Source: a phage. From it: a stretch of DNA of 64,000 bases. The DNA lies in sequence record PZ445534.1; one strand, written 5' to 3'. This document shows, piece by piece, positions 1-64,000 of this stretch. The position numbers were made by a program, and so were the translations under genes. The notes beneath the pieces were generated by a model. The model did not search any database. It was not told the origin of the DNA and worked only from the letters and a program-made list of their open reading frames with translations. The stretch's first letter is position 1, and every line of letters starts with the position of its first letter.

Positions 1-4
1 TATT

Positions 5-571
5 GTGACGTGGTTTAACAGTAATGTTAACCCTAATACAGCACTGCCTGGTCTAACTTGGACGTATCTGAACAATGGTGTTGGTAGAACTATCAGAATT
101 GCAGCAGCAAACGGTTCAGATGTTGCTACAACTGGTGGTTCAGACTCTGTGACGTTAGCTGTTGGGAACTTGCCTTCACACACTCACAGTTTTTCTGCGA
201 CTACCTCATCGTTTGACTACGGAACAAAAAACACTAACACGACTGGTGCTCACACACACTCTGTAAGTGGCTCTACTTCATCTGCTGGTAACCACAACCA
301 TTCCATTTCGTGGATTGGTCAGAACTCTACACACTACTCTGGTGGTGGTGGTGGTAAAATCGGTACAGGTCCGGGTTACACTGATGCTGCTGGTGCGCAC
401 ACCCACTCTGTAAGTGGTACTGCTGGTTCTGCTGGTAACCACGCTCACAGTGTTGGTATTGGTGCTCACAGTCATACAGTTAGTGGTAACACTGGTGGTA
501 CAGGTTCTGGTTCCGCATTTAGTGTTACTAACCAGTTCTATAAGTTAATGGCTTGGGTAAGAACTGCTTAA
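5..571 (+). CDS. tail fibre-like protein, C-terminal fragment (5' end probably outside window)
   Basis: Gly/Ser/Thr-rich ORF with repeated G-x-H-x-H-S motifs ([30 protein letters not shown]) like His-rich distal tail fibre tips; ORF runs to window edge. Confidence 0.4.
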
Positions 572-650
572 TCCCTTGTTGACTGATTGTTAAGATGGTG
601 TTAATATTCTTTATGGGTATTCTCACCATCTTGGCTGATGAGGTGATTAA

Positions 651-848
651 ATGCCTACAATCCTAGCAATTCTTCTAAAAAATCTAGGTAGCTTCTTCTG
701 GAAACTCATTTTATCCCTTCTAAGTGAATACATGATTGAGAAAGTGTTCTTTAAGCTTGCAAGATACCTTGCGAGTAAAACAGACACACCTATTGATGAT
801 GAGTTCGTAGATAACTTAGAAAAAGCTTTTAAGGGGGAGAATAAATGA
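651..848 (+). CDS. hypothetical small hydrophobic protein
   Basis: 65-aa ORF with hydrophobic N-terminus; no recognisable motif. Confidence 0.3.
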   Translation: MPTILAILLKNLGSFFWKLILSLLSEYMIEKVFFKLARYLASKTDTPIDDEFVDNLEKAFKGENK

Positions 849-1216
849 AGTGGCTAGAGGAAGCTTTTAAAAACAATATTGGTGCAATTGTTGTTGGTAT
901 TTTTAGTGTTATTGGGATGTATACCACTATGCAAGTTTCAAGTGGTAAGCAAGAAGTGTCTGTCACAACAAAGTTACAGCAGCTAGATAATTATTCCAAA
1001 AGTAACTATTCAGCTATTCGTGATTTACAGTCTGACATGAGACTGATTCAGCTAGGGATGGAGAACCAGAAAGTTCAGTTAGAGAATGTTAAGGGTGAAA
1101 ACGCAAAACTCACCAAAACTCTTGATAAATTCTCTGACAGTGTGAACAATCTGGCTCAATCAGTATCAGCCCTCCAAGCTATTACTGAAAAGAACACAAA
1201 GAATACTGAAAAATAA
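845..1216 (+). CDS. hypothetical membrane-anchored coiled-coil protein
   Basis: N-terminal TM-like segment IGAIVVGIFSVIGMY followed by heptad-like region; start overlaps previous stop. Confidence 0.3.
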   Translation: MKWLEEAFKNNIGAIVVGIFSVIGMYTTMQVSSGKQEVSVTTKLQQLDNYSKSNYSAIRDLQSDMRLIQLGMENQKVQLENVKGENAKLTKTLDKFSDSVNNLAQSVSALQAITEKNTKNTEK

Positions 1217-1222
1217 AGTTTA

Positions 1223-1248
1223 AGGCTCCTTTTTACGGGAGCCTTTTT
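1223..1248 (+). terminator. rho-independent terminator (hairpin GGCTCC/GGAGCC plus T-run), between convergent genes
   Basis: GC stem followed by TTTTTT at 1243-1248. Confidence 0.6.
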
Positions 1249-1252
1249 TGTT

Positions 1253-2152
1253 TTACTTACCTACTGACAAAGGTGCTTCAATCTTTCCTGCATGTTGGTA
1301 GTTGCTAATACCACCAATAAAATCACTTGCGGTAAGGTGTTTTAGGTCACTTAGTGTGTTAAGCTGCACACCAATCTCAAAAGTAGGTGCATGGAACTCT
1401 TTATTGTTCATCAGTTCATAAACCTGCTTCATATGGTTCTGATAAATCTGAGTATCTCCAAAGACACCTATCAAGTATCGTGGAGTATACCCAGTCATCT
1501 TGCAAAGAACTTCCAGAATAAAGCCATAGGATGCAATGTTAAACGGAAGTCCTAAAAAGGTGTCTACAGAACGTTGATACCATTGTAAATCAACTTCACC
1601 CTCATTAGTAATGTAAATCTGAAACAGAACATGACAAGGTGCTAAAGCCATCGAGTTGGCTGCAATATCTGCTGCATTCCAAGCATTAACAAGCATGTAA
1701 CGGTCTGTGATATCACCTTTCATCTTCGTTACTAAGGTCTCTAACTGGTCTACAACACAACCATTATGACCTTCAAAGTTTCTCCACTGAACCCCGTAGA
1801 TTCTTCCACCTGCATCTTCTAACCAGTCTTGCTCAGAGGAATAGCTAGAGCTTAACCAGCGTTTAAAATCATCTGACCAGATAGTCCAACGTTCCCCATC
1901 ATTTTCACCCCAAGTACGGTAACGGAGTTCACCAAGTTTATTCTCACCGTTCAGGAACCATAAAGCTTCCCCAATAACTTGCCGTGTAAACACCTGTTTA
2001 GATGTTAAGAGTGGGAAACCAGTACGCATATCAAAACGAAATTTTGGTGGAGCAAAAGCAGAGATAACATCTCCAGTTCGTGTAGTACGCAGTTCACCAA
2101 CTGATAAAACATGGTTCAGGATATTTTTGTAGCTTGTATCTGCTTGTGACAT
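1253..2152 (-). CDS. thyA: thymidylate synthase
   Basis: ThyA-like sequence including active-site Cys motif APCHVLFQ and overall length about 300 aa. Confidence 0.9.
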   Translation of the reverse strand: MSQADTSYKNILNHVLSVGELRTTRTGDVISAFAPPKFRFDMRTGFPLLTSKQVFTRQVIGEALWFLNGENKLGELRYRTWGENDGERWTIWSDDFKRWLSSSYSSEQDWLEDAGGRIYGVQWRNFEGHNGCVVDQLETLVTKMKGDITDRYMLVNAWNAADIAANSMALAPCHVLFQIYITNEGEVDLQWYQRSVDTFLGLPFNIASYGFILEVLCKMTGYTPRYLIGVFGDTQIYQNHMKQVYELMNNKEFHAPTFEIGVQLNTLSDLKHLTASDFIGGISNYQHAGKIEAPLSVGK

Positions 2153-2153
2153 A

Positions 2154-2699
2154 TTAAAAGTGCCCTTTTACTTGTGGAACATAAATTTCAAAGGTTGCTT
2201 TACCATCCTCTGATGGTTTTGACTGTACCTTTGTAAATACACGGTTATCATACAGCTTCTCAAAGAAGTTTTCAAAAGGTAAATGCACAGTGGCCTCTTC
2301 AGTAACTTTATGGAAAACAGTATGGAACACCACACTAGCATATGGTAAAGCGTTGACAAGGATACCTGCACCACCAATTACAAAGATATCTTCATCAATA
2401 GAGCTATCAAGATACTTCAAAAATGCTCCAAATGACTCTTTACTGGCTTTAGCATACATTACATCATCTTTGCCAAAGTCTATGCCTAAGTATGGTACAG
2501 AATTTGTTAAGATGAGGTTTGCACGTTCTGGTAAAGGTTTACTACCCAGAGTCTTAAAAGTCTCATTACCCATGACTACTAAGTTATTTTTAGTGAGTCT
2601 CTTAAACTCTTGCATGTCCTGTTTATGTCGAGGCCACGGCATACCAGTCGGTGTACCAAATTCACCGTTTTCACCACTTGCAAATATTAGTTTAATCAT
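2154..2699 (-). CDS. folA: dihydrofolate reductase
   Basis: DHFR-like N-terminus MIKLIFA...GMPWPRHKQDMQEFKRLT...NLVVMGNETFKTLG; adjacent to thyA. Confidence 0.85.
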   Translation of the reverse strand: MIKLIFASGENGEFGTPTGMPWPRHKQDMQEFKRLTKNNLVVMGNETFKTLGSKPLPERANLILTNSVPYLGIDFGKDDVMYAKASKESFGAFLKYLDSSIDEDIFVIGGAGILVNALPYASVVFHTVFHKVTEEATVHLPFENFFEKLYDNRVFTKVQSKPSEDGKATFEIYVPQVKGHF

Positions 2700-2956
2700 T
2701 TTGTAAACCCTTTCTTAATGAACCAGTTGATGACACTCTTCACAAATTTACTACGATGGTAGATAAAATGTGGAGAGGGTTGGTATGAACCATAAGCCCA
2801 GAAAGCGATAATTTCATTACACCCTGTGCATCGGGTACTTTCTTCAGCAATATGACCGTTGACTATTTCATTTACCTCACCTTGTAAGTCTGTACACCCA
2901 CAATGTGGACAACGGATAGGTGTTCCATCAGACTCATAGCAGTGTTCAATTTTCAT
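2696..2956 (-). CDS. small zinc-ribbon protein
   Basis: CPHCGC ... CTGCN paired CxxC motifs in 86-aa ORF. Confidence 0.4.
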   Translation of the reverse strand: MKIEHCYESDGTPIRCPHCGCTDLQGEVNEIVNGHIAEESTRCTGCNEIIAFWAYGSYQPSPHFIYHRSKFVKSVINWFIKKGFTK

Positions 2957-3472
2957 CTATTTAACCTCAAAAACTGGCTCAAGAACCAATATAAAGTCTA
3001 CACAGTCATCTTCTTCATCCAGAACACCATCAAAGTTCTTAGGAACGAAGTCGAAGAGGCTCATAACAAAACAGTCAGAAGTGACCCTGATAGTTCCTCC
3101 CATGTTCTCTACAGTTAACACTGTACGACTTTCTTTTACCTCCCTCAGAAGATTACCCACAAAGTCATCCAAGAAGTGCTTCATCAGTGACTTAAAACCT
3201 TTAGGGTAATCTGTACCAGAGTATGTTTCAATCTGGGGAACAAGCTTAACATTTATACTAGTCTTTGTTAAGAATGTATTAGAGAACATACTATCAGGTA
3301 ACTTACAAACAGTCTTTCCAGTACCTTCATGTTCAATCTCAACAAAACCAGCTTCATCGCCACATGTAACTATTTTAAAAGATGCTTCATTCTCATACTG
3401 TGAAGCCATAAACTTTTTAAGCATCACTTTAAGGAAGTCTGCATGAGCATCTTGTAAGAAGATATCAATCAT
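2957..3472 (-). CDS. hypothetical protein
   Basis: 171-aa ORF in operon-like arrangement, no motif recognised. Confidence 0.35.
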   Translation of the reverse strand: MIDIFLQDAHADFLKVMLKKFMASQYENEASFKIVTCGDEAGFVEIEHEGTGKTVCKLPDSMFSNTFLTKTSINVKLVPQIETYSGTDYPKGFKSLMKHFLDDFVGNLLREVKESRTVLTVENMGGTIRVTSDCFVMSLFDFVPKNFDGVLDEEDDCVDFILVLEPVFEVK

Positions 3473-3485
3473 AGTTAATCACCTA

Positions 3486-3845
3486 TTATGGGAACAAGCA
3501 CTTAATGTCATCGTTTTTGAAAACAAAACTTGTGTAGTTATGACCATCAACATCCAGCCAAACAGCCTGAACATCTACACCATCAAGATTCTGGTAAAGT
3601 TCTTTGATGAAGTGGTCTTTCACAATCTGACTGCTAGTTGTTTCCAGCTTAATGTTCGAGATTGCTGAACCTACAGCCATATAGCCCATGACACGTTTCT
3701 TCTCAGTATGCTTAATCTTACCATCTTTGTAAGCCATAATGAGATTGGAAAGAATCTTTACACCATAATACTTTTCAAGGTGAGTAGGTACACCATAAAA
3801 GCCTAATGCGAAGTTTTCAGAGTGGATAATGTTTTCACGTTTCAT
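3486..3845 (-). CDS. hypothetical protein
   Basis: 119-aa ORF, no motif recognised. Confidence 0.35.
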   Translation of the reverse strand: MKRENIIHSENFALGFYGVPTHLEKYYGVKILSNLIMAYKDGKIKHTEKKRVMGYMAVGSAISNIKLETTSSQIVKDHFIKELYQNLDGVDVQAVWLDVDGHNYTSFVFKNDDIKCLFP

Positions 3846-3846
3846 A

Positions 3847-4176
3847 TTAATCTGCCAGCCTTAAATTAAAATTAACACCAAATTTTTCGCATACTTCCAA
3901 CATATACTCAAGCGAGACATTACCAGTGAGGTGGACTATGTTGGATACACGAGCTTGAGAGATACCACAAATTTTAGCAACTTGCTCTTGAGAAAGACCT
4001 CTGGATTTAATCTCTCTCTTAAAACGATGTGCAACGAAATCTCTCATTTCGTCTACATCCATTGGACAAATATAACTCTCCATTTCAGCCTCTCTGTCAG
4101 CCTCCCAATCATCTTGTGGAGCATAAGGGTCAAAAACCTCATTCATCTTTCTTCTTCCGTTTGCGTGAAGTGTCAA
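3847..4176 (-). CDS. helix-turn-helix DNA-binding protein (XRE-like)
   Basis: C-terminal segment LSQEQVAKICGISQARVSNIV resembles XRE-family HTH. Confidence 0.5.
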   Translation of the reverse strand: MTLHANGRRKMNEVFDPYAPQDDWEADREAEMESYICPMDVDEMRDFVAHRFKREIKSRGLSQEQVAKICGISQARVSNIVHLTGNVSLEYMLEVCEKFGVNFNLRLAD

Positions 4177-4352
4177 TCAATGAATCTATGTTTGTAGCCC
4201 TAACCTTTTCACGTTCATCATTAAGATAATCGTCAAGAGCCTTTTCAATCTGTGAATCATCTTGACAGATAACTGTAAAGACTGTAAAGCCATCTGTATC
4301 GTCAATTATCTTGCCATAACCACTTCTGGGATGTAACTTTTTAAGAGCCATA

Positions 4353-4736
4353 TCAAATACCTGTGCAGCTTCTGTTTTCTAAGAAATACTCAACACCATA
4401 CATAGCTTTTTGCATCAAATCCTCTTTAAACTGGATACGATGATTTAGCATAGCCTGTACATCAATATTATCAGGGTGCTTCTCTTTAATGTTTGCAGAT
4501 TGCAAGAAATACTCTGCAAGAACACGATACTGATAGTCAGTTACTTTATCAGTCATCTCTGTTAAAGACTCTTCAGAGATTGGTTTAAGTAACTCACCAT
4601 TAGCCAGAGCAACACCTTTAACAATCTGACAAGTATCTTCTGGAACACCTGATAAGTCCACATTTGGGAGTTCTGTTGCATTGACTGGTAAATTCATTGC
4701 CATAACCATTGCAGCAGCTAATAAAATCTTTTTCAT
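4353..4736 (-). CDS. secreted/periplasmic hypothetical protein
   Basis: N-terminal signal peptide MKKILLAAAMVMAMNLPVNA. Confidence 0.4.
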   Translation of the reverse strand: MKKILLAAAMVMAMNLPVNATELPNVDLSGVPEDTCQIVKGVALANGELLKPISEESLTEMTDKVTDYQYRVLAEYFLQSANIKEKHPDNIDVQAMLNHRIQFKEDLMQKAMYGVEYFLENRSCTGI

Positions 4737-5169
4737 AATGACCTCAAAGTTATATTAAATTTTGTATTACATTGAGTATAAAAATAAGCTATAATACCTG
4801 ACTTGTCAACAGATTTTATAGCTTATTTGGCAGATTTTTTATAAGGCTACTGCCATCCTTCCATACCAGACCACACCATGCCAAACCAGACTTCACATCA
4901 CCTTACCGTGCAATACATTACTTAAAAACCCTCTTAAAAGGGTCTTAAGTGATGCTGGTGAGTACCCGTTGGTTTATGCTGCTCAGTATACTCACCAAAT
5001 TTTCTATGTCAACAACTTTTTATATAAAAGTCCTGATAGCTATATGTGTTACAAAACAGAAGATTGTGAACAAGACACCCATTGCAAAGGATGTGTTCAA
5101 AAGCTTACTTGTGATGTAAGACAACACAAAGATAACTAATGCAAATAGTATGATTATGCTTAGCATAGT

Positions 5170-6273
5170 TTACTCATAATCCCTAATAACTAGCCCGACA
5201 GGGAACTGTAAAGAACCCTTACGAGTCATCTTCTGGAACTGAACCGTTAGAGGCTTCCCGATAAACTCTTCAGGATGCTCAGCAAGATACTGTTTCTTCT
5301 CATGAGTAGTCTTCCATGAGACATCTACAAAGACGTTAGGAAGAGTCTCTACAACGAACTTACCATGACCACGTTTATCAGTCTTTACACCAGTAACTTT
5401 AAACTCTTCAGTGTGCATCTTCTTGTGCTTAATCAAGAAGTATGAACGGTGACCACACTCATAGAAAGATTCTTCAGAGATTGAACGGTACATTGCACCT
5501 TCAAACTTAGCTTCAACCCACTTATCATGAGCTTCATCAAATTCTTCCCAAGAATTTACACGACGAGACTTAACAGGAACAACTTTACAGCCATCTCTAA
5601 AGTCATTCAATGGTGAAGTCTCAATAATATCTCTACGCTCAGGCCACGTCTTAGTGCTGTCACAGATATCGTACCAGTAAAACTTGAGTAAATGTCGGTC
5701 AGGATTGTCTTCATTTTTAATCATGGAGACAATATCTTCTAAGTCCCACCCATGAGCATAAATCTCACCATCAAATTCATCAACATCTTTATGGAGCCTC
5801 AACATTGCCATAATGTCAGGTATTAGCTCAGTAGGAATTTTATAAATAGTGTTCTCACGAGAATATGCTGTAAATACACTGCCAATACTCAAGTGTCTTG
5901 AAATTCTACAACGGACACCATCAAGTTTTGGTTGAGCATCAGCAGGGAACTTCAGATACTTTGCATGGCTAACCTTTGCAGCATCATGAGCAAGCTGTAC
6001 ACCTACCTTCTCAGTATTCTGTGCAGACTCTTTTGTGTAAGCATAACCTTTGCGGTCTACTTGCTTTTTATACTTAGCAGCAACTTCAAAGAGAGCTTGC
6101 TGTTCAGCATTACGCTCATTCTTTTTACCGATGTTCTTAGGCTCTGCTGTGTACTCTTCAAACATCATCTTGCCATTTTCTTTACCATAGGTTGTAATAA
6201 CTTTGTTACCTATAGCACCGCATGACCAGATGTTGAAGGAACCGTCTTTATTTTGTTTGTATAGTGTTGTCAT
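5170..6273 (-). CDS. ATP-dependent DNA ligase (nucleotidyltransferase, T7 gp1.3-like size)
   Basis: Motif I lysine in PKLDGVRCRI (KxDGxR) within a 367-aa ORF; could alternatively be an RNA ligase. Confidence 0.6.
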   Translation of the reverse strand: MTTLYKQNKDGSFNIWSCGAIGNKVITTYGKENGKMMFEEYTAEPKNIGKKNERNAEQQALFEVAAKYKKQVDRKGYAYTKESAQNTEKVGVQLAHDAAKVSHAKYLKFPADAQPKLDGVRCRISRHLSIGSVFTAYSRENTIYKIPTELIPDIMAMLRLHKDVDEFDGEIYAHGWDLEDIVSMIKNEDNPDRHLLKFYWYDICDSTKTWPERRDIIETSPLNDFRDGCKVVPVKSRRVNSWEEFDEAHDKWVEAKFEGAMYRSISEESFYECGHRSYFLIKHKKMHTEEFKVTGVKTDKRGHGKFVVETLPNVFVDVSWKTTHEKKQYLAEHPEEFIGKPLTVQFQKMTRKGSLQFPVGLVIRDYE

Positions 6274-6575
6274 TTTCTCTTACCACCAATCTCTACGTCG
6301 ATAACCTGAACATCACCAGCAACATCAAACTTATGAATGATGCTTTCCACAGTGTAAGTCCAACCATCAATGCGAACCAACTCACCTTCTCGTGGGACGA
6401 TTGGATTACGTTGAGCTATGGTTGTAGTGGAGTGAACAACATCATAACGATAGATATAGTTTACTAATACTTCCATCGTGAAAACCTCACTCAATAACCG
6501 TAGTATGTGATTGACCATTTTTGCCATAGCTATAAGATGTTGTTGTTTGAGAGTTTGGGCATCTGACAACAACAA
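6270..6575 (-). CDS. hypothetical protein
   Basis: 101-aa ORF; 5' part overlaps the lipoprotein ORF so true start may be internal. Confidence 0.3.
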   Translation of the reverse strand: MLLSDAQTLKQQHLIAMAKMVNHILRLLSEVFTMEVLVNYIYRYDVVHSTTTIAQRNPIVPREGELVRIDGWTYTVESIIHKFDVAGDVQVIDVEIGGKRK

Positions 6576-6744
6576 TATCTCTGCTTATAGCATCACCATT
6601 GAGTTTGTAGATTTTGCAGTCTTGCATCTCTGGAGGGAGGCTGTAAGAAGCATCTTTGTTTTCATAAGATGGGTTGCAGCCAGCCAGAAAAATTACTCCA
6701 AGTGCAACCATTGCTTTCACACAACTCTTAACCTTATTGTTCAC
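6487..6744 (-). CDS. putative lipoprotein
   Basis: Signal peptide with lipobox FLAGC. Confidence 0.4.
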   Translation of the reverse strand: MNNKVKSCVKAMVALGVIFLAGCNPSYENKDASYSLPPEMQDCKIYKLNGDAISRDIVVVRCPNSQTTTSYSYGKNGQSHTTVIE

Positions 6745-6876
6745 GATAGTCTACCTCTCTGTATGTTTTTAAATAGTGAGTGATGAGTTCTGGTAATTCA
6801 CTACGTTTAACGTTTGAACGAAGAAGTGTCCAGTCAAAACCCTTACCAACCCTTCCCCAGAGACTGTACATTTTCT

Positions 6877-7110
6877 TCATAGCAACTCCAGAATATCAAT
6901 ACGTTCGCCTTTGAGTACTCCAGTACGGTCTTTTGCAATCTTACCGTCAACGATAAGGATGTGTGTAGACCTTAAAGCGTCGTTGTTAAAGGTTTTTACG
7001 AACTTGCTAGGCATGACTACAATGGACATCTCCTGAATTAACTCTGGAGTGTAGCAGTTATCATGAAGTTGCTGAATAACGTCTGCAAGTGTCATTTTTG
7101 ATGTCTCCAA
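6877..7110 (-). CDS. hypothetical protein
   Basis: 77-aa ORF. Confidence 0.3.
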   Translation of the reverse strand: METSKMTLADVIQQLHDNCYTPELIQEMSIVVMPSKFVKTFNNDALRSTHILIVDGKIAKDRTGVLKGERIDILELL

Positions 7111-7301
7111 TATTCAATATCTACAAGTTCTTGTGCAATGCTTTTCAGATTACCTTTCAAGAAAACCTTCTCAGAACCTGAAAGAGATGAATTGTCAATT
7201 AACCTGTTCATTCTCTCAAACAACTTCTGCTTACGATTTTTGATAGTCTCCTTTGAAGCACCTTTCATCATCGCTGCATGGGTTCTTCCACGATGGCTCA
7301 T
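7092..7301 (-). CDS. hypothetical protein
   Basis: 69-aa ORF. Confidence 0.3.
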   Translation of the reverse strand: MSHRGRTHAAMMKGASKETIKNRKQKLFERMNRLIDNSSLSGSEKVFLKGNLKSIAQELVDIEYWRHQK

Positions 7302-7352
7302 AAGCCCTCCTATATAAGATATAGTATAAGGTACTCTTCCATGAGCACCTTG

Positions 7353-7886
7353 TCAACTTAGTTTTGCAAACTCTCCGTGGAGTTTAATAGCAGCTTCACA
7401 GTAAGCTTTATGGGCTTCTTCAGGTGTGTCATGGTGACCTAAAAACATCTTCTTACCTTTATAACTTATCTGTGCGACCCACTTACCAGACTTCTTCTTA
7501 AGACTTACACCCTTGTACCCAGATTTATTGGTGACCGGTTTACCTTTATTCCAAGCACTTTGAAAATCATCTGCTTCCCTTAAGTTTACAATCCTGTTGT
7601 CAAGTGAGTCTCCGTTGATATGGTCAATGATACCTTTTGGCATCTTGCCATACACGTAAAGCCATGCGAGTCTGTGTGCTTTATGTGCTTTCTTGTCAAA
7701 ATAGATACTAACCTGTTTATGACCACTTGAATCAGTCTGGATATTACCTGCCACCTTTCCTGCATAATTACTGTTAAAAACACTAACAGCTCTTGATTTA
7801 CCTTCTCTACGAAGCCAAGTAAAGACCCCTGTTTCGGGGTCATAGTGCAGCAGCTCCTTTAAACGTTTTTGTAAAATTAAATCCAT
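7353..7886 (-). CDS. HNH homing endonuclease with AP2-like DNA-binding domain
   Basis: HNH_3-like core DHINGDSLDNRIVNLR and AP2-like SGYKGVS...GKWVAQI...EEAHKAY; N-terminus LHYDPETGVFTW shared with ORF 17725-18240. Confidence 0.7.
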   Translation of the reverse strand: MDLILQKRLKELLHYDPETGVFTWLRREGKSRAVSVFNSNYAGKVAGNIQTDSSGHKQVSIYFDKKAHKAHRLAWLYVYGKMPKGIIDHINGDSLDNRIVNLREADDFQSAWNKGKPVTNKSGYKGVSLKKKSGKWVAQISYKGKKMFLGHHDTPEEAHKAYCEAAIKLHGEFAKLS

Positions 7887-7889
7887 TAA

Positions 7890-8444
7890 TCAATGTACCT
7901 CATACCAGCTCTTACCAACCTTTGCTGTACCAGTTACAAGTGTTTCTTTCCTCAAACCTAAGTTTTTTGAAGCTTGTCCATACATCCAGTCAGCAATTGC
8001 TTTCATATCATGTGTCATACCCTCTGGACATTCCCAACTATTTTCATCGTGATATGCCAGAAGTAACCTTGCTCCGATAGCTGGTTTTCGAGCATTCAGT
8101 TTTGTCAGGCCATCTTCACAGGCTTTTCTTGCTGCTAGGTTGATGGCCTCATTCTGAATCTGTGCTTCCGAACTCATCAGGAGGTAGTTCAGTAGTTTAT
8201 GTGGAGATTTGCACCATATCCATGCTCCAGCGACCCTGATATAACCACCTTTAGCAATTGAAGAATTCTTCCCAAAAACCTCTTCCAGAGCCTTTTTAGA
8301 CGCCTTAAAATCGGCTTCTAAGCTATCAAGTAACTTCTTAATCTTTGGCAGACGCATATAGTAAGTTTGTTTAGTCAATGCACCTTCTTCCGTAGATGAT
8401 GCCTTGATAGTTTTTGCAAACTTCTCGTCTCCAGCCCCGAACAA
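7890..8444 (-). CDS. DNA polymerase (family A), downstream exon/fragment (motif B second half to motif C)
   Basis: FGAGDEK, KSPHKLLNYLL and AYHDENSWEC align with T7 gp5 YGAGDEK, RSPHAALNTLL, AWVHDEIQVGC; ORF track start is a TTG preceded by stop, no good RBS. Confidence 0.75.
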   Translation of the reverse strand: MFGAGDEKFAKTIKASSTEEGALTKQTYYMRLPKIKKLLDSLEADFKASKKALEEVFGKNSSIAKGGYIRVAGAWIWCKSPHKLLNYLLMSSEAQIQNEAINLAARKACEDGLTKLNARKPAIGARLLLAYHDENSWECPEGMTHDMKAIADWMYGQASKNLGLRKETLVTGTAKVGKSWYEVH

Positions 8445-8705
8445 TACATCTGGTCAATACACTCGCAAGGTGTACCAGTTCTCTTATGAACTTCTCCGCA
8501 TTTCTACGGAGTGTCGGACTATATCACGTAGCAGTGGTGCTACCGTTGCACTTGGGATGGTCATTAGCTTACCACCCTACTCTACTCAGTTCATACGTTA
8601 AGTATGCTTTTCGATAGTCTCTGAACGTTCCTCTTAAGAGGCTTCGCTGCTGATTACCATATCTTTACAGACTTAGGCTTCCAGCAATTCACAACGTTTT
8701 ACATG
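8445..8705 (-). ncRNA. putative ORF-less group I intron interrupting DNA polymerase motif B
   Basis: Intervening sequence with stop codons; coding strand has R-like GTTCAGAGACTA and S-like GATATAGTCC elements, ends in G; exact splice sites not resolved. Confidence 0.6.
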
Positions 8706-10886
8706 CGCCACTGACGCATAAATGCCATTTTTGGCTTTCTTACGACCTTTTGTAATCTCGTGGAGAAGTTCCTCATCCTGTGTCTCCCTACAACGAACAA
8801 TGTCTTCTTCCTTGTTCAGACCAAAGTAAATACTATTCAGTGTATGTGCATCAGTACCTGTGTAGACTTCATAGAGGTCATTCTCAGCATCATAACGCAG
8901 ATACTTGTCAGTTTCTGGGTTAAGATACTTGTCAAGATGCTTGCAGTAGTATCTACCATCATCTTGCTTAGTGAACTCAACTGACTCTTTACCCTCAGTT
9001 ACCGCTTTAGTGAAGTCTTCATCACCCATAAAGTTACAAAGAAGAACTAGCTGGGCTGAGTTTTGGTCTACAGAGACAACGTTAGTACCTTCTTCACAAA
9101 TCCACACCTCCCTCATAGGTGCTCCATAGACAGCAGCACCAGACGGTACGTTTACAATACCATATTGTGTCATACGTCCAGTTGAAGTACCAAACACCAT
9201 TGCACCAGCACTAAGGCGACCATCAGGACGAATCTGGTTCAACCAACCTTTTTCATCATCTTTTGAGTTCTCAATAGTTCTACGTCGGTGCATCAAAGTA
9301 TAGTACTTAGCAATCTTCTGTCCAAGCTCACCTTCAATCGTATCATAAGATGATTCAGTAAGTTTTGGTGAAGTACGGATTAAGCAAGGCTCAAGCAAAT
9401 CTGTGTATTTCTTCACAGACCAGTTATGCTCAATGTACTGGACACCTTCATGCTCAACATAGCTCAAACCACACCGCTCAACCATTTCCTGCCACTTAGG
9501 ATGCTTTGTAATCATCTTTTTATTGTCTTTGAAACGACAAACTTTGATAGGGCGACCATCTGAGTCTTTCTTGTAATTCCAGTCATCTGGAATCCAACCA
9601 ACTGATTTCAAGTAGTCTTTAACAACTGCTACCTGAGTCATACGAGAAACTTCAAACTCAATTGGTGTATATGGTGCATCAATCAAACCTGTGTAGCGAC
9701 TTGACTCAAGTTCAAAGTGGTTAACAACGTGGCTGTTATAGTACTTCACAGTTTTGACTGTTTTTACTGGCTTCCAGTCTTTGCATTTCTTACCAATCTT
9801 TGCGTTCAACTCATTGCAAATTGCACGAGCATCCTTCATTGCTACAAAACCTTCCTTGTACTCTTCACCAGTTACAGAGTTGGTTGGTGTATAGCAATTC
9901 CTTTTTTCAATGTTAAAAATCTTTGTAGTTGGCTTACCAAATGGTTTGATTTCGTATGTCTGCATCTCACCATTACGTACCTGCTGACGATACTTTGTCT
10001 TAGGGTACTTGGTAATTCTTTTCAGTCCATCTGCATGACCAAATGTTTCAACATACTCATTCCAAGCTTTTGCAAACTCTTCTCCAGTGACTTTACCTTT
10101 GGTCTTAATAGTTGGAGGAAGATGTGGTTCAACCTCTGAAGCAAGCTCATTAGTCAACTTGTCAAGTTCCTTTACATGGAACTCCATAAGCTCTTTATCA
10201 GCTTTCCAACCATTAATAGCTTGTTGACTCATCCAGAAAGATGTTTCTTTAGCTCGCATGTAGGTTTCATAAGTGTCTATGCCACACTTCTTAAGCTTGA
10301 GATACTCATTATCAAGTGCCCGTTTAGTTTTGGCGTTAATACGGATATCTTCTACAACACGAGTGAAGATTTCTGCATTCCACACACCCCAATGTTCAAT
10401 CTCTGGTTTACGAACACCAACACGAGCACCCCATGCAGCCAAGCCATGAGCACCTTTATAACCCTTTGGAGTTGGTCTATCCATCCACTGAACACGAGAC
10501 TGGATAAGAGAATCCTGAAAGAAATTACTCCACGGCTTACACTTTGGATTATCAAAGTTCCATAAATCCGGTGCAATGTGATTGAAAACCCACCAGTCAT
10601 AACCTAGACCATTATGAATGCAAAGACGTTTTGCCTTTAACGCAAACTCAACACCTTCACGTAAGCCACCCTTAATGTACTTGGTATACTTGTGACCGAG
10701 GATAGGCTCATCTGTAAAGACCCATACAGGCGGCTCTTTATCGTCAGATTTATAGTCTGCGAAAGCCATTACGTGCACTTTAGTGAACTCAAGGAGTAAA
10801 CCATCAGTTTCTGTATCACCAACTAAATGTAAGTTTTTAAAATCTACGTTTTCCATTTTTACTCCCTCTAAAATCATTAACCTCAT
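8673..10886 (-). CDS. DNA polymerase (family A, T7 gp5-like) upstream exon/fragment with 3'-5' exonuclease domain
   Basis: Exo motif VGDTETDG near N-terminus; ORF ends inside motif B (RKKAKNGIY...) shortly before an in-frame stop. Confidence 0.85.
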   Translation of the reverse strand: MRLMILEGVKMENVDFKNLHLVGDTETDGLLLEFTKVHVMAFADYKSDDKEPPVWVFTDEPILGHKYTKYIKGGLREGVEFALKAKRLCIHNGLGYDWWVFNHIAPDLWNFDNPKCKPWSNFFQDSLIQSRVQWMDRPTPKGYKGAHGLAAWGARVGVRKPEIEHWGVWNAEIFTRVVEDIRINAKTKRALDNEYLKLKKCGIDTYETYMRAKETSFWMSQQAINGWKADKELMEFHVKELDKLTNELASEVEPHLPPTIKTKGKVTGEEFAKAWNEYVETFGHADGLKRITKYPKTKYRQQVRNGEMQTYEIKPFGKPTTKIFNIEKRNCYTPTNSVTGEEYKEGFVAMKDARAICNELNAKIGKKCKDWKPVKTVKTVKYYNSHVVNHFELESSRYTGLIDAPYTPIEFEVSRMTQVAVVKDYLKSVGWIPDDWNYKKDSDGRPIKVCRFKDNKKMITKHPKWQEMVERCGLSYVEHEGVQYIEHNWSVKKYTDLLEPCLIRTSPKLTESSYDTIEGELGQKIAKYYTLMHRRRTIENSKDDEKGWLNQIRPDGRLSAGAMVFGTSTGRMTQYGIVNVPSGAAVYGAPMREVWICEEGTNVVSVDQNSAQLVLLCNFMGDEDFTKAVTEGKESVEFTKQDDGRYYCKHLDKYLNPETDKYLRYDAENDLYEVYTGTDAHTLNSIYFGLNKEEDIVRCRETQDEELLHEITKGRKKAKNGIYASVAHVKRCELLEA

Positions 10887-11113
10887 ACATTACTGCAAAA
10901 AATTATAAAAAGCAAGTTGACAATGCACTTGACAAGGTGTTAATCTTTGCGAAGTGGGTTTTTACTTAAAAGGTTACTTAACAGTTTAACTATACAGATA
11001 CTTTAAAACTCTTAAAAGATTATTTAATAGCTTTTAAAAAGCTTTAAAATATAACGTATAGAATACGTTAAGATAAAAGATTAAAACTTAATAGTTACTT
11101 AAAAGAGGCTTAC

Positions 11114-11536
11114 ATGCAGAAAATGTTTGTTCACCCAGACATAGCTGACTTTGTTAGAGCTTTGCAGAAGTTGGAAGAACTTGACATTGCTGCTCAACGG
11201 GAATATGCTCACCATCACAGGAGAATGGTTGATATACAACATGAAATAGAGTTGTCTGAAAACTATGAAGATGACTTAAAATGCTCTGTATTTGAGCATA
11301 TGAAAGATGTTGCTACAGCTAGACGTAAAGCTAAAGACACAGTTGCTTTACTAGATTCTCTTAAAAAGAGGTTGCAAAGTGGTACAGACCTGTGTAATCT
11401 AGCGTCACTGATTAACGATGTTGAAACTTCTTGGGATAGGCACTATTATCCACGTTCTGAAAAGACACTTGACTTTTCTTCATCAGAAAACTTAAAATGT
11501 TCTAGAAAGAAACTTAACCAACTGAGAGAGAAATAA
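11114..11536 (+). CDS. hypothetical protein
   Basis: 140-aa ORF, first gene of plus-strand block. Confidence 0.35.
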   Translation: MQKMFVHPDIADFVRALQKLEELDIAAQREYAHHHRRMVDIQHEIELSENYEDDLKCSVFEHMKDVATARRKAKDTVALLDSLKKRLQSGTDLCNLASLINDVETSWDRHYYPRSEKTLDFSSSENLKCSRKKLNQLREK

Positions 11537-11537
11537 T

Positions 11538-12338
11538 ATGAATATCGATGTAGAAAAGATGCTTGAAGAGAAAGGTATTGATGAAGCATTTTTAATCAAT
11601 GCCGTAGAAAGCATGGCTATGATTCTTCGTGGCAACAACTACACAGAAAAGTTTATGCCTGCAAGCTATAACTTGCCTGAAGACAAGTCTGATAACGGTG
11701 CTTTTGCAGAACAGGTTAATATGATGTTGACAGACACTACACTTGCTCTGGCATCTATTGCGGTTGGTGTTGATGCACTTGCTGAGTTCATTTTTTATGA
11801 AATGCAAAAGAATGACTATATCAGGATGTCAGACGAAGATAAGGAACTGTTGCTGACTAAGGACACTGATTTCATTATTGATACGCTTATCTCATCAACG
11901 AGTGCTGTTATGGCTGTTCTTGAGAAGCGTATGGAAGAGAAACTTTCACGATATGAAAAACTTGATTGGGGCGTAGAAGAATTAAACCCACGAATCAAAG
12001 AGATTATCCAGCAAACTAAAGAGTCTTTGGAAGAAGCTGTTGAAAATGACTCTGTAGCTGACATTGAACCACTTCAGGTGAAAGTTGCACTGATGATTCC
12101 AGCTATATCTACGATGATGAATATCGTTGCACTAATCCAACTGTCACAGATGATGGGTGTGAGTATTGAGTTCATTGAGGAAATGACTGGTGGCGTTAGT
12201 ATGCAAGCAATCAATGATGTTTTGGTGAACATTGGTGCTTCAATCATTGAAGAGAAACTACGCATTAACTTCGGTGATGATTTTGTGAAGCAAATCTCAG
12301 CTATGGCTGAAAAAGAGTCTGCTGAGCAACTGCACTAA
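11538..12338 (+). CDS. hypothetical acidic protein
   Basis: 266-aa ORF, tightly coupled to upstream gene. Confidence 0.4.
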   Translation: MNIDVEKMLEEKGIDEAFLINAVESMAMILRGNNYTEKFMPASYNLPEDKSDNGAFAEQVNMMLTDTTLALASIAVGVDALAEFIFYEMQKNDYIRMSDEDKELLLTKDTDFIIDTLISSTSAVMAVLEKRMEEKLSRYEKLDWGVEELNPRIKEIIQQTKESLEEAVENDSVADIEPLQVKVALMIPAISTMMNIVALIQLSQMMGVSIEFIEEMTGGVSMQAINDVLVNIGASIIEEKLRINFGDDFVKQISAMAEKESAEQLH

Positions 12339-12356
12339 GTCTTTATAAATCTTACA

Positions 12357-12381
12357 AGCCTCCTTAGTTGGGGGCTTTTTA
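12357..12381 (+). terminator. rho-independent terminator
   Basis: AGCCTCC/GGGGGCT stem followed by TTTTT. Confidence 0.55.
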
Positions 12382-12399
12382 GTAATTAAGGGAGATAAA

Positions 12400-13143
12400 A
12401 TGAGTAATATTATCGCATTTACTGGAAAGGCACGTTCTGGAAAAGACACCTCATGTTCTATTGTGAAGAACATCTTAGAGGATGAGTATGGCTACAATGT
12501 TGCTGTAATGGCCTTTGCAGACAACCTTAAACTATCTGCATCAAAGATATTTGACTTGACTTGGAATGACCTGTACGGTGAAACTAAAGAGACTCCGCAG
12601 GTATTTGACTTATCATATCATGAACTGATGTTTAAAGTTACGGAAGCTATGGAGTTCACCTTCAGGGATGAACGTTACCATATGGACTTCAAGCTTATGT
12701 CAGAGTTAACCGGACGATTAATCATGGAGCTTAAGAAGGTTGCTAAACCGACTCTATTGACACGTCTGGGGTTTAGTAAAAAGTATAAATTCTCATCAAG
12801 ACAAATTCAACAGATTTGGGGTACTGAAGTTGTCCGTAAAGTAATGGGCGACAAGTTCTGGTCTAAAGACCTTGAAAAAAGAATGGTTAGATTCCATGAA
12901 ATGTGCTCACTTAGAAACCAATATGGTTTTGTCTTAATCAGTGATTTAAGATTTGACTCTGAAGCTGAATGGCTGAGTAGATTTGCACACCAAACTATTG
13001 AAGTAAAAAGAGACAATGTGGACAAAGTTTCATCACATGTTTCAGAAAATGGGATTTCTACAAAATATGAGCGTGACATTATTCATAATAATGGTACTCT
13101 TGCAGACCTTGAGAACAAGCTAAGAGCCATCATTAAAGTTTAA
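12400..13143 (+). CDS. deoxynucleoside monophosphate kinase (T4 gp1-like)
   Basis: P-loop FTGKARSGKDT near N-terminus, length 247 aa. Confidence 0.6.
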   Translation: MSNIIAFTGKARSGKDTSCSIVKNILEDEYGYNVAVMAFADNLKLSASKIFDLTWNDLYGETKETPQVFDLSYHELMFKVTEAMEFTFRDERYHMDFKLMSELTGRLIMELKKVAKPTLLTRLGFSKKYKFSSRQIQQIWGTEVVRKVMGDKFWSKDLEKRMVRFHEMCSLRNQYGFVLISDLRFDSEAEWLSRFAHQTIEVKRDNVDKVSSHVSENGISTKYERDIIHNNGTLADLENKLRAIIKV

Positions 13144-13151
13144 AAGAGAGA

Positions 13152-13352
13152 ATGAAGATGAGAGTAAAAGACAATTTTAAAGTTATTGACCACCGTTTAG
13201 TGGAACTCTCATCTCTTTCCAATGAGGTAATGATTGAACGTCTTAAGAGAGTTGAATCACGAAGGAAAGAGATTGCAGATGAAATTCATGAACTGGACAA
13301 GATTGAAAATGGATTGAAGGCAGAACTACAACGAAGAGGTGCTAATGTCTAA
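13152..13352 (+). CDS. hypothetical small protein
   Basis: 66-aa ORF. Confidence 0.3.
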   Translation: MKMRVKDNFKVIDHRLVELSSLSNEVMIERLKRVESRRKEIADEIHELDKIENGLKAELQRRGANV

Positions 13353-15330
13353 AGGTCGTAAATTGAAAGAGGCTGGTCAGTTTGTTGGTCATTGCGCATG
13401 TCCACGTTGTGGTTCATCAGATGCTGGTTCAATCTATCATCATGACGATGATTCTTATTCAATGACTTGCTTTAGTTGTAACAAAGGTTTCCCAGAGTGG
13501 GATTTTGATAAAGGACAAATCGTGAGCACTTATTCTACTGGTTCAGACAATAAAAACCGTACTTTCCGTGGAATGGATTTAGACGATGTAAAAGAAAACC
13601 TTGAAGCAATGGACTTAAAGGATAGGAAGATTCCTGCAAAAGTCCTTGAACGCTTAGGTATCAAGGTTGACATTGACAGTGACGGTGAAATTGATGCGCA
13701 CTTCTATCCAACTTACAAACGTAATGAAGATGGTAAGCTAGAACATGTTGGCTACCGTGTTCGTCACCGTTACCCAGAAGACCATCCAAAAGAGCACCTA
13801 CGTGGTAAGCTAAAAGACTTTTCTGGTGGTGTTGGAGACATTAAAGGTGAACTAGCAATGTTCGGTTCATGGATTGCTCCAGAAGGTGGTAACCGTCTAT
13901 TCATCTGGGAAGGTGAGATGGAATGTGCGACAGCAATCTATATGACTTCTCTTGCGATTAAGGACAAGTCTCGTCGTAAGAATTACTGTCACGTATCTGT
14001 TCCATCAGGTGCAAACATTAAGTCTATCAAAGACAACTATCAGTACATCACATCATTTGATGAGATTTACTTGTGCTTTGATAACGATGAAGCAGGTGCT
14101 AAAGCTACCAAAGAGGCTGCTGGTATCCTACCTATTGAGAAGGTTCGCTTATTCCAGTATCCAGAAGGCGTAAAAGACCTTAACGAGTGGTGGACAAAGT
14201 TCTATAAAGAGAAAGATACAGTTCTGGAAGGATTTAAGCAGCGTATCTACAATGCACCTCGTTACTGTCCTGCTGGTATCAAGAACTTTGCAGATGGTTT
14301 TGAGGCAATGAAGAATCGTGGTCAGATTCCATTGATTCCTTTCCCAGAATCTTTCGGAGATTTGAACAGGCTGACTTATGGTGGTTATGGTCTAGGTGAG
14401 ATTACAACTATTGCAGCCCCATCTTCAGTAGGTAAGTCAGCTTACACTCGTGAGATGATTTACTCAGCTTGGAAAGAAACTGATTATAATATCGGTGTAA
14501 TTCCTGTAGAAGATACCTATGAAGAGTTGATGGAGATGCTCTGTGCAATCCACTTAAGCAAGCAGATTTCTGAGATTCCTTATGATGAACGAGATTGGGA
14601 TGAATTAAAGGGAGCACACGCCGAGCTTTCAAAAGGTCGTCGCATCAATATCGTTGACCATCAAGGGGCAATTGACCAAGATAACCTGCTGGAGTTTGTT
14701 GACTATCTTGTTAATAGCTTAGACTGTAAGATTATCATTCTTGACCCTATTACGTTGGCTCTGTCACGTTCAGATACGGATGAAGAGGAAGTTTTATCTG
14801 AGCTATTGCGTCGTTGCAAACGCTACCAGTATGCACAGGTAAACGTCTGTCACGTTCGTAAGAGTGCAGGTGGTCAGAAAGCTAACTCTGAAGGTGGAGA
14901 TATCTCTGAAGAGGACATTAAAGGTTCTGGTGCGTATTTCCAGATTTCCATGAACAACATTCTGTTAATGCGTAACAAGGTTGACCCAGACCCTGTTAAG
15001 AAAAACTTGACAAAAATTAAGTTAACTAAGTGTCGTCGTCATGGCAAGTCAACAGGTATTGCTGGTCATACTTGGTACAATCCAGACACAGGACGTCTTA
15101 TCAAAGCTTCTGGATGTGGTGTTGACATTGATGGTGCAGCAGAAAATATTCGTCAACAGTTTGGTATTGGTGAAGCCGAAGACCATTATGACGACTCTTT
15201 GCCTCATTATGAGGATGAAGTGTTTGACCGTGAGACTGGTGAAGTCTATACTGAAGAACAGCGTCAAAGCTCAACGATTCCACCTGTATTAAGTGAGGAT
15301 GCAGATGACTGCCCGTTTGAAACTGAGTGA
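13339..15330 (+). CDS. DNA primase/helicase (T7 gp4-like)
   Basis: N-terminal zinc finger CPRCGS...CFSCNKG, TOPRIM-like FDNDEAGAKA, DnaB-like Walker A AAPSSVGKSAY. Confidence 0.9.
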   Translation: MLMSKGRKLKEAGQFVGHCACPRCGSSDAGSIYHHDDDSYSMTCFSCNKGFPEWDFDKGQIVSTYSTGSDNKNRTFRGMDLDDVKENLEAMDLKDRKIPAKVLERLGIKVDIDSDGEIDAHFYPTYKRNEDGKLEHVGYRVRHRYPEDHPKEHLRGKLKDFSGGVGDIKGELAMFGSWIAPEGGNRLFIWEGEMECATAIYMTSLAIKDKSRRKNYCHVSVPSGANIKSIKDNYQYITSFDEIYLCFDNDEAGAKATKEAAGILPIEKVRLFQYPEGVKDLNEWWTKFYKEKDTVLEGFKQRIYNAPRYCPAGIKNFADGFEAMKNRGQIPLIPFPESFGDLNRLTYGGYGLGEITTIAAPSSVGKSAYTREMIYSAWKETDYNIGVIPVEDTYEELMEMLCAIHLSKQISEIPYDERDWDELKGAHAELSKGRRINIVDHQGAIDQDNLLEFVDYLVNSLDCKIIILDPITLALSRSDTDEEEVLSELLRRCKRYQYAQVNVCHVRKSAGGQKANSEGGDISEEDIKGSGAYFQISMNNILLMRNKVDPDPVKKNLTKIKLTKCRRHGKSTGIAGHTWYNPDTGRLIKASGCGVDIDGAAENIRQQFGIGEAEDHYDDSLPHYEDEVFDRETGEVYTEEQRQSSTIPPVLSEDADDCPFETE

Positions 15331-15804
15331 TAGTTATAAAAGAGAGGGATTCATACCCTTCTTTCAAGAAAAAAGTTTAAATGAATTTCAGGAAGAGTGT
15401 TTGACAAAGATTGATAGGTTCTATAGAATGCTCTACATGAAATGTGATGGAGGTGTTGAGGTAGAAGAAAAGTTCCATCATAGTATTATCACAGTCACTA
15501 TTACTATACCTGAACATAATATTGGTTGGCTGTTTATAATGAAAGAAAATGTGTTTGAATATCAAGTATATCGGAGAATATCATGAAACACTCTAAAGCA
15601 TTTGAAAAAGTTTTTGGGGATTCCTTAAAAGCCACTGCTGGAAAACCAGCAAAATACTATGAAGAGAAGCGTGTAAGAACTGGAAAAACTGCACGTAAAG
15701 CAGCTTCTAAAGATAAGCACAACTTCCAGTAATTAGTATTTGACAATAGAGTATCAACAAATTAGAATTGGTACTCTTCATAAATTGAGATAGAGGTTTA
15801 AATA

Positions 15805-16662
15805 ATGTCTAAAGTTGTTAAAATGAAAGCTCCGGTAGAGAAGTACAACGGTACTGAACGTCAAACTCTGCGTTACCTGCTGAAAGATGTCTGGTTTTAT
15901 TACCTGAACACTTCACCACGTCCGGGAAAAGGTAAGTCTATTGATAAGAAATTCCCAGGAAAAGATTGTAACTACAGCGTATCAATTCTGGCAGAAGACG
16001 GTAACAAACTGTTTAAAGAGTTTACTAAGTCTAAGAAAAATCCAGAAGGCTGGGATAAAGTTACTACTGAAGCAGTTGATGCAGATGACTTCGAAGAGAA
16101 GTTTGGTTGTAAACCACCTTTTGAAGCAGACACTTACTACATCTTGAAAGTAAGTCGTGCAGCAGCTTATAAAGATGGTGCTGTATGGACAGCTAAACAG
16201 TCATTCCCTGTAATGCTGATTGAAGAAGTAAATGGTAAGCGTGTAGCTGTTAAGCAGCCGATGAAGAAAATCAAAGCTCAAGCATCTGATAAACATGAAG
16301 ATGACAAGAACTATGATGTAATTCATCCAGATATTGCAGTTGGCAACGGTTCTTTTGGTAGTGTGATTCTTTCTACTCACTTCTACACTTTTGAGAACAA
16401 TGTTCTGACAAAACCTATTCAGGAACAGTTTATCATTGACACTCTTGTACCTTACACTGGTGGTAACGGTGCTAATGGTGAGCCTGAACTGGATGAAGAT
16501 GAACTGGCTATGCTTGGTCTTGATGGTGTTGAAGATAACGGTGAAATCACTGAAGAAGACGCAACAGACCATAAACCTTCGAATGCTTCTGATGATGGTG
16601 ATGATGAAGATTTACCAGACCCAGATGACGAAGAAGATGAAGACTTCGATACAGAAGACTAA
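15805..16662 (+). CDS. putative ssDNA-binding protein (gp2.5-like, acidic C-terminal tail)
   Basis: Position between primase-helicase and exonuclease; C-terminus DDGDDEDLPDPDDEEDEDFDTED. Confidence 0.4.
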   Translation: MSKVVKMKAPVEKYNGTERQTLRYLLKDVWFYYLNTSPRPGKGKSIDKKFPGKDCNYSVSILAEDGNKLFKEFTKSKKNPEGWDKVTTEAVDADDFEEKFGCKPPFEADTYYILKVSRAAAYKDGAVWTAKQSFPVMLIEEVNGKRVAVKQPMKKIKAQASDKHEDDKNYDVIHPDIAVGNGSFGSVILSTHFYTFENNVLTKPIQEQFIIDTLVPYTGGNGANGEPELDEDELAMLGLDGVEDNGEITEEDATDHKPSNASDDGDDEDLPDPDDEEDEDFDTED

Positions 16663-16681
16663 TCTCTAAAAGTTACTTTAA

Positions 16682-16708
16682 AGCCCTGTACTTAGTATGG
16701 GGCTTTTT
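16682..16708 (+). terminator. rho-independent terminator
   Basis: AGCCC/GGGCT stem plus TTTTT. Confidence 0.5.
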
Positions 16709-16724
16709 CATATGGAGAGCCATA

Positions 16725-17771
16725 ATGGAGAAGTACACATTAACAAAACTTCCCGATTCAGTTACACATGTTTTTATTGACTCTGACAGTATTGCCTATA
16801 AAGGTGCTTGTGTAGTTGAGAAAGCAAAGTATAAATATGTCAATAAACTCACAGCAGAAGAATCTGAACCATTTGATAATGCGAAAGATGCTGCAAGATG
16901 GTTAGCAGACCAGAGAATCCTTGTGGAAGAACTTGGCCTGACATTTGATGAAGATGAATGGGAAAGACAGACTTGGAAAGAAGCTAAGAGTGAAAAAGAA
17001 GCTATCATGGCTACTCAACAGGTTCTTCAGGAATGGCTTAAGGTTGTTGGTAAAGAGAGAATTTGGGTAGGTTATCTAACAGAGAAAGGTGTGCATAAGC
17101 ATAAAGACATTAAAGGTCTTGAGCACCAATATCAAGGTAACCGTAAAGATGCTGTCACACCAACACACTTAGTTGCTTGTCGTGAGTATCTTCTGTCAAG
17201 ACCAGAGTTCAAACTAATTCTTGATGGATTTGAAGCCGATTCTATCGTTATTGCTAAAGCTGAAAAGATGGGTAAAAAGGCTGCCTTGATGAGTATTGAT
17301 AAAGACCTTCGTCAAGCTGAAGGGACTTACTGCATTGATATGACCTATGAAAAGTCACCTTTGATTTTCATTGCTGACAACAACGTAGGTGAAATTTGGG
17401 ATTGCCCAATAAAATCGACACCAAAAGCTAAGAAGACAGTTGGGGTAGGTTTTAAATTTCTTTGTTACCAAGCTGTGGCTGGTGATAATGCTGATAATTA
17501 TTTTGGTTTAAAGGGCGTTGGTAAGGCTACTGTAATGAAAGCACTTGAAGGTAAAACCACCTACAAAGAGTGTCTTGATGCAATTTATGAGCTTTATGCT
17601 AAGAAAGAGTCATACACTTATGTCTCGTGGGATGGTCAAACAATTACCAGAACACCTTTAGAGTTAATGCAGCAACACTTTTTCTTAGCTTATCAGGAAA
17701 GAAACAAGAAAGACGATTTTACTTTTGATAAGTATGGGTGGACACCAAATGTTAACTCAACAAACTCTTAA
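16725..17771 (+). CDS. 5'-3' exonuclease / flap endonuclease (FEN family, T7 gp6-like)
   Basis: Acidic cluster FIDSDSIAY near N-terminus, AGDNADNYFG and H3TH-like LKGVGKATVMKAL. Confidence 0.65.
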   Translation: MEKYTLTKLPDSVTHVFIDSDSIAYKGACVVEKAKYKYVNKLTAEESEPFDNAKDAARWLADQRILVEELGLTFDEDEWERQTWKEAKSEKEAIMATQQVLQEWLKVVGKERIWVGYLTEKGVHKHKDIKGLEHQYQGNRKDAVTPTHLVACREYLLSRPEFKLILDGFEADSIVIAKAEKMGKKAALMSIDKDLRQAEGTYCIDMTYEKSPLIFIADNNVGEIWDCPIKSTPKAKKTVGVGFKFLCYQAVAGDNADNYFGLKGVGKATVMKALEGKTTYKECLDAIYELYAKKESYTYVSWDGQTITRTPLELMQQHFFLAYQERNKKDDFTFDKYGWTPNVNSTNS

Positions 17772-18240
17772 AGAGTACCTACATTATGACCCCGAAACAG
17801 GGGTCTTTACTTGGATTAAGAAATCTGCTAGACACACAAAAATTGGCTCTGTTGCAGGTACAAACTTAAGAGGGTATACCAGAATTTATTTGTTTGGTAA
17901 GGGCTATTATGCACATACCCTAGCCGTTCTGTATATGGATGGATACCTACCTGAGTGTGTTGACCATAAAAATCATGTAACACTAGACAATCGCTGGGTA
18001 AATCTTAGGGCATGTACGTTATCAGAGAACCAATGTAATAGGTTGCTCAATAAGAACAATAAATCAGGTGTTAAAGGTGTGTACTACAAAAAACAGTATG
18101 GTAAGTGGTCTACACAGATAACTTTTAAGAAGAGGGTTTACTTCTTCGGCAACTATGACACTATTGATGAAGCAGCAGAGGTTGTAAATAGGGAACGTCA
18201 ACGTTTACACAAAGAGTTTGCTAATAAAGGTGATGAATGA
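17725..18240 (+). CDS. HNH homing endonuclease with AP2-like domain (paralog of 7353-7886)
   Basis: LHYDPETGVFTW N-terminus, VDHKNHVTLDNRWVNLR HNH core, SGVKGVYY...GKWSTQI AP2-like. Confidence 0.7.
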   Translation: MISMGGHQMLTQQTLKEYLHYDPETGVFTWIKKSARHTKIGSVAGTNLRGYTRIYLFGKGYYAHTLAVLYMDGYLPECVDHKNHVTLDNRWVNLRACTLSENQCNRLLNKNNKSGVKGVYYKKQYGKWSTQITFKKRVYFFGNYDTIDEAAEVVNRERQRLHKEFANKGDE

Positions 18241-18737
18241 GAAAAATAAAAGGTTTTGGCAATTGCCCTGAATATGGACATTGGGTTTCACTATGTGGTG
18301 AAGTTGACCCAGCAAAGCACTTTGGTTTTGTCTACCTAGTGTACTGCAAAAAGACTGGACAGTACTATTTGGGTAAAAAACAGCTTAACAGTGTGACCAA
18401 AAGAAAAGTTGCTGGGAAGACTCGGAAGAAGATAGTCACTAAGGAAAGTGATTGGATGACTTATGAGACTTCTTCTGAGTATATTAAAAAAGATATTGAA
18501 AGCTTTGGAAAAGAATTTTTTGACTTTTACATTATTCAGACCTACTACACAAAAGGTGGCCTAGTCTATGGTGAAGCAAACCTTCAACATAAATTCGATG
18601 TAATGACAAAAAGGATTGACTCGAAGCTCAGACTCTTCTACAATGCCAATATTGCAGCAATTAAGTTTATTACTAAAGAAACTTATGAAGATGCTGAAAA
18701 AAGAATCCATAAGGTAATGAAAGCAAACTGTGCTTGA
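18237..18737 (+). CDS. putative GIY-YIG homing endonuclease
   Basis: GFVYLVYCKKTGQYYLGKK matches GIY-(10 aa)-YIG spacing. Confidence 0.5.
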   Translation: MRKIKGFGNCPEYGHWVSLCGEVDPAKHFGFVYLVYCKKTGQYYLGKKQLNSVTKRKVAGKTRKKIVTKESDWMTYETSSEYIKKDIESFGKEFFDFYIIQTYYTKGGLVYGEANLQHKFDVMTKRIDSKLRLFYNANIAAIKFITKETYEDAEKRIHKVMKANCA

Positions 18738-18743
18738 TAACTA

Positions 18744-18989
18744 TTGAGAGAGAATAAAATGTTTAACAAAAGTAAAGCTGTGAGTCATGTAGCAAAGGTT
18801 GACAGCAAGATTGAAGAACTTGAGCGCATTCTTGCAAATGCCAGAGAGTCAATAATTAAAGAAGTTGAAGCTGTTGAATCTCAAATGCAACACCTAATGC
18901 TTAAACGTCAAGAGTTACGTGAGCATCTGGAATATATTGAAACACGAGAGCTAAAGGTTAACAGATTTTTAAGGAGTCCAAATGTTTAA
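18744..18989 (+). CDS. hypothetical coiled-coil protein
   Basis: 81-aa ORF. Confidence 0.3.
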   Translation: MRENKMFNKSKAVSHVAKVDSKIEELERILANARESIIKEVEAVESQMQHLMLKRQELREHLEYIETRELKVNRFLRSPNV

Positions 18990-19737
18990 CTCAAGAGAAG
19001 CAGTAAAAAACTGGAATCTTCGTTGTGGAAACACTCAAAAGCAACCTTACAGTGATGAGTATTGGGAATCTTTAAAATCCCAGTCTCTGTGTATGCTTGA
19101 AGAAGCAAAAGAGCTTGTAAAAGCAATTGAAGAGAAAGACCCCATTGAGACACTGGATGCTCAGGCAGATTTGCAATATGTTCTTGATGGTCTGATTTAT
19201 CTGTCACAACATGACCATAACGGTGCTATGAAAGCTGTTTGCCATAATAATGACCTGAAATACACAGATAACTATGAAGAAGCTTTAAAACGTCTTGCAG
19301 ATATTGAAAAGCGTACTGGTCAAGAGTGTATTATCAGAATGTCAGTAGTTGATGGTAAAGAGTGGTATGCAATTGTTCGTGCAGCAGATGGGAAGATTAT
19401 GAAGCAATCAAATCTCCCTAAAGTACAGCTTGGTGAATACATTGTAGAACTTGAAAGCCAAGAACTTTTTGTGGTAGTATCTGAGACATGCGTTATCTGC
19501 AAAGGTATTGTATGTAGCTTAAAGGATTTGGGTGTAGATGGTTTTGTAGAAGTTAATCCAATTACCTCTAAAGCAGATAAAGATTTCTGTAAAGAGAATG
19601 GACTATGGATTGCAGATATTGTCTACTATGATGGTGAGCAGTTCCATGTAACCTCATACCCGAAACTGAATTATGATGCTAATAACCTGAAGTGCTGGTT
19701 AAAAGGGGTTGGTTATAATGGATTCACAGAACATTAA
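18982..19737 (+). CDS. hypothetical protein
   Basis: 251-aa ORF. Confidence 0.4.
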   Translation: MFNSREAVKNWNLRCGNTQKQPYSDEYWESLKSQSLCMLEEAKELVKAIEEKDPIETLDAQADLQYVLDGLIYLSQHDHNGAMKAVCHNNDLKYTDNYEEALKRLADIEKRTGQECIIRMSVVDGKEWYAIVRAADGKIMKQSNLPKVQLGEYIVELESQELFVVVSETCVICKGIVCSLKDLGVDGFVEVNPITSKADKDFCKENGLWIADIVYYDGEQFHVTSYPKLNYDANNLKCWLKGVGYNGFTEH

Positions 19738-20041
19738 TAAAGAGGGTGTGGCTCAGAAGAGCCACTTCTCAAACTACAATATTTCTATGACGGTGTTTAT
19801 GAATGACCCGTTACTAGAAAAATATGGTGAGACTCCAGATACACTTCTGGACAATGAACAAGTTTTAAAAGCAGTCCTGTACAAATATGGGATTGATATT
19901 GAGAAAGAGTATTCTTTTGAAATCTGCCAACACAGAAATACTTTTGGGAAAGTTGTAATGGCTCCACTCTTCATGGGTGTAGAAAGGACTGACTATGGTT
20001 GGTTATATCTAAAAAGAAACTTGGAGAAATACCGTGTCTAA
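19709..20041 (+). CDS. hypothetical protein
   Basis: 110-aa ORF. Confidence 0.35.
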   Translation: MVIMDSQNINKEGVAQKSHFSNYNISMTVFMNDPLLEKYGETPDTLLDNEQVLKAVLYKYGIDIEKEYSFEICQHRNTFGKVVMAPLFMGVERTDYGWLYLKRNLEKYRV

Positions 20042-20369
20042 AACAAAAAAGCTATCTTATGATGACATTATCTCAGGTGCTAAGTTAGGTGTTGACAGTA
20101 TCGGACAAGATATCAAGCACGGAGACACAGTCATGTACTGTGATGACCGAAGAGGAAGAAGTGCAATCTTGTTTGGAAGGATTGTTTGCAAGATGCGAGG
20201 TAATTACGTTGTTGCAGACATGGATGTGAACGTTACACAAAAACTTGAAACAATTATGGATGATAATACACCATCATGGTTCCTAAATTGTATGCACACC
20301 TCGTCAGTCACAAAAGTAAGTGATAAGTTTTACGATATGTGGCAGAATGAGCAAATTTTCAAGATTTAA
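20034..20369 (+). CDS. hypothetical protein
   Basis: 111-aa ORF. Confidence 0.35.
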   Translation: MSKTKKLSYDDIISGAKLGVDSIGQDIKHGDTVMYCDDRRGRSAILFGRIVCKMRGNYVVADMDVNVTQKLETIMDDNTPSWFLNCMHTSSVTKVSDKFYDMWQNEQIFKI

Positions 20370-20374
20370 ACTAT

Positions 20375-20398
20375 GGAGCCTCTTCGGAGGCTCTTTTC
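20375..20398 (+). terminator. rho-independent terminator
   Basis: GGAGCCTC-TTCG-GAGGCTC stem-loop plus TTTT. Confidence 0.65.
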
Positions 20399-20415
20399 AT
20401 CTGTAGGATTCAAAA

Positions 20416-22650
20416 ATGATTAAGACAATTAAAAAATCAAACGGTACAGTAGTAAGCTTTGACCCAGAAAGACTGAATAAGTGGGCATCATGGGCAGATA
20501 AACGTGGGATTATCTGGTCAGAAGTCACTATGGAAGCCATGAAACGTGTCTATGAGGGTTGCACTACAAAAGAGATGCACCAAGCCATGATTGATGTTTG
20601 TGTTGATAAACAAACTCAAGAGTACTCAGATATGGCTGGACGACTGCTTTTGGGTATTATCTACAAAGAAGCCTTTGGAGGCTTTACTAAGGTTCCTACG
20701 CTGGTTACCTTCGTTAAAAATATGGAGAGAGCAGGACTTTGGGAGAAGATGGACTATTCACAGGAAGAGCTTGAATATCTGCAAGGTTACATCGTACACT
20801 CAAAAGATATCTCTTACGGCTATGCAGTCTTGAAACAGTTCAGAGACAAGTATGGTATCCGTGATATTAAAACTGGAAGACTTTTTGAGTCACCACAATT
20901 TATGTTTATGGGTATGGCTATGAAAGCCTTTGAGAAGCAACCAAAGCACCGTAGACTGCAAGATGTTATCAAGCTGTACACTTACCTATCCGACCTGAAG
21001 ATTAACGCTCCTACGCCTTATTTAAATGGTTTAAGAGCAACTAAATCAGGTTATGCGTCATGCTGTTTGATTAAGGCAAATGATACTGCTGAGTCTCTCG
21101 GTATTGCTGCAAAGGTTGCTTATGATATGACCACAAAGCAAGCTGGTATTGGTATGCTGATGGAGACACGTACTATTGGTGATGGTATCCGTCAAAACAC
21201 TATTGAGCACATGGGTAAACTACCTTATTACAAGCTTGTACGTTCATCTGTAGAGGCAAACAAACAGAAGAGCCGTGGTGGTTCAGCTAATAACTTCTAC
21301 ACCGCTCTAGACCCGCAGATTGAAGACTTACTGCGTTTGAAGCACCCTACAACGGTTCCTTCTAAACGTATTAATGAGATGGACTACTCATTCGGCACAA
21401 ACGATTATTTCTGGCAGTGTGTTCAGTATGATACAGATTGGTTGCTATTCTCGTACAAAGATGCACCAAAACTCTATGACATGTTCTACACAGCATCTGC
21501 TGATGAGTTTGCTATGGCAGTTGGTCACGCAGTACACTCAGGAGTTAAGCACAGACGAGTTAAGGCTCGTGAAATTGCTAAGCTGTTTATTCAACAGCGT
21601 TATGCTACAGGACGTGTGTATCCATTCTTCACTAACAATGCAAACACACATACACCATTTAAAGAGCCTTTGAAGATGTCAAATCTTTGTATGGAAATTG
21701 TGTTGCCAGTGTATGGTTTTGAGAAAGAGACAGACCTTTACAGAGACGATGCTGTGAAAGAGGATGGTGAGGTGGCTCTTTGCTTCCTAGCTAGTTTGGT
21801 TGCAGGGAGAATTTCAGAAGATGAATACGCTGACGTTGCTTATTATGCTCTTGCAATGGTTGACTCCGTTATTGACCTTATGGATTATCCGTATCCGTCG
21901 ATGCGTAACCATGTTCAGAAGCGTCGTTCTGTTGGGATTGGCCTTACAAATGTGGCTCATTACCTTGCGAAGAACTACGTGAACTACTCTTCACGAGCAG
22001 GTAAAACGAAACTTCATGAACTTGCAGAGATGCACTCTTACTATCTGCATGAAGCTTCTCTGAGACTTGCTAAAGAGCGTGGTGTTCCAGAGTACATGAA
22101 GTTCACTAAGTATCCTGAAGGCTGGGTTCCTCCAAAGACAGCTAACAAGAAGATTGATGAAAAGCATGATGCAAAACTACGATATGATTGGGATGACTTA
22201 GCACAACGTATCAAAGAAAATGGTGGAATCCGAAACTCTGTATTAGAAGCTTACATGCCTAATGAGAGTTCTTCACTAGCAACTAATACGACAAACGGCT
22301 TGTACCCAATTCGTGACTTTATTTTAACTAAAAAGTCTGCAACTGGTAACGTACTGTTTATTGTTCCAGATTATGAAGAGTTGAAGTATGTCTATGAAAT
22401 TGCTTGGAATATTGACACCTTTGATATGATTGATTGTTATGCAATTGTTCAAAAGTTCACTGGTCAAGCTATCTCTTCAGACTTCTATGTTGACTATGCA
22501 AAGTCTAAGAAGGTATCATTGGCTCAAGCTCTGAAGTACATGATTTATGCCAACTCGGTAGGTATGAAAACAATGTACTACCTTAACAGTCGCATTGGTG
22601 TAGGTAAATCTGCACTGCAAGATGCTTATTGCGAGGGTTGTGGTGTTTAG
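20416..22650 (+). CDS. nrdA: ribonucleoside-diphosphate reductase class Ia large subunit
   Basis: N-terminal ATP-cone-like segment, 744 aa, C-terminal CEGCGV cysteine pair. Confidence 0.85.
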   Translation: MIKTIKKSNGTVVSFDPERLNKWASWADKRGIIWSEVTMEAMKRVYEGCTTKEMHQAMIDVCVDKQTQEYSDMAGRLLLGIIYKEAFGGFTKVPTLVTFVKNMERAGLWEKMDYSQEELEYLQGYIVHSKDISYGYAVLKQFRDKYGIRDIKTGRLFESPQFMFMGMAMKAFEKQPKHRRLQDVIKLYTYLSDLKINAPTPYLNGLRATKSGYASCCLIKANDTAESLGIAAKVAYDMTTKQAGIGMLMETRTIGDGIRQNTIEHMGKLPYYKLVRSSVEANKQKSRGGSANNFYTALDPQIEDLLRLKHPTTVPSKRINEMDYSFGTNDYFWQCVQYDTDWLLFSYKDAPKLYDMFYTASADEFAMAVGHAVHSGVKHRRVKAREIAKLFIQQRYATGRVYPFFTNNANTHTPFKEPLKMSNLCMEIVLPVYGFEKETDLYRDDAVKEDGEVALCFLASLVAGRISEDEYADVAYYALAMVDSVIDLMDYPYPSMRNHVQKRRSVGIGLTNVAHYLAKNYVNYSSRAGKTKLHELAEMHSYYLHEASLRLAKERGVPEYMKFTKYPEGWVPPKTANKKIDEKHDAKLRYDWDDLAQRIKENGGIRNSVLEAYMPNESSSLATNTTNGLYPIRDFILTKKSATGNVLFIVPDYEELKYVYEIAWNIDTFDMIDCYAIVQKFTGQAISSDFYVDYAKSKKVSLAQALKYMIYANSVGMKTMYYLNSRIGVGKSALQDAYCEGCGV

Positions 22651-22705
22651 TTTTAACAACTATGAGGGTCGTAAAAGACCCTCTAAAAATAACTTTGGAG
22701 AGACC

Positions 22706-22963
22706 ATGAAAGATTTAATAGAAAAACATGAGCGACCTATATACTTGCTCCACAAGCCTCGGAAAACGATGTACTATGTGAGTAGCACAGACATGATGAT
22801 AAAACAAAATGATGACTCATGGGTTGCTGGTATCTCTTACATCTCTACAGCAGATGGTAAAATCTATGCAAGACCTTATGAGATGTTTAACAAAGAAAAT
22901 TGGGAAGTTTTAGACAGAAAACAAGCCTTAGAAATGATAAAGAAAGGAGAAATCACACTATGA
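22706..22963 (+). CDS. hypothetical protein between nrdA and nrdB
   Basis: ATG at 22706 with GGAGA RBS; ORF track gives longer version from 22622. Confidence 0.35.
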   Translation: MKDLIEKHERPIYLLHKPRKTMYYVSSTDMMIKQNDDSWVAGISYISTADGKIYARPYEMFNKENWEVLDRKQALEMIKKGEITL

Positions 22964-24033
22964 TTAACCAGCACCCAATCTTTTTAGGTGGTGAGAGAAA
23001 AACTTTTGACTCACTTAATAAACACTACCCAAAAATCTTTGAGCTTTATAAGCAACAAAAAGCACAAGACTGGTCAGAAGATGAGTTCCCTTTTGAACAA
23101 TCACGTCTTGATTTTGAGAGTGTCCCAGCATCAATGTCAGGTGTAATGCTTGAGATTCTTAAGTGGCAGTGGGAAGCAGATACCCAAGTTGCTAAGAGCT
23201 TGGCATTTGCCTTTGCACCATTTATCTCTGATGACATCTATGCAACTGCAATTATGAAGCAGTCTGAGATTGAAAACCTACATGCTCTTACTTACTCAGA
23301 GATTGTAAGGCAATGTATTAAAAACCCTGAAACAATCTTAGATGAGATTAACCAGAATGTTGCTGTGCAAGACCGATTAAAAACTGTGAATCGTGTTCTT
23401 GAAGAATTACTGGATGAAGGTATAAACTATCGTCTGAATTATGTTCGTGATTCACTTCTGGACAAAGACCCTTTACACTTCCATAAAGTGATTCTGAAAG
23501 GGCTGTTTGCAGTGACTGCACTTGAAGGTATATCTTTTATGGCATCATTTGCATGTACTTTTGCACTTGATGCTCAAGATAAATTTCAGGGTATTGCTCA
23601 AGCTGTCCAGAAAATTATGCTTGATGAAATCCTTCACACTAAAATTGATATTGAAGTTTTAAAAGAAACTTTAAGAGATGATGAGTGGCAGAAAGCTTTT
23701 CAACAGATTCTTCCAGAGATTAAAGTAATCTTAGATGAAGTAGTTGAAAGTGAAGAGAAATGGTCGTATTATATCTTCTCCGAAGGACGTGCTGTAGTTG
23801 GCTTAAATACAAAGCTTCTTCATGAGTGGGTTTACTATAATGCTGCCCCACTGTATGATATGTTTGGCATTCCCAGAGATTTTGTAGCTCCTAAAGAACC
23901 ACCTTTGAAGTACATGATTAAGAAGATGGAAATTGATAAAGAGCAGAATGCTAATCAGGAGCAACAGAACGGTGCGTACCTATTGAATACTGTTGTAGAT
24001 GATTTGAATAGTGGATTTTTAGAGGTTCCTTAA
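22960..24033 (+). CDS. nrdB: ribonucleoside-diphosphate reductase small subunit
   Basis: R2-like iron-ligand region ...ENLHALTYSEIV...; start at internal ATG 22960 with AAGGAGA RBS (ORF track start 22900). Confidence 0.8.
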   Translation: MINQHPIFLGGERKTFDSLNKHYPKIFELYKQQKAQDWSEDEFPFEQSRLDFESVPASMSGVMLEILKWQWEADTQVAKSLAFAFAPFISDDIYATAIMKQSEIENLHALTYSEIVRQCIKNPETILDEINQNVAVQDRLKTVNRVLEELLDEGINYRLNYVRDSLLDKDPLHFHKVILKGLFAVTALEGISFMASFACTFALDAQDKFQGIAQAVQKIMLDEILHTKIDIEVLKETLRDDEWQKAFQQILPEIKVILDEVVESEEKWSYYIFSEGRAVVGLNTKLLHEWVYYNAAPLYDMFGIPRDFVAPKEPPLKYMIKKMEIDKEQNANQEQQNGAYLLNTVVDDLNSGFLEVP

Positions 24034-24275
24034 TGACTTATGTAATTTACTCCAAAACTGGATGCCCTCAGTGTGAGACTGCAAAGAATTTTGCAAAAGC
24101 TCGTGGTATTGACCATGTTGTGAGAATGTTAGGGCAGGATTATGAACTGTCAGACCTGATGGATATTGCACAGATGCCAGTCCGTCAGATGCCATTCATC
24201 ATGAAAACCGATGGACAAAACCTAAAACCTGTTGGGACGCTACAGAATTTTATGGCAGAGGTGAATAATGCTTAA
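24033..24275 (+). CDS. glutaredoxin-like protein (NrdH/NrdC-like)
   Basis: CPQC redox motif near N-terminus of 80-aa ORF directly after nrdB. Confidence 0.7.
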   Translation: MTYVIYSKTGCPQCETAKNFAKARGIDHVVRMLGQDYELSDLMDIAQMPVRQMPFIMKTDGQNLKPVGTLQNFMAEVNNA

Positions 24276-24474
24276 ACGCATTTGGGAAGGTTTGGTTGTT
24301 GATGCACCAGCTATTGTGATTGGTATGCTTATTGTTAACCTATTTACTGACTTTGAACAAGGTTCATTGTTTGGAGCCATGTTACTATGGGTTATCTTCG
24401 AAATATTAGAGATACAGCTAGGCATCACTGAAAAACTAAGAGAAATCTTTGCGAAGTTTTCTAAAAAGATTTAA
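24268..24474 (+). CDS. hypothetical small membrane protein
   Basis: 68-aa hydrophobic ORF. Confidence 0.3.
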   Translation: MLKRIWEGLVVDAPAIVIGMLIVNLFTDFEQGSLFGAMLLWVIFEILEIQLGITEKLREIFAKFSKKI

Positions 24475-24481
24475 AATGAAA

Positions 24482-24504
24482 GGGTCTCTTCGGAGACCTT
24501 TTTA
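24482..24504 (+). terminator. rho-independent terminator
   Basis: GGGTCTC-TTCG-GAGACC plus TTTTT. Confidence 0.65.
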
Positions 24505-24522
24505 GCATGTAAAGGGGCAATA

Positions 24523-25722
24523 ATGAACAAAGTACAGATTATTAAAAAGAATGGCTCACTTGAAGAACCTGATATCAAAAAAGTTTTAGCAGCAGTCACA
24601 AAGTCAGCTAACAGAGTTGGTTATAAAGAGCTTCCACCAGATGTTACTCAAGCTCTTGAGTCAGCATTTATGAGGATTCTGGTAAAGTCCACTAAGCAGA
24701 ATAATTTGCTAATTTCGGTAAATGATATTCACAGTATTGTTGAGGGTGCTTTGGCAGAAGTCAATCACGAGATTTATGAGTCTTACTCAACATATAGAAA
24801 TTACCGTAAAGAGGTTGCTCAAAATTGGGATGAACTCTACCAGAAGACCAAAGATACACTCTTCTTAGGCGACCGAGAAAACGCTAATTTTGACAGCAGT
24901 TTAATTTCTACAAAAGGCTCAATTATTCGTGGTTACCTGACTAAAGAAATCTTTAAACAGTACCATTTAACACCAGAGGAACTTGAAGCCATTGAAAAAG
25001 GATTTATCTATATCCATGATTTAAGAGACCTAATTTTTGGTGGTATCAACTGTTGCCTGTTTGACATTGGTAAAGTCCTGAAAGGTGGCTTTGAAATGTC
25101 TGGCATTGAATATTGTGAACCGAAGTCTGTGCTGTCAGCCTTACAGGTTATTGGTGATGTAGTTCTTTCAGCAACTGCACAGCAATTTGGTGGCTTTACT
25201 TTAGCAGAGATTGATAAGGTACTTGTACCGTATGCTAAGAAGTCTCTACGTTACCATGCTGAAAAAGCAACAGCTTATGGTATTCCTAAAGAACATTACC
25301 ACAACTATGTCATGGAGCAGCTACAGATTGAATTAACTCAAGGTTTTCAGTCTCTTGAAATGAAGCTCAATACTGTGCCTTGTAGCCGTGGTGATTTTGC
25401 ATTCACAACTTTGACATTCGGGTTACTTGACTCAGATATGTCTAATGAAGATAACCGACTGCAATACATGATTGCGAGCACTCTCCTAGATGTTCGTATG
25501 AATGGACAAGGTAAGAGCAAGAAACCTGTTGTATTCCCTAAACTGGTTTATATTTATGACCAGAAGAGACACAATGAGAATATCTGTCAAGGCCACCTGT
25601 ACAGTAAAGCTATTGAGTGTTGCTCTAAAGCTATGTATCCAGATTTCTTAAGTGTATCTGGACATGGTGCTGTAGCAGAGGCTTTTGAGCGTTCTGGCAA
25701 GGTAATTTCCCCGATGGGTTAA
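24523..25722 (+). CDS. nrdD: anaerobic ribonucleoside-triphosphate reductase, exon 1
   Basis: ATP-cone-like N-terminus; ORF ends at TAA 25720-25722 which lies at start of intron-like sequence. Confidence 0.75.
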   Translation: MNKVQIIKKNGSLEEPDIKKVLAAVTKSANRVGYKELPPDVTQALESAFMRILVKSTKQNNLLISVNDIHSIVEGALAEVNHEIYESYSTYRNYRKEVAQNWDELYQKTKDTLFLGDRENANFDSSLISTKGSIIRGYLTKEIFKQYHLTPEELEAIEKGFIYIHDLRDLIFGGINCCLFDIGKVLKGGFEMSGIEYCEPKSVLSALQVIGDVVLSATAQQFGGFTLAEIDKVLVPYAKKSLRYHAEKATAYGIPKEHYHNYVMEQLQIELTQGFQSLEMKLNTVPCSRGDFAFTTLTFGLLDSDMSNEDNRLQYMIASTLLDVRMNGQGKSKKPVVFPKLVYIYDQKRHNENICQGHLYSKAIECCSKAMYPDFLSVSGHGAVAEAFERSGKVISPMG

Positions 25723-26023
25723 CAAGCTCTATAGCTCATCTAAAACGTGCCTAAACAGGGAAACTCTACAGATGTAGACAATCCTGTGCTAAATGATGTA
25801 CGATGTAAGAAACTATACAACATAGGAGTCTTACATGCCAAATAACTTCGAATATGAGTTTGAATACATCTAAATGCCGAACGACTAACCGTGATGAATG
25901 TAGCGGTGTAGGGTCAAGCGACTCGAAATGGTACGCTACTTAGAAATAAGTAGAAGATATAGTCTGGACTTACTGGCGACAGTAAGCAGCTTGAATAAAG
26001 CGGGGTAAGCTTAGCGAACTTAC
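25720..26023 (+). ncRNA. putative ORF-less group I intron in nrdD
   Basis: AAACAGGGAAACTCTACAGATGTAGACAATCCTGTGCTAAAT closely resembles the T4 td intron core as recalled; S-like AAGATATAGTC element present; 3' boundary uncertain (26014-26038). Confidence 0.7.
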
Positions 26024-26983
26024 TTGAACAACAAGTGTAGAGCATTTTTATCACCATACCATAACGAACATGGTGAAGAGTTTTATGTAGGTCGTGCTAA
26101 CATTGGTGCTGTATCTTTGAACTTACCAATGATTTATCAGTACACCAAAGAGAATGGCTTAGATTTCTGGAAAGAGCTTGATAAGTACCTAGAAATGATT
26201 CGCAGCTTCCACAAGAAACGTTACGAAATGATTGCTAATATGCCAGCAAGTTCTAACCCTCTTGCATTCACACAGGGTGGTCTGTACAAAGGGAATAAGA
26301 AACCTACTGACAAGGTTGGCTGGGATATCGTGAAGTCCTTCACAGCTTCTTTTGGGGTTACTGCGCTTGATGAGCTATCTGTTCTTGCTGAAGGTAAACG
26401 ACTCCATGAAGTTGGAAGCTGTAGTTTTGCATATGATGTTCTGGCATACATTAACATGAAAACTGAAGAGTTTAAGAACGAAGATGGCTTCTTGTATGCG
26501 GTATATGGCACTCCAGCAGAATCACTTTGTGGAACTCAGTTAAAACAGTTCAGAGATATGTTTGGCGTTATTAAAGGTGTCTCTGACAAGGAATACTTTA
26601 CAAACAGTTTCCATATGAATGTTGCAGCAGACATCTCACCATTTGAGAAGCAGGACTTAGAAGAGCCATTCTTCCATATCTGTAGAGGTGGTAGAATCCA
26701 GTATGTAAGGGTAGCTAACCCAGAAAACTTAACAGCACTTAAAAGTTGTATTACAAGAGGGATGTTGAAAGGTTTCTATCAGGGGCTTAACTTTGACTTA
26801 GCAATCTGTGAACATTGTGGTAACAGACCAAAGGCTGATGTTGAAGAATGTGAGGTTTGCCATTCACATGATATCTCTGTGATTAACAGGGTGTGCGGGT
26901 ACTTGTCATTCACAAAAATTAAAGGTCAGTCTCGAATGAATGACGCTAAGATGGCAGAAATTAAGGATAGGGTTTCTATGTAA
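26024..26983 (+). CDS. nrdD: anaerobic ribonucleoside-triphosphate reductase, exon 2
   Basis: C-terminal CEHCGN...CEVCH zinc site and glycyl-radical motif RVCGYL; true exon start probably slightly upstream of ORF-track start. Confidence 0.75.
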   Translation: MNNKCRAFLSPYHNEHGEEFYVGRANIGAVSLNLPMIYQYTKENGLDFWKELDKYLEMIRSFHKKRYEMIANMPASSNPLAFTQGGLYKGNKKPTDKVGWDIVKSFTASFGVTALDELSVLAEGKRLHEVGSCSFAYDVLAYINMKTEEFKNEDGFLYAVYGTPAESLCGTQLKQFRDMFGVIKGVSDKEYFTNSFHMNVAADISPFEKQDLEEPFFHICRGGRIQYVRVANPENLTALKSCITRGMLKGFYQGLNFDLAICEHCGNRPKADVEECEVCHSHDISVINRVCGYLSFTKIKGQSRMNDAKMAEIKDRVSM

Positions 26984-26994
26984 AACTTGACAAG

Positions 26995-27381
26995 GTGGTG
27001 TGGGTCTTGATAGGCTTACATCACCTTTTTATTTGGAGTTACATTATGGACTTGTGGCTTTATGTAGCAGTTTGTGGGATTGTATGTCTGATAATCTTAT
27101 TTATTCTTGGAATAATGCGATTTAGAGACATCATACAGTCAGATTTTTTGCCTGAGTTTACCATGATAGTTGGAGTTATTACACTTTGTGTCTTGGCTGT
27201 GTTCTATTCATACAAAACTGTGATATGGATGGAGGCAAACAATTGTGTAAAAACTCATCAGCATCGTGAGGTTACTCATTCTGTGAGTGTACTTAGTGGT
27301 AGCACCACTATACTTGTCCCACAAACTTCTGTAGAGTATCTTTACACATGTGATAATGGTAAAACTATATGGTGGAATTAA
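26995..27381 (+). CDS. hypothetical membrane protein
   Basis: TM-like segments. Confidence 0.35.
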   Translation: MVWVLIGLHHLFIWSYIMDLWLYVAVCGIVCLIILFILGIMRFRDIIQSDFLPEFTMIVGVITLCVLAVFYSYKTVIWMEANNCVKTHQHREVTHSVSVLSGSTTILVPQTSVEYLYTCDNGKTIWWN

Positions 27382-27584
27382 CAATGACAACACTCTTAAA
27401 AGTATTGATACCCATACTACATATAGCAGTCTTCTTTTTTGGTGTTAGTGTTATGGTATGGGGATTTTCAGACCCACAATGGAGTTTCTCATATCATGGT
27501 CAGATGGATTTATGGTCATGCTTCAAACCATTTTTAGGGTTAGCTATAGCATTCAGTGCATTACCAACTAAGGTGAAATTATGA
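27369..27584 (+). CDS. hypothetical membrane protein
   Basis: 71-aa hydrophobic ORF. Confidence 0.3.
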   Translation: MVELTMTTLLKVLIPILHIAVFFFGVSVMVWGFSDPQWSFSYHGQMDLWSCFKPFLGLAIAFSALPTKVKL

Positions 27585-27976
27585 TTAAGTTGAACCAAAA
27601 ACAGTTAGAGTGGCTTAAAGATTACGCCTCAGAGTGTGGCTCTTGCGAAAAGAATCACGTAAAATACTCAACATTCCATACAACCTTCACATTGTATATT
27701 GGCGACAACGTTCTAAGTGATTCCGTAGAAGATGGTGTACCGTTGCCTAATGAATTGCTTGACAAATTAGCTGTAGTCACTGGAACTTGGTCTGAAGAAG
27801 ACGGTCATGAATTATCTGACAATGTTGTCTTCTACAGTCTTGAAAATATTATGAATCCAGAGTACATTATGCTAATGACTTGTGCACAAGATTGTGTGCC
27901 ATTGCAAAACTTCATTAAAGAGCACTGTGAAGAATTTATTACTAAACAGGTTCCCTGTCAGGTAGTGTTTGAATGA
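27581..27976 (+). CDS. hypothetical protein
   Basis: 131-aa ORF. Confidence 0.35.
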   Translation: MIKLNQKQLEWLKDYASECGSCEKNHVKYSTFHTTFTLYIGDNVLSDSVEDGVPLPNELLDKLAVVTGTWSEEDGHELSDNVVFYSLENIMNPEYIMLMTCAQDCVPLQNFIKEHCEEFITKQVPCQVVFE

Positions 27977-28035
27977 GTAAAACAATTCGAAGAAAAGGTT
28001 TAAAGAGCGATTAAATAAATTGGTGAGGTAACTAG

Positions 28036-28521
28036 ATGAATTACATGGAGATTAGACCATTCGATACATCTAATGGTGAAGGGGTTCGTGTAAGCCTCTT
28101 CGTAGCTGGTTGTAAGCATCACTGTGAAGGCTGCTTTAACAGGGAGTCTTGGAAGTTTAATGCTGGTAAAGTATTTACTTATGCAAACTTCTACGGCATC
28201 ATTAAGTTAATGGATGATGATGCTGTCAGTGGGCTGTCAATACTTGGTGGAGAACCTCTGGATGATAGAAATATTCAAGAGGTTACCAACATATGCAAAC
28301 GTATTAAAACCGTTTACCCAGAAAAATCTATCTGGCTCTGGACAGGTTTTCAGTTACACGAAAAAATTCACCTAGATGTGATGAAATATGTTGACGTGGT
28401 GATTGATGGTAAGTATGATTCATCTAAACCAACAGTTAAACCATATCGTGGTTCTGATAACCAAAACCTCTGGAGAAAAGAGTATGGATGGCAAGGCGAT
28501 TGTCAATGGCGAGCAGAGTGA
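28036..28521 (+). CDS. nrdG: anaerobic ribonucleotide reductase activating protein (radical SAM)
   Basis: CxxxCxxC cluster GCKHHCEGCFN near N-terminus, about 160 aa. Confidence 0.8.
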   Translation: MNYMEIRPFDTSNGEGVRVSLFVAGCKHHCEGCFNRESWKFNAGKVFTYANFYGIIKLMDDDAVSGLSILGGEPLDDRNIQEVTNICKRIKTVYPEKSIWLWTGFQLHEKIHLDVMKYVDVVIDGKYDSSKPTVKPYRGSDNQNLWRKEYGWQGDCQWRAE

Positions 28522-28759
28522 TTATTCTGGCAAATGGACTTACGACATCAACAAGTTAGATGCTTGGATGATTTATACGAGAGAAAAATTTGGTGCAAGT
28601 TCATTATGTGCTCTTGCAACGATGGTGAAGAACGTTACCTTTGACATTCATGACTCAGATAAGTTTGGAGACTTCTACAGGATTCAAAACATCAGAGAAG
28701 GCATGACTCCAATTGGTATCACTGAAGAAGAACTTCATAAGTTCTGTATTAAACTTTAA
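28484..28759 (+). CDS. hypothetical protein
   Basis: ATG at 28484 with GGAGAAAAG RBS; overlaps nrdG 3' end in another frame. Confidence 0.3.
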   Translation: MDGKAIVNGEQSDYSGKWTYDINKLDAWMIYTREKFGASSLCALATMVKNVTFDIHDSDKFGDFYRIQNIREGMTPIGITEEELHKFCIKL

Positions 28760-29040
28760 TGAGAGAGACTAAAATGGGAATTTTAGGTAATATGAAAGCT
28801 GGCTTCTTGAAGGCACTGGCAAAAGCAGCAGCAATCATTTCTATGACTGGAAAGCAGGTTGGTGTAGATGCTTCAGCAGTTGCACAAGTTCTTACAAGCC
28901 AAATTGAACAGCAACCTTACATCTACGTAGGCCGTGGCAAAGGTGGTAAAAAACAAGCACATCGACCAACTGGTGCAGCAGCAATTAAACGTGCAGCTAA
29001 AAAAGCTCGTAACCGTAAACGTAATAAGAAGGCTAAATAA
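28759..29040 (+). CDS. hypothetical small basic protein
   Basis: Lys/Arg-rich C-terminus. Confidence 0.35.
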   Translation: MRETKMGILGNMKAGFLKALAKAAAIISMTGKQVGVDASAVAQVLTSQIEQQPYIYVGRGKGGKKQAHRPTGAAAIKRAAKKARNRKRNKKAK

Positions 29041-29042
29041 TC

Positions 29043-29363
29043 ATGAGCAAAGTTTATAACACTCGCAAATTACAGATTTTCGTACTGTGCCAGTTTATGG
29101 CTAAAGAATACAACTTCTACTATTGCGGCACAGGTTTTATTAGCGACGATGATGGTTCATACCTACCATTCAAAGAAGCTGTAAAACTCTTTAATGAAGA
29201 GAAAAGCTCTAAGAAAGATATTGAAAAGGTTAAGCTAACTTACAGTAAGAAAGATAAGAAGATTATCTGCCTAGATAACTTTGTAAAAGTTACTGGAGAA
29301 GCAAAAGAGTTTATGGATGAGAGTGAGATTTCATTCACAAGCATCTTGAAAGTAGCTCAGTAA
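29043..29363 (+). CDS. hypothetical protein
   Basis: 106-aa ORF. Confidence 0.35.
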   Translation: MSKVYNTRKLQIFVLCQFMAKEYNFYYCGTGFISDDDGSYLPFKEAVKLFNEEKSSKKDIEKVKLTYSKKDKKIICLDNFVKVTGEAKEFMDESEISFTSILKVAQ

Positions 29364-29376
29364 ACAGATACTATAA

Positions 29377-29405
29377 GGGAACTGTAAAGGTTCCCTTTTT
29401 ATTTT
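29377..29405 (+). terminator. rho-independent terminator
   Basis: GGGAAC/GTTCCC stem plus TTTTTATTTT. Confidence 0.65.
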
Positions 29406-29527
29406 GGAGATGATATGTATCTGTCAAACCTAAAACGTTCTGCTGCAATGTCAGTGTTAAGACTTAGCTTTGAGGAACGTCAAGAGTTCATTGACTCCAC
29501 CAATACGACCCCTCAAACTCCAATCAC

Positions 29528-29800
29528 ATGATTCTCTGGAATCGTGAAAGTACTCGTGAAAGAGTACTATTCCGTTATTACCCACACTACACTATAGATA
29601 ACCTGTATGAATGTTTTGTTGTGAAGAACACCATTGCAGTGCTCAATAAGCTTTGTAGATACACAGGTAGTCAATCCTTCACATTAGGCCACCACAAACC
29701 TGTTACAAAAGGTGGTGAACATCACTGTGCAAACTGGTTTATTCAGACTAAAGCTGATAACCAGAAGCAAGGAGATAACCTTTTAAGTGCCCTAAGATGA
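29528..29800 (+). CDS. putative small HNH endonuclease
   Basis: LGHHKPVTKGGEHHCANW...QTKADNQKQ resembles HNH His/Asn core. Confidence 0.35.
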   Translation: MILWNRESTRERVLFRYYPHYTIDNLYECFVVKNTIAVLNKLCRYTGSQSFTLGHHKPVTKGGEHHCANWFIQTKADNQKQGDNLLSALR

Positions 29801-29920
29801 CCTATGAAGAGCAAGAGAGATATATCAAAAATAATATGCCAGATGTGCTTGACAACAACTATACAGATTTGGCAATATCTCTCCTGTTGAAGTTCGAGAC
29901 AGTTTATAGGGCAACTTATA

Positions 29921-30199
29921 ATGGCTAAAGAAAAGTGGGAGATTTTACCATTAGTCAGTGAAGGAGGTAATGGTTGTGAAATGTACATGATACGTGGTCA
30001 TGTTCCAGAGCCAATTGCACTTGAGATGGTAAACAACTTTACAGATGGTTCTTACAAAGACTTAGGCGAACCAACTGTCAAGCAACAATGGGTTAAACCT
30101 GTACCAGACAGCACAGGTAACTGTAGTGTACTTTATCACGTTGTAGACCCTGCAAAATGCAAATCTGCAATGGCAGTAACAAACGTAACTTTTGATTGA
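29921..30199 (+). CDS. hypothetical protein
   Basis: 92-aa ORF. Confidence 0.3.
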   Translation: MAKEKWEILPLVSEGGNGCEMYMIRGHVPEPIALEMVNNFTDGSYKDLGEPTVKQQWVKPVPDSTGNCSVLYHVVDPAKCKSAMAVTNVTFD

Positions 30200-31092
30200 G
30201 AGAGAAAACTATGAAAACTGTTATTGAAGCCGTCATCACCGCTCAAGAGAAATTCTTCCACACAGAAAAATTTAATATCATTCAATTCCCATCTGGAGAA
30301 ATTGGTGGAAACTTCTCTGAAGATTTTGTTAAGTTTACTGAGCGTAATGCCGGTAAGATTGATAATGTTATAATTACTGTACAGGGATATGACAAAGATA
30401 CACTGTTTGCATTAGCTTTGGCTAAGGATGCCGTTGACAGTCTTGTTCCCCAGAAATCAGCGATGAAAACCGTTGTTTTCGGGTTCTTACCAAATGCTCG
30501 ATATGACCGCCACATGTTCAAAGGTGATGCAGCAGCACTGAAAGTCTTTGCCAACCTAGTTAATGCAATGGGTTTTGATGCAGTATGTGCTCTTGACCCT
30601 CATAGTAATGTTGCAGAAAACTTATTTAAGTGCTTTCAAAGCATGAAGCAAAAAGATGTGGCAGTACACTTTGCAAGTGACCCACGCATTGATTTCTTGG
30701 TAGCCCCAGATGCAGGTGCAGCTAAGAAGACTGAAGATACCGCTAAAGAGGTGGATAAACCGTATATCACAATGTCTAAGGTGCGCAATCTTAAGACTGG
30801 AGAAATCACTGGTATGCGAATCCTAGACGATGTTGATTTGACCGATAAAACTGTCATGATTCTTGATGATATCTGTGATGGTGGTCGAACCTTCGTAGAG
30901 GCAGCTAAACACCTACGTGAAGCAGGTGCAAAACGTGTGGAACTCTATGTAACTCATGGTATTTTCTCTAAAGGTGTTGAAAACTTACTTGACAACGGTA
31001 TTGACCATATCTACACTACAAACACCTTAGGTGAAGCTAAAGACCGTGGCTTAACACATTACGCCCAAGTTACTGTAGCAACCATTGATTGA
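30196..31092 (+). CDS. ribose-phosphate pyrophosphokinase (Prs)-family protein; candidate ADP-ribose pyrophosphate synthetase (Adps-like)
   Basis: PRTase-type motif VMILDDICDGGRT and NARYDR (cf. Prs GYARQDR); adjacent to NAMPT-like gene. Confidence 0.7.
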   Translation: MREKTMKTVIEAVITAQEKFFHTEKFNIIQFPSGEIGGNFSEDFVKFTERNAGKIDNVIITVQGYDKDTLFALALAKDAVDSLVPQKSAMKTVVFGFLPNARYDRHMFKGDAAALKVFANLVNAMGFDAVCALDPHSNVAENLFKCFQSMKQKDVAVHFASDPRIDFLVAPDAGAAKKTEDTAKEVDKPYITMSKVRNLKTGEITGMRILDDVDLTDKTVMILDDICDGGRTFVEAAKHLREAGAKRVELYVTHGIFSKGVENLLDNGIDHIYTTNTLGEAKDRGLTHYAQVTVATID

Positions 31093-31141
31093 AACTTTAT
31101 ATGGGCTTGAAAGCCCCACTTTGAGAGAGAGAGATTAAAAG

Positions 31142-32923
31142 ATGACTAAATCACTTTACGCAGTACCAGCAGGTCTTAATGCAGATGCTTACAAGGCATC
31201 ACATATATATCAGTATCCAGATGCTACGCAATATCTTATGTTGAACCTGACACCACGTAGTGATAAATGGTTTAACAGCCCTTTGGCAATTGACGGTGTA
31301 GTGGCTTTTGGTATTCAACGTTTCGTTAAAGATTACTTGATAGACCACTGGAACGCCACTTTCTTTGAACGTGATAAAAAAGAAGCCATTGATGAAATCT
31401 TAGAAGTCATGAATGGTGTTCTGGGTAAAGATGCTATCGGTCGAGAGCACTGGGAAGCACTTCACGACTTAGGTTATCTACCAGTTGAAGTATACGCTGT
31501 AGAAGAAGGTACAGTTGTCCCTATGCGCGTCCCAATGATTGTCTTCCAGAACACTGTTTCAGGCTTCCATTGGGTAGCGGGGTATCTGGAAGATGCTTTC
31601 TCTGCTGAGATTTGGAAGGCTTGTACCATTGCAACTATTGCATTGCACTACAAACGTATCTGTAAGAAGTGGGCTGACCTTACTTGTGACAACGACTTGC
31701 ATTTGCCTTATCAGTGCCATGACTTTGCTATGCGTGGTATGTCCGGCTTTACTGATGACGCATTTAACGCTGTAGGCCACTTAACCAGCTTTAAAGGAAC
31801 TGATAGCTTCCCTGCTGTGTATACGGCTAAACGAATCTATGGACAGTCCTACCCAATCTCTGATATTGGTAGCTCTGTACCAGCCACTGAGCACTCTGTA
31901 ATGTGTGCAAACATTGCTTGGGAAGGTGGTAATGAGTTGATTGAAGAAGAAAGACGCTTTAAAGGTGAGTTACAAACCTTCCGTCGTTTCTTAACAGAAA
32001 CTTACCCAACTGGTATTGCAAGTGTTGTTTCAGACACTTATAACTTCTGGAGAACTGTGTCAGAAATTTTACCAGCACTTCGTAAAGAAATTATGGAACG
32101 TGATGGCAAACTGGTAATTCGTCCTGACTCTGGAGACCCTGTACATATTGTCACAGGTTATAAAGCAATCCACTTAGAATGTGCTAAAAAGGCTTATTAC
32201 GAGCACCTAAGCAAGCTGGAAGCCAGTGACACAATGTTGAATGCTGTTCTGAACATGAAGCTTGAAAATATCAACTATGGTATTGCTGGATGGCTACTGT
32301 CAGAAGGCTACGAAATGGTTGTTGACAGAGAAGACTTTGAAGTTGCTGATACAGTGATGTTGAAAAATGCTTATATGGTTGGTTCTGCAAACGTTGTAAC
32401 ACGTCCTGTAGCTGAGATTGATGGAGCTATTAAGACACTGTACAACATCTTCGGAGGGACTATTAACTCTAAAGGGTTTAAGGTACTGGATGAGCACATC
32501 GGCCTTATCTATGGTGACTCTATCACGCTGGAACGTGCAAACGAAATCCTGAAGCGTCTGTATGAAATGGGTTTTGCAAGCTCTAACGTAGTGTTTGGTG
32601 TAGGCTCTTACACTTACCAGTACATGACTCGTGACACCTTTGCATTTGCTGTCAAAGCAACTCTTGCAAGCATTGGTGGTAAAGAGATTATGCTTGCAAA
32701 AGACCCTAAAACAGATAGTGGTGTTAAGAAATCTGCCTTTGGTGGTGTAGCACCTATGTGGGATGGTGATAAGCTGAAAGCTGTAGATGGCTATGGATTC
32801 CAGAGTTTTGCAGATGTACTTGACCACCAAGCTTGTGCTTTACGTTTAGTCTTTAGCGACTCTGAGCAGTTCGGTTATACAACTCTTGGAGATATTCGAA
32901 ATAATATTGACAAGCAGCTTTAA
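31142..32923 (+). CDS. nicotinamide phosphoribosyltransferase-family protein (NAMPT/NadV-like; candidate Namat)
   Basis: 593-aa ORF with NadV-like N-terminus ...NADAYKASHIYQYP... Confidence 0.75.
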   Translation: MTKSLYAVPAGLNADAYKASHIYQYPDATQYLMLNLTPRSDKWFNSPLAIDGVVAFGIQRFVKDYLIDHWNATFFERDKKEAIDEILEVMNGVLGKDAIGREHWEALHDLGYLPVEVYAVEEGTVVPMRVPMIVFQNTVSGFHWVAGYLEDAFSAEIWKACTIATIALHYKRICKKWADLTCDNDLHLPYQCHDFAMRGMSGFTDDAFNAVGHLTSFKGTDSFPAVYTAKRIYGQSYPISDIGSSVPATEHSVMCANIAWEGGNELIEEERRFKGELQTFRRFLTETYPTGIASVVSDTYNFWRTVSEILPALRKEIMERDGKLVIRPDSGDPVHIVTGYKAIHLECAKKAYYEHLSKLEASDTMLNAVLNMKLENINYGIAGWLLSEGYEMVVDREDFEVADTVMLKNAYMVGSANVVTRPVAEIDGAIKTLYNIFGGTINSKGFKVLDEHIGLIYGDSITLERANEILKRLYEMGFASSNVVFGVGSYTYQYMTRDTFAFAVKATLASIGGKEIMLAKDPKTDSGVKKSAFGGVAPMWDGDKLKAVDGYGFQSFADVLDHQACALRLVFSDSEQFGYTTLGDIRNNIDKQL

Positions 32924-32937
32924 AAGTATATGATAAG

Positions 32938-32959
32938 AGGCTCCTACGGGAGCCTTTTT
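32938..32959 (+). terminator. rho-independent terminator
   Basis: GGCTCC-TAC-GGGAGCC plus TTTTT. Confidence 0.65.
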
Positions 32960-32976
32960 AATTTCTGGAGAAGACT

Positions 32977-33312
32977 ATGAAAATCAAAGAAATGAACATC
33001 AACATTGTCTTAGAAGAACGTTGGGAGAACATCAAGAAGCCTGAAGATGGTAAAAAGTTCCTTAACAAAATTTTAGTAGCAGCTAAAGAAGAACTGACTG
33101 GCAAGATTGCAGCAGCAATCACAATAAAAATCTGTGTAAAAGGTCTTCCACAACATCACCAATTTGCACTTGACGAGTTTAAAGAAAGCTTCTACAATCC
33201 AAACAAACAGATGCTTGAAAGTAACTTTGCAGTGTCTACAAGTATCGTCCATGACAGAAGCTTTATCCTTTACAAGAATATGAGAGGTGAGTCATGCAAG
33301 CATATTGGATAG
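32977..33312 (+). CDS. hypothetical protein
   Basis: 111-aa ORF. Confidence 0.35.
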   Translation: MKIKEMNINIVLEERWENIKKPEDGKKFLNKILVAAKEELTGKIAAAITIKICVKGLPQHHQFALDEFKESFYNPNKQMLESNFAVSTSIVHDRSFILYKNMRGESCKHIG

Positions 33313-33498
33313 AAATTTTACTGTCACTTGGTAGTGTAGCAGTATTTGTTTACCTTCTTTGCAAGTACTATGCAGAGCACAAGAAGTGTGATTACTGCAA
33401 CGGGGAAGGGTACACAAGAGCAGGCTGTTGCCCTATGTGTGGTGGTTCTGGTAAAATGTTTAATAAGTAATTTAACAGTAAACTAAGAGGAAAGTATT

Positions 33499-35865
33499 AT
33501 GCGCATGGTAAATGACCACGCAGAAGTGATTAAGAGTTCAACTTCTTTAGAGACGTCTCAAGCACAGATTACAATGACACCTGAGATGTTCAGCCTTTTG
33601 AGTTCTGGTGTATACACCTTTAAAGAAAGGGCAGTGATTCGCGAACTGTCATGTAACGCAGTAGATGCTCAGAAAGAAGCTGGAAAAGAGAACATCCCAT
33701 TCCATGTGCATTTACCTACTCGTTTTGAGCCTTACTTCGAAGTTCGTGATTTTGGAACTGGATTGACTCATGATAAAGTTATGAGTTTGTACCTAAACTA
33801 TGGAGCTTCTACGAAGAATGACTCTAATGACTACATTGGTGCAATGGGTATCGGCTCAAAGTCACCATTTGCAATTGCTCAGTCATTCACAGTATCTAGC
33901 TATGTTGACGGTGTTGTTAATAAATACTCTGTTTATCTTGAGAATGGTATCCCTCAAGTAACTAAGCTGACAACTAACCCAACAAAAGAACCTAATGGTT
34001 TGGCTGTACGTGTGGCAGTTGCTGACCACCGTATCTCAAAGTTCTTTGAAGAAGCTGGAAATGTGTACTCATACTTCACTGTAAAACCAGAAAGTAATAT
34101 TGAGTACGACGATGTATTAGCAGATATGAACGTCATTGCCCGTGAAGAAGGTGTTTATGATGCCATGATTCATAAGCAAAGCTGGCGTTCTAGTGGTAAC
34201 AGGACAGAGTTTAATGTGGTGATGGGTAATATTGCCTATCCAGTGAACATGGAAGCATTACTTGGTGATGATTTCTTCAAAGTCTTGCCAGAGTTTTTCC
34301 GTAGGAGCGTAGACCTTGTAAACATCTACATGCCTATTGGTTCAGTTGCTATAGCAGCTTCTCGTGAAGCATTGCAGATGAATGATACGACAAAAAATGT
34401 TATCATCGAGGCTACCAAAAAGATAACTGAAGCAATTACAAAGGATGTTATCAAGAAAGTTAATAGTCAACCTACACTTATGGATGCTGCACAGGCTTAT
34501 GCTGAGTTACGTTTGAACTCACGAGAGATGTTTAATGCTGTGTGTCCAAAGCTAGAGTGGGGAGGCGTTAAGCTTGATTCTCTGGAAGAAGAATTACTAA
34601 ACATTCGTCGTGGAATTATCTACGCAGAAGACGGCTCAGTCATTTATGAACGTGACGGCAAAGGTAATATTAAGGTTGATAGGAATGGGAACAATATCCC
34701 TAAAGTAGATTATCTTTATGACCCAGTTGCTTATGTCAAGTTCAACTCTTTAGAGAGTAAGATTCGTGCAACATCACTTTCCTACACTCAAGAGGCAAGT
34801 ATGTTCAATATCTTTGGCGCAATGCGTAAAAGCCAAATTGAACAGTTTTTGTTTGTTATAAATGACCGTCGAAATAAAAACGGTACTGAGAAGACTGTAG
34901 GACGCAACCAAATCTTGCGTGGTGCATGTCGAGACTATGCCAGTGAATCAAGTCTGTTTCACAGATACAATGGTATTGTCTTTGTATTCTCTACAGAGAA
35001 AGAGCTAGACGACTTAATCAATCTGCACAAACTTGATAAAAGCTTGTTAAAGATTGTGAAGATGTCTGATAAGGAACATCATTATCAGCGTAAAGAAGCT
35101 GTAAGAGGCGTTGTAAAACTTTGGAAAGCTGTTCCAGCAGAAGGTGTAGCTTCCTATAAAGAGGTTTCAGAGGACTTTGATACAATTGAAGAACCTCAGC
35201 TTTACATTAAGGCAGTCGGTGACACAGTTGATGGTGAATGTTTTTGCTCATCTCCAGAAGATGTAGCTAAGTCAGTTGCTAATGTTACAGGTAAGACAGT
35301 CTATGTTTTCCGAAAAGCAAATTGGAAAAAGATACCAGAAGACTGGATTGAAGTAGATGAGAAACTCTTGAACGACAGCTTAACTGATGTTCATTGGATT
35401 AATCATAACAGGTATATGACACGTATCTATATGAATGGTGTCCTCGACCTTACAAGCAGTTGGATTATTGCCAGAAACTTTACGTTCAATAACAGGAAGA
35501 TTTCTCGTGGCTATTGTTATTCACGGGATACAAACAAAACTATCTTCTTAGAAGGTAATGAAGATGCTGTAGAGGCAATGTTTGGTAAAATCCAATACGT
35601 TGCTGCGCCTTTTGCATACACTTACACTATTAGTGTGTTGCAAGATTTAAAAAGCTGTCTTGATAATGATACAAAGCTGTACAAGAAAATTAAGAAAGCT
35701 GGTGACCGTATGGTCATCAAGGTGACAAACTACCTTTCAAAAAGAAAACAAGAAAACTTCTTGCTTTCTCATTTAGATTGGAATAAAGTGTCACCCATCG
35801 AAGTGAGTAAGTTCTTAGGCTTTGATGTGAAGTGTGTTCCAGAAGGGACTACAATTTACGATTAA
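33499..35865 (+). CDS. GHKL-type ATPase domain protein (rIIA-like)
   Basis: Bergerat-fold motifs: N-box ELSCNAVDA, G1 box VRDFGTGL, G2 box GAMGIGSKS; 788 aa. Confidence 0.45.
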   Translation: MRMVNDHAEVIKSSTSLETSQAQITMTPEMFSLLSSGVYTFKERAVIRELSCNAVDAQKEAGKENIPFHVHLPTRFEPYFEVRDFGTGLTHDKVMSLYLNYGASTKNDSNDYIGAMGIGSKSPFAIAQSFTVSSYVDGVVNKYSVYLENGIPQVTKLTTNPTKEPNGLAVRVAVADHRISKFFEEAGNVYSYFTVKPESNIEYDDVLADMNVIAREEGVYDAMIHKQSWRSSGNRTEFNVVMGNIAYPVNMEALLGDDFFKVLPEFFRRSVDLVNIYMPIGSVAIAASREALQMNDTTKNVIIEATKKITEAITKDVIKKVNSQPTLMDAAQAYAELRLNSREMFNAVCPKLEWGGVKLDSLEEELLNIRRGIIYAEDGSVIYERDGKGNIKVDRNGNNIPKVDYLYDPVAYVKFNSLESKIRATSLSYTQEASMFNIFGAMRKSQIEQFLFVINDRRNKNGTEKTVGRNQILRGACRDYASESSLFHRYNGIVFVFSTEKELDDLINLHKLDKSLLKIVKMSDKEHHYQRKEAVRGVVKLWKAVPAEGVASYKEVSEDFDTIEEPQLYIKAVGDTVDGECFCSSPEDVAKSVANVTGKTVYVFRKANWKKIPEDWIEVDEKLLNDSLTDVHWINHNRYMTRIYMNGVLDLTSSWIIARNFTFNNRKISRGYCYSRDTNKTIFLEGNEDAVEAMFGKIQYVAAPFAYTYTISVLQDLKSCLDNDTKLYKKIKKAGDRMVIKVTNYLSKRKQENFLLSHLDWNKVSPIEVSKFLGFDVKCVPEGTTIYD

Positions 35866-35944
35866 AGTGTTTGACAAGGGGCTTCAAAGCCCCTTAGAAT
35901 AGCCTTACAAAATGATTTATTAACTAACAAGAGAGAGTAATAAG

Positions 35945-37054
35945 ATGACTACTAAAACTAAAGCACAGATTGACGCAGAAATTTACGAACTGGTTAAAGA
36001 AGGTAAGCTGACTAAAACAGCTATTGCACAGAAGTTCAATACTTCAACCCGTTCAGTTGGTCGTGCTGTAGAGCGTCATGAAGCAACCTTAAAAGGTAAG
36101 AAGAAGGTGACTTCTACACCAGCTAAGAAGACCCTAAAGCAAGTTGCTAAGTCAGTTAAAAAGAAAGCTGGCAAACCAGTTGAAAAGGCCGTTAAAGATG
36201 CTGTACAGAAAGCCCCAGTAAATAAACTGCATGAAGCTATGCAGAAAGATGACAAGATTGAGTACATGATTACTGGTGACTCTGTAATTATGACTTACGG
36301 TTCAGAATCTGAAATTGTTGAGTCTACTCATCCGAACTATCAAGAAATTGTAGTCCATGTTGTGAAAGGTGAGTTCAAGAAAGCATTTGAACTAATGAAC
36401 ATTCGTAAGTCTATCGAAAACTTCACTCAGGGTGCTATCACAATCAAAGGCGATAAGCTCTTCTACGGTGCTGTTGAGATGCGTTCTACTCTGGTTGACC
36501 GTATTCTTCACATGATGAAGACTGGAGATAAGGGTTTTGAACGCCTTGTGATGTTCTTCGAAAAACTGATGGAAAACCCATCTAAAGATTCTGTAGAACA
36601 ACTTTGGGGATTCGTATCTCACCTTGATGTTGAAATTGATGAAGAAGGCTACATCATTGGTTGGAAGAAAGTCTCTACTCATGAAGGCAAGCTGGTTGAC
36701 TCCCACACCTACAGAGTACCTAATGATTTGGGTAACATTGTAGAAATGCCACGTTGGATGGTTGATAATAACCGTAACGTGACTTGCTCTCAGGGTCTTC
36801 ACGTTGGTGCTTGGGATTATGTTCGTTGCTTCTCAGGTGATACAATCCTGAAGGTTCGTGTCCATCCACGAGATGTTGTATCTGTTCCAACTGATTACAA
36901 CGATATGAAGATGCGTTCGTCTCGTTATGAAGTTGCAGCAATCGTTGATAATCAACGTAAAGTGCTGAAAGAATGGGATGGCAAGACTGAAGCTTTGCAT
37001 GTCATCGTTGGCACTGCTGGTGAACTAATCTCCCAACGTAAACGTGAAATCTAA
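35945..37054 (+). CDS. hypothetical protein (possible rIIB-like partner)
   Basis: Immediately downstream of GHKL ATPase gene; call by context only. Confidence 0.25.
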   Translation: MTTKTKAQIDAEIYELVKEGKLTKTAIAQKFNTSTRSVGRAVERHEATLKGKKKVTSTPAKKTLKQVAKSVKKKAGKPVEKAVKDAVQKAPVNKLHEAMQKDDKIEYMITGDSVIMTYGSESEIVESTHPNYQEIVVHVVKGEFKKAFELMNIRKSIENFTQGAITIKGDKLFYGAVEMRSTLVDRILHMMKTGDKGFERLVMFFEKLMENPSKDSVEQLWGFVSHLDVEIDEEGYIIGWKKVSTHEGKLVDSHTYRVPNDLGNIVEMPRWMVDNNRNVTCSQGLHVGAWDYVRCFSGDTILKVRVHPRDVVSVPTDYNDMKMRSSRYEVAAIVDNQRKVLKEWDGKTEALHVIVGTAGELISQRKREI

Positions 37055-37071
37055 TAAGTAATTTCTTAAAA

Positions 37072-37093
37072 GGCTGCTTCGGCGGCCTTTTTT
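37072..37093 (+). terminator. rho-independent terminator
   Basis: GGCTGC-TTCG-GCGGCC plus TTTTTT. Confidence 0.65.
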
Positions 37094-37154
37094 ATTTGTA
37101 TTTTGTGCAGAGTGCTGTATAATTGTTGTCACGATAAACTAAACAGGAGAACCA

Positions 37155-37703
37155 ATGAAGAAATTGATTCTAGGTTTGTGCTTAATGTTTACAGCACACT
37201 TATCTTATGCAGTTGACTGCCCAGAGCTATCAATTAGCCAAAAAGTAAACATGTTAAAAGCTTACCAGTATGGTGAGAATAACATGGGTAAAGGTTGGGG
37301 TATCACTCTAGCTGCTATAGCCTTACAAGAGTCAGAGTTAGGTCTGAAGGTAGAGAATAAAAAGACACATGACTATGGTATTTTCCAGAATCACTTGAAG
37401 ACTGTTGTAAAGCGTAACAAAATCAGTCCTAATGTGGCTAAAAAGAAACTCTTAAAAGATTTTGATTATGCTGCGAAGGAAACGCACAAAGAACTTGAGT
37501 TTTGGACAAAGGTGCATGGTCAGCCAAAGTCAAAGAAGGCTTTACAAAAAGTTTTAGCATCTTATAATGCTGGGTATTCGTACAGAATCCCTAAAGCTAA
37601 GAAATATTCTCAAGATGTCTATAACAATATGAAAGTAATTGCTCAATGTGAATTTGCAACAAACATTTCTAAGGTAAACCATGAAAAAATTAAGAAAGTC
37701 TGA
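37155..37703 (+). CDS. secreted lytic transglycosylase-like protein
   Basis: Signal peptide MKKLILGLCLMFTAHLSYA; ALQESELG ... DYGIFQ resembles SLT domain ES / GLMQ motifs. Confidence 0.35.
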   Translation: MKKLILGLCLMFTAHLSYAVDCPELSISQKVNMLKAYQYGENNMGKGWGITLAAIALQESELGLKVENKKTHDYGIFQNHLKTVVKRNKISPNVAKKKLLKDFDYAAKETHKELEFWTKVHGQPKSKKALQKVLASYNAGYSYRIPKAKKYSQDVYNNMKVIAQCEFATNISKVNHEKIKKV

Positions 37704-38376
37704 TGAAGTACTGTGTCATGCTTATGACTTACATCCTCATGAGTTGGGTCTTGATTCCTGTGTATGGACTCCAGAACAGTGTAGAGACTTTGAAGACACC
37801 GCAAGAGAAGTTGTATGTTCACTTGAAGAGTTCCACACATCAGAACCAATTGTGAACGTTGTGGACAAAGAGACTGGGCAATCCATAGGTGTAAAACGTG
37901 ATAGCTTAGTCATAGTCAACAAAGACCTTGTAGAGAAAGGTAATCTTATCTTAGCAGATATTGATGGAGTTCTTACAAATTTTAATCACGAAGATTGTTC
38001 AACGGAATTGACTGATGGTTCATTTTCACAGTACACTAATCTTCTTGATTCTGTAAGAGCAAAACCAACGTATGTTTTCAATATCATTGATGCAATTGCT
38101 AATCATGCTGCCGTTGGACTCTTGACAGCGAGAGGCGAATCTCAGAGAATACCCACTGAGATGTTTTTAAGGCATAACACAGAGCATAACTACATGCTTT
38201 TTATGCGTGGTTTTGGTACTAACTCTATAAGTGCAGAAAGTTTGAAAGTGAGGATGATTCAGTCTTGCATTCTGCCTTACTTTAATATAGTATGTTTTAT
38301 AGAAGATACAGAGAAGAATGTGCAGAAGGTGAACAGAATCCTTCCACACATCAAAACCATGTTAGTTAAACATTGA
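37681..38376 (+). CDS. hypothetical protein
   Basis: 231-aa ORF. Confidence 0.35.
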   Translation: MKKLRKSDEVLCHAYDLHPHELGLDSCVWTPEQCRDFEDTAREVVCSLEEFHTSEPIVNVVDKETGQSIGVKRDSLVIVNKDLVEKGNLILADIDGVLTNFNHEDCSTELTDGSFSQYTNLLDSVRAKPTYVFNIIDAIANHAAVGLLTARGESQRIPTEMFLRHNTEHNYMLFMRGFGTNSISAESLKVRMIQSCILPYFNIVCFIEDTEKNVQKVNRILPHIKTMLVKH

Positions 38377-38386
38377 GAGAAAACTT

Positions 38387-38851
38387 ATGAACAATATCAT
38401 TACGGTAGCACTGGACGTTACGGCAAACAAATCTGAAGTAGTTCGTAACATTATCAAGAGCAACTTTGAGGGTAAAATCTTCCGTGCTGTCAATGTAAAA
38501 GCAGACGGCAACATCCGAGAGTATCGTGCTCTTTTGAATGTTAAGAAACACGTAAAAGGTTCTGGTTCAACGACAGCACACAAAGAAAACCTGATGACCA
38601 TCTATGATATGGGGATGGCTTCAGAATTAGGTGCTGAAGGTATCGTTAAAGAAGGTGCTCCGTATCGCTCTTTCAATCTGGAAACTGCTCTCATGCTTTC
38701 CTTTACAAGTGGTTCTAAAACAACTACTTATCTCTTTACTGATGCTGCAACGGTATCTGCTATCAAGGATAGCACTGTCAAAGCTGGGGTAGCTGCTGCT
38801 GCAAAAGCTTCTTCGATGGCTGCAAATGTCCTTGCTAAAGTCCTCGGTTAA
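38387..38851 (+). CDS. hypothetical protein
   Basis: 154-aa ORF followed by terminator. Confidence 0.4.
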   Translation: MNNIITVALDVTANKSEVVRNIIKSNFEGKIFRAVNVKADGNIREYRALLNVKKHVKGSGSTTAHKENLMTIYDMGMASELGAEGIVKEGAPYRSFNLETALMLSFTSGSKTTTYLFTDAATVSAIKDSTVKAGVAAAAKASSMAANVLAKVLG

Positions 38852-38862
38852 GGTTAAGATAC

Positions 38863-38885
38863 AGGCTCCTTCGGGAGCCTTTTTC
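38863..38885 (+). terminator. rho-independent terminator
   Basis: GGCTCC-TTC-GGGAGCC plus TTTTT. Confidence 0.65.
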
Positions 38886-38903
38886 ATTTCAGGAGATTGT
38901 TAA

Positions 38904-39251
38904 ATGACATTTAAAGAGTTCTGTCAAGCTACTTTCATAATTGTTTTCTTAGTTGGGGCAGGTGTCTGGGGAGGATACTCTTACAGAGACTACCAAGTTG
39001 CTGAAGCTGAGTTAAGCAATGAGAAACTAATAAGTGTTGCTAAAGATGCTTATCAGGAAGGTTTAGCCACACTCAGCACCAATTACAAAAATGATTTGAA
39101 AGATGTGCTTGCTAAGAATAAGCATACAAAAGAGGTACTAACATATGAAAAAACTAAGCCAGAGTTTTATAATGTTTGTGTTACTGATAATTATGTCAGG
39201 GTGTTCAACCAACAAAGTGAACAGTACATTCAAAAACTCCCAAGTAAGTGA
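38904..39251 (+). CDS. membrane-anchored periplasmic protein (i-spanin-like architecture)
   Basis: N-terminal TM FIIVFLVGAGVWGGY then helical region; 3' end overlapped by lipoprotein ORF. Confidence 0.3.
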   Translation: MTFKEFCQATFIIVFLVGAGVWGGYSYRDYQVAEAELSNEKLISVAKDAYQEGLATLSTNYKNDLKDVLAKNKHTKEVLTYEKTKPEFYNVCVTDNYVRVFNQQSEQYIQKLPSK

Positions 39252-39414
39252 GAGTGACAAGTACACTCAAGATGAGTCAAGATTCACTGTCAAAGGTAAT
39301 ACCGGTAGTGATGTGGCAGCAGCCCTTGAGTTTTACCGTGATGGATTCTACCAGTGTACAATCAAAGCTAATAACCTTATTGATATGATTTTATTAGGAA
39401 ACAAACAGCAATGA
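39145..39414 (+). CDS. lipoprotein (o-spanin-like position, not proline-rich)
   Basis: Signal peptide with lipobox IMSGC; overlaps previous gene out of frame. Confidence 0.3.
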   Translation: MKKLSQSFIMFVLLIIMSGCSTNKVNSTFKNSQVSESDKYTQDESRFTVKGNTGSDVAAALEFYRDGFYQCTIKANNLIDMILLGNKQQ

Positions 39415-39680
39415 CAGAGAATGAAGATACTTTTTACGTAGAAGGTTACTTACTGTTACCACGACCAAAAGAAACTTATATGCGGGTTGATTTCTCACCA
39501 ACCATTATGGATAACGTGATGTGTCATATCTTTATGCAAGGTGTCACAGCACAGCTTAAGCACGTTGATAAAGAGTGCAAAATAAAGGTTGACACTCATC
39601 CAGAAATCAAAGAGAATCACTACACATGGTTCTTACCAGACTCTAAAGAAATCTTAGCAGTTCTTAAAACGAGGAAGTAA
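39411..39680 (+). CDS. hypothetical protein
   Basis: 89-aa ORF. Confidence 0.3.
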   Translation: MTENEDTFYVEGYLLLPRPKETYMRVDFSPTIMDNVMCHIFMQGVTAQLKHVDKECKIKVDTHPEIKENHYTWFLPDSKEILAVLKTRK

Positions 39681-39682
39681 CT

Positions 39683-40009
39683 ATGCAGATTAATGGAAGA
39701 GATTTTGTAGCCGTTTACTACGAGAAAGATAAAGAGGTTGGTGTAGCACAAGTAACTTACGGCAATGGTAAGTGGCTATATGGAACAATCGCAGTAGTAG
39801 GAACAAGAAGTGATACAAAAACTTTTAAAGATTGTGTTGACCTTCTTGAAGAATCCATCCACAATCATTGGTGTCTGATATGGATGACTGACAATGAAGT
39901 GATGGAACGTTTCAAAAAGATTGATATCAACATAGACAGCATTGAGCATGTTGACTTGTATGAACTGACTGAGAAGGTAAATTATGAAAGTAATTCTAGC
40001 CAGAGATAA
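39683..40009 (+). CDS. hypothetical protein
   Basis: 108-aa ORF. Confidence 0.3.
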   Translation: MQINGRDFVAVYYEKDKEVGVAQVTYGNGKWLYGTIAVVGTRSDTKTFKDCVDLLEESIHNHWCLIWMTDNEVMERFKKIDINIDSIEHVDLYELTEKVNYESNSSQR

Positions 40010-40211
40010 AAAGACACGGAAAATTATCCGGTCAGCAGTATTTATTGGAAGAAATGAAGTGATTCCTTTTACAGCAAATGATGTGATAGTCTACAGGAAA
40101 AAATTAGCATTCAGTTATTGCTTACGTGGCTTTATCTCCCAGCCATTAGAAGATTTTAAAAATCGTTGTGGTAAAGGCATCATCATTCAAGAGGCAATTA
40201 TTCATGGCTGA
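39984..40211 (+). CDS. hypothetical protein
   Basis: 75-aa ORF. Confidence 0.25.
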   Translation: MKVILARDKKTRKIIRSAVFIGRNEVIPFTANDVIVYRKKLAFSYCLRGFISQPLEDFKNRCGKGIIIQEAIIHG

Positions 40212-40404
40212 CTTCTGTAAAGATTGTTCTATCGAAATGTTCGGACGTGATACAGGTGACTTAAAAGGTCTTATCACTGAAGATGACTTTAAAGCTGGTT
40301 ATGCAATGCCAGTAATCTGTGAAGGTTGTGGGTGCATCTGGGTAGACCACGAAGGGCAGCGTGTAAAACCTTCAGAAGATAAAGAATCTTGGGAGAGATG
40401 TTAA
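40168..40404 (+). CDS. hypothetical Cys-rich small protein
   Basis: CxxC...CxxC pattern; start may be internal ATG at 40204. Confidence 0.3.
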   Translation: MVKASSFKRQLFMADFCKDCSIEMFGRDTGDLKGLITEDDFKAGYAMPVICEGCGCIWVDHEGQRVKPSEDKESWERC

Positions 40405-41190
40405 ATGGGTATTGTAAAAATCATCAATGGCGATATCTTTGCCGCATTTGATAAAGGTAAGTTTGACATTATTGGTCACGGTTGCAACTGTATGAATTTA
40501 ATGGGTGCAGGTATCGCTGACAAGATTTCTAAACTTTACCCAAAAGCATATGAGACAGATACAGAAGTCTATCTATATGCAGGTGGCATAGGTCACAAAC
40601 CCTGTGAAAATTTACTGGGTAATTTCTCTGTAGCACGTTTAAAACAAGGTCGTATAGCTAACCTTTACACTCAGCTTAAGACTGGTAAAGATGCCCGATA
40701 CAGTGCTTTAGAGTCATCTTTGAAGCAACTTAACAGATACTGTGAAGTTAATCAGTTGAAGAAAGTTGGTTTACCTATGATTGGTGCAGGTATCGGTGGA
40801 CTTGACCCTCAAGCCGTCACAGTTATCATCAATCAGGTGATGAAGAGCGTAGATGTTTATCTATATGTCTATGAAGGAGAGATGTACCATAAGTTACTCT
40901 CAGGTTGGAAGAACTACTGTGAACCAGAATACTTTGCAGGTGTAGCAGTGTTCACAGATAACGCAGTTACCCTCTTCAGACGAAGAAAAGGTAAGATACA
41001 TCAAAGTAACCCTCCGGTTGAAAAGATGTCTCTAAGTAACGCTCTAGTTACCCACCTGTCAAAGAGCAATCACAGAATTGCTGTAACATTTGGTAGTGAT
41101 GCAGAAGCTTATATCTATGCAAGAACTGATGAGGATATTGAGGCAATCTTCTCTTCACCAGAAGTTACCTTCTTAGACGCAAAGAACTAA
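40405..41190 (+). CDS. macrodomain protein (TARG1/OARD1-like ADP-ribose hydrolase fold) with C-terminal extension
   Basis: INGDIFAA...IIGHGCNCMNLMGAGIA and GLPMIGAGIGGLD match TARG1 motifs as recalled (GDLFAC...HCISEDCRMGAGIA and MPRIGCGLDRL). Confidence 0.6.
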   Translation: MGIVKIINGDIFAAFDKGKFDIIGHGCNCMNLMGAGIADKISKLYPKAYETDTEVYLYAGGIGHKPCENLLGNFSVARLKQGRIANLYTQLKTGKDARYSALESSLKQLNRYCEVNQLKKVGLPMIGAGIGGLDPQAVTVIINQVMKSVDVYLYVYEGEMYHKLLSGWKNYCEPEYFAGVAVFTDNAVTLFRRRKGKIHQSNPPVEKMSLSNALVTHLSKSNHRIAVTFGSDAEAYIYARTDEDIEAIFSSPEVTFLDAKN

Positions 41191-41254
41191 GAAACTCTGT
41201 AGGATATTCACAATAGACTAAGCCTTTCTTATCTGGTAAATTTTTCAGGTAAGG

Positions 41255-41500
41255 AGGGCTTTTTCATTTCAGATTTGTGCAGGTAGAGTTCTGTAGAGAA
41301 ATCTATAGAGAAAATTTTGAACTCCAAAGAGAAAATTCATTCTCAAACTGTGCAGGTAATCTCCAAAGAGCTTTTTCATTTTCAAAACGTGCAGACCCCG
41401 CTCAGGTCGGGCAAGAAAAATCATTTTAGAATTGTGCAGGTAGGTTTTTATAGACAGCCAGCCCAACCCCTCTCCCCCTCTTACTCCCCCTCTCCCCAAA
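41255..41500. repeat. four tandem imperfect direct repeats (TTCATTTTCA-N4-6-GTGCAGGTA core) followed by a C-rich tract
   Basis: Repeat copies near 41257, 41330, 41368, 41413; C-rich run CCCAACCCCTCTCCCCCTCTTACTCCCCCTCTCCCC at 41461-41497. Confidence 0.6.
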
Positions 41501-41618
41501 AGTCAAGAGAAAAATTTGTAGCGGATTGAAAAATAATTCTTGATTTGCGTTCTGTTTTGTGGTAGTCGTGCGCACCCGTTTCATTACAGTTTTGCCAAAA
41601 ATATTTTTAAAATTTTTA

Positions 41619-41647
41619 TTGACTCTTTGAACGTGGTTATCTAATAT
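41619..41647 (+). promoter_or_regulatory. sigma70-like promoter, type B cassette (TTGACT-17-TAATAT) followed by 5' leader hairpin
   Basis: -35 41619-41624, -10 41642-41647; hairpin GGAGAGGGAATAACCTTCCCC just downstream. Confidence 0.55.
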
Positions 41648-41713
41648 TTGCATCAACGGAGAGGGAATAACCTTCCCCACTAAATAACTAACCTTAAACT
41701 AGGAGACTCTAAA

Positions 41714-42094
41714 ATGGCATATCGTGCACCTAAATTCATCAATAAAGACAACTTTCGCAACGCACTGGAGAAGGCACTTGATGAGAATTTCAAAGGTAAC
41801 GTTATCGTTGTTCACTCGTTCAATTTCAAGTATGATATCAACGGGAACAAAATCAACCACTACACTGCAACCATGCTAGATGGTACACTATCAAGTGAAA
41901 AAGCCGTACTGAATGCACTAGCAGGACGCGGAAAAGTATTAGTAAGATGTGATAAGAGACGTTATCAAGGCGGCGCATATGGTTACGACGATGCTATTTA
42001 TCATCTTGAAAATATGGGCTATCAAGTAGAAAAAGCTGGGGTATCACAAATCATCGGTAGTGATGGCTACGTGACAATCTTCAAAATTAAATAA
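41714..42094 (+). CDS. early-array small protein 1, hypothetical
   Basis: 126-aa ORF with strong SD (AACTAGGAGACTCTAAAATG). Confidence 0.5.
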   Translation: MAYRAPKFINKDNFRNALEKALDENFKGNVIVVHSFNFKYDINGNKINHYTATMLDGTLSSEKAVLNALAGRGKVLVRCDKRRYQGGAYGYDDAIYHLENMGYQVEKAGVSQIIGSDGYVTIFKIK

Positions 42095-42101
42095 AAAGTA
42101 C

Positions 42102-42130
42102 TTTACAAGGGGCTTATAGTTCGATAAAGT
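42102..42130 (+). promoter_or_regulatory. sigma70-like promoter, type A cassette (TTTACA-17-TAAAGT) overlapping hairpin GGGGCTTA...TAAGCCCC
   Basis: -35 42102-42107, -10 42125-42130; hairpin 42109-42137. Confidence 0.5.
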
Positions 42131-42182
42131 AAGCCCCAGATAAAGAGCTTTACCACTAAATCCTAAATTGGAGAACTTAAAA

Positions 42183-42473
42183 ATGGCTACTATCAAAAAC
42201 GTTGTAATTCCTGCAAAAACTCGTGATGACGCTCGCATTATGGCTAAAAAGTTAGGCGGGAAAGTGGTTGACAACGGAAAACAATCTGCTGTAAGATGGG
42301 GCGTGAAGACTGATAGACAGTTGAAGTTAAAAAATTCACCAATAAACCTTTTTACATGTGTAAACACTATCGGGAAGACAAATGTATACACGAAAAAGGC
42401 ATATATTAGACGCGTAGCCTTAACATCCCCCATTCGTACAATGAGAGGTTATGCAAAACTGAAAATTAACTGA
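42183..42473 (+). CDS. early-array small protein 2, hypothetical basic protein
   Basis: ATG 42183 after GGAGA SD; ORF track starts at upstream TTG. Confidence 0.5.
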   Translation: MATIKNVVIPAKTRDDARIMAKKLGGKVVDNGKQSAVRWGVKTDRQLKLKNSPINLFTCVNTIGKTNVYTKKAYIRRVALTSPIRTMRGYAKLKIN

Positions 42474-42482
42474 TAAAGTACT

Positions 42483-42511
42483 TTACAGGGGGCTTAAAAG
42501 TTGGTATCTTA
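42483..42511 (+). promoter_or_regulatory. sigma70-like promoter, type A cassette (TTTACA-17-TATCTT) overlapping hairpin
   Basis: Hairpin GGGGCTTAA...TTAAGCCCC between -35 and -10. Confidence 0.5.
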
Positions 42512-42561
42512 AGCCCCAGATAAAGAGCTTTACCACTAAATCCTAAACTGGAGATTCAAAA

Positions 42562-43074
42562 ATGAAAACTGTAGACGCTACCTTTGAAGTTGTAAAAGAA
42601 AAATTCACCATTATCTATGAAGCGGTAAATTGCTACGAAGCAAGCCATAACCTTGATAATTGGAAGTTTACAGATGACCATCAAGGCGGCGTGACTGTTA
42701 AAAATCCTAACTATCAGCATAATGCATTTAAATATGCAATCCCTTTGCATTACAGCCTTAAACAGCTTTCAAGTGACTATGCAAAACAAGGCCGGGAAAA
42801 TCCATCGAAAGAGGCTTACACCAGCTTACAGAAAGAACTAGAAAGAGATTTAGAGGCTTCAGAATACAACCTTGCCGCGAAAGTTGTGGATGCAAACGGT
42901 AACACGGTTTTAGAAAGTTTTTATCTTGGTTATGCTTTCGATTGGTGCTATCGTGACGGCGATGATTTAGAGGATAGACTAAAAGAAGAGGTGAACAATT
43001 CAGACGCAGAAACTGAAGTATTAGAACGTTTGGAATCGTTGAAAGACTCAGTGATGAATATCTTTAAGAACTAA
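42562..43074 (+). CDS. early-array small protein 3, hypothetical
   Basis: 170-aa ORF with conserved leader and SD. Confidence 0.5.
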   Translation: MKTVDATFEVVKEKFTIIYEAVNCYEASHNLDNWKFTDDHQGGVTVKNPNYQHNAFKYAIPLHYSLKQLSSDYAKQGRENPSKEAYTSLQKELERDLEASEYNLAAKVVDANGNTVLESFYLGYAFDWCYRDGDDLEDRLKEEVNNSDAETEVLERLESLKDSVMNIFKN

Positions 43075-43084
43075 ATAGCTTTCT

Positions 43085-43113
43085 TTACACGGGGTTATCA
43101 AGCTGGTAGGATA
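43085..43113 (+). promoter_or_regulatory. sigma70-like promoter, type A cassette (TTTACA-17-TAGGAT) overlapping hairpin
   Basis: Hairpin GGGGTTATC...GATAGCCCC keeps pairing via U.G wobble. Confidence 0.45.
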
Positions 43114-43166
43114 GCCCCAGATAAAGAGATTTATCAAATAAAGCCCTTAAACTAGGAGATTCTAAA

Positions 43167-43463
43167 ATGAAATTATCAAATCAAGTGCGTGAAAATCTGA
43201 GCAAATTACTCAACAAAATTGATTTCATTGAAACATCAAGGAATAGTCATGATGTTATGGAATGGTTACACGGCAAAATAAAAGGCCGTCGTGTAGTGAT
43301 TTGCTTATGGAATAGTTGCAGGGAATATAAAAAACCTGTATTGCAAGTTAATATTTATGATGATACTTTTAAAAGTCCTGTAAAGTCTAAAAGCGATTTA
43401 TTAGAATCCTATGAGATAACTGTAAATGGCAAAGTATCACGTAAAGAGGAAACACCATGTTAA
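43167..43463 (+). CDS. early-array small protein 4, hypothetical
   Basis: 98-aa ORF. Confidence 0.5.
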   Translation: MKLSNQVRENLSKLLNKIDFIETSRNSHDVMEWLHGKIKGRRVVICLWNSCREYKKPVLQVNIYDDTFKSPVKSKSDLLESYEITVNGKVSRKEETPC

Positions 43464-43789
43464 TGACTGGTATCACTGCAATCATTGCCATTTTCGCGCT
43501 ATATAAGGCATATAAAGCCTATAATCTAGCAAATAAGGCAATCACACAGCAGGTCAGCAATAACCTTGTAGAGAGCTTTCTAGGGCGTCTCAGTGATGAG
43601 CAAATAAAGCGGCTAGAGATGAGCTTCAGATACAAAGCGAAAACCTATCAGATAAGTGACATCTTCAAAGATGATTTTCAGTTAATCGATGATTATAATT
43701 CACTAATAAATGCTTTAAATATCAGTGACTTAAAAGACTACTACGCTGTAATTGTTCAAGAATTGAGCAAACGAAAACAAAACTGTTGA
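43457..43789 (+). CDS. early-array small protein 5, membrane-anchored hypothetical
   Basis: N-terminal TM ITAIIAIFALY; start overlaps previous stop (ATGTTAATGA). Confidence 0.45.
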   Translation: MLMTGITAIIAIFALYKAYKAYNLANKAITQQVSNNLVESFLGRLSDEQIKRLEMSFRYKAKTYQISDIFKDDFQLIDDYNSLINALNISDLKDYYAVIVQELSKRKQNC

Positions 43790-43814
43790 CACTGGTTTTT
43801 AGATAGATTAAATT
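43786..43814 (+). promoter_or_regulatory. sigma70-like promoter, type B cassette (TTGACA-17-TAAATT)
   Basis: -35 43786-43791, -10 43809-43814, hairpin GGGGAGGGAATGACCTTCCCC at 43825-43845. Confidence 0.6.
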
Positions 43815-43879
43815 ACACATCAACGGGGAGGGAATGACCTTCCCCACTAAATAAAGTCCTTAAACTAGGAGATTCTAAA

Positions 43880-44152
43880 ATGTATACTACTAACAACGGT
43901 CGCACTTTAAATGTCACACTACGTCACTATGTAGATGGTGTCATGCACTTTGAAGACTTACAAGCTGAGCAACATATCTTAGATTGGCAAGTAGCAGGAC
44001 TCCAAAAAACTGCTACGGGATACGGTAAAAAGATTCCAACCAGTTGGAAAGTACACTACGAAGGACGTTTGCGCAGAATTTATCAGGATGTGCAAAGCAA
44101 TAGCGCATCGAGTTACATTATAGTAAAAGGCAAAAAACTGCATTTAATGTAA
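43880..44152 (+). CDS. early-array small protein 6, hypothetical
   Basis: 90-aa ORF. Confidence 0.5.
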   Translation: MYTTNNGRTLNVTLRHYVDGVMHFEDLQAEQHILDWQVAGLQKTATGYGKKIPTSWKVHYEGRLRRIYQDVQSNSASSYIIVKGKKLHLM

Positions 44153-44157
44153 AGTAC

Positions 44158-44186
44158 TTTACATGGGGCTTGGAAGTTGATATCTT
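44158..44186 (+). promoter_or_regulatory. sigma70-like promoter, type A cassette (TTTACA-17-TATCTT) overlapping hairpin
   Basis: Hairpin GGGGCTTGG...TTAAGCCCC with two G.U pairs. Confidence 0.45.
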
Positions 44187-44238
44187 AAGCCCCAGATAAA
44201 GAGCTTTACCACTCAATCCTAAATTGGAGAACTTAAAA

Positions 44239-44643
44239 ATGGCTATTAATAACCGTGAATTATCAATGTTAAAAGCACGTTTGACCGTTAATCGAATCAA
44301 CATTATGACATCATCAGCGCCTGATGAGACATTGCACAACATTATCGGAAAGATTCAAAGCGTTATTTTAGACGTTGAAAACGTAAAAAGTTCATTGGCT
44401 GACGTTGCAGCAGGTATCACGCTAGACGGTGCGCAATATGAAATGTCCGACATGTTAGGCAAATCAAAGGTAATGAATAAAGAGCTTGATTTAAAGATGT
44501 TCCGATTTGCTGTTAAAGTATGGCTATCCGTCGAGTATGACGCTAATTTTGCAATCGCTGATTTCTTTGCCACTTGGTTACAACGTAATTTGACAAATCA
44601 CGATTTTCGTGATGTCTGTGATGCAATTTATGCAGAACTCTAA
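44239..44643 (+). CDS. early-array small protein 7, hypothetical
   Basis: ATG 44239 after GGAGA SD. Confidence 0.5.
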   Translation: MAINNRELSMLKARLTVNRINIMTSSAPDETLHNIIGKIQSVILDVENVKSSLADVAAGITLDGAQYEMSDMLGKSKVMNKELDLKMFRFAVKVWLSVEYDANFAIADFFATWLQRNLTNHDFRDVCDAIYAEL

Positions 44644-44652
44644 AAAATTTTG

Positions 44653-44681
44653 TTGACACTGGTTTTTAGATAGATTAAATT
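44653..44681 (+). promoter_or_regulatory. sigma70-like promoter, type B cassette (TTGACA-17-TAAATT)
   Basis: Near-identical copy of 43786-43845 element. Confidence 0.6.
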
Positions 44682-44744
44682 ACACATCAACGGGGAGGGA
44701 ATGACCTTCCCCACTAAATAAAGTCCTAAACTGGAGATTCTAAA

Positions 44745-44948
44745 ATGGCTATTATTAACGGTTTAACCATTGAAACTACACACATCAAAGATATCAAAGT
44801 TGGCGATATAGTCCTTTCCCACGGCGTAGAAAAAACTGTCACTGCAAAGGATATCAAAGAGGATTCTTTCATGGGTAGGACTCTTTTCGGTGATTCTTAT
44901 TGCTTAGGTTACCTTGCAGTTTTAAAAGTTGTCAAAAATAACAAATAA
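44745..44948 (+). CDS. early-array small protein 8, hypothetical
   Basis: 67-aa ORF. Confidence 0.45.
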   Translation: MAIINGLTIETTHIKDIKVGDIVLSHGVEKTVTAKDIKEDSFMGRTLFGDSYCLGYLAVLKVVKNNK

Positions 44949-44953
44949 AGTAC

Positions 44954-44982
44954 TTTACATGGGGCTTATAGTTCGATAAAGT
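44954..44982 (+). promoter_or_regulatory. sigma70-like promoter, type A cassette (TTTACA-17-TAAAGT) overlapping hairpin
   Basis: Same element as 42102-42137. Confidence 0.5.
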
Positions 44983-45032
44983 AAGCCCCAGATAAAGAGC
45001 TTTACACAATCCTTAAACTAGGAGATTAAAAA

Positions 45033-45281
45033 ATGATGAATTATTTCAATATCCCTGATACCTGCCGACTGTTGACACGAGAAGAAAACTTGGGTAAACC
45101 TTTTCTTTACCACATGCCAGATAACACACCAAAAACTTATAGTTACAATGTCAACCGTTTTACCGCATACGCTGCAAAGAACGGTTATAAGTTGGTCACT
45201 CAAAAAGTAATGCTGGTTACAATCGCTGACGAGGTTCCTACGGTTGCAGTTAAACTAATTTTCTCAAAGAAAGTTAAATAA
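45033..45281 (+). CDS. early-array small protein 9, hypothetical
   Basis: 82-aa ORF. Confidence 0.45.
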   Translation: MMNYFNIPDTCRLLTREENLGKPFLYHMPDNTPKTYSYNVNRFTAYAAKNGYKLVTQKVMLVTIADEVPTVAVKLIFSKKVK

Positions 45282-45286
45282 AGTAC

Positions 45287-45315
45287 TTTACAAGGGGCTT
45301 ATAGTTCGATAAAGT
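45287..45315 (+). promoter_or_regulatory. sigma70-like promoter, type A cassette (TTTACA-17-TAAAGT) overlapping hairpin
   Basis: Same element as 42102-42137. Confidence 0.5.
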
Positions 45316-45365
45316 AAGCCCCAGATAAAGAGCTTTACACAATCCTTAAACTAGGAGATTCAAAA

Positions 45366-45908
45366 ATGAAATGCTATCACGGAACTACTCAAGAAAATTT
45401 CCTCAACCTGATTAATAACGGTGATAAACCATCAGGCGCATGGAATTGTTCGGATATGGACGGCAATTTTTACGTGTATCCAGAAAATAAAATCTATGGC
45501 GACGATGAGGAAGAAATAGCATCAGAGGGCATTCAGCAAGCTCTAGGCAATGCCACTATCACCGCAGCTTTTCAGATGAAGACTCAAAATATTGTTATCT
45601 TAGAACTCGATATTCCAGAGGATGAGCTAAATGATGATTATTCTTGTGATAATATGTCGAGTGTAGCAAGTTTTACAGAGTACTTTGATGTAAATTGGAT
45701 TAAAAAGGTCTATACAACAGAGTTTAACGCTATGTATTCACCTTTTTGTCTTCCTTCATTGGATAACCCAAATTTAAACTATCTTGATGAGCCTCTGGAG
45801 CTTCTTGCTAAAAGTGTCCAACAGTCGGACAGTATTCAGGTTTTTTGTGACATCATGGACACACTAACGGGAAACATCGCAGAAGAGGATTTAAAGAGCT
45901 TTTTCTAA
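45366..45908 (+). CDS. early-array protein 10; possible ADP-ribosyltransferase-like fold (tentative)
   Basis: N-terminal CYHGTT resembles the YHGT NAD-binding motif of H-Y-E class ADP-ribosyltransferases; otherwise unassigned. Confidence 0.25.
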   Translation: MKCYHGTTQENFLNLINNGDKPSGAWNCSDMDGNFYVYPENKIYGDDEEEIASEGIQQALGNATITAAFQMKTQNIVILELDIPEDELNDDYSCDNMSSVASFTEYFDVNWIKKVYTTEFNAMYSPFCLPSLDNPNLNYLDEPLELLAKSVQQSDSIQVFCDIMDTLTGNIAEEDLKSFF

Positions 45909-45940
45909 AAACCTATGCAATCGCCTTATAAACACTGATT

Positions 45941-45961
45941 AGCCCCTCACAGGGGCTTTTA
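45941..45961 (+). terminator. weak terminator-like hairpin
   Basis: AGCCCCT-CAC-AGGGGCT then TTTT. Confidence 0.4.
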
Positions 45962-45974
45962 AGAGGCTTAAATC

Positions 45975-46208
45975 ATGCTTACAACCGTTTATCTTATCCT
46001 TTCTATTTGTAATGGTCATTCATGTGATTTTAAAGGGCTTGATGAGTTTACAGGAAGTAAAGAAAATGCTGTTCAGGTCTGTCAGATAGCAAGGCAAGAC
46101 TACCCCGCCAGTGATGACATACAATGTTACTTTAAGACAGAAGATGAAGATGGTATCTATTTCGATAGTGTAGACGGTCAATATGAAATAATTATAGAAA
46201 AAGACTAG
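45975..46208 (+). CDS. early-array small protein 11, Cys-containing, signal-peptide-like N-terminus
   Basis: 77-aa ORF, N-terminal hydrophobic segment. Confidence 0.4.
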   Translation: MLTTVYLILSICNGHSCDFKGLDEFTGSKENAVQVCQIARQDYPASDDIQCYFKTEDEDGIYFDSVDGQYEIIIEKD

Positions 46209-46234
46209 ACAAGCCTGATAAAAATCTGTAAATT
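46206..46234 (+). promoter_or_regulatory. sigma70-like promoter, type B cassette (TAGACA-17-TAAATT)
   Basis: -10 TAAATT 46229-46234 followed by GGGGAGGGAATGACCTTCCCC hairpin. Confidence 0.5.
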
Positions 46235-46297
46235 ACTAATCAACGGGGAGGGAATGACCTTCCCCACTAAACAAAATCCTAAACTGGAGATTCAAAA

Positions 46298-46639
46298 ATG
46301 GCTTATGTAACCGTAATTACCGATAAAGCTGGCGCATCTTGGTCAACTCAGGTTAGTGATAAGATGTCGCCTATGCAGTGCCTAAAATACTTTGAACAGT
46401 GGAACAAAGGCGAGGACACAAGCCCCTTTCACGTAATGCAGATTATTCATGTAGACAATGAAGGGAAGAAAACAACCCTGAATAGTGAGTACTACGCAAG
46501 CCGTTTTGAAACGAGAAGTAAAGCAATGAAGCTCTTACGTGAGGCCGGATATGGTCACATTGCCGCGATAATCTGGGATGACCTTCTAAAAAGTCAACGT
46601 ATCAGCTATGTAAAGCCTGAAAAAATATTCATCAGTTAA
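46298..46639 (+). CDS. early-array small protein 12, hypothetical
   Basis: 113-aa ORF. Confidence 0.5.
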   Translation: MAYVTVITDKAGASWSTQVSDKMSPMQCLKYFEQWNKGEDTSPFHVMQIIHVDNEGKKTTLNSEYYASRFETRSKAMKLLREAGYGHIAAIIWDDLLKSQRISYVKPEKIFIS

Positions 46640-46768
46640 TCAATAACTTACAAAAAACTTTTAAAAAAGTGTTGACAATACCCCTTGACATTGGTAACTT
46701 TGTTCGAGGGGGTTTATCTAAAAGGGATTCACTTAAAAGATTCTTTATAGATAAGCTTAAAAAATTGC

Positions 46769-46797
46769 TTGCAATCAGCTATCAAAACAAGTAAATT
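46769..46797 (+). promoter_or_regulatory. sigma70-like promoter, type B cassette (TTGCAA-17-TAAATT)
   Basis: Followed by variant hairpin GGGAGGGATGACCTCCCC. Confidence 0.5.
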
Positions 46798-46858
46798 ACT
46801 AATCAACGGGAGGGATGACCTCCCCACTAAATAAAATCCTTAAACTAGGAGAGTCAAA

Positions 46859-47389
46859 ATGAACAAGTTTAAAGCTATCAACTTCATTCGTTCAAATGCT
46901 GTAATGTCAAAACCTGTAAAAGACACATACGAATTTCGCTGCAATGGGGTACACTTTGCAACCATCACTAAGTCAGAAAACGGGGCTTATTACGTACATC
47001 GTCGTAATGTTGCAACCGTTGTAGTCTCTCACTTTATGCAAGCTGTAGCGGAGTTATTACCGTTATTCTTAGAGATTTATCTAGGTGAGTGTAAAAACGT
47101 TCGTAACCACGTTAAAAACCTTTTAAACGGTTATAAAATGGCTTATGAACGTTCTATCAAGTCCTTGAACAAGTTCTATAAAGCCCCTGTAAATACTGTT
47201 TCAATGGCTTACAGTGTAAGCGGTGAGTTGGTTAGCCTCTTCGAAGTAGAAGAAATTGAACTATATGACTCACGTCCTAGCGGTTACTCTAAGACACTGG
47301 GAGAAGGATTATCTTTCAATATCAAGAACTTAGAAAAAACTTTAAAAGATATTGAAAAAGATATTGACGAAACAATAAAAAGTCTGTAA
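46859..47389 (+). CDS. early-array protein 13, hypothetical
   Basis: 176-aa ORF. Confidence 0.5.
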   Translation: MNKFKAINFIRSNAVMSKPVKDTYEFRCNGVHFATITKSENGAYYVHRRNVATVVVSHFMQAVAELLPLFLEIYLGECKNVRNHVKNLLNGYKMAYERSIKSLNKFYKAPVNTVSMAYSVSGELVSLFEVEEIELYDSRPSGYSKTLGEGLSFNIKNLEKTLKDIEKDIDETIKSL

Positions 47390-47392
47390 ATT
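47364..47392 (+). promoter_or_regulatory. sigma70-like promoter, type B cassette (TTGACG-17-TAAATT), overlapping 3' end of previous gene
   Basis: -35 47364-47369, -10 47387-47392. Confidence 0.5.
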
Positions 47393-47457
47393 ACTAATCA
47401 ACGGGGAGGGAATGACCTTCCCCACTAAATAAAACCCTTAAACTAGGAGATTCAAAA

Positions 47458-47706
47458 ATGGCAACTATCCGCGCTACTGTTAACGAGTTCGGTTTTTCCT
47501 CTCTGGATGTTAAATTTGACATTGTAGGCACTGATAACGCCTTTGAAATGGTGAAAGGTCTTATCAGTCAGACCATCAAAGGCTATAATCCTTCTAATGA
47601 GTTCTGGGAGGAAACAAAACAGGAAGTTCTTAAAGAGGGTTATTCTTTTCACTATTGGGGTGAAAAAATTGTCTCCCTGTACTACGACAAAGAAGGCACT
47701 AACTAA
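47458..47706 (+). CDS. early-array small protein 14, hypothetical
   Basis: 82-aa ORF, last gene before non-coding region. Confidence 0.5.
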   Translation: MATIRATVNEFGFSSLDVKFDIVGTDNAFEMVKGLISQTIKGYNPSNEFWEETKQEVLKEGYSFHYWGEKIVSLYYDKEGTN

Positions 47707-47744
47707 TCGACGCAGCGGGGCTAAATAGCCCCAGATACCTTTAC

Positions 47745-47770
47745 AGCCCCTTTCCCATAGGGGCTTTTTT
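47745..47770 (+). terminator. rho-independent terminator
   Basis: AGCCCC...GGGGCT stem plus TTTTTT. Confidence 0.6.
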
Positions 47771-49360
47771 ACGTCTATCCAATCCTCATACAACCCCTTT
47801 CCCTTTCCTTTCCAGAATCTTATCAGACCTTAAAAAGCAATAACTTTACAGCCTTTTACTAAGTCAATTAATTGGCCTTATTAATAAGCCCTTAAACATA
47901 AGCCAATAACCCCAGAAAGGGGGCAACCCATTTAAACGCCATATAAAGCCCTATAACGGCCTTTTTAACCTAACTTAAGGGATTGCATTACCTCACCCTT
48001 AAAAGCCCTTTATAAAGCTTCACAGAGCCTTAAAAGAATCTTATAAGGGTGTAAGCTTTATTATCTCGTTAGCTATCTTGTGAACTACTAAACAACCCCC
48101 TTGATAGTAACTGAAAAGTATGTTATAGGGGCTTTAAAGTTACTTTGAAGTAGCTTAAAAGTTACGTAAATGCTAGCCCCCTTAACATTTTCTTAACAAT
48201 TTCTTAACAATCCCTACATAGTTATGCTTTTAAGGCACTTGTTAGCAACTTGTTAGCCCCTTGTTAAATCTCTGTTAAGACCACGTAAAAGCCTTGTAAG
48301 AGTCTTTGACATAGCCTTAAAAGCTCCTGTAAAGCCCTATAAAGAGCTTTCTGTATAGTTGGGGTGTAACTACTAGGAAGAGACTTAAAAGAGCTTACAA
48401 GGAGCTATAGAGAGCTTTTAAGAGGTATGTTTAAAGAATCACTAGGGATTGGTAACAATACCAATTAAGAAGTAAAGGGAACGATAAGAAAAGAGTAGTG
48501 ACCATGTTAATAGCTTGTTAAAAAGATTAAACACTTGTTAGGAACTTGTTAATTATCTTAACAAAATAACTCTTTAAAATTAACTTCTTAGCTCTTGTTA
48601 GTCATCTGTTAAGATTCTGTAAAGCCTATTCAGCACTTGTTAATTGGTATTGTTACCAATCCCTAGAAAACTGTTAAGCCCTTGTTAGTTCTGTTAAGAA
48701 ACTGTTAAGACTTTTGAAGATTTGTTAAGAGCTTGAGAGAGTTGTTAAGAAATTGTTAAGGATATTTTAAAATTTTGCAAAGTACTTGTAAGGGAGCTGT
48801 TAAGGGCTACCAAGCAGATATACATCTTCTACAGATATTTTTCAGTTCCTTCAAAGACCCTAAAAAATGACTTGATAGTCCTATTTTATAAAAATTTTAA
48901 GATTCTGAATAATTACCTAGACAGTCTTTTAAAAATACAGGTAATAACAGGCTTATAAGATACCTTGTTAGTACCGTGTTAGACCTTGTGAGATAAGGTC
49001 TGTAAAGATATTCCTGTTAAGTTTGTTAAAACAGTCTATATAGAGGCTTAGTAATACCTAGTGAACACCTATAGAGGGTATCATAGCTAACCTAGAGATT
49101 AAGAGGTGTATAGGAGCTTCTAAGAGGGTATAGAGAGATGGTTAAGGTGATTGTATAGGTTGTTAAGAAGGCTTGTTAGAGGGCTTGTTAGAAGGGTTAT
49201 ACAGAGGGCTATTAAGACCACTAGATAGTTACTAAGATACTATATAGTACTATATAACTATATAGAGAGTAAGATTAAGAGGGTTGTTAAGAAGGATAGA
49301 TATTTTGTTCACATATGCTGGTGACCCAGAGGTTGGGACAACCGATGGAATTTTATAAAA
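47771..49360. repeat. 1.6 kb non-coding region dense in short (C/T)TGTTA(A/G)(G/C) repeats with a 24-bp perfect inverted repeat pair
   Basis: No ORF over 60 aa; more than 30 TTGTTAAG/CTGTTAAG/TTGTTAGC copies; GGGATTGGTAACAATACCAATTAA at 48445-48468 and its reverse complement at 48640-48663. Confidence 0.7.
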
Positions 49361-49398
49361 ATTAAAAAGCCCCCAATTAAGGAGGCTCTTAAGATATT

Positions 49399-50004
49399 TT
49401 AAATCAGACTTTCTAAAACTGTTTTTAGTGATGACTTGGTTGTCTGATAAAAATGAGTGAATCCGTTGTTGTTATCGAATATCTGCATCATAACAGCATC
49501 TCCCTTGATTGGGTACACTCGGATATCATAGTGAAACCCATTAAAGACAGCAGAACCATTACAGAATACACTAAAATCACTTGCTGAGATATACTCTTCA
49601 TGACCTGTGATTTTTATACAGACACCTTTACTCGGTCTCTTAGGGTTGATATCTTCCATAATAGACATACTCTGTCCACCAAGAGATACCATAGTGACCA
49701 CTTTACGGTTCTTCTGTCTGAAGTACATTTTAACCTTCTGCAAGGTGTCTTCATAGAACGGATAAGACTTCTCTACAAAGATTCCTTCAAGTGGCTCTTT
49801 ACCGTTTACAATACCTCTGGTATGGCGTACTGAGAAGATAAGTTGCTCTAGCAGGTCAAGGCTTTCTTCGGATAGTGCTTCCCGAATATCGCTCCAGTCA
49901 AGTACTAGGTAGTTACCTTCAACTTCTTTTAAGTTATCTTTTTCCATAGCTATCACACCATTATCGTAAAACTTGGTAGGCTGGTACTGCAAACTTGTTG
50001 CCAT
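49399..50004 (-). CDS. hypothetical protein
   Basis: 201-aa ORF. Confidence 0.4.
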   Translation of the reverse strand: MATSLQYQPTKFYDNGVIAMEKDNLKEVEGNYLVLDWSDIREALSEESLDLLEQLIFSVRHTRGIVNGKEPLEGIFVEKSYPFYEDTLQKVKMYFRQKNRKVVTMVSLGGQSMSIMEDINPKRPSKGVCIKITGHEEYISASDFSVFCNGSAVFNGFHYDIRVYPIKGDAVMMQIFDNNNGFTHFYQTTKSSLKTVLESLI

Positions 50005-50425
50005 TGTTCTTAATAAGGTCTTCTTCTGTTACTAAGAATGTAATCCCACATAAGTGCGTATAGTGGCTATCATACTCAAATATTTTAAGTAAGTATTTAC
50101 CATCATGATAAACAGATTCTACTACACCTTTTGCAACAATCTTTCCAGTCTTGAAATCTTTAAGAGGGTATGTATTACCGACTCTAGGGACTGTTTTCAT
50201 CTCAGGCTCTTTTAGCTTATCACCAGCTTCTACATCACCTAGCAAGTGAGAACTTTCAAAAGCTACATATTGCATATAAGCCTCTGAGCATTCCCAGATA
50301 AAACAATGTACAAGAGCCTTAGCAGCATGTCTTGAACAATTCAACTTATCACAAATCTCTTTGTACATTTCATCTTTAGTTGAGTTGTCAAGCATTGCTT
50401 TTTGAACGACTTCTTTAATTTTCAT
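49961..50425 (-). CDS. hypothetical protein
   Basis: 154-aa ORF. Confidence 0.4.
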   Translation of the reverse strand: MKIKEVVQKAMLDNSTKDEMYKEICDKLNCSRHAAKALVHCFIWECSEAYMQYVAFESSHLLGDVEAGDKLKEPEMKTVPRVGNTYPLKDFKTGKIVAKGVVESVYHDGKYLLKIFEYDSHYTHLCGITFLVTEEDLIKNNGNKFAVPAYQVLR

Positions 50426-50477
50426 TTCGCTACCTTCTAAGTTTCTACAAAGGGGCTATCAAGTAACCCCTAAGTTA

Positions 50478-50702
50478 TTACTCAGACTTTTCAGTCTTCT
50501 TGTCGGATTTCTTACTAGTCTTCTTCTCAGCTTTCTGTTCAGGCTCCTTCTCAGAAGTTGCCTTAATAACCATATCAAGAAGCTCTGATAAGTCACTCTT
50601 CAGCAAAGTAACAGGCTGCTCGTTGTAGAAGTTTTTGTCAAGATAAACTTTGAACTCTTCTATAGAAGGAAATCCAAAAATTGGTACAGGTGTCTTAATC
50701 AT
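50478..50702 (-). CDS. hypothetical protein with Lys/Glu-rich tail
   Basis: 74-aa ORF. Confidence 0.3.
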   Translation of the reverse strand: MIKTPVPIFGFPSIEEFKVYLDKNFYNEQPVTLLKSDLSELLDMVIKATSEKEPEQKAEKKTSKKSDKKTEKSE

Positions 50703-50778
50703 TGTTTAGTCTCTCCATAGGCATCTTTTAAGATTGCCTTGTTAATCATTTCAGCGATTGCAAAACGAACACATACAG

Positions 50779-51312
50779 CTATAATTGTAGGTTGCATTCT
50801 TTACTTACCTCTTCAAGTTTAACTTCAGAGTCCTTAAGTCGTTTCTTATGAACTCTGAATCTTAGTAGTGAGATTATGATACCAGCTAAAGGAACAGCAT
50901 ACAAGTACCAAACATCATATACCTTTGCAGTAATCTGTGTAATAGTCAAGTCTTGAGCTATGTAGCTGATTGCTGATACGGCTAGTAATGTTGCTAAGAA
51001 GAAAACCAGTATCATGGCAATATTCAGACAACCTCTGGCATGGTATTCATGCTTAATGCACTTATTCTTCTCTTCAACAACACTGTTGTAGTCATTTGTA
51101 AAGTCTCTGTAGAAAGCTTTCAAGTATTCTTGAGTGTAGCCTTCAAAGCAACCTGTACCGTACCAGTAATCACCACCAAAATGTGCTATGATACCGGTAT
51201 CTCCATTTGGTTTTGTTACTCTTAGGGAGACATGATGACCAGTCTTCTGGTAATCTATTTTGTATCTTTCTTCGTAAATCATTTCCCAACCCCTCTCAAT
51301 CGTTTGTTCCAT
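50779..51312 (-). CDS. hypothetical membrane protein
   Basis: Two C-terminal TM-like segments. Confidence 0.4.
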   Translation of the reverse strand: MEQTIERGWEMIYEERYKIDYQKTGHHVSLRVTKPNGDTGIIAHFGGDYWYGTGCFEGYTQEYLKAFYRDFTNDYNSVVEEKNKCIKHEYHARGCLNIAMILVFFLATLLAVSAISYIAQDLTITQITAKVYDVWYLYAVPLAGIIISLLRFRVHKKRLKDSEVKLEEVSKECNLQL

Positions 51313-51497
51313 TCAAGGTCAACAAATCTTTGCAGAACTTTCCCTCTAGGTGTTACGCCTTTTAAATCTGCATCATAGCAATGGTAAAAATCGCCTTCAG
51401 CGTACTTACCATAGCATTTTCTGATATTCTGGCTTCTGCGATACTGTTCTAACAGGGAAAGTTTGTAGTAATCTTCAACTGTAGTTAACTTTTTCAT
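51279..51497 (-). CDS. hypothetical protein
   Basis: 72-aa ORF. Confidence 0.3.
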   Translation of the reverse strand: MKKLTTVEDYYKLSLLEQYRRSQNIRKCYGKYAEGDFYHCYDADLKGVTPRGKVLQRFVDLEWNKRLRGVGK

Positions 51498-51580
51498 TCT
51501 TTTACCATGTCTCTTCTCTAGAAACTAAAAAGGGAACTACCTCTCGATAGCTCCCATCATAATCAGTTTTGTATACTCGG

Positions 51581-52162
51581 TCAAGAGTATTTTTTAGGCA
51601 GTAATGCACTGCGCTTGTTACTCTCTTCACTCAATAGTGCAATGAAATCATCACTTTTACCTTTCCACGGGCTGAATGAAGGGATGTGTTCACGGATAGC
51701 ATCAATCACTGTTTTAAGTGCTGTGTTCTTCATCCACCAATCAGAATCTGCTGATGCTACCACGTAGTATCCACCATCATCAGTTAAAATTGGCTCTGAA
51801 ATACATGGTGAAATCAAAGTGGTGATGATTGAACCATTGTTCATGTAATATGTGCGCTTAATAACCTTTTCAAGAAGCTTGTGAAGGTCACCAAACAGTG
51901 TTACAAGTTCTTTGTGGTCGATGTCTTTTTCTAGGCTTGCTCGGTACTTCAATAGTGCAGCATCAACCTCTCTGTCATTAAACTTGAAGTACTGGACTTC
52001 ATCAACAAGGCAGACACTAATGTTATTAACATTCATAGTCAACTTGCAAACTTTTGCAGGGGAATTGATACTCGGTTGAAAAAGTGCAACACACCCTTCA
52101 ATGTTTCCAAAATGTTGGACTAATGTTACTTGTGGAATGATATCCTGTTGCTCTTCGGACAT
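51581..52162 (-). CDS. hypothetical protein
   Basis: 193-aa ORF. Confidence 0.4.
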   Translation of the reverse strand: MSEEQQDIIPQVTLVQHFGNIEGCVALFQPSINSPAKVCKLTMNVNNISVCLVDEVQYFKFNDREVDAALLKYRASLEKDIDHKELVTLFGDLHKLLEKVIKRTYYMNNGSIITTLISPCISEPILTDDGGYYVVASADSDWWMKNTALKTVIDAIREHIPSFSPWKGKSDDFIALLSEESNKRSALLPKKYS

Positions 52163-52506
52163 TACAGTTTCCTCATTAAATACTTTTTAAGTTGTGTGTT
52201 AGGTTTCTCAAAAACTTCTATAGAAGATATCTTGACAGCTTCACCACGCATACCTGTATGTTTGAATATGTAATACTCTAACATCCCTATGTACTTTGCT
52301 GGTAAGTCATATTTGACATACACCGTCACAGAATCTTCAAACTCAACAACCTTTGTACCATCTTTGTAGTTGAACTCTTTAGGATGGTTGTAGTTGTCTA
52401 TATCGTACATTAAAAAGAGTCTTTTACGTTGTAAGTCAAGCTTATTTGTTAAAGACTCTTTGATATCTGAGAAGTTTTTGTACACTGTGACATGGAGCTT
52501 ACTCAT
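52162..52506 (-). CDS. hypothetical protein
   Basis: 114-aa ORF. Confidence 0.35.
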   Translation of the reverse strand: MSKLHVTVYKNFSDIKESLTNKLDLQRKRLFLMYDIDNYNHPKEFNYKDGTKVVEFEDSVTVYVKYDLPAKYIGMLEYYIFKHTGMRGEAVKISSIEVFEKPNTQLKKYLMRKL

Positions 52507-52792
52507 CGTTAAACTCTCTGACGAAGAAATAGTTGACTTTATTATTACCTACCATAAGGTCAAAGCAGGTATTTTCAAAAGGCTTGTTGTAGGCATCGTA
52601 TGCAGTGTACGTATCAGCTACTTGTTTAGTGTTGAGCTTTTTACTTGATGGGTTTAAGAGGCCACCATACAGCTTCTTGATAGCCTCTTCTACAACAGAC
52701 CAGATGATTTCGTCAGTAATTTCTTCGTACAGGTCAAGTTCACGCTCTAGTGAGAAGTCACAAATAGGGAAAACAACCTGTACTTTACTCAT
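52499..52792 (-). CDS. hypothetical protein
   Basis: 97-aa ORF. Confidence 0.35.
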   Translation of the reverse strand: MSKVQVVFPICDFSLERELDLYEEITDEIIWSVVEEAIKKLYGGLLNPSSKKLNTKQVADTYTAYDAYNKPFENTCFDLMVGNNKVNYFFVREFNDE

Positions 52793-53181
52793 TAACGAAT
52801 AACCTGTGAGACTTGAATTGCTTCAGTTACAGACAAATCACCAACTTTCTCTTCTTTGATAAAAGTGAAGGTGAGTTCAACAGGCTCTTGCTCTTCTTGC
52901 TCAACTGGAATACCGTTAAGCTCATCACGGATTGATTGAGTTGTCCAATCTTCCCCACCATCTGGATAATGGATTGCATAAAGTGGGAACTCCATGTCAT
53001 ACCAACCAAATACAGGGCAGCCATCTGCATCATCTCGCATCCTACGTAGTGTGCTACCTGAGCCTGTAAAACGAAGGCTGATATTACCATTACACTCAAA
53101 AATTACTGCATCAGCAAGACCAGCGTCTTCACGGCCATCATGGCCAAAAGTGTCAACTTTTACTTGAATCTCTTTATTCAT
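52792..53181 (-). CDS. hypothetical protein
   Basis: 129-aa ORF. Confidence 0.35.
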   Translation of the reverse strand: MNKEIQVKVDTFGHDGREDAGLADAVIFECNGNISLRFTGSGSTLRRMRDDADGCPVFGWYDMEFPLYAIHYPDGGEDWTTQSIRDELNGIPVEQEEQEPVELTFTFIKEEKVGDLSVTEAIQVSQVIR

Positions 53182-53572
53182 AGAAACCTCTCTCTGCTTG
53201 TTCGATTTTTGCTCTTAAAGCTTCGCAATGTTGTAAATGATAGTTAGCTTCTTGTTCATGTGTTGCTAACTGCCTTTCCAGAACAGTTTTATAATAACTT
53301 GCAAGTTGCTCTTTTGTCAATGGGTGCTCTGAAATAATATCAAGTCCACTTTCACCGAGAGGGTTGAATTGTCCATGTTCGTTGACATTGTAAGTCTCAA
53401 ACTTGAACAGGCCATTGTTCACAGACTCAATAGGTGACAGTTCAACAAGCTCTACAGTAAACCGTGTATATACCTTGTCACCTCTTGAAACCACATTGTT
53501 CCCGACAATGCGTACAAGCGAGCCATTACGAGTGTACTTAAAAGTCCCAAAGTCACTAGCCCAAAGTTTCAT
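53174..53572 (-). CDS. hypothetical protein
   Basis: 132-aa ORF. Confidence 0.35.
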   Translation of the reverse strand: MKLWASDFGTFKYTRNGSLVRIVGNNVVSRGDKVYTRFTVELVELSPIESVNNGLFKFETYNVNEHGQFNPLGESGLDIISEHPLTKEQLASYYKTVLERQLATHEQEANYHLQHCEALRAKIEQAERGFYE

Positions 53573-53589
53573 AGTTTTCTCCTTAGAAA

Positions 53590-53616
53590 ATAAAAAAGGC
53601 TCCAGAAGGAGCCTAT
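53590..53616 (-). terminator. rho-independent terminator (minus strand)
   Basis: AGGCTCC-AGAA-GGAGCCT hairpin with A-run on plus strand (T-run on minus). Confidence 0.55.
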
Positions 53617-53623
53617 GAAGATA

Positions 53624-54088
53624 TTACTTTGGGTATACACTGTCAAGATAAATGTCAGCTTCCATTCTACGTCTGTTTTTCAGTCCGTTTGAAGTGACCT
53701 TCTTACCTTTGACTGTAACCTTGTTCCACCACTGCATAGCTTCTGCACAACCCACCTTATTACCAGCATTGTGGCGCTTGATAAATGTGGAATCCTGCAT
53801 AGCTGTGATACCAATGTTGTATGTTTCACTTACAAGTGCGTCAAACTCATTCTGAGAAGTTGGAACATTGACGGCTTTGTTCACTGCTGCAACAAACTTT
53901 TCAACATCTGCGAGAAGATACTGTTCAGCTTGTTCAGCGGTAATCTTCATACCCATCTTAACAGGTTTTCCGTCAATACGGATTGTCCCATACCCGATTG
54001 TTGGGATTCCGGCAGAATCTTCGTAAGCCTCTAACTTCAGACCTTCAAAGAACTTAATAGCTTCTAAACCTTTTCTTGAGAGTTGCAT
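53624..54088 (-). CDS. endolysin (T4 lysozyme-like glycoside hydrolase)
   Basis: LEAIKFFEGLKLEAYEDSAGIPTIGYGT matches the phage lysozyme catalytic region (E...D...TIGYG). Confidence 0.85.
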   Translation of the reverse strand: MQLSRKGLEAIKFFEGLKLEAYEDSAGIPTIGYGTIRIDGKPVKMGMKITAEQAEQYLLADVEKFVAAVNKAVNVPTSQNEFDALVSETYNIGITAMQDSTFIKRHNAGNKVGCAEAMQWWNKVTVKGKKVTSNGLKNRRRMEADIYLDSVYPK

Positions 54089-54972
54089 TATGCCTCCCCT
54101 GCTGGATTAACTGTAACTGTTGCTGCATTAGATGTTACAGAGCCACCTGCGCCAGTAACTACACAGGTGTAGCTTCCTGAATCAGCAGCGGTTGCTCCTT
54201 CTTTGGTGTAGGTTGCAGTAGTTGCATCGAGGATGTCTTCCTCATCTTTCTTCCACTGATAACCTGTTGCACCTGTTGCCACAACATTCAACGTTAAGGT
54301 CTCACCTTCATTGATTTCTTGATTGGTTGGCTGTTGAGTGATGACAGGAAGTGCATTCACAGTCACTGTTGCTGCATCTGAGGTAACACTTGTTCCACCC
54401 TCTCCAGATACAACACAAGTGTATGAACCAGCATCAGAAGGTGCTACTGACTGTTTTGTGTAAGTTGCAGAATTGGCACTAGGGATGTCCTCACCATCCT
54501 TCTTCCACTGATATCCAGTGGCGTTAGTTGCTAGAATGCTTAGAGTAAGTGTGCCACCCTCATTGACTGTTTGACCTGTCGGTTGCTGAGTAATTGCTGG
54601 TGGCTTAATAGCATCCTTCAACTTAGCATTCAACATTGAGAACGGCTTAACTCTTGCCAACCATTCACAGTAAATTGTGTCAACATCTTTACCATTGATG
54701 ATTGCATACTGCAAATCCATGAAGAAATCAGCAGTTCTCATCTGTGCACCAACACTGTAAAGCAATTCATCACTAAATGGAACTTTGTAGTCTGGTTTGT
54801 AGTCAAACTTCTCAACTTCTGCAATATCAGCTTCAGGCCAATATGAACTATAGGTAAGTGGTAAAATAGCCTCTTGATATGTTCTAAAATCATACCTCTT
54901 ACCAGCCTTTACATTTGCAATGAAACCCTTCACAAACTCTTTGAAGTCTGGGTAAGTCTTTGCTTTAATCAT
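54088..54972 (-). CDS. protein with N-terminal domain paralogous to 54969-55340 and two Ig-like (Big-type) repeats
   Basis: Duplicated ITQQPT-N-QxxNEGxTLTLxxxATxATGYQWKKD...SYTCVV repeats. Confidence 0.5.
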   Translation of the reverse strand: MIKAKTYPDFKEFVKGFIANVKAGKRYDFRTYQEAILPLTYSSYWPEADIAEVEKFDYKPDYKVPFSDELLYSVGAQMRTADFFMDLQYAIINGKDVDTIYCEWLARVKPFSMLNAKLKDAIKPPAITQQPTGQTVNEGGTLTLSILATNATGYQWKKDGEDIPSANSATYTKQSVAPSDAGSYTCVVSGEGGTSVTSDAATVTVNALPVITQQPTNQEINEGETLTLNVVATGATGYQWKKDEEDILDATTATYTKEGATAADSGSYTCVVTGAGGSVTSNAATVTVNPAGEA

Positions 54973-55340
54973 TTCTTTTTAGCCTCTAAATGTGCGTTTA
55001 GTCTAAAATAACCTTTGTGATGCGGAGATACATCACCAACAACAATACCTTTAACCTTATAGCCTTTACCAATTACATACTGGATATCCATAAGGAATCT
55101 TCCAAGTCCAACAATATGGAACATTGGATATAATAGGTTCTCAGAATCTGGAATATTGATTTCAGGTTTGTAGGTGCATTGTTCGATTGTTGGTGTAATA
55201 TCTTCTTCAGGCCATTTGCTGAGTCTCCATGTCAAAGGTGTTGGGATAACATCATTAAGGTTGTACCTTTCACCATTTTGCACGGAATTGATATAGGATT
55301 GTAGGAAGCAATAAAAGTCTTTTGCACTCTTAGCTTTCAT
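54969..55340 (-). CDS. hypothetical protein, paralog of N-terminal domain of 54088-54972
   Basis: Shared pattern K-A-K...F...Y...GxRY...WPExDI...YKP...LLY...FxMDxQYxI. Confidence 0.45.
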   Translation of the reverse strand: MKAKSAKDFYCFLQSYINSVQNGERYNLNDVIPTPLTWRLSKWPEEDITPTIEQCTYKPEINIPDSENLLYPMFHIVGLGRFLMDIQYVIGKGYKVKGIVVGDVSPHHKGYFRLNAHLEAKKK

Positions 55341-55387
55341 TAAATATCCTTATAAATAGTTAAAGGGGCATCAGCCCCTATTCACAC

Positions 55388-55978
55388 TTAAGCTTTGGTC
55401 TTAAGTAGGTTCTTAAGTTTTTTAAGATTCATACTCTCATCAAACTTAAAACCAAATCCATTGACATAATCAATGAACTCGGATTTCTTACTAAGTGACA
55501 ATGCGTAACTCATATCAAAGTTCTTACTTGTTTCTGCGTCTGGACTAGAGTTCACATCAAATGAAATTTCTGTAGGCTCTTGCTTACTTTTTCTCATATT
55601 ATCAACCAACAAACATGTATAGTTTGCTGGATAGAAGTTTACACTACCATCAACGTAGCTGTACTTATTATTATGGATAAGGTTGGAAAATACCTTAAGG
55701 AATGTTTCTGAGTCGTGGCAAACAAGTTTGAATTGGCTGCTCTCTCCAAGCGCAACTAATGAGTACGGACTTTCACTATCAAAGTCATAATTTAGATTCG
55801 ATGCCGTCACTGTTACACGCATCAAGTTATTAGCAATAGTCTTCTGTTTAAAAGAATTTTGAACATAGTGAAGACCTCTATCACACTGATTGACTAGCTC
55901 TTTAAGCAGGTCATTTGCATATGGTGAATTAATTGATACAGAGCCATCACTATTGTAATTAAAACTTACTGTTAACAT
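55388..55978 (-). CDS. hypothetical protein
   Basis: 196-aa ORF. Confidence 0.4.
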   Translation of the reverse strand: MLTVSFNYNSDGSVSINSPYANDLLKELVNQCDRGLHYVQNSFKQKTIANNLMRVTVTASNLNYDFDSESPYSLVALGESSQFKLVCHDSETFLKVFSNLIHNNKYSYVDGSVNFYPANYTCLLVDNMRKSKQEPTEISFDVNSSPDAETSKNFDMSYALSLSKKSEFIDYVNGFGFKFDESMNLKKLKNLLKTKA

Positions 55979-56205
55979 TTTTCAGTTCTCCTGCGATTTA
56001 TAATTTTGCTGCAATAGAGAAACGAAGTAAACTCACTGGAAGAAACTACTAAGTGTTGTTCACTAGATTGAGCCATTGCCCTGAAATACATTCCAGTCAA
56101 AGCATCATAGTGACTATTCTTTCCAATTGAGGTTATATAGCCATGACTCTTTGCAGTTTGATATAAATCTATAATATCTGCGATTTCTAATTGGGAACTA
56201 CACAT
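55972..56205 (-). CDS. hypothetical protein
   Basis: 77-aa ORF. Confidence 0.3.
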   Translation of the reverse strand: MCSSQLEIADIIDLYQTAKSHGYITSIGKNSHYDALTGMYFRAMAQSSEQHLVVSSSEFTSFLYCSKIINRRRTEKC

Positions 56206-56597
56206 AGATAATCCTCTTGTCTTCTGTAATTTTGAAAGAACAGGTACAGACCAATTTCAGAGGATGAATAGTAGAGTAACTCTACCCTTTTTGATTCCTT
56301 ACAGTGATTGGTATTTTTACCTTTCTTCGGGTTGTTTGATTTTCTCATTAAGTCTCCTTTGTAGAACAAGGCAGACCTACAGCTTTAAGTAAGATGGTAC
56401 AGTAATCCATACAACAAGTCAAGAACTATTGCAAGTTAAAAAAGTTGTTGACAAAGTACTTGACAAGGTGTAGGCTTATAAATACTTAGAAGATAACTTA
56501 AAAGGTTCCTCTAAAAAGGCTATTTAAACAGATATCTTTCTGGATATCTATCTTTTATCTTAAAAGCCTTTTAAGAGGTCTTATAAGAGGCATACCA

Positions 56598-56969
56598 ATG
56601 AAAAACAGAACAAACAAAGGCCAGTTTAAAAAAGGCCAGTCTGGAAACCCATCTGGAAGACCAAAAGGCTCTCGTAACAAAAGTTCACTCGTAAAAGCTC
56701 AACTGACCATTGATAATTCTGCTGAGTTCGCTGCAAAGCTGTTTGAGGCGATTGTTACAAGGGACGCGGCTAAGCTTGCAGAGTTCGGGTTAAACACAGA
56801 TGACGTAACCATCAAGAGTATGATTGAGGTCGGTAAAACTATCTTTACTCACTCAGCAGGTGAGATGAAAGCACTTGCAGCAGACACTAAGAAGACTCCT
56901 GATAATGGTGGTCAACAACAGACAGATAACAAACCAACGTTCTCTGCTGTAGCGACTCTCAAAAAATAA
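56598..56969 (+). CDS. hypothetical protein with N-terminal GNPSGRPKG motif
   Basis: KKGQSGNPSGRPKGSRN motif at N-terminus; function unknown. Confidence 0.4.
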   Translation: MKNRTNKGQFKKGQSGNPSGRPKGSRNKSSLVKAQLTIDNSAEFAAKLFEAIVTRDAAKLAEFGLNTDDVTIKSMIEVGKTIFTHSAGEMKALAADTKKTPDNGGQQQTDNKPTFSAVATLKK

Positions 56970-56981
56970 TCTTAAAAGATG

Positions 56982-57011
56982 TTGACAGACTCTACAAAGT
57001 TGCTCTAAAGT
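56982..57011 (+). promoter_or_regulatory. sigma70-like promoter (TTGACA ... TAAAGT) embedded in inverted repeat GACAGACT/AGTCTGTC
   Basis: -35 56982-56987; -10 near 57006-57011. Confidence 0.4.
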
Positions 57012-57050
57012 CTGTCACATCAAACAACAAATGAGAGAAGAGAGTAAAAT

Positions 57051-58466
57051 ATGAGCGAGTTATTTAAACATGCGCACCTTCATGCAGGTCGAACTGAAAA
57101 TGGTGCTGTAAACCATACTTCATCAATGTCTGCTCTGGTAGACTTCTACAAAGCCGCTGGCTCAAGCCGTAGCAATGTAGAAGTCTTACCAGACCTGTTC
57201 TACAAAGCTTTGCGTGAGGATGTTGATGTTGCAGTTCGTATTTTACTGCATATGCGAGATGTACGAGAGGGTATGGGTGAGCGTAAAGCCTTCCGAACTG
57301 TTTTACTTCAAGCAATTGAAGATAAGGTTTTAGAACCTACACAGGTTCTTCGCATTATGGATAAGATTGCAGAACTTGGTCGTTTTGATGACTTCAAAAT
57401 CTTCGTAGGTACTCGTTTTGAGACAGATGCCTTCAAACATTTAGAAGCAGCATTACTAGACCCTGCAACAGCAGGTTTGGCAGCTAAGTGGTTACCACGA
57501 GTCAAACCACGTCATAAGCAGTTTGTAAAACGTTTCTGCAAGTTTGCCAACTTGAGTGAGAAAGAGTACCGCACACTGTTGTCTGCACTATCTGATACAG
57601 TTGAGCAAAAAATCTCTGCTAATGAGTTTGGTAAGATTGACTACAGTAAGATTCCTTCACTTGCTGCTGCACGTTACCAAAAACTGTTTAACCGTAAAGA
57701 TGGAGAGCGTTACAAAGCTTACATCGAGTCCTTATCAAAAGGTGAGACTAAGATTAACGCTGGTGCTGTTTACCCATACGATGTGATTAAATCTGTCAAG
57801 TATGGTAATGCAGATGTTGCTAATGAGCAGTGGAAAGCACTACCAAACTGGATGGCAGAAGGTGAAAACATCTTGTGTATGTCTGATGTATCAAGTTCAA
57901 TGTCTTGGGTGAATTTTGGCTCCATTACTGCTCTGGATATTGGTGTATCACTTGCCTTGTATGTAGCAGAACGCAATACAGGTTGCTTTAAGAATGAGTT
58001 AATGGTTTATTCAACAAACCCTCACTTCATCGAACTGAGTGGTGATTTACGAAACCGTCATCGTCAGGTGATGCGACACGTTGAATATGGCTCAACTAAC
58101 TTACAAGCAGCTTTTGACCGCATTCTTGAAACAGGTAAAAGAAACAACTTGACTCAGAAAGATATGCCAAGTAAGCTTATCATCTTCTCCGATATGGAGT
58201 TCAATCAGGTTGATGGAGCTAACGGTCGTACAAACTTTGAAGCAATTCAGAGTAAGTACAAAAAAGCTGGATATGAGATGCCACAACTGGTATTCTGGTA
58301 CTTAGCAAACCGTAATGGTACTTGCGAAGTATCTGTTAAGGATAACGGTGTAGCAATGTTATCAGGGTTCTCTCCAGCCACTTTAAAAGCTCTGCTTGGT
58401 GGTGAGAAGTTTGACCCAATCAGTGTAATGCTCAAAGCAGTAATGATTGACCGTTATATCTGGTAA
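57051..58466 (+). CDS. von Willebrand factor A domain protein (DUF2828/TROVE-like?)
   Basis: MIDAS-like CMSDVSSSMSW (DxSxS); N-terminal TENGAVNHTSS segment. Confidence 0.45.
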   Translation: MSELFKHAHLHAGRTENGAVNHTSSMSALVDFYKAAGSSRSNVEVLPDLFYKALREDVDVAVRILLHMRDVREGMGERKAFRTVLLQAIEDKVLEPTQVLRIMDKIAELGRFDDFKIFVGTRFETDAFKHLEAALLDPATAGLAAKWLPRVKPRHKQFVKRFCKFANLSEKEYRTLLSALSDTVEQKISANEFGKIDYSKIPSLAAARYQKLFNRKDGERYKAYIESLSKGETKINAGAVYPYDVIKSVKYGNADVANEQWKALPNWMAEGENILCMSDVSSSMSWVNFGSITALDIGVSLALYVAERNTGCFKNELMVYSTNPHFIELSGDLRNRHRQVMRHVEYGSTNLQAAFDRILETGKRNNLTQKDMPSKLIIFSDMEFNQVDGANGRTNFEAIQSKYKKAGYEMPQLVFWYLANRNGTCEVSVKDNGVAMLSGFSPATLKALLGGEKFDPISVMLKAVMIDRYIW

Positions 58467-58484
58467 AAAGTTTTAAAAAGGGTA

Positions 58485-58513
58485 TTGACAATGTGTTTAA
58501 TACCCTTTAATAT
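58485..58513 (+). promoter_or_regulatory. sigma70-like promoter (TTGACA-17-TAATAT) embedded in palindrome AAGGGTATT/AATACCCTT
   Basis: -35 58485-58490, -10 58508-58513. Confidence 0.5.
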
Positions 58514-58575
58514 GTTCTACATAGTAGCGAAATGAGAGCTTTTCTAAGATACTGAAAAATATTTTAAAAAAGTTC

Positions 58576-58605
58576 TTGACAATCACTAAAAAATAATGTT
58601 AAAGT
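58576..58605 (+). promoter_or_regulatory. sigma70-like promoter upstream of tRNA array (TTGACA-18-TAAAGT)
   Basis: -35 58576-58581, -10 58600-58605. Confidence 0.45.
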
Positions 58606-58622
58606 GGTTACATAGAGTTTGA

Positions 58623-58699
58623 AAAGTTTATCTCTGTTTAGCTCAGCTTGGTAGAGCGTTCCGTTTGGGGCGGTAAGGCCGGAGGTTCAAGTCCTCCAA
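58623..58699 (+). tRNA. tRNA-Pro (anticodon TGG)
   Basis: Acceptor CTCTGTT/AACAGAG, D-arm AGCTCAGCTTGGTAGAGC, T-arm GGAGGTTCAAGTCCTCC, encoded CCA; one anticodon-stem mismatch. Confidence 0.7.
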
Positions 58700-58706
58700 C
58701 AGAGAC

Positions 58707-58784
58707 CAAATTAATGTTCCAGTAGACAAAATGGTATAGTCACCACTCTTTCAAAGTGGATATCTGAGGGTTCAAATCCCTTCT
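58707..58784 (+). tRNA. tRNA-Glu (anticodon TTC)
   Basis: Acceptor GTTCCAG/CTGGAAC, anticodon arm CCACT-CTTTCAA-AGTGG, T-loop TTCAAAT, CCA. Confidence 0.7.
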
Positions 58785-58786
58785 GG

Positions 58787-58866
58787 AACGCCAGTTTTGA
58801 CAGAAGACCAATTACAGCAAACTTAATCTACTCATCTGAAAGTTAATCGGACAAAGAAGATATTTG
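58787..58866 (+). repeat. inter-tRNA repeat element copy 1 (ACAGAAGACC-N4-TACAGCAA ... GGTCTGG)
   Basis: Conserved 5' and 3' motifs shared with copies at 58953, 59347, 59437. Confidence 0.6.
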
Positions 58867-58875
58867 GTCTGGTCA

Positions 58876-58951
58876 TTAAGAATTGCGGGTATAGAGAAAG
58901 GGCGTCTCACATGTCTCATTAGCATGGTATCGGCAGGTTCGACTCCTGCAC
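58876..58951 (+). tRNA. tRNA with CAT anticodon (Met/fMet/Ile2), irregular acceptor pairing
   Basis: D-arm GAGA-AAGGGCG-TCTC, anticodon arm CATGT-CTCATTA-GCATG, T-arm GCAGGTTCGACTCCTGC; acceptor 6 of 7 pairs. Confidence 0.5.
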
Positions 58952-58952
58952 C

Positions 58953-59025
58953 CGCCTCCAAATTTACAGAAGACCGTTTACAGCAATATTTATTAAATTT
59001 TTAGCGGAAAAATTGAAAGATACGG
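58953..59025 (+). repeat. inter-tRNA repeat element copy 2
   Basis: ACAGAAGACCGTTTACAGCAA ... ACGGTCTGGT. Confidence 0.6.
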
Positions 59026-59034
59026 TCTGGTAAT

Positions 59035-59108
59035 ACTAAATATGGTTAGGAAGCACATAAGGTATGTGCGGTCGCCTGTTAAGCGAATGGCACAGGGTTC
59101 GAATCCCT
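59035..59108 (+). tRNA. tRNA-Asn (anticodon GTT)
   Basis: Acceptor GGTTAGG/ACTAACC, D-arm GCAC-ATAAGGTAT-GTGC, anticodon loop CTGTTAA, T-arm CAGGGTTCGAATCCCTG; no encoded CCA. Confidence 0.6.
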
Positions 59109-59119
59109 GACTAACCGCA

Positions 59120-59207
59120 AAATTAAATGTGTCGTTATCCCGTAGATGGTAGCGGTGGGGACTGTAAATCCCTTGTCATTGAGACTCGGTAGGTTCGACT
59201 CCTACAC
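59120..59207 (+). tRNA. tRNA-Tyr (anticodon GTA), long variable arm
   Basis: Acceptor GTGTCGT/ACGGCAC, anticodon arm GGGGA-CTGTAAA-TCCCT, T-arm GTAGGTTCGACTCCTAC, CCA. Confidence 0.65.
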
Positions 59208-59212
59208 GGCAC

Positions 59213-59289
59213 ACCAATAAAGGCTATGTAGTTTAACTGGAGAAAATACTCCCCTGTCACGGGAGATGATGTGAGTTCAAGTCTCATCG
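59213..59289 (+). tRNA. tRNA-Asp (anticodon GTC)
   Basis: Acceptor GGCTATG/CGTAGCC, anticodon arm CTCCC-CTGTCAC-GGGAG, T-loop TTCAAGT, CCA. Confidence 0.7.
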
Positions 59290-59346
59290 TAGCCGCCAAT
59301 TTTGAGAGGGCTATTTAGCCCCTCCCTTAAAGAGTTCTTACGAGTA

Positions 59347-59428
59347 TTCTTTAAAGGAGCAGAAGACCAAATACAGCAAGAATGTATGATATTTTCAAGC
59401 CAATTCAATTTTGAAAAATTTAAAACTT
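59347..59428 (+). repeat. inter-tRNA repeat element copy 3
   Basis: CAGAAGACCAAATACAGCAA ... CTTGGTCTGGC. Confidence 0.55.
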
Positions 59429-59436
59429 GGTCTGGC

Positions 59437-59572
59437 TCAACAAATTTACAGAAGACCGTTTACAGCAAAACTTAAACAATCTATTTCTCGGTAAAGAAAA
59501 GGCGAAGGTTCGATTCCTTCACTCGGCAGAGGTCGAGTTGGTGTAATGGTAGCACTTAAGATGATAAACAAC
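59437..59572 (+). repeat. inter-tRNA repeat element copy 4 enclosing tRNA halves in permuted order
   Basis: ACAGAAGACCGTTTACAGCAA ... [anticodon-arm-like + T-arm GAAGGTTCGATTCCTTC + 3' acceptor ACTCGGC] GAG [5' acceptor GTCGAGT + D-arm GTGTAATGGTAGCAC] ... ACGGTCTGGT. Confidence 0.5.
59474..59547 (+). other. tRNA-like segments in 3'-half then 5'-half order (permuted tRNA or recombinant tRNA fragments)
   Basis: 3' acceptor ACTCGGC (59512-59518) is complementary, with one G.U, to GTCGAGT (59523-59529) located 4 nt downstream. Confidence 0.4.
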
Positions 59573-59721
59573 GGTCTGGTAATTATCTTTGCAGTAGCTT
59601 ATGTGGCTAATTATGTCGTCCCATGAGTGCCGATGAATTTCCTTAGCATGATTCTAGATTAGCTTAATAGGAAATGACTCTACAGACCCTTTAGCAAGGT
59701 CTGCGTAGGTTACTGCAAAGA

Positions 59722-59797
59722 TGATTTAATGGAAGTGTAGCAGAATGGTGATGCGGCAGACTTTTAATCTGACAGGCGATGGGTTCGAATCCCTCCA
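59722..59797 (+). tRNA. tRNA-Lys (anticodon TTT)
   Basis: Acceptor GGAAGTG/CACTTCT, anticodon loop CTTTTAA, T-loop TTCGAAT with weak T-stem, CCA; homologous to tRNA at 60957. Confidence 0.55.
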
Positions 59798-59802
59798 CTT
59801 CT

Positions 59803-59879
59803 ACCAAAAATGGTTCAGTCGCAGATAAGGTAATGCAAGGGTTTCATAAGCCCTATGAATGTGGGTTCGATTCCCATCT
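59803..59879 (+). tRNA. tRNA with CAT anticodon (Met/fMet/Ile2)
   Basis: Acceptor GGTTCAG/CTGAACC, anticodon arm AGGGT-TTCATAA-GCCCT, T-loop TTCGATT, CCA. Confidence 0.65.
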
Positions 59880-59881
59880 GA

Positions 59882-59957
59882 ACCTCCAATGCTGTGAAAG
59901 CACATATGGATGTGCATTCGGCTGATAACCGAAAGGCAGAAGGTTCGAATCCTTCTC
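59882..59957 (+). tRNA. tRNA-Ile (anticodon GAT)
   Basis: Acceptor GCTGTGA/TCACAGT, D-arm GCAC-ATATGGAT-GTGC, anticodon arm TTCGG-CTGATAA-CCGAA, T-arm GAAGGTTCGAATCCTTC, CCA. Confidence 0.7.
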
Positions 59958-59972
59958 ACAGTACCAATTTCA

Positions 59973-60001
59973 ATAAAGTTGTTGACATTAAGATGTGACT
60001 A
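59973..60001 (+). promoter_or_regulatory. sigma70-like promoter inside tRNA array (TTGACA-17-TATAGT)
   Basis: -35 59973-59978, -10 59996-60001. Confidence 0.55.
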
Positions 60002-60205
60002 CTTTATAGTAACCTTAGTTTTCGTTGCGTAGCGTCTATTTTGCAAATTTAAAATAAATGCAAACGACAATGTTTTTCTGGCAGTAGCTTGATAGGCTAA
60101 ACACCAGTGAGGTCTTCCAATCCCTCATCAAAGAATTTGGCGTACTCGCCCACGGTATGATTAATAAGGTGGGCATCTTTAAGGGCTTTCTAATAGAGTC
60201 TTTAA

Positions 60206-60287
60206 AGATAATTACGGGGCGTATCTCAGCGGTCTTCTAAACCGCCGTTAACCGAGTAAGTGGAGTATGCGGGTTCGAGTCCTGCCG
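60206..60287 (+). tRNA. atypical tRNA-like gene, possible anticodon TCT (Arg)
   Basis: Acceptor CGGGGCG/CGCCTCG, T-arm GCGGGTTCGAGTCCTGC, CCA; hairpin GCGGT-CTTCTAA-ACCGC; D-arm region not canonical. Confidence 0.4.
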
Positions 60288-60430
60288 CCTCGACCAATTT
60301 AGTTAGCAGATTACTTAGACGACCTAAGCGGGTCTTCCTGTAGGGAGGTGGTCTGTATCTCATGTTTTCCAGAACATGTAAATAATCTGAGAAGGGGCTT
60401 TACAGTGTTGAGATAATACGGTAAGCTTCG

Positions 60431-60513
60431 AATTATAGTATGGGACGATGTTAAGACTCTAAGGCATGAGCAACGGCCTCCAAAACCGTTTCAAAGGGGT
60501 TCAACTCCTCCGT
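60431..60513 (+). tRNA. atypical tRNA-like gene, possible anticodon CCA (Trp)
   Basis: Perfect acceptor ATGGGAC/GTCCCAT, T-loop TTCAACT, CCA; enlarged D region. Confidence 0.4.
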
Positions 60514-60526
60514 CCCATGCCAAAGT

Positions 60527-60614
60527 CTTATTAGGGGTAGGTAGCGGCTAATGGCAGCCAAACAGTCTTGAAAACTGTTGCCACTGTAGAGATACGGTGA
60601 GGGTTCGACTCCTT
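60527..60614 (+). tRNA. tRNA-Ser (anticodon TGA), long variable arm
   Basis: Acceptor GGTAGGT/ACTTACC, anticodon arm ACAGT-CTTGAAA-ACTGT, 20-nt variable arm, T-loop TTCGACT. Confidence 0.6.
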
Positions 60615-60770
60615 TACTTACCGCCTAATAAGATTTTAAAGCCAAGCTTCATTCGGATGTCGCTTTGGTATCCCTCGTGTATTGTCGTACACACTGATAA
60701 AACACCTAGTAGGTGTCACGGAGAAGAGATAATATCAAGCTCTCCAAAGGTTCTAGTCACCGGATTAAAC

Positions 60771-60797
60771 AAGACTATGCAAAGACCTTTTTAGGTC
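60771..60797 (+). terminator. rho-independent terminator inside tRNA array
   Basis: AGACC-TTTTT-AGGTCT plus TTTTT. Confidence 0.5.
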
Positions 60798-60872
60798 TTT
60801 TTAGAGGGCTTCTAAGGTTATTACAGCTTGTTGTGGAACCTTGTTGCTTAGGTTCTTAGAAGTTCTCTAAAA

Positions 60873-60949
60873 AGATTTAATGCACCTATAGCCCAACTGG
60901 TAGAGGCAGCAGACTTAGAATCTGCTCAGTGTGAGTTCGAATCTCTCTA
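60873..60949 (+). tRNA. tRNA with anticodon TAG (Leu by anticodon) but short variable arm
   Basis: Acceptor GCACCTA/TAGGTGT, anticodon arm GCAGA-CTTAGAA-TCTGC, T-loop TTCGAAT, CCA. Confidence 0.55.
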
Positions 60950-60956
60950 GGTGTAC

Positions 60957-61032
60957 CAAATTAATGCAGGTGTAGCAAAATGGTTATGCGGCTGACCCTT
61001 AATCAGTAAGACGATGGGTTCAATTCCCTCCA
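60957..61032 (+). tRNA. tRNA-Lys (anticodon CTT)
   Basis: Acceptor GCAGGTG/CACCTGT, anticodon arm GCTGA-CCCTTAA-TCAGT, T-loop TTCAATT, CCA. Confidence 0.55.
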
Positions 61033-61038
61033 CCTGTA

Positions 61039-61114
61039 CCAAACAATGGGGTCATAGTTTATATGGTTAAAATTCGAGTTTTGCAAACTTGGGAACTGAG
61101 TTCAATTCTCAGTG
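61039..61114 (+). tRNA. tRNA-Ala (anticodon TGC)
   Basis: Acceptor GGGGTCA/TGACTCC, anticodon arm CGAGT-TTTGCAA-ACTTG, T-arm CTGAGTTCAATTCTCAG, CCA. Confidence 0.7.
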
Positions 61115-61120
61115 ACTCCA

Positions 61121-61195
61121 CCAATTAGTGCATCCATAGTTTAAACGGGAAAATTACAGTCTTCCAAACTGAGGTTGAGGGTTCGATTCCCTCTG
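61121..61195 (+). tRNA. tRNA-Gly (anticodon TCC)
   Basis: Acceptor GCATCCA/TGGATGC, anticodon loop CTTCCAA, T-arm GAGGGTTCGATTCCCTC, CCA. Confidence 0.7.
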
Positions 61196-61202
61196 GATGC
61201 TC

Positions 61203-61278
61203 CAAATTAATGCTCCTATCGTATAATTGGTTATTACGGTTGCCTTGTAAGCAACTTATCAGGGTTCGAGTCCTTGTG
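61203..61278 (+). tRNA. tRNA-Thr (anticodon TGT)
   Basis: Acceptor GCTCCTA/TGGGAGC, anticodon arm GTTGC-CTTGTAA-GCAAC, T-loop TTCGAGT, CCA. Confidence 0.7.
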
Positions 61279-61384
61279 GGAGCACCAATTCAGAGGTCAA
61301 GTGAAAGACCGCTTTGAGTCAACTGAAGACCGTAACAAATTCCACGAAGTTGAGTTAGCGGCACAACTTCAGACCTCTTTCATA

Positions 61385-61459
61385 CTCGCTTAGTTTATAT
61401 GGTAAAACATCACCCTTACAAGATGAAGAAAAAGGTTCAAGTCCTTTAGTGAGTACCAT
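61385..61459 (+). tRNA. tRNA-Val (anticodon TAC)
   Basis: Acceptor ACTCGCT/AGTGAGT, anticodon loop CTTACAA, T-arm AAAGGTTCAAGTCCTTT, CCA. Confidence 0.6.
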
Positions 61460-61460
61460 G

Positions 61461-61538
61461 TTCCAGTATCCCAATTGGCAGAGGATGCAAGCTCAAACCT
61501 TGTATTAGTGACGGTTCGAATCCGTCTTGGAACACCAA
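61461..61538 (+). tRNA. tRNA with anticodon CAA (Leu by anticodon) but short variable arm
   Basis: Acceptor GTTCCAG/TTGGAAC, anticodon arm GCAAG-CTCAAAC-CTTGT, T-arm GACGGTTCGAATCCGTC, CCA. Confidence 0.55.
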
Positions 61539-61543
61539 TTTTG

Positions 61544-61619
61544 CAGGATTAGTTCAAATGGATAGAGCAACAGTCTACGAAGCTGCTAATAGGGGTTCGA
61601 ATCCCTTATCCTGCGCCAA
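61544..61619 (+). tRNA. tRNA-Arg (anticodon ACG)
   Basis: Acceptor GCAGGAT/ATCCTGC, D-arm GTTC-AAATGGATA-GAGC, anticodon loop CTACGAA, T-loop TTCGAAT, CCA. Confidence 0.6.
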
Positions 61620-61637
61620 TTTAAAGAGGCTATTTAG

Positions 61638-62195
61638 ATGAGATATTTGAAGTATGCTTCATGGATTTTCTTAGCTTTGTTAGAGCCATTTGCAGCAATC
61701 TTAGCAGTTATCTTAGCACCTTTTGTAGTTCCATTCTACAGTGAGAAGAAAGGGCACTTACCTTTCGGGTTCAGATGGATGGAGACATATGACAACCCAA
61801 TTGATGGTGATGAAGGTCACGTTAAAAGATGGGCTAATATTAGATGGATTGGTAAACTAGGTGTCTACATGCAAAGAGTCGGATGGCTCTGGAGAAACAA
61901 AGCTTATAACTTCTCTTACCATGTATTAGGAAGAGATGTAAGAGATGTTACTAAGTGGAAAGGTAATATCAACGTAAGTTCTGACCCCGAAGATAATCAG
62001 ACAGGTTATCTCCTAATGTGGAACAGTAATGCTTGGGGATTATTCGCTTTTATCCCATCAATTAAAATCTTTGGTAAACAATTTTACTGGAGAATTTATA
62101 TTGGATGGAAACTAAAAAGTGTTGTCCCAGAAGAAAGAGCATTCTCAAGGGAAAGAGTTATGTTGGCATTCTTTATTCATCCACTGAGAAAGTAA
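61638..62195 (+). CDS. hypothetical membrane-anchored protein encoded within tRNA array
   Basis: 185-aa ORF with N-terminal hydrophobic segment WIFLALLEPFAAILAVILAPFVV. Confidence 0.45.
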   Translation: MRYLKYASWIFLALLEPFAAILAVILAPFVVPFYSEKKGHLPFGFRWMETYDNPIDGDEGHVKRWANIRWIGKLGVYMQRVGWLWRNKAYNFSYHVLGRDVRDVTKWKGNINVSSDPEDNQTGYLLMWNSNAWGLFAFIPSIKIFGKQFYWRIYIGWKLKSVVPEERAFSRERVMLAFFIHPLRK

Positions 62196-62203
62196 AGATT
62201 TAA

Positions 62204-62279
62204 AGGGGATTAGTTTACAAGGTTAAAACCTCGGTCTTTGAAATCGAAGAAGTTGGTTCAATTCCAACATCCCCCGCCA
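62204..62279 (+). tRNA. tRNA-Gln (anticodon TTG)
   Basis: Acceptor AGGGGAT/ATCCCCC (1-72 mismatch), D-arm GTTT...AAAC, anticodon arm TCGGT-CTTTGAA-ATCGA, T-arm GTTGGTTCAATTCCAAC, CCA. Confidence 0.6.
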
Positions 62280-62281
62280 AT

Positions 62282-62360
62282 GCTCCATTACTCCAATTGG
62301 CAGAGAGGCCAGACTTAAAATCTGTGTTATGTATCGGTTCGAATCCGATATGGAGTACCA
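62282..62360 (+). tRNA. tRNA with anticodon TAA (Leu by anticodon), 7-nt variable loop
   Basis: Acceptor GCTCCAT/ATGGAGT, anticodon loop CTTAAAA, T-arm ATCGGTTCGAATCCGAT, CCA. Confidence 0.5.
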
Positions 62361-62365
62361 AATTT

Positions 62366-62441
62366 AGCGGTATAGCATAACTGGCAATGCAGCAGCCTCT
62401 GAAGCTGTCCTATTAAGGTTCAAATCCTTATGCCGCTGCCA
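62366..62441 (+). tRNA. tRNA-Gln (anticodon CTG)
   Basis: Acceptor AGCGGTA/TGCCGCT, D-arm GCAT-AACTGGCA-ATGC, anticodon arm GCAGC-CTCTGAA-GCTGT, T-arm TAAGGTTCAAATCCTTA, CCA. Confidence 0.7.
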
Positions 62442-62472
62442 CTTCTAAGGATTCTTGCGAGAGTCCTTAAAT

Positions 62473-62548
62473 GTGGCCTTATCATAAACGGTAATGACCC
62501 ATGCTGTGAACATGGTCTATACGGGTTCAAATCCCGTAGGTCACCCCA
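62473..62548 (+). tRNA. tRNA-His (anticodon GTG)
   Basis: Acceptor GTGGCCT/AGGTCAC, anticodon arm CCATG-CTGTGAA-CATGG, T-arm ACGGGTTCAAATCCCGT, CCA. Confidence 0.7.
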
Positions 62549-62554
62549 ATTTAT

Positions 62555-62630
62555 AGTCCAAGTAGCTTATATGGTTAAAGCGCGTGTCTGAAAAACATGA
62601 GAAGAGAGTTCAAATCCCACTGGACTACCA
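62555..62630 (+). tRNA. tRNA-Phe (anticodon GAA), boundaries approximate
   Basis: Anticodon arm CGTGT-CTGAAAA-ACATG, D-arm GCTT...AAGC, T-loop TTCAAAT; acceptor pairing ambiguous between two registers. Confidence 0.5.
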
Positions 62631-62646
62631 ATTTCAAAGGTGCTTA

Positions 62647-63381
62647 ATGAAAGAGATGACAGAACAAGGTAAGGAGATTTTTAATCTCTTAAAAACTGGT
62701 AAAGGGTTCTCTAACCCGCTTATTACTGGTGCAGCAGTTCTCGGTGGAACCGTAGCTGCCTCTACATCACTTGTAAGCTCTATTAGTTCTGTAACAGACC
62801 CTACAATGAAGGAGAAGCTTGTTGCTGCTGGACTTACAACAGTCCTTCTAAACAGCTTTACAACAAGCCTGACAAGCACTACAGCAACCACTAAGACCCT
62901 AACAGACTATGGTCAAAAGTCTATTGATGAGTTTTCATCACGTATGCAGGTAGCAAAGGGATACTCCAATGTTATGGGTGCAGCAGGAGAACAAGTTGGT
63001 TGTACACCATTCAGTGGTATTATGGGTGTTGCTACAGAATATGGTCAAAAAGCTATTGATACGATTAACAGTACACTAGAGAGTGTTAATGGTGTGTTAA
63101 GTGACTTACAAGATGCTATTGATAAGGGTCTTGATACTGTTTCTGATTTAGCTAATCAGGCTGTTAGTAAGATTAATGAAGGTATTTCAAAGATTACAGC
63201 TTATGCAGATGAAGTTGTGCAGATGATTGAAGAAGAAGCTGCCCTTATTGCAGAGTACCTTAAAACGAATATCAATGGGTTCTTAGCAGGTATCTTACCA
63301 GACTGGTTTGATGATGCTTGTAAAACTGGTGTAATCGACACTATTGCAACACCAGAAATGAAGAACGCATTGCAGAAATAA
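62647..63381 (+). CDS. hypothetical Ser/Thr-rich protein
   Basis: ATG at 62647 with AAGGTG RBS (ORF track start 62584 would overlap tRNA-Phe). Confidence 0.45.
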   Translation: MKEMTEQGKEIFNLLKTGKGFSNPLITGAAVLGGTVAASTSLVSSISSVTDPTMKEKLVAAGLTTVLLNSFTTSLTSTTATTKTLTDYGQKSIDEFSSRMQVAKGYSNVMGAAGEQVGCTPFSGIMGVATEYGQKAIDTINSTLESVNGVLSDLQDAIDKGLDTVSDLANQAVSKINEGISKITAYADEVVQMIEEEAALIAEYLKTNINGFLAGILPDWFDDACKTGVIDTIATPEMKNALQK

Positions 63382-63382
63382 T

Positions 63383-63475
63383 GGAAGATTAACCCTAAAA
63401 GGTAAGGGAGCAGTTTGCTAAACTGCCAGTAGCTGAGAAATCGGTGTACCAGTTCAAGTCTGGTATCTTCCTCCA
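63383..63475 (+). tRNA. tRNA-Ser (anticodon GCT), long variable arm
   Basis: Acceptor GGAAGAT/ATCTTCC, anticodon arm GCAGT-TTGCTAA-ACTGC, T-arm ACCAGTTCAAGTCTGGT, CCA. Confidence 0.6.
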
Positions 63476-63480
63476 ATTTT

Positions 63481-63555
63481 GAATCCGTGACAGAAATGGA
63501 TATGTGCCTGTCTGCAAAACAGGTTTATAAGGGTTCAAGTCCCTTCGGATTCTCC
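63481..63555 (+). tRNA. tRNA-Cys (anticodon GCA)
   Basis: Acceptor GAATCCG/CGGATTC, anticodon arm CCTGT-CTGCAAA-ACAGG, T-arm AAGGGTTCAAGTCCCTT, CCA. Confidence 0.65.
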
Positions 63556-63778
63556 AAGTTATTTTACTCTCTCTCAATTAAAATAATAATAATGCCCTGC
63601 TATAAGTATTCTTCCTTTCGCTACCGAAGAGTATTTTTAGACAGGGCTTTTTTACAGAGTTATACTTTATAAGAAGGCTTATACAGTATGTCTCTGACGT
63701 ACATTGTGGTTTCTCCTTGACGGTCTCTGTGCCGTCTTTTTTAAGGAGAAACATGGTTAATTATTTGGAGAAAACATA

Positions 63779-63979
63779 ATGAGTGAGACCGTTTATAAAG
63801 AACTTTATGAAGCTAACAAAAAGCTAGAATTTATGCAGAACACTATCATGGCAATTGCAGATAGATTATCTGTAGCAACAGGTATTGATATCAAAGAAGC
63901 CTCTATAGATGCACTTCTTGATGCTGTTGATGCAAAGTTCGAAGTTAAGAAAGAAGAGACTGCTACAGACTCTGAATAA
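63779..63979 (+). CDS. hypothetical small protein
   Basis: 66-aa ORF with AGGAGA-like RBS (GGAGAAAACATAATG). Confidence 0.4.
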   Translation: MSETVYKELYEANKKLEFMQNTIMAIADRLSVATGIDIKEASIDALLDAVDAKFEVKKEETATDSE

Positions 63980-64000
63980 TTCTATTTGCGGAGGTGCTTA

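What the first reader, a model, noticed from the sequence alone, without database searches (positions are those of the whole stretch)
8445..8705. DNA polymerase gene split inside motif B by a putative ORF-less group I intron
The family-A polymerase reading frame stops right after ...RKKAKNGIY (first half of motif B) and resumes about 250 nt downstream with (L)FGAGDEK. Joined, these would give IY-x-x-LFGAGDEK, colinear with T7 gp5 IYGFLYGAGDEK as recalled. On the coding strand the intervening sequence carries group I R-like (GTTCAGAGACTA) and S-like (GATATAGTCC) elements and ends in G. The downstream fragment has no convincing RBS and begins at TTG, which argues for splicing rather than two separately translated polypeptides. 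A free-standing HNH endonuclease gene sits immediately downstream (7353-7886).
Basis: partly seen in the sequence, partly recalled or inferred. Interest (0 to 1): 0.85.

Follow-up and report, generated by a model that had tools for sequence, protein, structure and literature searches.

The report
Self-splicing intron in phage DNA polymerase
The DNA polymerase gene of this Felix O1-like phage is interrupted inside its catalytic O-helix by a 267-base group I intron with no gene of its own; this is real, but it is an ordinary kind of phage element that has already been noted in near-identical phages.

Summary
The window comes from a Felixounavirus. Rfam RF00028 scores 61.7 bits (cut-off 50, E 3e-13). 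A full P1-P10 fold can be drawn, with U.G at the 5' splice site, a terminal G, and P7.1/P7.2 (subgroup IA2-like, no P2). Joining the exons gives GIYALLFGAGDEK, identical to the uninterrupted 906-aa polymerases of intron-less relatives. The copy is ORF-less. Sibling introns of 780-805 nt carry an Endonuclease VII-motif homing endonuclease gene in the P6a loop, and a 311-nt deletion intermediate also exists. About 53 nt of flanking exon was co-imported from a divergent lineage, so the intron has moved horizontally. The downstream HNH-AP2 gene is an independent variable cassette that does not track the intron. None of this is new in kind. The Meda genome announcement (2019) reports this ORF-less polymerase intron, Fang et al. 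(2018) list the ORF-bearing siblings as intron-encoded, and the spliced LUZ24 intron lies 6 nt away in the same motif. Splicing was not tested here.

The parts
8714..10886 (-). DNA polymerase exon 1 (family A, T7-like; ends with U8714, the first base of codon L725)
   Evidence: ORF list; junction defined against the intron-less alleles L001 and L003; spliced CDS is 2730 nt / 909 aa with a single terminal stop. Relatives annotate either this ATG or the one 10 codons downstream as the start.
8447..8713 (-). Group I intron, 267 nt, ORF-less, subgroup IA2-like (P7.1/P7.2 present, no P2)
   Evidence: RF00028 61.7 bits, E 3e-13; the insert is exactly absent from intron-less relatives; P1-P10 model; no sense ORF longer than 26 aa.
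7890..8446 (-). DNA polymerase exon 2 (starts UA UUG UUC GGG...; stop codon at 7890-7892)
   Evidence: Pfam DNA_pol_A matches residues 713-907 as one stretch across the junction; alignment to T7 gp5 residues 517-621 runs across the junction.
8702..8720 (-). P1: exon UAUGCGU (8714-8720) paired with the internal guide GCGCAUG (8702-8708); U8714.G8708 wobble at the 5' splice site
   Evidence: 7 of 7 standard pairs, invariant in 11 variants.
8709..8713 (-). P10 guide CAGUG (the P1 loop), pairing with the first five bases of exon 2, UAUUG (8442-8446)
   Evidence: 5 of 5 standard pairs; all intron-bearing alleles keep GCG-U|UA-UUG, while intron-less alleles use other synonymous codons.
8648..8696 (-). 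P3 5' strand (8692-8696), P4 (8681-8686 with 8648-8653), and P5/P5a with a GUAA tetraloop (8657-8677)
   Evidence: P3 shows 3 double compensatory changes against ZQ2, P5 one and P5a one.
8625..8647 (-). P6 (8646-8647 with 8625-8626) and the trimmed P6a hairpin CCUC-UUAA-GAGG (8630-8641); this is where the endonuclease ORF sits in sibling introns
   Evidence: alignment of the 267/268-, 311- and 780-805-nt variants; U-A to C-G compensatory change in P6a.
8615..8626 (-). R element GUUCAGAGACUA, including the P7 5' strand (8616-8619)
   Evidence: aligned to the Rfam consensus GUUCAaAGACUA; invariant across variants.
8554..8606 (-). P7.1 (8602-8606 with 8592-8596) and P7.2 (8571-8577 with 8554-8561), joined by ...GAGUA
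   Evidence: these helices are the subgroup IA hallmark as described in PMC3428280.
8516..8548 (-). P3 3' strand (8544-8548), P8 (8528-8543), and the S element GAUAUAGUCC with the P7 3' strand (8517-8520)
   Evidence: P8 has a C-G to U-A compensatory change within the genus and 5 of 6 double changes against ZQ2.
8456..8511 (-). P9 with a GAAA tetraloop (8494-8511), P9.1 (8477-8492), P9.2 (8456-8476)
   Evidence: P9 shows 2 double changes against ZQ2.
8447..8447 (-). Terminal guanosine (omega-G) at the 3' splice site
   Evidence: junction comparison.
8673..8675 (-). In-frame UAA 39 nt into the intron; it would terminate translation of unspliced mRNA after 13 extra residues
8430..8751 (-). Co-conversion tract: the intron plus about 37 nt of exon 1 and about 16 nt of exon 2. 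These flanks are identical to intron-bearing alleles of a divergent clade (L021, L025), while the rest of the gene matches close intron-less relatives
7353..7886 (-). Free-standing HNH_3 + AP2 endonuclease gene (a neighbour, not part of the intron)
   Evidence: Pfam; present as types A, B or C, or absent, independently of intron status.

Best explanation
[quoted passage not shown] It sits inside the O-helix (motif B), after the first base of the codon equivalent to T7 gp5 F528 (about E. coli Pol I L764). The gene is transcribed as one pre-mRNA. The intron folds into the P3-P9 core, and its internal guide pairs with the last bases of exon 1 (P1, U.G at the splice site). A free guanosine attacks after U8714. 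The freed exon 1 end then attacks after the terminal G8447, with exon 2 held by P10. The ligated message encodes a 909-aa polymerase with GIYALLFGAGDEK restored. Unspliced message would give a truncated protein lacking half of motif B and all of motif C. The copy has no endonuclease gene. It is a reduced derivative of a mobile intron whose full form (780-805 nt) carries an Endonuclease VII-motif (DHHRN-type) homing endonuclease gene in the P6a loop. The intron entered this polymerase lineage by recombination with a short co-conversion tract. Today it can probably spread only passively, or with the endonuclease supplied in trans by a co-infecting sibling. Shown here: the fold, the boundaries, exon restoration, ORF loss and exon mosaicism. 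Inferred: the splicing chemistry and the mode of mobility.
For: RF00028 scores 61.7 bits against a cut-off of 50, E 3e-13. The insert is absent to the base from intron-less relatives, and the spliced protein equals theirs. The spliced protein aligns to T7 DNA polymerase 517-621 and to Pfam DNA_pol_A as single stretches across the junction. In the explicit P1-P10 model all 836 pair cells are standard pairs, against 26-49% when partners are slid, and all five variable pairs stay paired (2 double changes, 3 single-sided). Against the ZQ2 intron, 28 pairs are the same, 12 are double compensatory changes and none is broken. No sense ORF exceeds 26 aa. There is no promoter-like or terminator-like site at the insert. 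The variant series 805 / 780 (ORF truncated) / 311 / 267 differs only in P6a. The sibling ORF matches Pfam Endonuclease_7 with E 6e-20. Exon positions -37 to +16 are identical to a divergent intron-bearing clade, while the rest matches close intron-less relatives. The phages carrying it are viable isolates. The analogous LUZ24 polymerase intron, 6 nt upstream, splices in vivo (PMC10914365; junction).
Against: No RNA or cDNA data exist for this phage or its relatives, so splicing is inferred and not observed. Most base pairs are invariant within the genus, so the within-genus covariation signal is small, and the structure was derived from the window sequence itself. The ZQ2 helices were paired by hand because MAFFT misaligned them. 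The direction of change (ORF loss rather than ORF gain) rests on the 311-nt variant keeping a remnant of the ORF's 3' end, and on parsimony.
Confidence: 0.9

Rival explanations
1. The polymerase is a true split gene. Exon 1 and exon 2 are translated separately and assemble as two subunits, and the intervening RNA is a dead remnant that no longer splices.
For: Most GenBank records annotate two 'DNA polymerase' CDSs. Exon 2 can be read from a TTG. Functional split genes exist in phages (the Aeh1 nrdA case, cited).
Against: The split falls in the middle of the O-helix, two residues after the Y526 equivalent. No Shine-Dalgarno sequence is visible by eye in front of the TTG, and there is no promoter-like site there. 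The ribozyme core is nearly invariant, while the ORF nested in sibling copies diverges by about 20%, which implies selection on the RNA. All P1 and P10 pairs are kept, and the exon codons are constrained to fit them.
Confidence: 0.03
2. Collaborative homing: the ORF-less intron is mobilised by the free-standing HNH-AP2 endonuclease encoded just downstream (7353-7886). That enzyme would cut intron-less polymerase alleles at the insertion site, and the intron would protect its own genome, as with F-CphI and the psbA intron of cyanophage S-PM2.
For: An HNH gene sits 3 nt after the polymerase stop. The model has precedent (PMC6083498). The closest intron-less relatives carry a cluster of synonymous changes exactly at the insertion site, which could reflect escape from some endonuclease.
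Against: The HNH cassette and the intron assort independently. HNH type A lies next to intron-less genes (L001, L003, L008, L033). ORF-less introns occur with type A or with type B. Several intron-bearing genomes have no HNH at all (L013, L021, L024, L025). The window's exon 2 between the intron and the HNH gene matches the intron-less relatives, so the two were not imported together. HNH types B and C bring their own divergence tracts into the 3' end of the polymerase gene, which suggests targets there. A dedicated endonuclease already exists in sibling introns.
Confidence: 0.08
3. The intron still splices but is now an immobile relic. It is inherited only vertically and is on its way to being lost (the late stage of the homing cycle), and the apparent exon mosaicism is an old event.
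For: There is no endonuclease gene. All stages from full to truncated to deleted ORF, and empty sites, coexist in the genus.
Against: The same minimal P6a form occurs with two different P8 variants and two different exon-flank types (window/L012/L007 versus L002), so ORF-less copies have recombined into different backgrounds. ORF-bearing siblings that could act in trans infect the same hosts. This rival differs from the best explanation only on present-day mobility.
Confidence: 0.3

Closest known systems
The same intron in Salmonella phage Meda (MH586731; Microbiol Resour Announc 2019, PMC6486253)
   Same: 99.6% identical intron at the same site. The record gives the polymerase as a two-piece joined CDS. 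[quoted passage not shown]
   Different: Meda's copy has one extra base in P7.2 (268 versus 267 nt) and sits next to HNH type B, not type A. The paper gives no structure, subgroup, insertion-site analysis or splicing data.
ORF-bearing sibling introns of Felix O1-like phages (EC6, JH2, FSL SP-010/012/107, GEC_vB_B1), listed as 'intron-encoded' DHHRN / Endo VII-motif endonucleases by Fang et al. 2018 (PMC6083498)
   Same: Same insertion site and the same ribozyme, nearly base for base outside P6a.
   Different: They are 780-805 nt long and carry a 160-161-aa Endonuclease_7-domain ORF in the P6a loop. The window copy has lost it.
LUZ24 (Bruynoghevirus) DNA polymerase group I intron, 669 bp, with in vivo splicing shown (Ceyssens 2008, as cited; Putzeys 2024, PMC10914365)
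   Same: A group I intron in motif B of a T7-type family-A polymerase. Its Endo VII-motif ORF is 52% identical to the Felix-type ORF over 71% of its length and appears to sit in P6a.
   Different: In the LUZ24-like phage WS1160 the insertion is 6 nt upstream (the Y526-equivalent codon, phase 1). The ribozyme shows no significant nucleotide similarity beyond short core motifs. It carries an ORF.
Introns of T7-like phages: Berlin/YpP-G (motif B) and PhiI/W31/K1F (site 881)
   Same: IA2-type introns in family-A polymerase genes of enterobacterial phages, with the ORF in P6a. YpP-G also splits motif B and carries an Endo VII-motif ORF that is 46% identical.
   Different: The YpP-G site is 11 nt upstream (codon F524, phase 2). 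PhiI and W31 are at site 881 in motif C and encode HNH enzymes. K1F's motif B is uninterrupted.
SPO1, SP82, Bastille and Pf-WMP3 polymerase introns (site 674) and phiL7 (site 676)
   Same: Self-splicing IA2 introns in phage family-A polymerase genes. The Pf-WMP3 intron also lacks P2 and has P7.1/P7.2.
   Different: They use a different insertion site about 90 codons upstream in E. coli Pol I numbering, and they encode HNH nicking endonucleases.
Group I intron of Gamaleyavirus vB_EcoP-ZQ2 (in an annotated RNA polymerase gene)
   Same: It is the closest ribozyme outside the genus: 73% identity over 216 nt, the same P3-P9 architecture, and 12 compensatory pair changes.
   Different: It interrupts a different host gene, has a P2, and carries an HNH-AP2 ORF after P9 and not in P6a.

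Membership tests
Group I intron (Rfam RF00028) | Covariance-model score at or above the curated gathering score | tested here: met
   61.7 bits against 50, E 3.1e-13, full-length model match. The 311-nt variant scores 62.9 bits and the ZQ2 relative 91.8 bits.
Group I intron (Rfam RF00028) | P1 helix between the end of the 5' exon and an internal guide sequence, with a U.G wobble at the splice site | tested here: met
   UAUGCGU pairs with GCGCAUG (7 bp), with U8714.G8708 at the cleavage site; invariant in 11 variants.
Group I intron (Rfam RF00028) | Terminal guanosine at the 3' splice site and P10 pairing with the 3' exon | tested here: met
   G8447 is the last intron base. CAGUG pairs with UAUUG over 5 bp.
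Group I intron (Rfam RF00028) | Conserved core P3-P8 with the P3/P7 pseudoknot and R/S sequence elements, supported by covariation | tested here: met
   All core helices form. 100% of pair cells are standard pairs, against 26-49% when slid. There are 12 double compensatory changes and no broken pair against ZQ2. Caveats: most pairs are invariant within the genus, and the ZQ2 pairing was done by hand.
Group I intron (Rfam RF00028) | Removal restores an uninterrupted, functional host reading frame | tested here: met
   The spliced CDS has no internal stop. GIYALLFGAGDEK equals the intron-less alleles. T7 gp5 and Pfam DNA_pol_A match as continuous stretches.
Group I intron (Rfam RF00028) | Guanosine-dependent self-splicing of the transcript | not testable with these tools
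   This needs in vitro transcription with GTP, or RT-PCR from infected cells. It has been shown only for analogous introns (LUZ24; Pf-WMP3, PhiI, W31).
Subgroup IA2 | Extra helices P7.1 and P7.2 between P7 and the P3 3' strand, linked by G-U-A | tested here: met
   P7.1 is CAUAC/GUAUG and P7.2 is GGGUGGU/ACCA-U-CCC, with ...GAGUA immediately before P7.2. The criterion is as stated in PMC3428280. This was assigned by inspection; no subgroup-specific model was run.
Mobile group I intron with its own homing endonuclease | An endonuclease ORF inside the intron | tested here: not met
   The longest sense ORF is 26 aa. The feature is met in sibling copies, which carry a 160-161-aa Endonuclease_7 ORF in P6a.
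Collaborative homing (free-standing endonuclease plus ORF-less intron, S-PM2 psbA/F-CphI type) | The adjacent free-standing endonuclease co-occurs with the intron and targets the intron-less insertion site | tested here: not met
   Co-occurrence fails: the HNH types, or absence of HNH, are independent of intron state, and the exon between the intron and the HNH gene was not co-imported. Cleavage specificity itself cannot be tested here.
Intein | The insert is in frame with the host protein and has no stop codons | tested here: not met
   Read-through from exon 1 hits a stop after 13 residues, and several more stops follow.
Gene in pieces (independently translated fragments) | The second fragment has its own translation start signals | tested here: not met
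   The only start is a TTG with no Shine-Dalgarno-like sequence visible upstream, and there is no promoter-like site. The TTG is itself the L726 codon of the restored motif.

The most novel reading that the evidence does not exclude
Motif B (the O-helix) of T7-type family-A polymerases may be a shared hotspot for one endonuclease lineage. Related Endo VII-motif (DHHRN) homing endonuclease genes ride in the P6a loop of three ribozymes that show no significant sequence similarity to one another. They are inserted at three different positions within 11 nt: Berlin/YpP-G at codon F524, LUZ24-like at codon 526, and Felix O1-like at codon 528. This would imply that the endonuclease gene has moved between intron scaffolds and phage families. 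Within Felixounavirus, the ORF-less copy in the window would then be mobilised in trans by sibling introns. The cluster of ten synonymous changes at the insertion site in its closest intron-less relatives would be recoding selected to escape cleavage.
Probability: 0.3. Interest if true: 0.4.

Novelty: already known. Interest (0 to 1): 0.25.

Why it matters
There are two practical points. First, most of the roughly 95 public Felixounavirus records that carry this intron annotate the polymerase as two genes, and some add a spurious antisense 'hypothetical protein' inside the intron. Exact coordinates and a structural model allow these to be corrected. Second, one genus holds every stage of the homing cycle at a single site: empty site, full intron with endonuclease gene, truncated ORF, ORF-deletion remnant, and minimal ribozyme, with a measurable co-conversion tract. 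That makes it a convenient natural system in easily grown E. coli and Salmonella phages for studying intron invasion, decay and trans-mobilisation. It does not reveal a new mechanism.

Tried and rejected
1. My first splice-site guess (intron 8450-8719, exon 1 ending ...CAUUU) gave GIYVLFG, one residue shorter than the intron-less alleles. I rejected it after the junction comparison in favour of 8447-8713.
2. The first related-loci run was out of frame and was repeated.
3. Nucleotide anchors failed on the divergent loci, so I replaced them with peptide anchors.
4. MAFFT misaligned the ZQ2 intron through P7.1-P8. I compared helices by script instead, misregistered P8 by one base, and corrected it.
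5. Rfam at gathering threshold does not detect the ORF-bearing introns L004, YpP-G, WS1160 or K1F, presumably because of the large inserts. Their junctions were found by exon-joining logic, and the WS1160 result of 669 nt agrees with the published LUZ24 length.
6. I did not build a custom covariance model. A model of about 285 positions would probably exceed the calibration limit, and the Rfam hit plus the pair counts were enough.
7. Minimum-free-energy folding gives only a modest z-score of -2.16 and cannot show the P3/P7 pseudoknot. I used it only to confirm the local hairpins.
8. I considered and rejected intein, translational bypass, pseudogene and split gene (see rivals and the membership test).

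Full report
**What is in the sequence.** On the minus strand, a 737-codon ORF (8673-10886) encodes the N-terminal three quarters of a T7-type family-A DNA polymerase. It ends ...RKKAKNGIY and then reads on for 14 codons to a stop. A second ORF (7890-8444) begins at TTG with (L)FGAGDEK and carries the rest of the polymerase. An HNH_3 + AP2 endonuclease gene follows at 7353-7886. A scan of the whole window against Rfam gives a full-length match to RF00028 (group I intron) at 8494-8776(-). It scores 61.7 bits against a gathering score of 50, with E 3.1e-13.

**Origin and exact boundaries.** The region is 97% identical to Felix O1-like phages (Felixounavirus). 263 phage records match it. Some relatives (bumzen, FGS030) have a single uninterrupted 906-aa polymerase gene, as does Felix O1 itself, which was reported to lack introns (PMC3185647). 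Aligning the two kinds of allele shows that the insert is exactly 267 nt, at window 8447-8713. Exon 1 ends ...UAU GCG U and exon 2 starts UA UUG UUC GGG. My first guess, 8450-8719, made the protein one residue too short and I dropped it.

**The spliced protein.**
- The spliced CDS is 2730 nt with no internal stop. It reads ...KNGIYALLFGAGDEK..., identical to the intron-less proteins at the junction.
- It aligns to T7 DNA polymerase residues 517-621, and to Pfam DNA_pol_A, as single stretches across the junction.
- Y723 corresponds to T7 Y526. The split codon L725 corresponds to T7 F528 (about E. coli Pol I L764, from my own knowledge of the O-helix numbering).

**Structure.** I drew an explicit model with these elements:
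- P1: UAUGCGU paired with GCGCAUG, with a U.G wobble at the splice site.
- P10: the P1 loop CAGUG paired with the first five bases of exon 2.
- P3, P4, P5/P5a (GUAA loop), P6/P6a, and P7, which forms a pseudoknot with P3.
- P7.1, P7.2, P8, P9 (GAAA loop), P9.1, P9.2, and a terminal G.
- There is no P2. P7.1 and P7.2 joined by ...GUA place it in subgroup IA2, using the criterion stated in PMC3428280.

On an alignment of 11 distinct Felixounavirus variants, all 836 pair cells are standard pairs, against 26-49% when the partners are slid. The five pairs that vary all stay paired: two double compensatory changes (P6a, P8) and three single-sided changes. Most pairs never vary, so this test is weak on its own.

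The nearest ribozyme outside the genus is an intron in an annotated RNA polymerase gene of Gamaleyavirus ZQ2. It is 73% identical and scores 91.8 bits against RF00028. Across 40 core pairs it shows 28 unchanged, 12 changed on both sides and none broken. Thermodynamic folding recovers the local hairpins (z = -2.16).

**The copy is ORF-less; its siblings are not.**
- The longest sense-strand ORF in the intron is 26 aa.
- No promoter-like or terminator-like site lies in or next to the intron.
- Two antisense ORFs of 65-67 aa start at TTG. One of them is annotated as a hypothetical protein in phage L27 and is most likely spurious.
- Relatives carry the same ribozyme in longer forms. The 801-805-nt form has a 160-161-aa ORF in the P6a loop. 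A 780-nt form has that ORF truncated to 101 aa. A 311-nt form keeps the long P6a stem and a remnant of the ORF's 3' end. The 267/268-nt form has a trimmed P6a.
- The ORF matches Pfam Endonuclease_7 (E 6e-20). It has the CxxC...DHDH...R...CxxC-N pattern that Fang et al. 2018 call the DHHRN homing-endonuclease family. That paper lists the proteins of EC6, JH2 and FSL SP-010 as intron-encoded (PMC6083498).
- The ribozyme is almost invariant, while the nested ORF diverges by about 20% at protein level. This points to selection on the RNA.

**Distribution and movement.**
- In an IMG/VR sample of 29 Ounavirinae loci, 23 lack the intron, one has the short form and five have the long form.
- In the phage collection, about 97 records carry the intron, out of 263 that match the polymerase region.
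- Every intron-bearing allele has GCG-U|UA-UUG at the junction, which fits P1 and P10. Intron-less alleles use other synonymous codons.
- Against its closest intron-less relatives (about 4% divergent overall), the window's differences pile up in the 30 nt on each side of the insertion site (7 and 5 mismatches). From about -37 to +16 the window is identical to intron-bearing alleles of a clade that is otherwise far more divergent. This is a short co-conversion tract, the footprint of homing or recombinational import.
- ORF-less copies with the same minimal P6a occur with two different P8 variants and two exon-flank types. They have therefore recombined into different backgrounds.

**The downstream HNH gene.** It is a variable cassette with at least three allelic types (47-53% identical to each other), and it is absent in some genomes. 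It assorts independently of intron state. Types B and C bring their own divergence tracts into the 3' end of the polymerase gene. The window's exon 2 between the intron and the HNH gene matches the intron-less relatives. I therefore see no support for a functional link between this gene and the intron, although cleavage specificity cannot be tested here.

**Comparison with known polymerase introns.**
- Published insertion sites in phage family-A polymerase genes are 674 (SPO1, SP82, Bastille, Pf-WMP3), 676 (phiL7) and 881 (PhiI, W31) (PMC3428280). K1F's motif B is intact and its insert lies about 450 nt downstream, consistent with site 881.
- The Felix-type site (about 764) differs from all of these, but it is not the first in motif B.
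- The closest relatives of the sibling ORF outside the genus lie in polymerase introns of a LUZ24-like phage (52% identity) and of Yersinia phage YpP-G (46%).
- Exon-joining logic places those introns at the Y526-equivalent codon (669 nt) and at codon F524 (680 nt). These sites are 6 and 11 nt upstream of the Felix site.
- The 669-nt length matches the published LUZ24 intron, whose splicing in vivo has been shown (PMC10914365).
- The three ribozymes share only short core motifs at the nucleotide level.

**Prior knowledge.**
[quoted passage not shown] The Meda record joins the two exons, and its intron is 99.6% identical to the window's.
- A paper on phage SPJ41 reports 'two introns' from an ncRNA scan.
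- I found no structural, insertion-site or experimental analysis of this intron in the searchable library.
- The element is therefore already known at annotation level. What this analysis adds is detail: exact coordinates, the fold, the subgroup, the decay series, the co-conversion tract, and the clustering of motif-B sites.

**Verdict.** The mechanism is ordinary group I self-splicing (inferred, confidence about 0.9). The intron is an ORF-less derivative of a mobile intron. Interest is low to moderate (0.25).

Noticed in passing
window 25720-26035 (+): There is a second group I intron (RF00028, 54.6 bits) in the anaerobic ribonucleotide reductase gene nrdD. It is 316 nt and ORF-less, and joining the exons gives ...VISPMG|CRAFLSPY... 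in one 714-aa frame. Relatives show the same three states as the polymerase intron: no intron (match span 316 nt shorter), this short form, and a form about 426 nt longer that carries an HNH homing endonuclease. The split nrdD is already described in the literature (UAB_Phi87, Meda).
   Followed up: partly
window 7353-7886 (-) and the last ~250-460 nt of pol exon 2; loci L001-L036: The HNH-AP2 gene after the polymerase is a polymorphic cassette (types A, B and C at 47-53% identity, or absent). Types A and B share an identical last 22 residues (EEAHKAYCEAAIKLHGEFAKLS). Genomes with types B or C show sharp divergence tracts reaching into the 3' end of the polymerase gene. This looks like intron-less homing with co-conversion.
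   Followed up: partly
window 8404-8617 (+): Two antisense ORFs of 65-67 aa (TTG starts) lie inside the intron. One is annotated as a 'hypothetical protein' in some GenBank records (e.g. L27 BBJ27117.1). They are probably spurious calls over a structured RNA.
   Followed up: no
L006 (vB_EcoP-ZQ2, NC_070874) 460-1400: The closest ribozyme outside Felixounavirus (73% identity, 91.8 bits) splits an annotated RNA polymerase gene of an N4-like Gamaleyavirus. It carries an HNH-AP2 ORF after P9. That ORF is 33-35% identical to the free-standing HNH next to the window's polymerase gene.
   Followed up: partly
L040 (YpP-G) 2319-2999; L041 (WS1160) 2330-2999; window 8447-8713: Three polymerase introns with related Endo VII-motif ORFs are inserted at three different positions within 11 nt of motif B (T7 codons 524, 526 and 528), in T7-like, LUZ24-like and Felix O1-like phages. 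The ribozymes show no significant nucleotide similarity to each other.
   Followed up: partly
exon positions -10 to +14 around the insertion site in L001, L003, L008-L011, L033, L034: The window's closest intron-less relatives share ten synonymous differences packed around the empty insertion site (TAC GCC CTG TTA TTT GGA GCC), plus an A-to-S change four codons upstream. No other clade has these. This may be recoding that resists an endonuclease, but that is untested.
   Followed up: no
window 58632-63553 (+): There is a cluster of about 24 tRNA genes (Rfam RF00005 hits), as expected for a Felix O1-like genome.
   Followed up: no
public records MG065664, MG065668 ('Campylobacter phage A132/A126') and GU169904 ('Staphylococcus phage SA1'): Records named for unrelated hosts contain Felixounavirus sequence that is 93-96% identical to the window (the polymerase region and nrdD). 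This suggests contamination or mislabelling in those deposits.
   Followed up: no
L004 (GEC_vB_B1) 5954-6805: In this relative the DNA ligase is annotated as two overlapping CDSs, which may reflect a frameshift or a sequencing error. The window's ligase (5170-6273) is intact at 367 aa.
   Followed up: no

What the first reader, a model, noticed from the sequence alone, without database searches (positions are those of the whole stretch)
17725..18737. Cluster of homing-endonuclease genes, including paralogous HNH-AP2 genes at two loci
Two HNH endonucleases with AP2-like DNA-binding domains (7353-7886 and 17725-18240) share an identical N-terminal LHYDPETGVFTW segment. A GIY-YIG-like ORF (18237-18737) directly follows the second, and a small HNH-like ORF lies at 29528-29800. 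Together with the two intron-like insertions this marks a genome actively colonised by selfish elements; the HNH gene next to the polymerase intron could mobilise it in trans.
Basis: partly seen in the sequence, partly recalled or inferred. Interest (0 to 1): 0.5.

Follow-up and report, generated by a model that had tools for sequence, protein, structure and literature searches.

The report
Homing endonuclease genes in Felix-O1-like phage
This Felix-O1-like phage carries two genuine mobile HNH-AP2 homing endonuclease genes, a fixed GIY-YIG nuclease gene, a broken HNH-like gene and two self-splicing introns, which is the ordinary and already described selfish-DNA load of this phage group.

Summary
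The window is a Felixounavirus (Felix O1-like myovirus) genome segment, 97% identical to many GenBank phages.

- **HNH-AP2 genes.** Both are real (Pfam HNH_3 + AP2, 41% identical to each other). Each sits at a fixed gene junction where relatives carry the same allele, a different allele or nothing. Each lies in a ~0.7-1.2 kb island of 73-85% identity against a 94-99% background, the classic signature of free-standing homing endonuclease genes with co-conversion.
- **Shared LHYDPETGVFTW segment.** It is real, but it is a motif of the whole HNH family rather than evidence of recent duplication.
- **GIY-YIG ORF.** It is a SegE-type nuclease domain, but it is a syntenic core gene across the Ounavirinae, not a visibly mobile element.
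- **Small HNH-like ORF.** It is the middle fragment of a conserved 171-aa gene broken by two window-specific 1-nt deletions. Its HNH assignment is weak.
- **Introns.** Both are confirmed as ORF-less group I introns, in the DNA polymerase and nrdD genes.
- **Trans-mobilisation.** This is untested but gains support. All 15 genomes inspected with the ORF-less polymerase intron carry an HNH gene just downstream (at least four alleles). The arrangement resembles known collaborative or trans homing.

Multiple homing endonucleases in Felix O1-like phages are already published and annotated, so interest is low to moderate.

The parts
17749..18240 (+). Free-standing HNH-AP2 homing endonuclease gene at the exonuclease/GIY-YIG junction. 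The longest ORF starts at TTG 17725; ATG 17749 is the favoured start.
   Evidence: Pfam HNH_3 1.2e-11; PHROG_99 7e-69. In a 50-row spread sample it is absent from 33 relatives, replaced by another allele in 12 and the same allele in 5. The inserted segment is about 17741-18235.
18237..18737 (+). SegE-type GIY-YIG nuclease-domain protein (166 aa). It is a core syntenic gene of the Ounavirinae and is often mis-annotated as 'NAD synthetase'.
   Evidence: Pfam PF19835 1.1e-26. Present in Felixounavirus, Suspvirus, Mooglevirus (86%) and Erwinia Kolesnikvirus (62%) in the same position. The GIY and YIG motifs, Glu113 and Asn136 are invariant in homologues down to 28% identity. No match to solved structures by sequence.
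7353..7886 (-). Free-standing HNH-AP2 homing endonuclease gene. It starts 3 nt after the DNA polymerase stop codon, and its own stop codon lies inside a conserved TTGACA motif.
   Evidence: Pfam HNH_3 9e-15, AP2 1.2e-12; AP2 hits in the PDB. Absent from CL1, EC6 and VpaE1; at least four alleles occupy the same site in other genomes.
8447..8713 (-). ORF-less group I intron (267 nt) in the DNA polymerase gene, splitting polymerase motif B.
   Evidence: Rfam RF00028, 61.7 bits. The splice ...GCGT|intron...ATG|TATTG restores A-L-L-F-G as in intronless CL1 and HY02. The same intron carries an Endonuclease_7 ORF in VSe102, EC6 and VpaE1.
7890..8446 (-). DNA polymerase exon 2, part of a hypervariable tract that runs from 7890 to about 9100.
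   Evidence: 96-99% identical to five genomes but only 70-86% to the others, while polymerase sequence from about 9100 to 10886 is 94-100% identical in all six Felixounavirus genomes compared.
8714..10886 (-). DNA polymerase exon 1.
   Evidence: ORF and Pfam/PHROG polymerase matches; alignment to the intronless polymerase genes.
17201..17740 (+). Left flanking haplotype island (3' half of the exonuclease gene) linked to the HNH insertion.
   Evidence: 94-96% identical among HNH+ genomes (VpaE1, EC6, VSe102) against 79% to HNH- genomes (pSJ21, CL1). The 5' half of the gene is 95-98% in all. HY02 is a recombinant.
18243..18420 (+). Right flanking haplotype island (first ~180 nt of the GIY-YIG gene) linked to the HNH insertion.
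   Evidence: 94-98% identical among all HNH+ genomes against 81-82% to HNH- genomes. The rest of the gene is 95-98% in all Felixounavirus genomes compared.
17788..17805 (+). Terminator-like hairpin GACCCC-GAAACA-GGGGTC about 15 codons into the HNH ORF.
   Evidence: -12.6 kcal/mol. The stem is invariant in all 7 alleles examined; two of them have different loops.
7824..7841 (-). The same hairpin in the polymerase-locus HNH gene.
29415..29928 (+). Frameshifted copy of a conserved 171-aa gene (PHROG 3500) with an HNH-like H-H...GG...N...DN motif.
25720..26035 (+). ORF-less group I intron (316 nt) in the anaerobic ribonucleotide reductase gene nrdD.
   Evidence: Rfam 54.6 bits. Its removal restores the CL1 reading frame. 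Relatives carry an HNH_3 ORF inside it.

Best explanation
The window comes from a Felix O1-like myovirus (Felixounavirus).

**The two HNH-AP2 genes (shown by comparison).** They are free-standing homing endonuclease genes. Each occupies a precise gene junction: one between the 5'-3' exonuclease and the GIY-YIG gene, the other between the DNA polymerase stop codon and a conserved TTGACA motif. Neither has an evident promoter of its own, and both overlap or abut their neighbours, so they are probably expressed by read-through and translational coupling (inferred).

**How they spread (inferred).** During mixed infection the enzyme would cut the endonuclease-free allele of a related phage near the insertion site. 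Repair from the endonuclease-carrying genome would then copy in the gene together with several hundred bases of flanking sequence. This would explain the islands of 73-85% identity around both genes in genomes that are otherwise 94-99% identical. It would also explain the swapping of endonuclease alleles at the same site.

**The polymerase intron (association shown, causation inferred).** The ORF-less group I intron lies 560 nt from the polymerase-locus HNH gene, inside that conversion tract. It is most likely carried along, or actively mobilised, by the HNH gene.

**The other two ORFs.** The GIY-YIG protein is a nuclease-domain-only, fixed core gene of the subfamily, so it is not a currently mobile element. 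The ORF at 29528 is a fragment of a conserved gene inactivated, or mis-sequenced, in this genome.
For: - **Identity of the phage:**
- **Domain assignments:**
- **Exact insertion sites and empty sites:**
  - Polymerase locus: CL1 has the polymerase stop codon, then TTAGTA, then TTGACA, where the window holds the HNH gene.
  - Exonuclease locus: pSJ21, CL1 and SUSP2 go straight from ...TGG to GGAGC...ATGAAGATT.
- **Frequency at the exonuclease locus:** 5 rows with the same allele, 12 with another allele, 33 empty, in a 50-row spread sample.
- **Allele swapping at the polymerase locus:** at least four alleles, 42-53% identical to each other, all sharing the last 22 codons.
- **Flanking divergence islands:**
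  - Polymerase tract 7890 to about 9100 is 73-82% identical to CL1, against 94-99% upstream.
  - The exonuclease 3' half and GIY-YIG 5' end fall into two haplotypes that track HNH presence. HY02 is a recombinant.
- **Intron and HNH association:**
  - All 15 inspected genomes with the ORF-less intron have a downstream HNH.
  - In the spread sample, 18/18 ORF-less introns have an HNH against 5/13 ORF-containing introns, Fisher p=1.6e-4.
- **GIY-YIG fixed and syntenic:**
- **Frameshifts in the 29415-29928 gene:**
- **Published context:**
  - Six HNH genes in Felix O1 (PMC3185647).
  - A split nrdD gene with a homing endonuclease (PMC4837284).
  - Collaborative homing (PMC3984707).
  - mobE trans homing (PMC2790892).
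Against: - No cleavage activity, target site or homing frequency has been measured for any of these proteins.
- The flanking haplotypes are not strictly linked to one HNH allele. phiWec177 and SP116 combine the window's exon-2 haplotype with a different HNH allele, and HY02 has the HNH with the 'empty-type' exonuclease 3' half. General recombination therefore contributes as well.
- In the polymerase-locus allele of the window, the Pfam HNH_3 alignment stops at profile position 38 of 46. The Asn 21 residues after the catalytic His is replaced by Ser, and the next Asn comes 3 residues later. The canonical spacing is recalled from memory of I-HmuI. Activity of this allele is therefore not assured.
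- The HNH gene also sits next to intronless polymerase genes (HY02, SP116, SUSP2), so it does not depend on the intron.
- The association statistics ignore shared ancestry among the genomes.
Confidence: 0.8

Rival explanations
1. The HNH-AP2 proteins are not mobile elements. They are phage-serving factors, such as AP2-type DNA-binding regulators or nucleases for host DNA degradation or packaging. Their patchy distribution would reflect ordinary accessory-gene turnover.
For: Both genes are embedded in the replication and nucleotide-metabolism operons with overlapping start and stop codons. The window's polymerase-locus allele deviates at the last HNH motif position yet is 83-85% conserved in the different genus Suspvirus. 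That is compatible with selection for a function.
Against: The insertions are precise, confined to gene junctions and alternate with clean empty sites. Unrelated alleles replace one another at the same site. Localised divergence islands flank them. About two thirds of sampled relatives lack the exonuclease-locus gene altogether, so it is dispensable. Neither gene lies near a terminase gene in the window.
Confidence: 0.1
2. The ancestor carried all of these endonuclease genes, and the present polymorphism is due to repeated deletion, not invasion. The diverged flanks come from general mosaic recombination unrelated to endonuclease action.
For: Felixounaviruses are highly mosaic. The polymerase 3' end exists in at least five or six haplotypes that do not map one-to-one onto HNH alleles. 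The literature notes pervasive gene conversion in large phages (PMC8594841).
Against: The empty exonuclease/GIY-YIG junction, with its 11-nt overlap of the two genes, is the same in Felixounavirus (pSJ21, CL1) and Suspvirus (SUSP2). In the Erwinia phage Panisse the two genes are likewise adjacent and overlap (8 nt by its annotation), with no HNH between them. This argues that the empty state is ancestral. Identical clean deletions in many lineages are unlikely. The divergence islands are centred on the insertion sites.
Confidence: 0.1
3. The association between the ORF-less polymerase intron and the downstream HNH is passive linkage or relaxed selection, not trans-mobilisation at the intron insertion site. 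Either the intron's own Endonuclease_7-type gene is lost only where a second endonuclease is already nearby, or the intron simply hitch-hikes in the HNH's conversion tract while the HNH cuts elsewhere.
For: The ORF-less and ORF-containing introns are 92-100% identical on both sides of the ORF site. The warpig-type introns retain about 44-46 extra nt at that site, possibly a deletion scar. The HNH occurs with intronless polymerase genes. The intron lies only 560 nt from the HNH gene, within the diverged tract.
Against: Four different HNH alleles accompany the ORF-less intron, and no ORF-less intron without an HNH was found in 15 genomes. This points to some functional dependence. Hitch-hiking in a conversion tract is itself a form of trans-mobilisation, as with T4 mobE and I-TevIII (PMC2790892).
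Confidence: 0.45
4. The GIY-YIG ORF is an active free-standing homing endonuclease gene like T4 segE.
For: Pfam SegE_GIY-YIG E=1e-26. The catalytic-motif residues are invariant. Some GenBank records label it a GIY-YIG homing endonuclease. A longer homologue with a C-terminal extension exists in Vibrio phage K571.
Against: It was present at the same position in every genome inspected from four Ounavirinae genera, with 62-99% protein identity, so no empty site is known. It is nuclease-domain only (166 aa), with no recognisable DNA-binding module. Only its first ~180 nt vary, and they vary with the neighbouring HNH.
Confidence: 0.1

Closest known systems
Felix O1 family HNH homing endonucleases (six HNH copies reported in Felix O1; PMC3185647) and their GenBank annotations in phages such as pinkbiff, VpaE1 and HY02
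   Same: The window's genes are 97-98% identical in DNA to genes already annotated as HNH and GIY-YIG homing endonucleases. They sit at the same loci and have the same domain make-up.
   Different: Nothing essential differs. The 2010 Felix O1 paper reported introns as absent, whereas group I introns are clearly present in the polymerase and nrdD genes of this lineage. The window also has a frameshifted PHROG_3500 gene.
[quoted passage not shown]
   Same: [quoted passage not shown] The two co-occur strictly in the genomes sampled (15/15).
   Different: The cleavage site is unknown here. The same intron also exists with its own Endonuclease_7-type ORF in sister phages, and the HNH also occurs beside intronless polymerase genes. 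The endonuclease is an HNH_3-AP2 protein with several interchangeable alleles.
T4 mobE / I-TevIII trans homing and T4 seg/mob intronless homing with marker exclusion (PMC2790892, PMC2988022)
   Same: These are free-standing endonuclease genes at gene junctions in nucleotide-metabolism and replication gene clusters. Flanking sequence is co-converted, and a neighbouring defunct or ORF-less intron can be mobilised.
   Different: The phage family and the endonuclease architecture differ (HNH_3 + AP2 rather than the MobE type). No genetic crosses have been done.
T4 SegE (GIY-YIG free-standing homing endonuclease; Pfam PF19835)
   Same: The catalytic-domain family is the same, with the GIY, YIG, Glu and Asn residues conserved.
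   Different: The protein is shorter, has no recognisable DNA-binding region, and is fixed and syntenic throughout the subfamily rather than sporadic.
HNH-AP2 endonucleases as the proposed source of plant AP2/ERF DNA-binding domains (Magnani et al. 2004, recalled from memory)
   Same: An HNH nuclease domain is followed by an AP2 domain that matches solved plant AP2/ERF structures by sequence.
   Different: None. These are typical members.

Membership tests
HNH endonuclease, HNH_3 type (PF13392) | Profile match above the curated threshold | tested here: met
   44.4 and 54.5 bits against a cutoff of 24.8 for 17725-18240 and 7353-7886. PHROG_99 'HNH endonuclease' 7e-69 and 8e-72.
HNH endonuclease, HNH_3 type (PF13392) | Catalytic D-H ... 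N ... N residues of the beta-beta-alpha-metal motif | tested here: inconclusive
   By inspection, the exonuclease-locus protein has VDH...DN...NL...EN with Asn 21 residues after the His. The polymerase-locus protein has IDH...DN...NL but Gln-Ser at the E-N position, with an Asn 3 residues later. Its Pfam alignment covers only profile positions 2-38 of 46.
AP2 DNA-binding domain (PF00847) | Profile match above the curated threshold | tested here: met
   7353-7886: 48.4 bits against a cutoff of 33.3, plus hits to solved plant AP2/ERF chains. 17725-18240: only 20.9 bits, sub-threshold, but the region aligns with the paralogue's AP2 domain.
Free-standing homing endonuclease gene (functional class) | Presence/absence polymorphism at a fixed site among close relatives, with a clean empty site | tested here: met
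   Both HNH-AP2 genes meet it. The GIY-YIG gene does not; no empty site is known.
Free-standing homing endonuclease gene (functional class) | Co-conversion of flanking sequence, seen as localised divergence linked to the gene | tested here: met
   Islands of 73-85% identity against a 94-99% background at both loci. Linkage is imperfect (HY02, phiWec177, SP116).
Free-standing homing endonuclease gene (functional class) | Site-specific cleavage of the endonuclease-free allele and biased inheritance in crosses | not testable with these tools
   This needs enzyme assays and phage crosses.
GIY-YIG nuclease, SegE type (PF19835) | Profile match above threshold and conserved GIY, YIG, Glu and Asn residues | tested here: met
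   93.8 bits against a cutoff of 25, covering profile positions 10-123 of 123. G30-F-V-Y33, Y44-x-G46, E113 and N136 are invariant in homologues down to 28% identity.
Group I intron (RF00028) | Covariance-model score above gathering, and removal restores the host reading frame | tested here: met
   61.7 and 54.6 bits against 50. Splice junctions follow U and G respectively and restore the polymerase and NrdD sequences of intronless relatives. Self-splicing itself was not tested.
Collaborative / trans homing system | An ORF-less intron with a free-standing endonuclease gene nearby, and co-occurrence of the two | tested here: met
   The HNH gene starts 560 nt downstream of the intron. 15 of 15 ORF-less-intron genomes have an HNH there. 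In the spread sample the ratio is 18/18 against 5/13 for ORF-containing introns, p=1.6e-4.
Collaborative / trans homing system | The endonuclease cuts the intronless allele at or near the intron insertion site, and the intron confers immunity | not testable with these tools
   There are no cleavage data. HNH+ intronless genomes exist (HY02, SP116, SUSP2), so immunity, if it exists, is not provided by the intron alone.
HNH endonuclease (for the 29528-29800 ORF / PHROG_3500 gene) | Profile or fold match to an HNH family | tested here: inconclusive

The most novel reading that the evidence does not exclude
The polymerase locus of Felixounaviruses may be a natural, still-segregating collaborative-homing system. 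Under this reading, the HNH-AP2 endonuclease encoded just downstream of the polymerase gene cuts endonuclease-free polymerase alleles at or near the intron insertion site, and so drives the ORF-less group I intron in trans.

All intermediate states co-exist in the present-day population:
- intronless without HNH;
- intronless with HNH;
- ORF-less intron with HNH;
- intron with its own Endonuclease_7 gene, with or without HNH.

In addition, the nucleotide-invariant, terminator-like hairpin about 15 codons into every HNH-AP2 allele may be a built-in attenuator or recombination junction specific to this lineage.
Probability: 0.3. Interest if true: 0.55.

Novelty: already known. Interest (0 to 1): 0.3.

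Why it matters
For annotation the result is practical.
- Two ORFs are true mobile endonuclease genes.
- One 'homing endonuclease', often labelled 'NAD synthetase', is really a fixed core GIY-YIG nuclease of unknown role.
- One 'small HNH ORF' is a broken or mis-sequenced conserved gene.
- The DNA polymerase and nrdD genes should be annotated as intron-split.

For biology, the loci show how homing endonucleases create local recombination hot zones in otherwise near-identical therapeutic and typing phages. This matters for phage phylogeny and for engineering.

The strict pairing of the ORF-less polymerase intron with a downstream HNH gene gives a well-populated natural system, roughly 260 sequenced genomes holding all intermediate states. 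[quoted passage not shown]

Tried and rejected
- **Shared N-terminus as a sign of recent duplication: rejected.** A degenerate-codon scan of IMG/VR found the peptide YDPETGVFTW in at least 120 contigs with dozens of codon sets.
- **The coding hairpin as a family-wide RNA structure: rejected.** Outside felixounavirus-like contigs, full stem complementarity occurs at chance level, 3 observed against 3.2 expected. It is lineage-specific.
- **Confirming an HNH fold for the PHROG_3500 gene: nothing decisive.**
  - Pfam at E<=10 found none.
  - A profile search of PDB sequences gave only a short, repeat-inflated resemblance of the N-terminus to staphylococcal protein A domains, probably spurious.
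- **Search for further endonuclease genes in the window: none found.** phmmer of the HNH, GIY-YIG, Endonuclease_7, intron-HNH and MobE-like proteins of relatives against all six-frame ORFs found nothing beyond those reported. The segments of window 1-32000 that some relatives lack and that lie downstream of nrdD (about 26986-27405 and 28510-28920) hold ORFs with no nuclease hit, two of them hydrophobic by eye.
- **Sequence search of the GIY-YIG protein against solved structures: no match**.
- **Strict linkage of the polymerase exon-2 haplotype with one HNH allele: rejected.** phiWec177 and SP116 break it.
- **One call failed** because of wrong coordinates for a frameshifted ORF in a relative.
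Full report
**Identity of the window.** The region 15800-20100 matches 259 phage records at up to 97% identity. Nearly all are Felixounavirus (Felix O1-like myoviruses of Salmonella, Escherichia and Shigella). In several of them the same ORFs are already annotated as 'HNH homing endonuclease' and 'GIY-YIG homing endonuclease', or wrongly as 'NAD synthetase'. The rest of the window has the expected gene order: DNA polymerase, primase/helicase, exonuclease, MazG, ribonucleotide reductases, PRPP synthetase and a block of 25 tRNA genes.

**Check of the observation.**
- All four ORFs are present at the stated coordinates.
- Pfam assigns 17725-18240 to HNH_3 (1.2e-11), with a sub-threshold AP2 match.
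- Pfam assigns 7353-7886 to HNH_3 (9e-15) and AP2 (1.2e-12).
- Pfam assigns 18237-18737 to SegE_GIY-YIG (1.1e-26).
- 29528-29800 has no Pfam match.
- PHROGs agree for the first three ORFs. They place the fourth in PHROG_3500, of unknown function, with only weak HNH hits.
- The two HNH-AP2 proteins are 41% identical and share LHYDPETGVFTW exactly.
- The AP2 domain of the polymerase-locus protein matches solved plant AP2/ERF domains.
- Rfam finds two group I introns above the gathering score.

**The exonuclease-locus HNH gene (the finding's own coordinates).** Relatives fall into three classes. In the 50 Felixounavirus rows of a spread sample:

| State at the locus | Rows |
|---|---|
| Window's allele | 5 |
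| A different HNH allele of similar length | 12 |
| No HNH gene (locus about 485 bp shorter) | 33 |

- Alignment of the junctions shows a precise insertion. HNH-less genomes (pSJ21, CL1, SUSP2) run ...AATTG|GGAGCCGTGTATGAATGAAGATT. In them the exonuclease stop codon overlaps the GIY-YIG start.
- In the window about 495 nt (17741 to about 18235) are inserted after the Trp codon. This gives the exonuclease seven new C-terminal codons. It places the HNH ATG (17749) inside the exonuclease 3' end and fuses the HNH stop codon with the GIY-YIG start (ATGA).
- The flanks are informative. The exonuclease 5' half and the GIY-YIG 3' two-thirds are 94-98% identical in all felixounaviruses compared.
- The exonuclease 3' half (17201-17735) and the first ~180 nt of the GIY-YIG gene exist as two haplotypes only 79-84% identical. 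That is as divergent as the difference between genera.
- The 'A' haplotype on the right is found in all five HNH-bearing genomes (the window, VpaE1, EC6, VSe102 and HY02). The 'B' haplotype is found in the HNH-less genomes.
- On the left, HY02 is a recombinant: B haplotype plus the HNH gene.
- This is the expected footprint of homing with co-conversion of flanking DNA from a diverged donor, and possibly of cleavage-resistant target variants.

**The polymerase-locus HNH gene and the polymerase intron.**
- The polymerase gene is split at motif B. The splice ...GCGT|...ATG|TATTG... restores A-L-L-F-G exactly as in the intronless genes of CL1, HY02 and SUSP2. The intron is therefore 8447-8713, 267 nt and ORF-less.
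- The HNH gene begins 3 nt after the polymerase stop codon. Its own stop codon lies inside a TTGACA motif that directly follows the polymerase gene in CL1, which has no HNH.
- From 7890 to about 9100 the polymerase sequence is only 73-82% identical to CL1, against 94-99% further upstream.
- Exon 2 exists in at least five or six haplotypes, 70-87% identical to one another. They do not map one-to-one onto HNH alleles.
- At least four HNH alleles, 42-53% identical, occupy this site. All share the last 22 codons at the nucleotide level.
- The intron occurs in 97 records. In a 60-row sample, 34 are ORF-less, six of them with about 44 extra nt at the ORF site. The other 26 carry an ORF of about 530 bp. 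That ORF is an Endonuclease_7-family protein.

**Test of the trans-mobilisation idea.**
- I classified the polymerase locus in 22 genomes.
- All 15 with the ORF-less intron have an HNH gene immediately downstream. Seven of them, including the window, carry the window's 534-bp allele; the rest carry the 513-bp, warpig-type or 504-bp alleles.
- Of three with the ORF-containing intron, one has the HNH gene (VSe102) and two do not (EC6, VpaE1).
- Of four intronless genomes, three have the HNH gene (HY02, SP116, SUSP2) and one does not (CL1).
- In the spread sample, 18 of 18 ORF-less-intron records have HNH sequence downstream, against 5 of 13 ORF-containing-intron records. Fisher p=1.6e-4, not corrected for shared ancestry.
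- An intron that lacks its own endonuclease is thus found only where a free-standing one sits 560 nt away.
- This fits collaborative homing, in which a free-standing endonuclease targets the insertion site of an ORF-less intron (PMC3984707, PMC6083498). It also fits trans homing by a neighbouring endonuclease, as for T4 mobE and I-TevIII (PMC2790892).
- It does not distinguish active targeting of the intron insertion site from passive hitch-hiking in the conversion tract. The cleavage site is unknown.
- One caveat: the window's polymerase-locus allele departs from the HNH_3 consensus at the last motif position.

**The GIY-YIG ORF.**
- It is a SegE-type nuclease domain with the GIY, YIG, Glu113 and Asn136 residues invariant in homologues down to 28% identity.
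- It shows none of the hallmarks of a mobile gene. It is present at the same position in Felixounavirus, Suspvirus, Mooglevirus (86% protein identity) and Erwinia Kolesnikvirus (62%), each time directly after the exonuclease gene.
- At 166 aa it has no recognisable DNA-binding module.
- More distant homologues (30-36%) occur in hundreds of T4-like cyanophages under the propagated name 'NAD synthetase'.
- It is best described as a fixed core GIY-YIG nuclease of unknown role.

**The 'small HNH-like ORF'.**
- Relatives have a 516-bp gene (171 aa) here. The window has two single-base deletions in C runs, after 29496 and after 29790. These split the gene into three frames, and 29528-29800 is the middle piece.
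- All 25 best database matches are 2 nt longer. The lesions are therefore specific to this genome: a pseudogene or homopolymer sequencing errors.
- The protein family is restricted to the Ounavirinae. It has an invariant H-[HY]-x-P...GG...N-W...D-N-Q motif on a predicted beta-beta-alpha element.

**An unplanned observation.**
- The 12 shared residues are encoded by nearly identical DNA, 38 of 39 nt. This stretch contains a perfect hairpin, GACCCC-GAAACA-GGGGTC, followed by TCTTTACTT.
- The hairpin is the only terminator-like site on the coding strand of either region.
- All seven HNH-AP2 alleles examined keep the stem. They are 42-53% identical in protein, with synonymous sites otherwise scrambled. 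Two of them have a different loop, and in those the amino acids differ too: fKMPT1/fBSPA4 GATAAA and SUSP2 GAAATA.
- Outside felixounavirus-like contigs, the same peptide is encoded without any excess of stem complementarity.
- The element is therefore lineage-specific. It may be an expression attenuator, or the short homology patch at which alleles are exchanged. Exonuclease-locus alleles are identical up to this patch and diverge after it.

**Comparison with what is known, and verdict.**
- Multiple HNH homing endonucleases in Felix O1 were reported in 2010 (PMC3185647).
- Split nrdD genes with homing endonucleases in this genus have been described (PMC4837284).
- Gene conversion around homing endonucleases in large coliphages is a recognised nuisance for phylogeny (PMC8594841).
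- The genes in this window are 97-98% identical to annotated ones. The finding as written is therefore already known, and mostly correct.
- What this analysis adds:
  - the exact insertion anatomy;
  - the co-conversion islands;
  - the demotion of the GIY-YIG and PHROG_3500 ORFs from 'homing endonuclease genes';
  - the conserved hairpin.

Noticed in passing
window 17785-17807 (+) and 7822-7844 (-): A 23-nt stretch, TATGACCCCGAAACAGGGGTCTT, is identical in both HNH-AP2 genes. It forms a terminator-like hairpin (6-bp GC-rich stem, -12.6 kcal/mol) about 15 codons into the ORF. The stem is invariant in all 7 divergent alleles examined, two of which have different loops. Outside felixounavirus-like contigs, the same peptide shows no excess of stem complementarity. 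It may be an attenuator or a recombination junction.
   Followed up: partly
window 29415-29928: The conserved 171-aa PHROG_3500 gene is broken by two 1-nt deletions in C homopolymers, after 29496 and 29790. They are not seen in any of the 25 closest database genomes. This is either a real pseudogene or homopolymer sequencing errors.
   Followed up: yes
window 7890 to about 9100 (3' end of the DNA polymerase gene): The last ~1.2 kb of the polymerase gene is hypervariable. At least 5-6 haplotypes, 70-87% identical, occur among genomes that are 94-99% identical elsewhere. They do not map strictly onto either the intron or a given HNH allele.
   Followed up: partly
window 8447-8713; L002 21753-22238; L003; L006: The same polymerase intron exists in three forms: ORF-less, with an Endonuclease_7-family ORF (frameshifted in VpaE1), and with about 44-46 extra nt at the ORF site (warpig, NS7, NJ12, Tf, garuso, S19cd). 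The last form may be a deletion scar. The 2010 Felix O1 genome paper reported introns as absent, although Felix O1-type genomes such as VSe102 carry this intron.
   Followed up: partly
window 25720-26035; L001 28255-28719; L006 39322-39858: The nrdD group I intron is ORF-less in the window and in EC6, but holds an HNH_3 (+ weak NUMOD1) ORF in pSJ21 and VSe102. VpaE1 has an intronless nrdD followed by a MobE-like/NUMOD3 endonuclease gene. This is a second locus with the same intron and free-standing-endonuclease interplay.
   Followed up: partly
window 18237-18737 and 813 phage records: The small GIY-YIG protein family carries the propagated name 'NAD synthetase' (PHROG_447 and many GenBank records, including hundreds of cyanophages). 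Pfam assigns the window protein to a GIY-YIG nuclease domain, so the name looks like a misannotation.
   Followed up: partly
window 7298-7352 (-), downstream of the polymerase-locus HNH gene: A conserved motif, TTGACAAGGTGCTCATGGAAGAGTACCTTATAC(T/A)ATATCTTATATAGGAGG, follows the polymerase gene in all genomes compared. The HNH stop codon is formed inside its TTGACA. It is possibly a promoter or regulatory element for the next gene. The simple sigma-70 scan did not report it.
   Followed up: no
PHROG_3500 protein residues about 12-56 (alignment A1): The N-terminal region (LDFDERQEFIESHKYDPSNSNHMVL) resembles the repeated B-domain motif of staphylococcal protein A ([24 protein letters not shown]). 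The profile E-value is 1.7e-9, but it is inflated by the repeats. Probably a chance or short-helix resemblance.
   Followed up: no
window 58632-63556: A cluster of 25 tRNA genes sits on the + strand, as is typical of Felix O1-like phages.
   Followed up: no
window 29376-29404: A strong intrinsic-terminator-like hairpin (GGGAACTGTAAAGGTTCCC followed by TTTTTATTT) lies between ORF 29043-29363 and the PHROG_3500 gene. It is conserved in the relatives compared.
   Followed up: no
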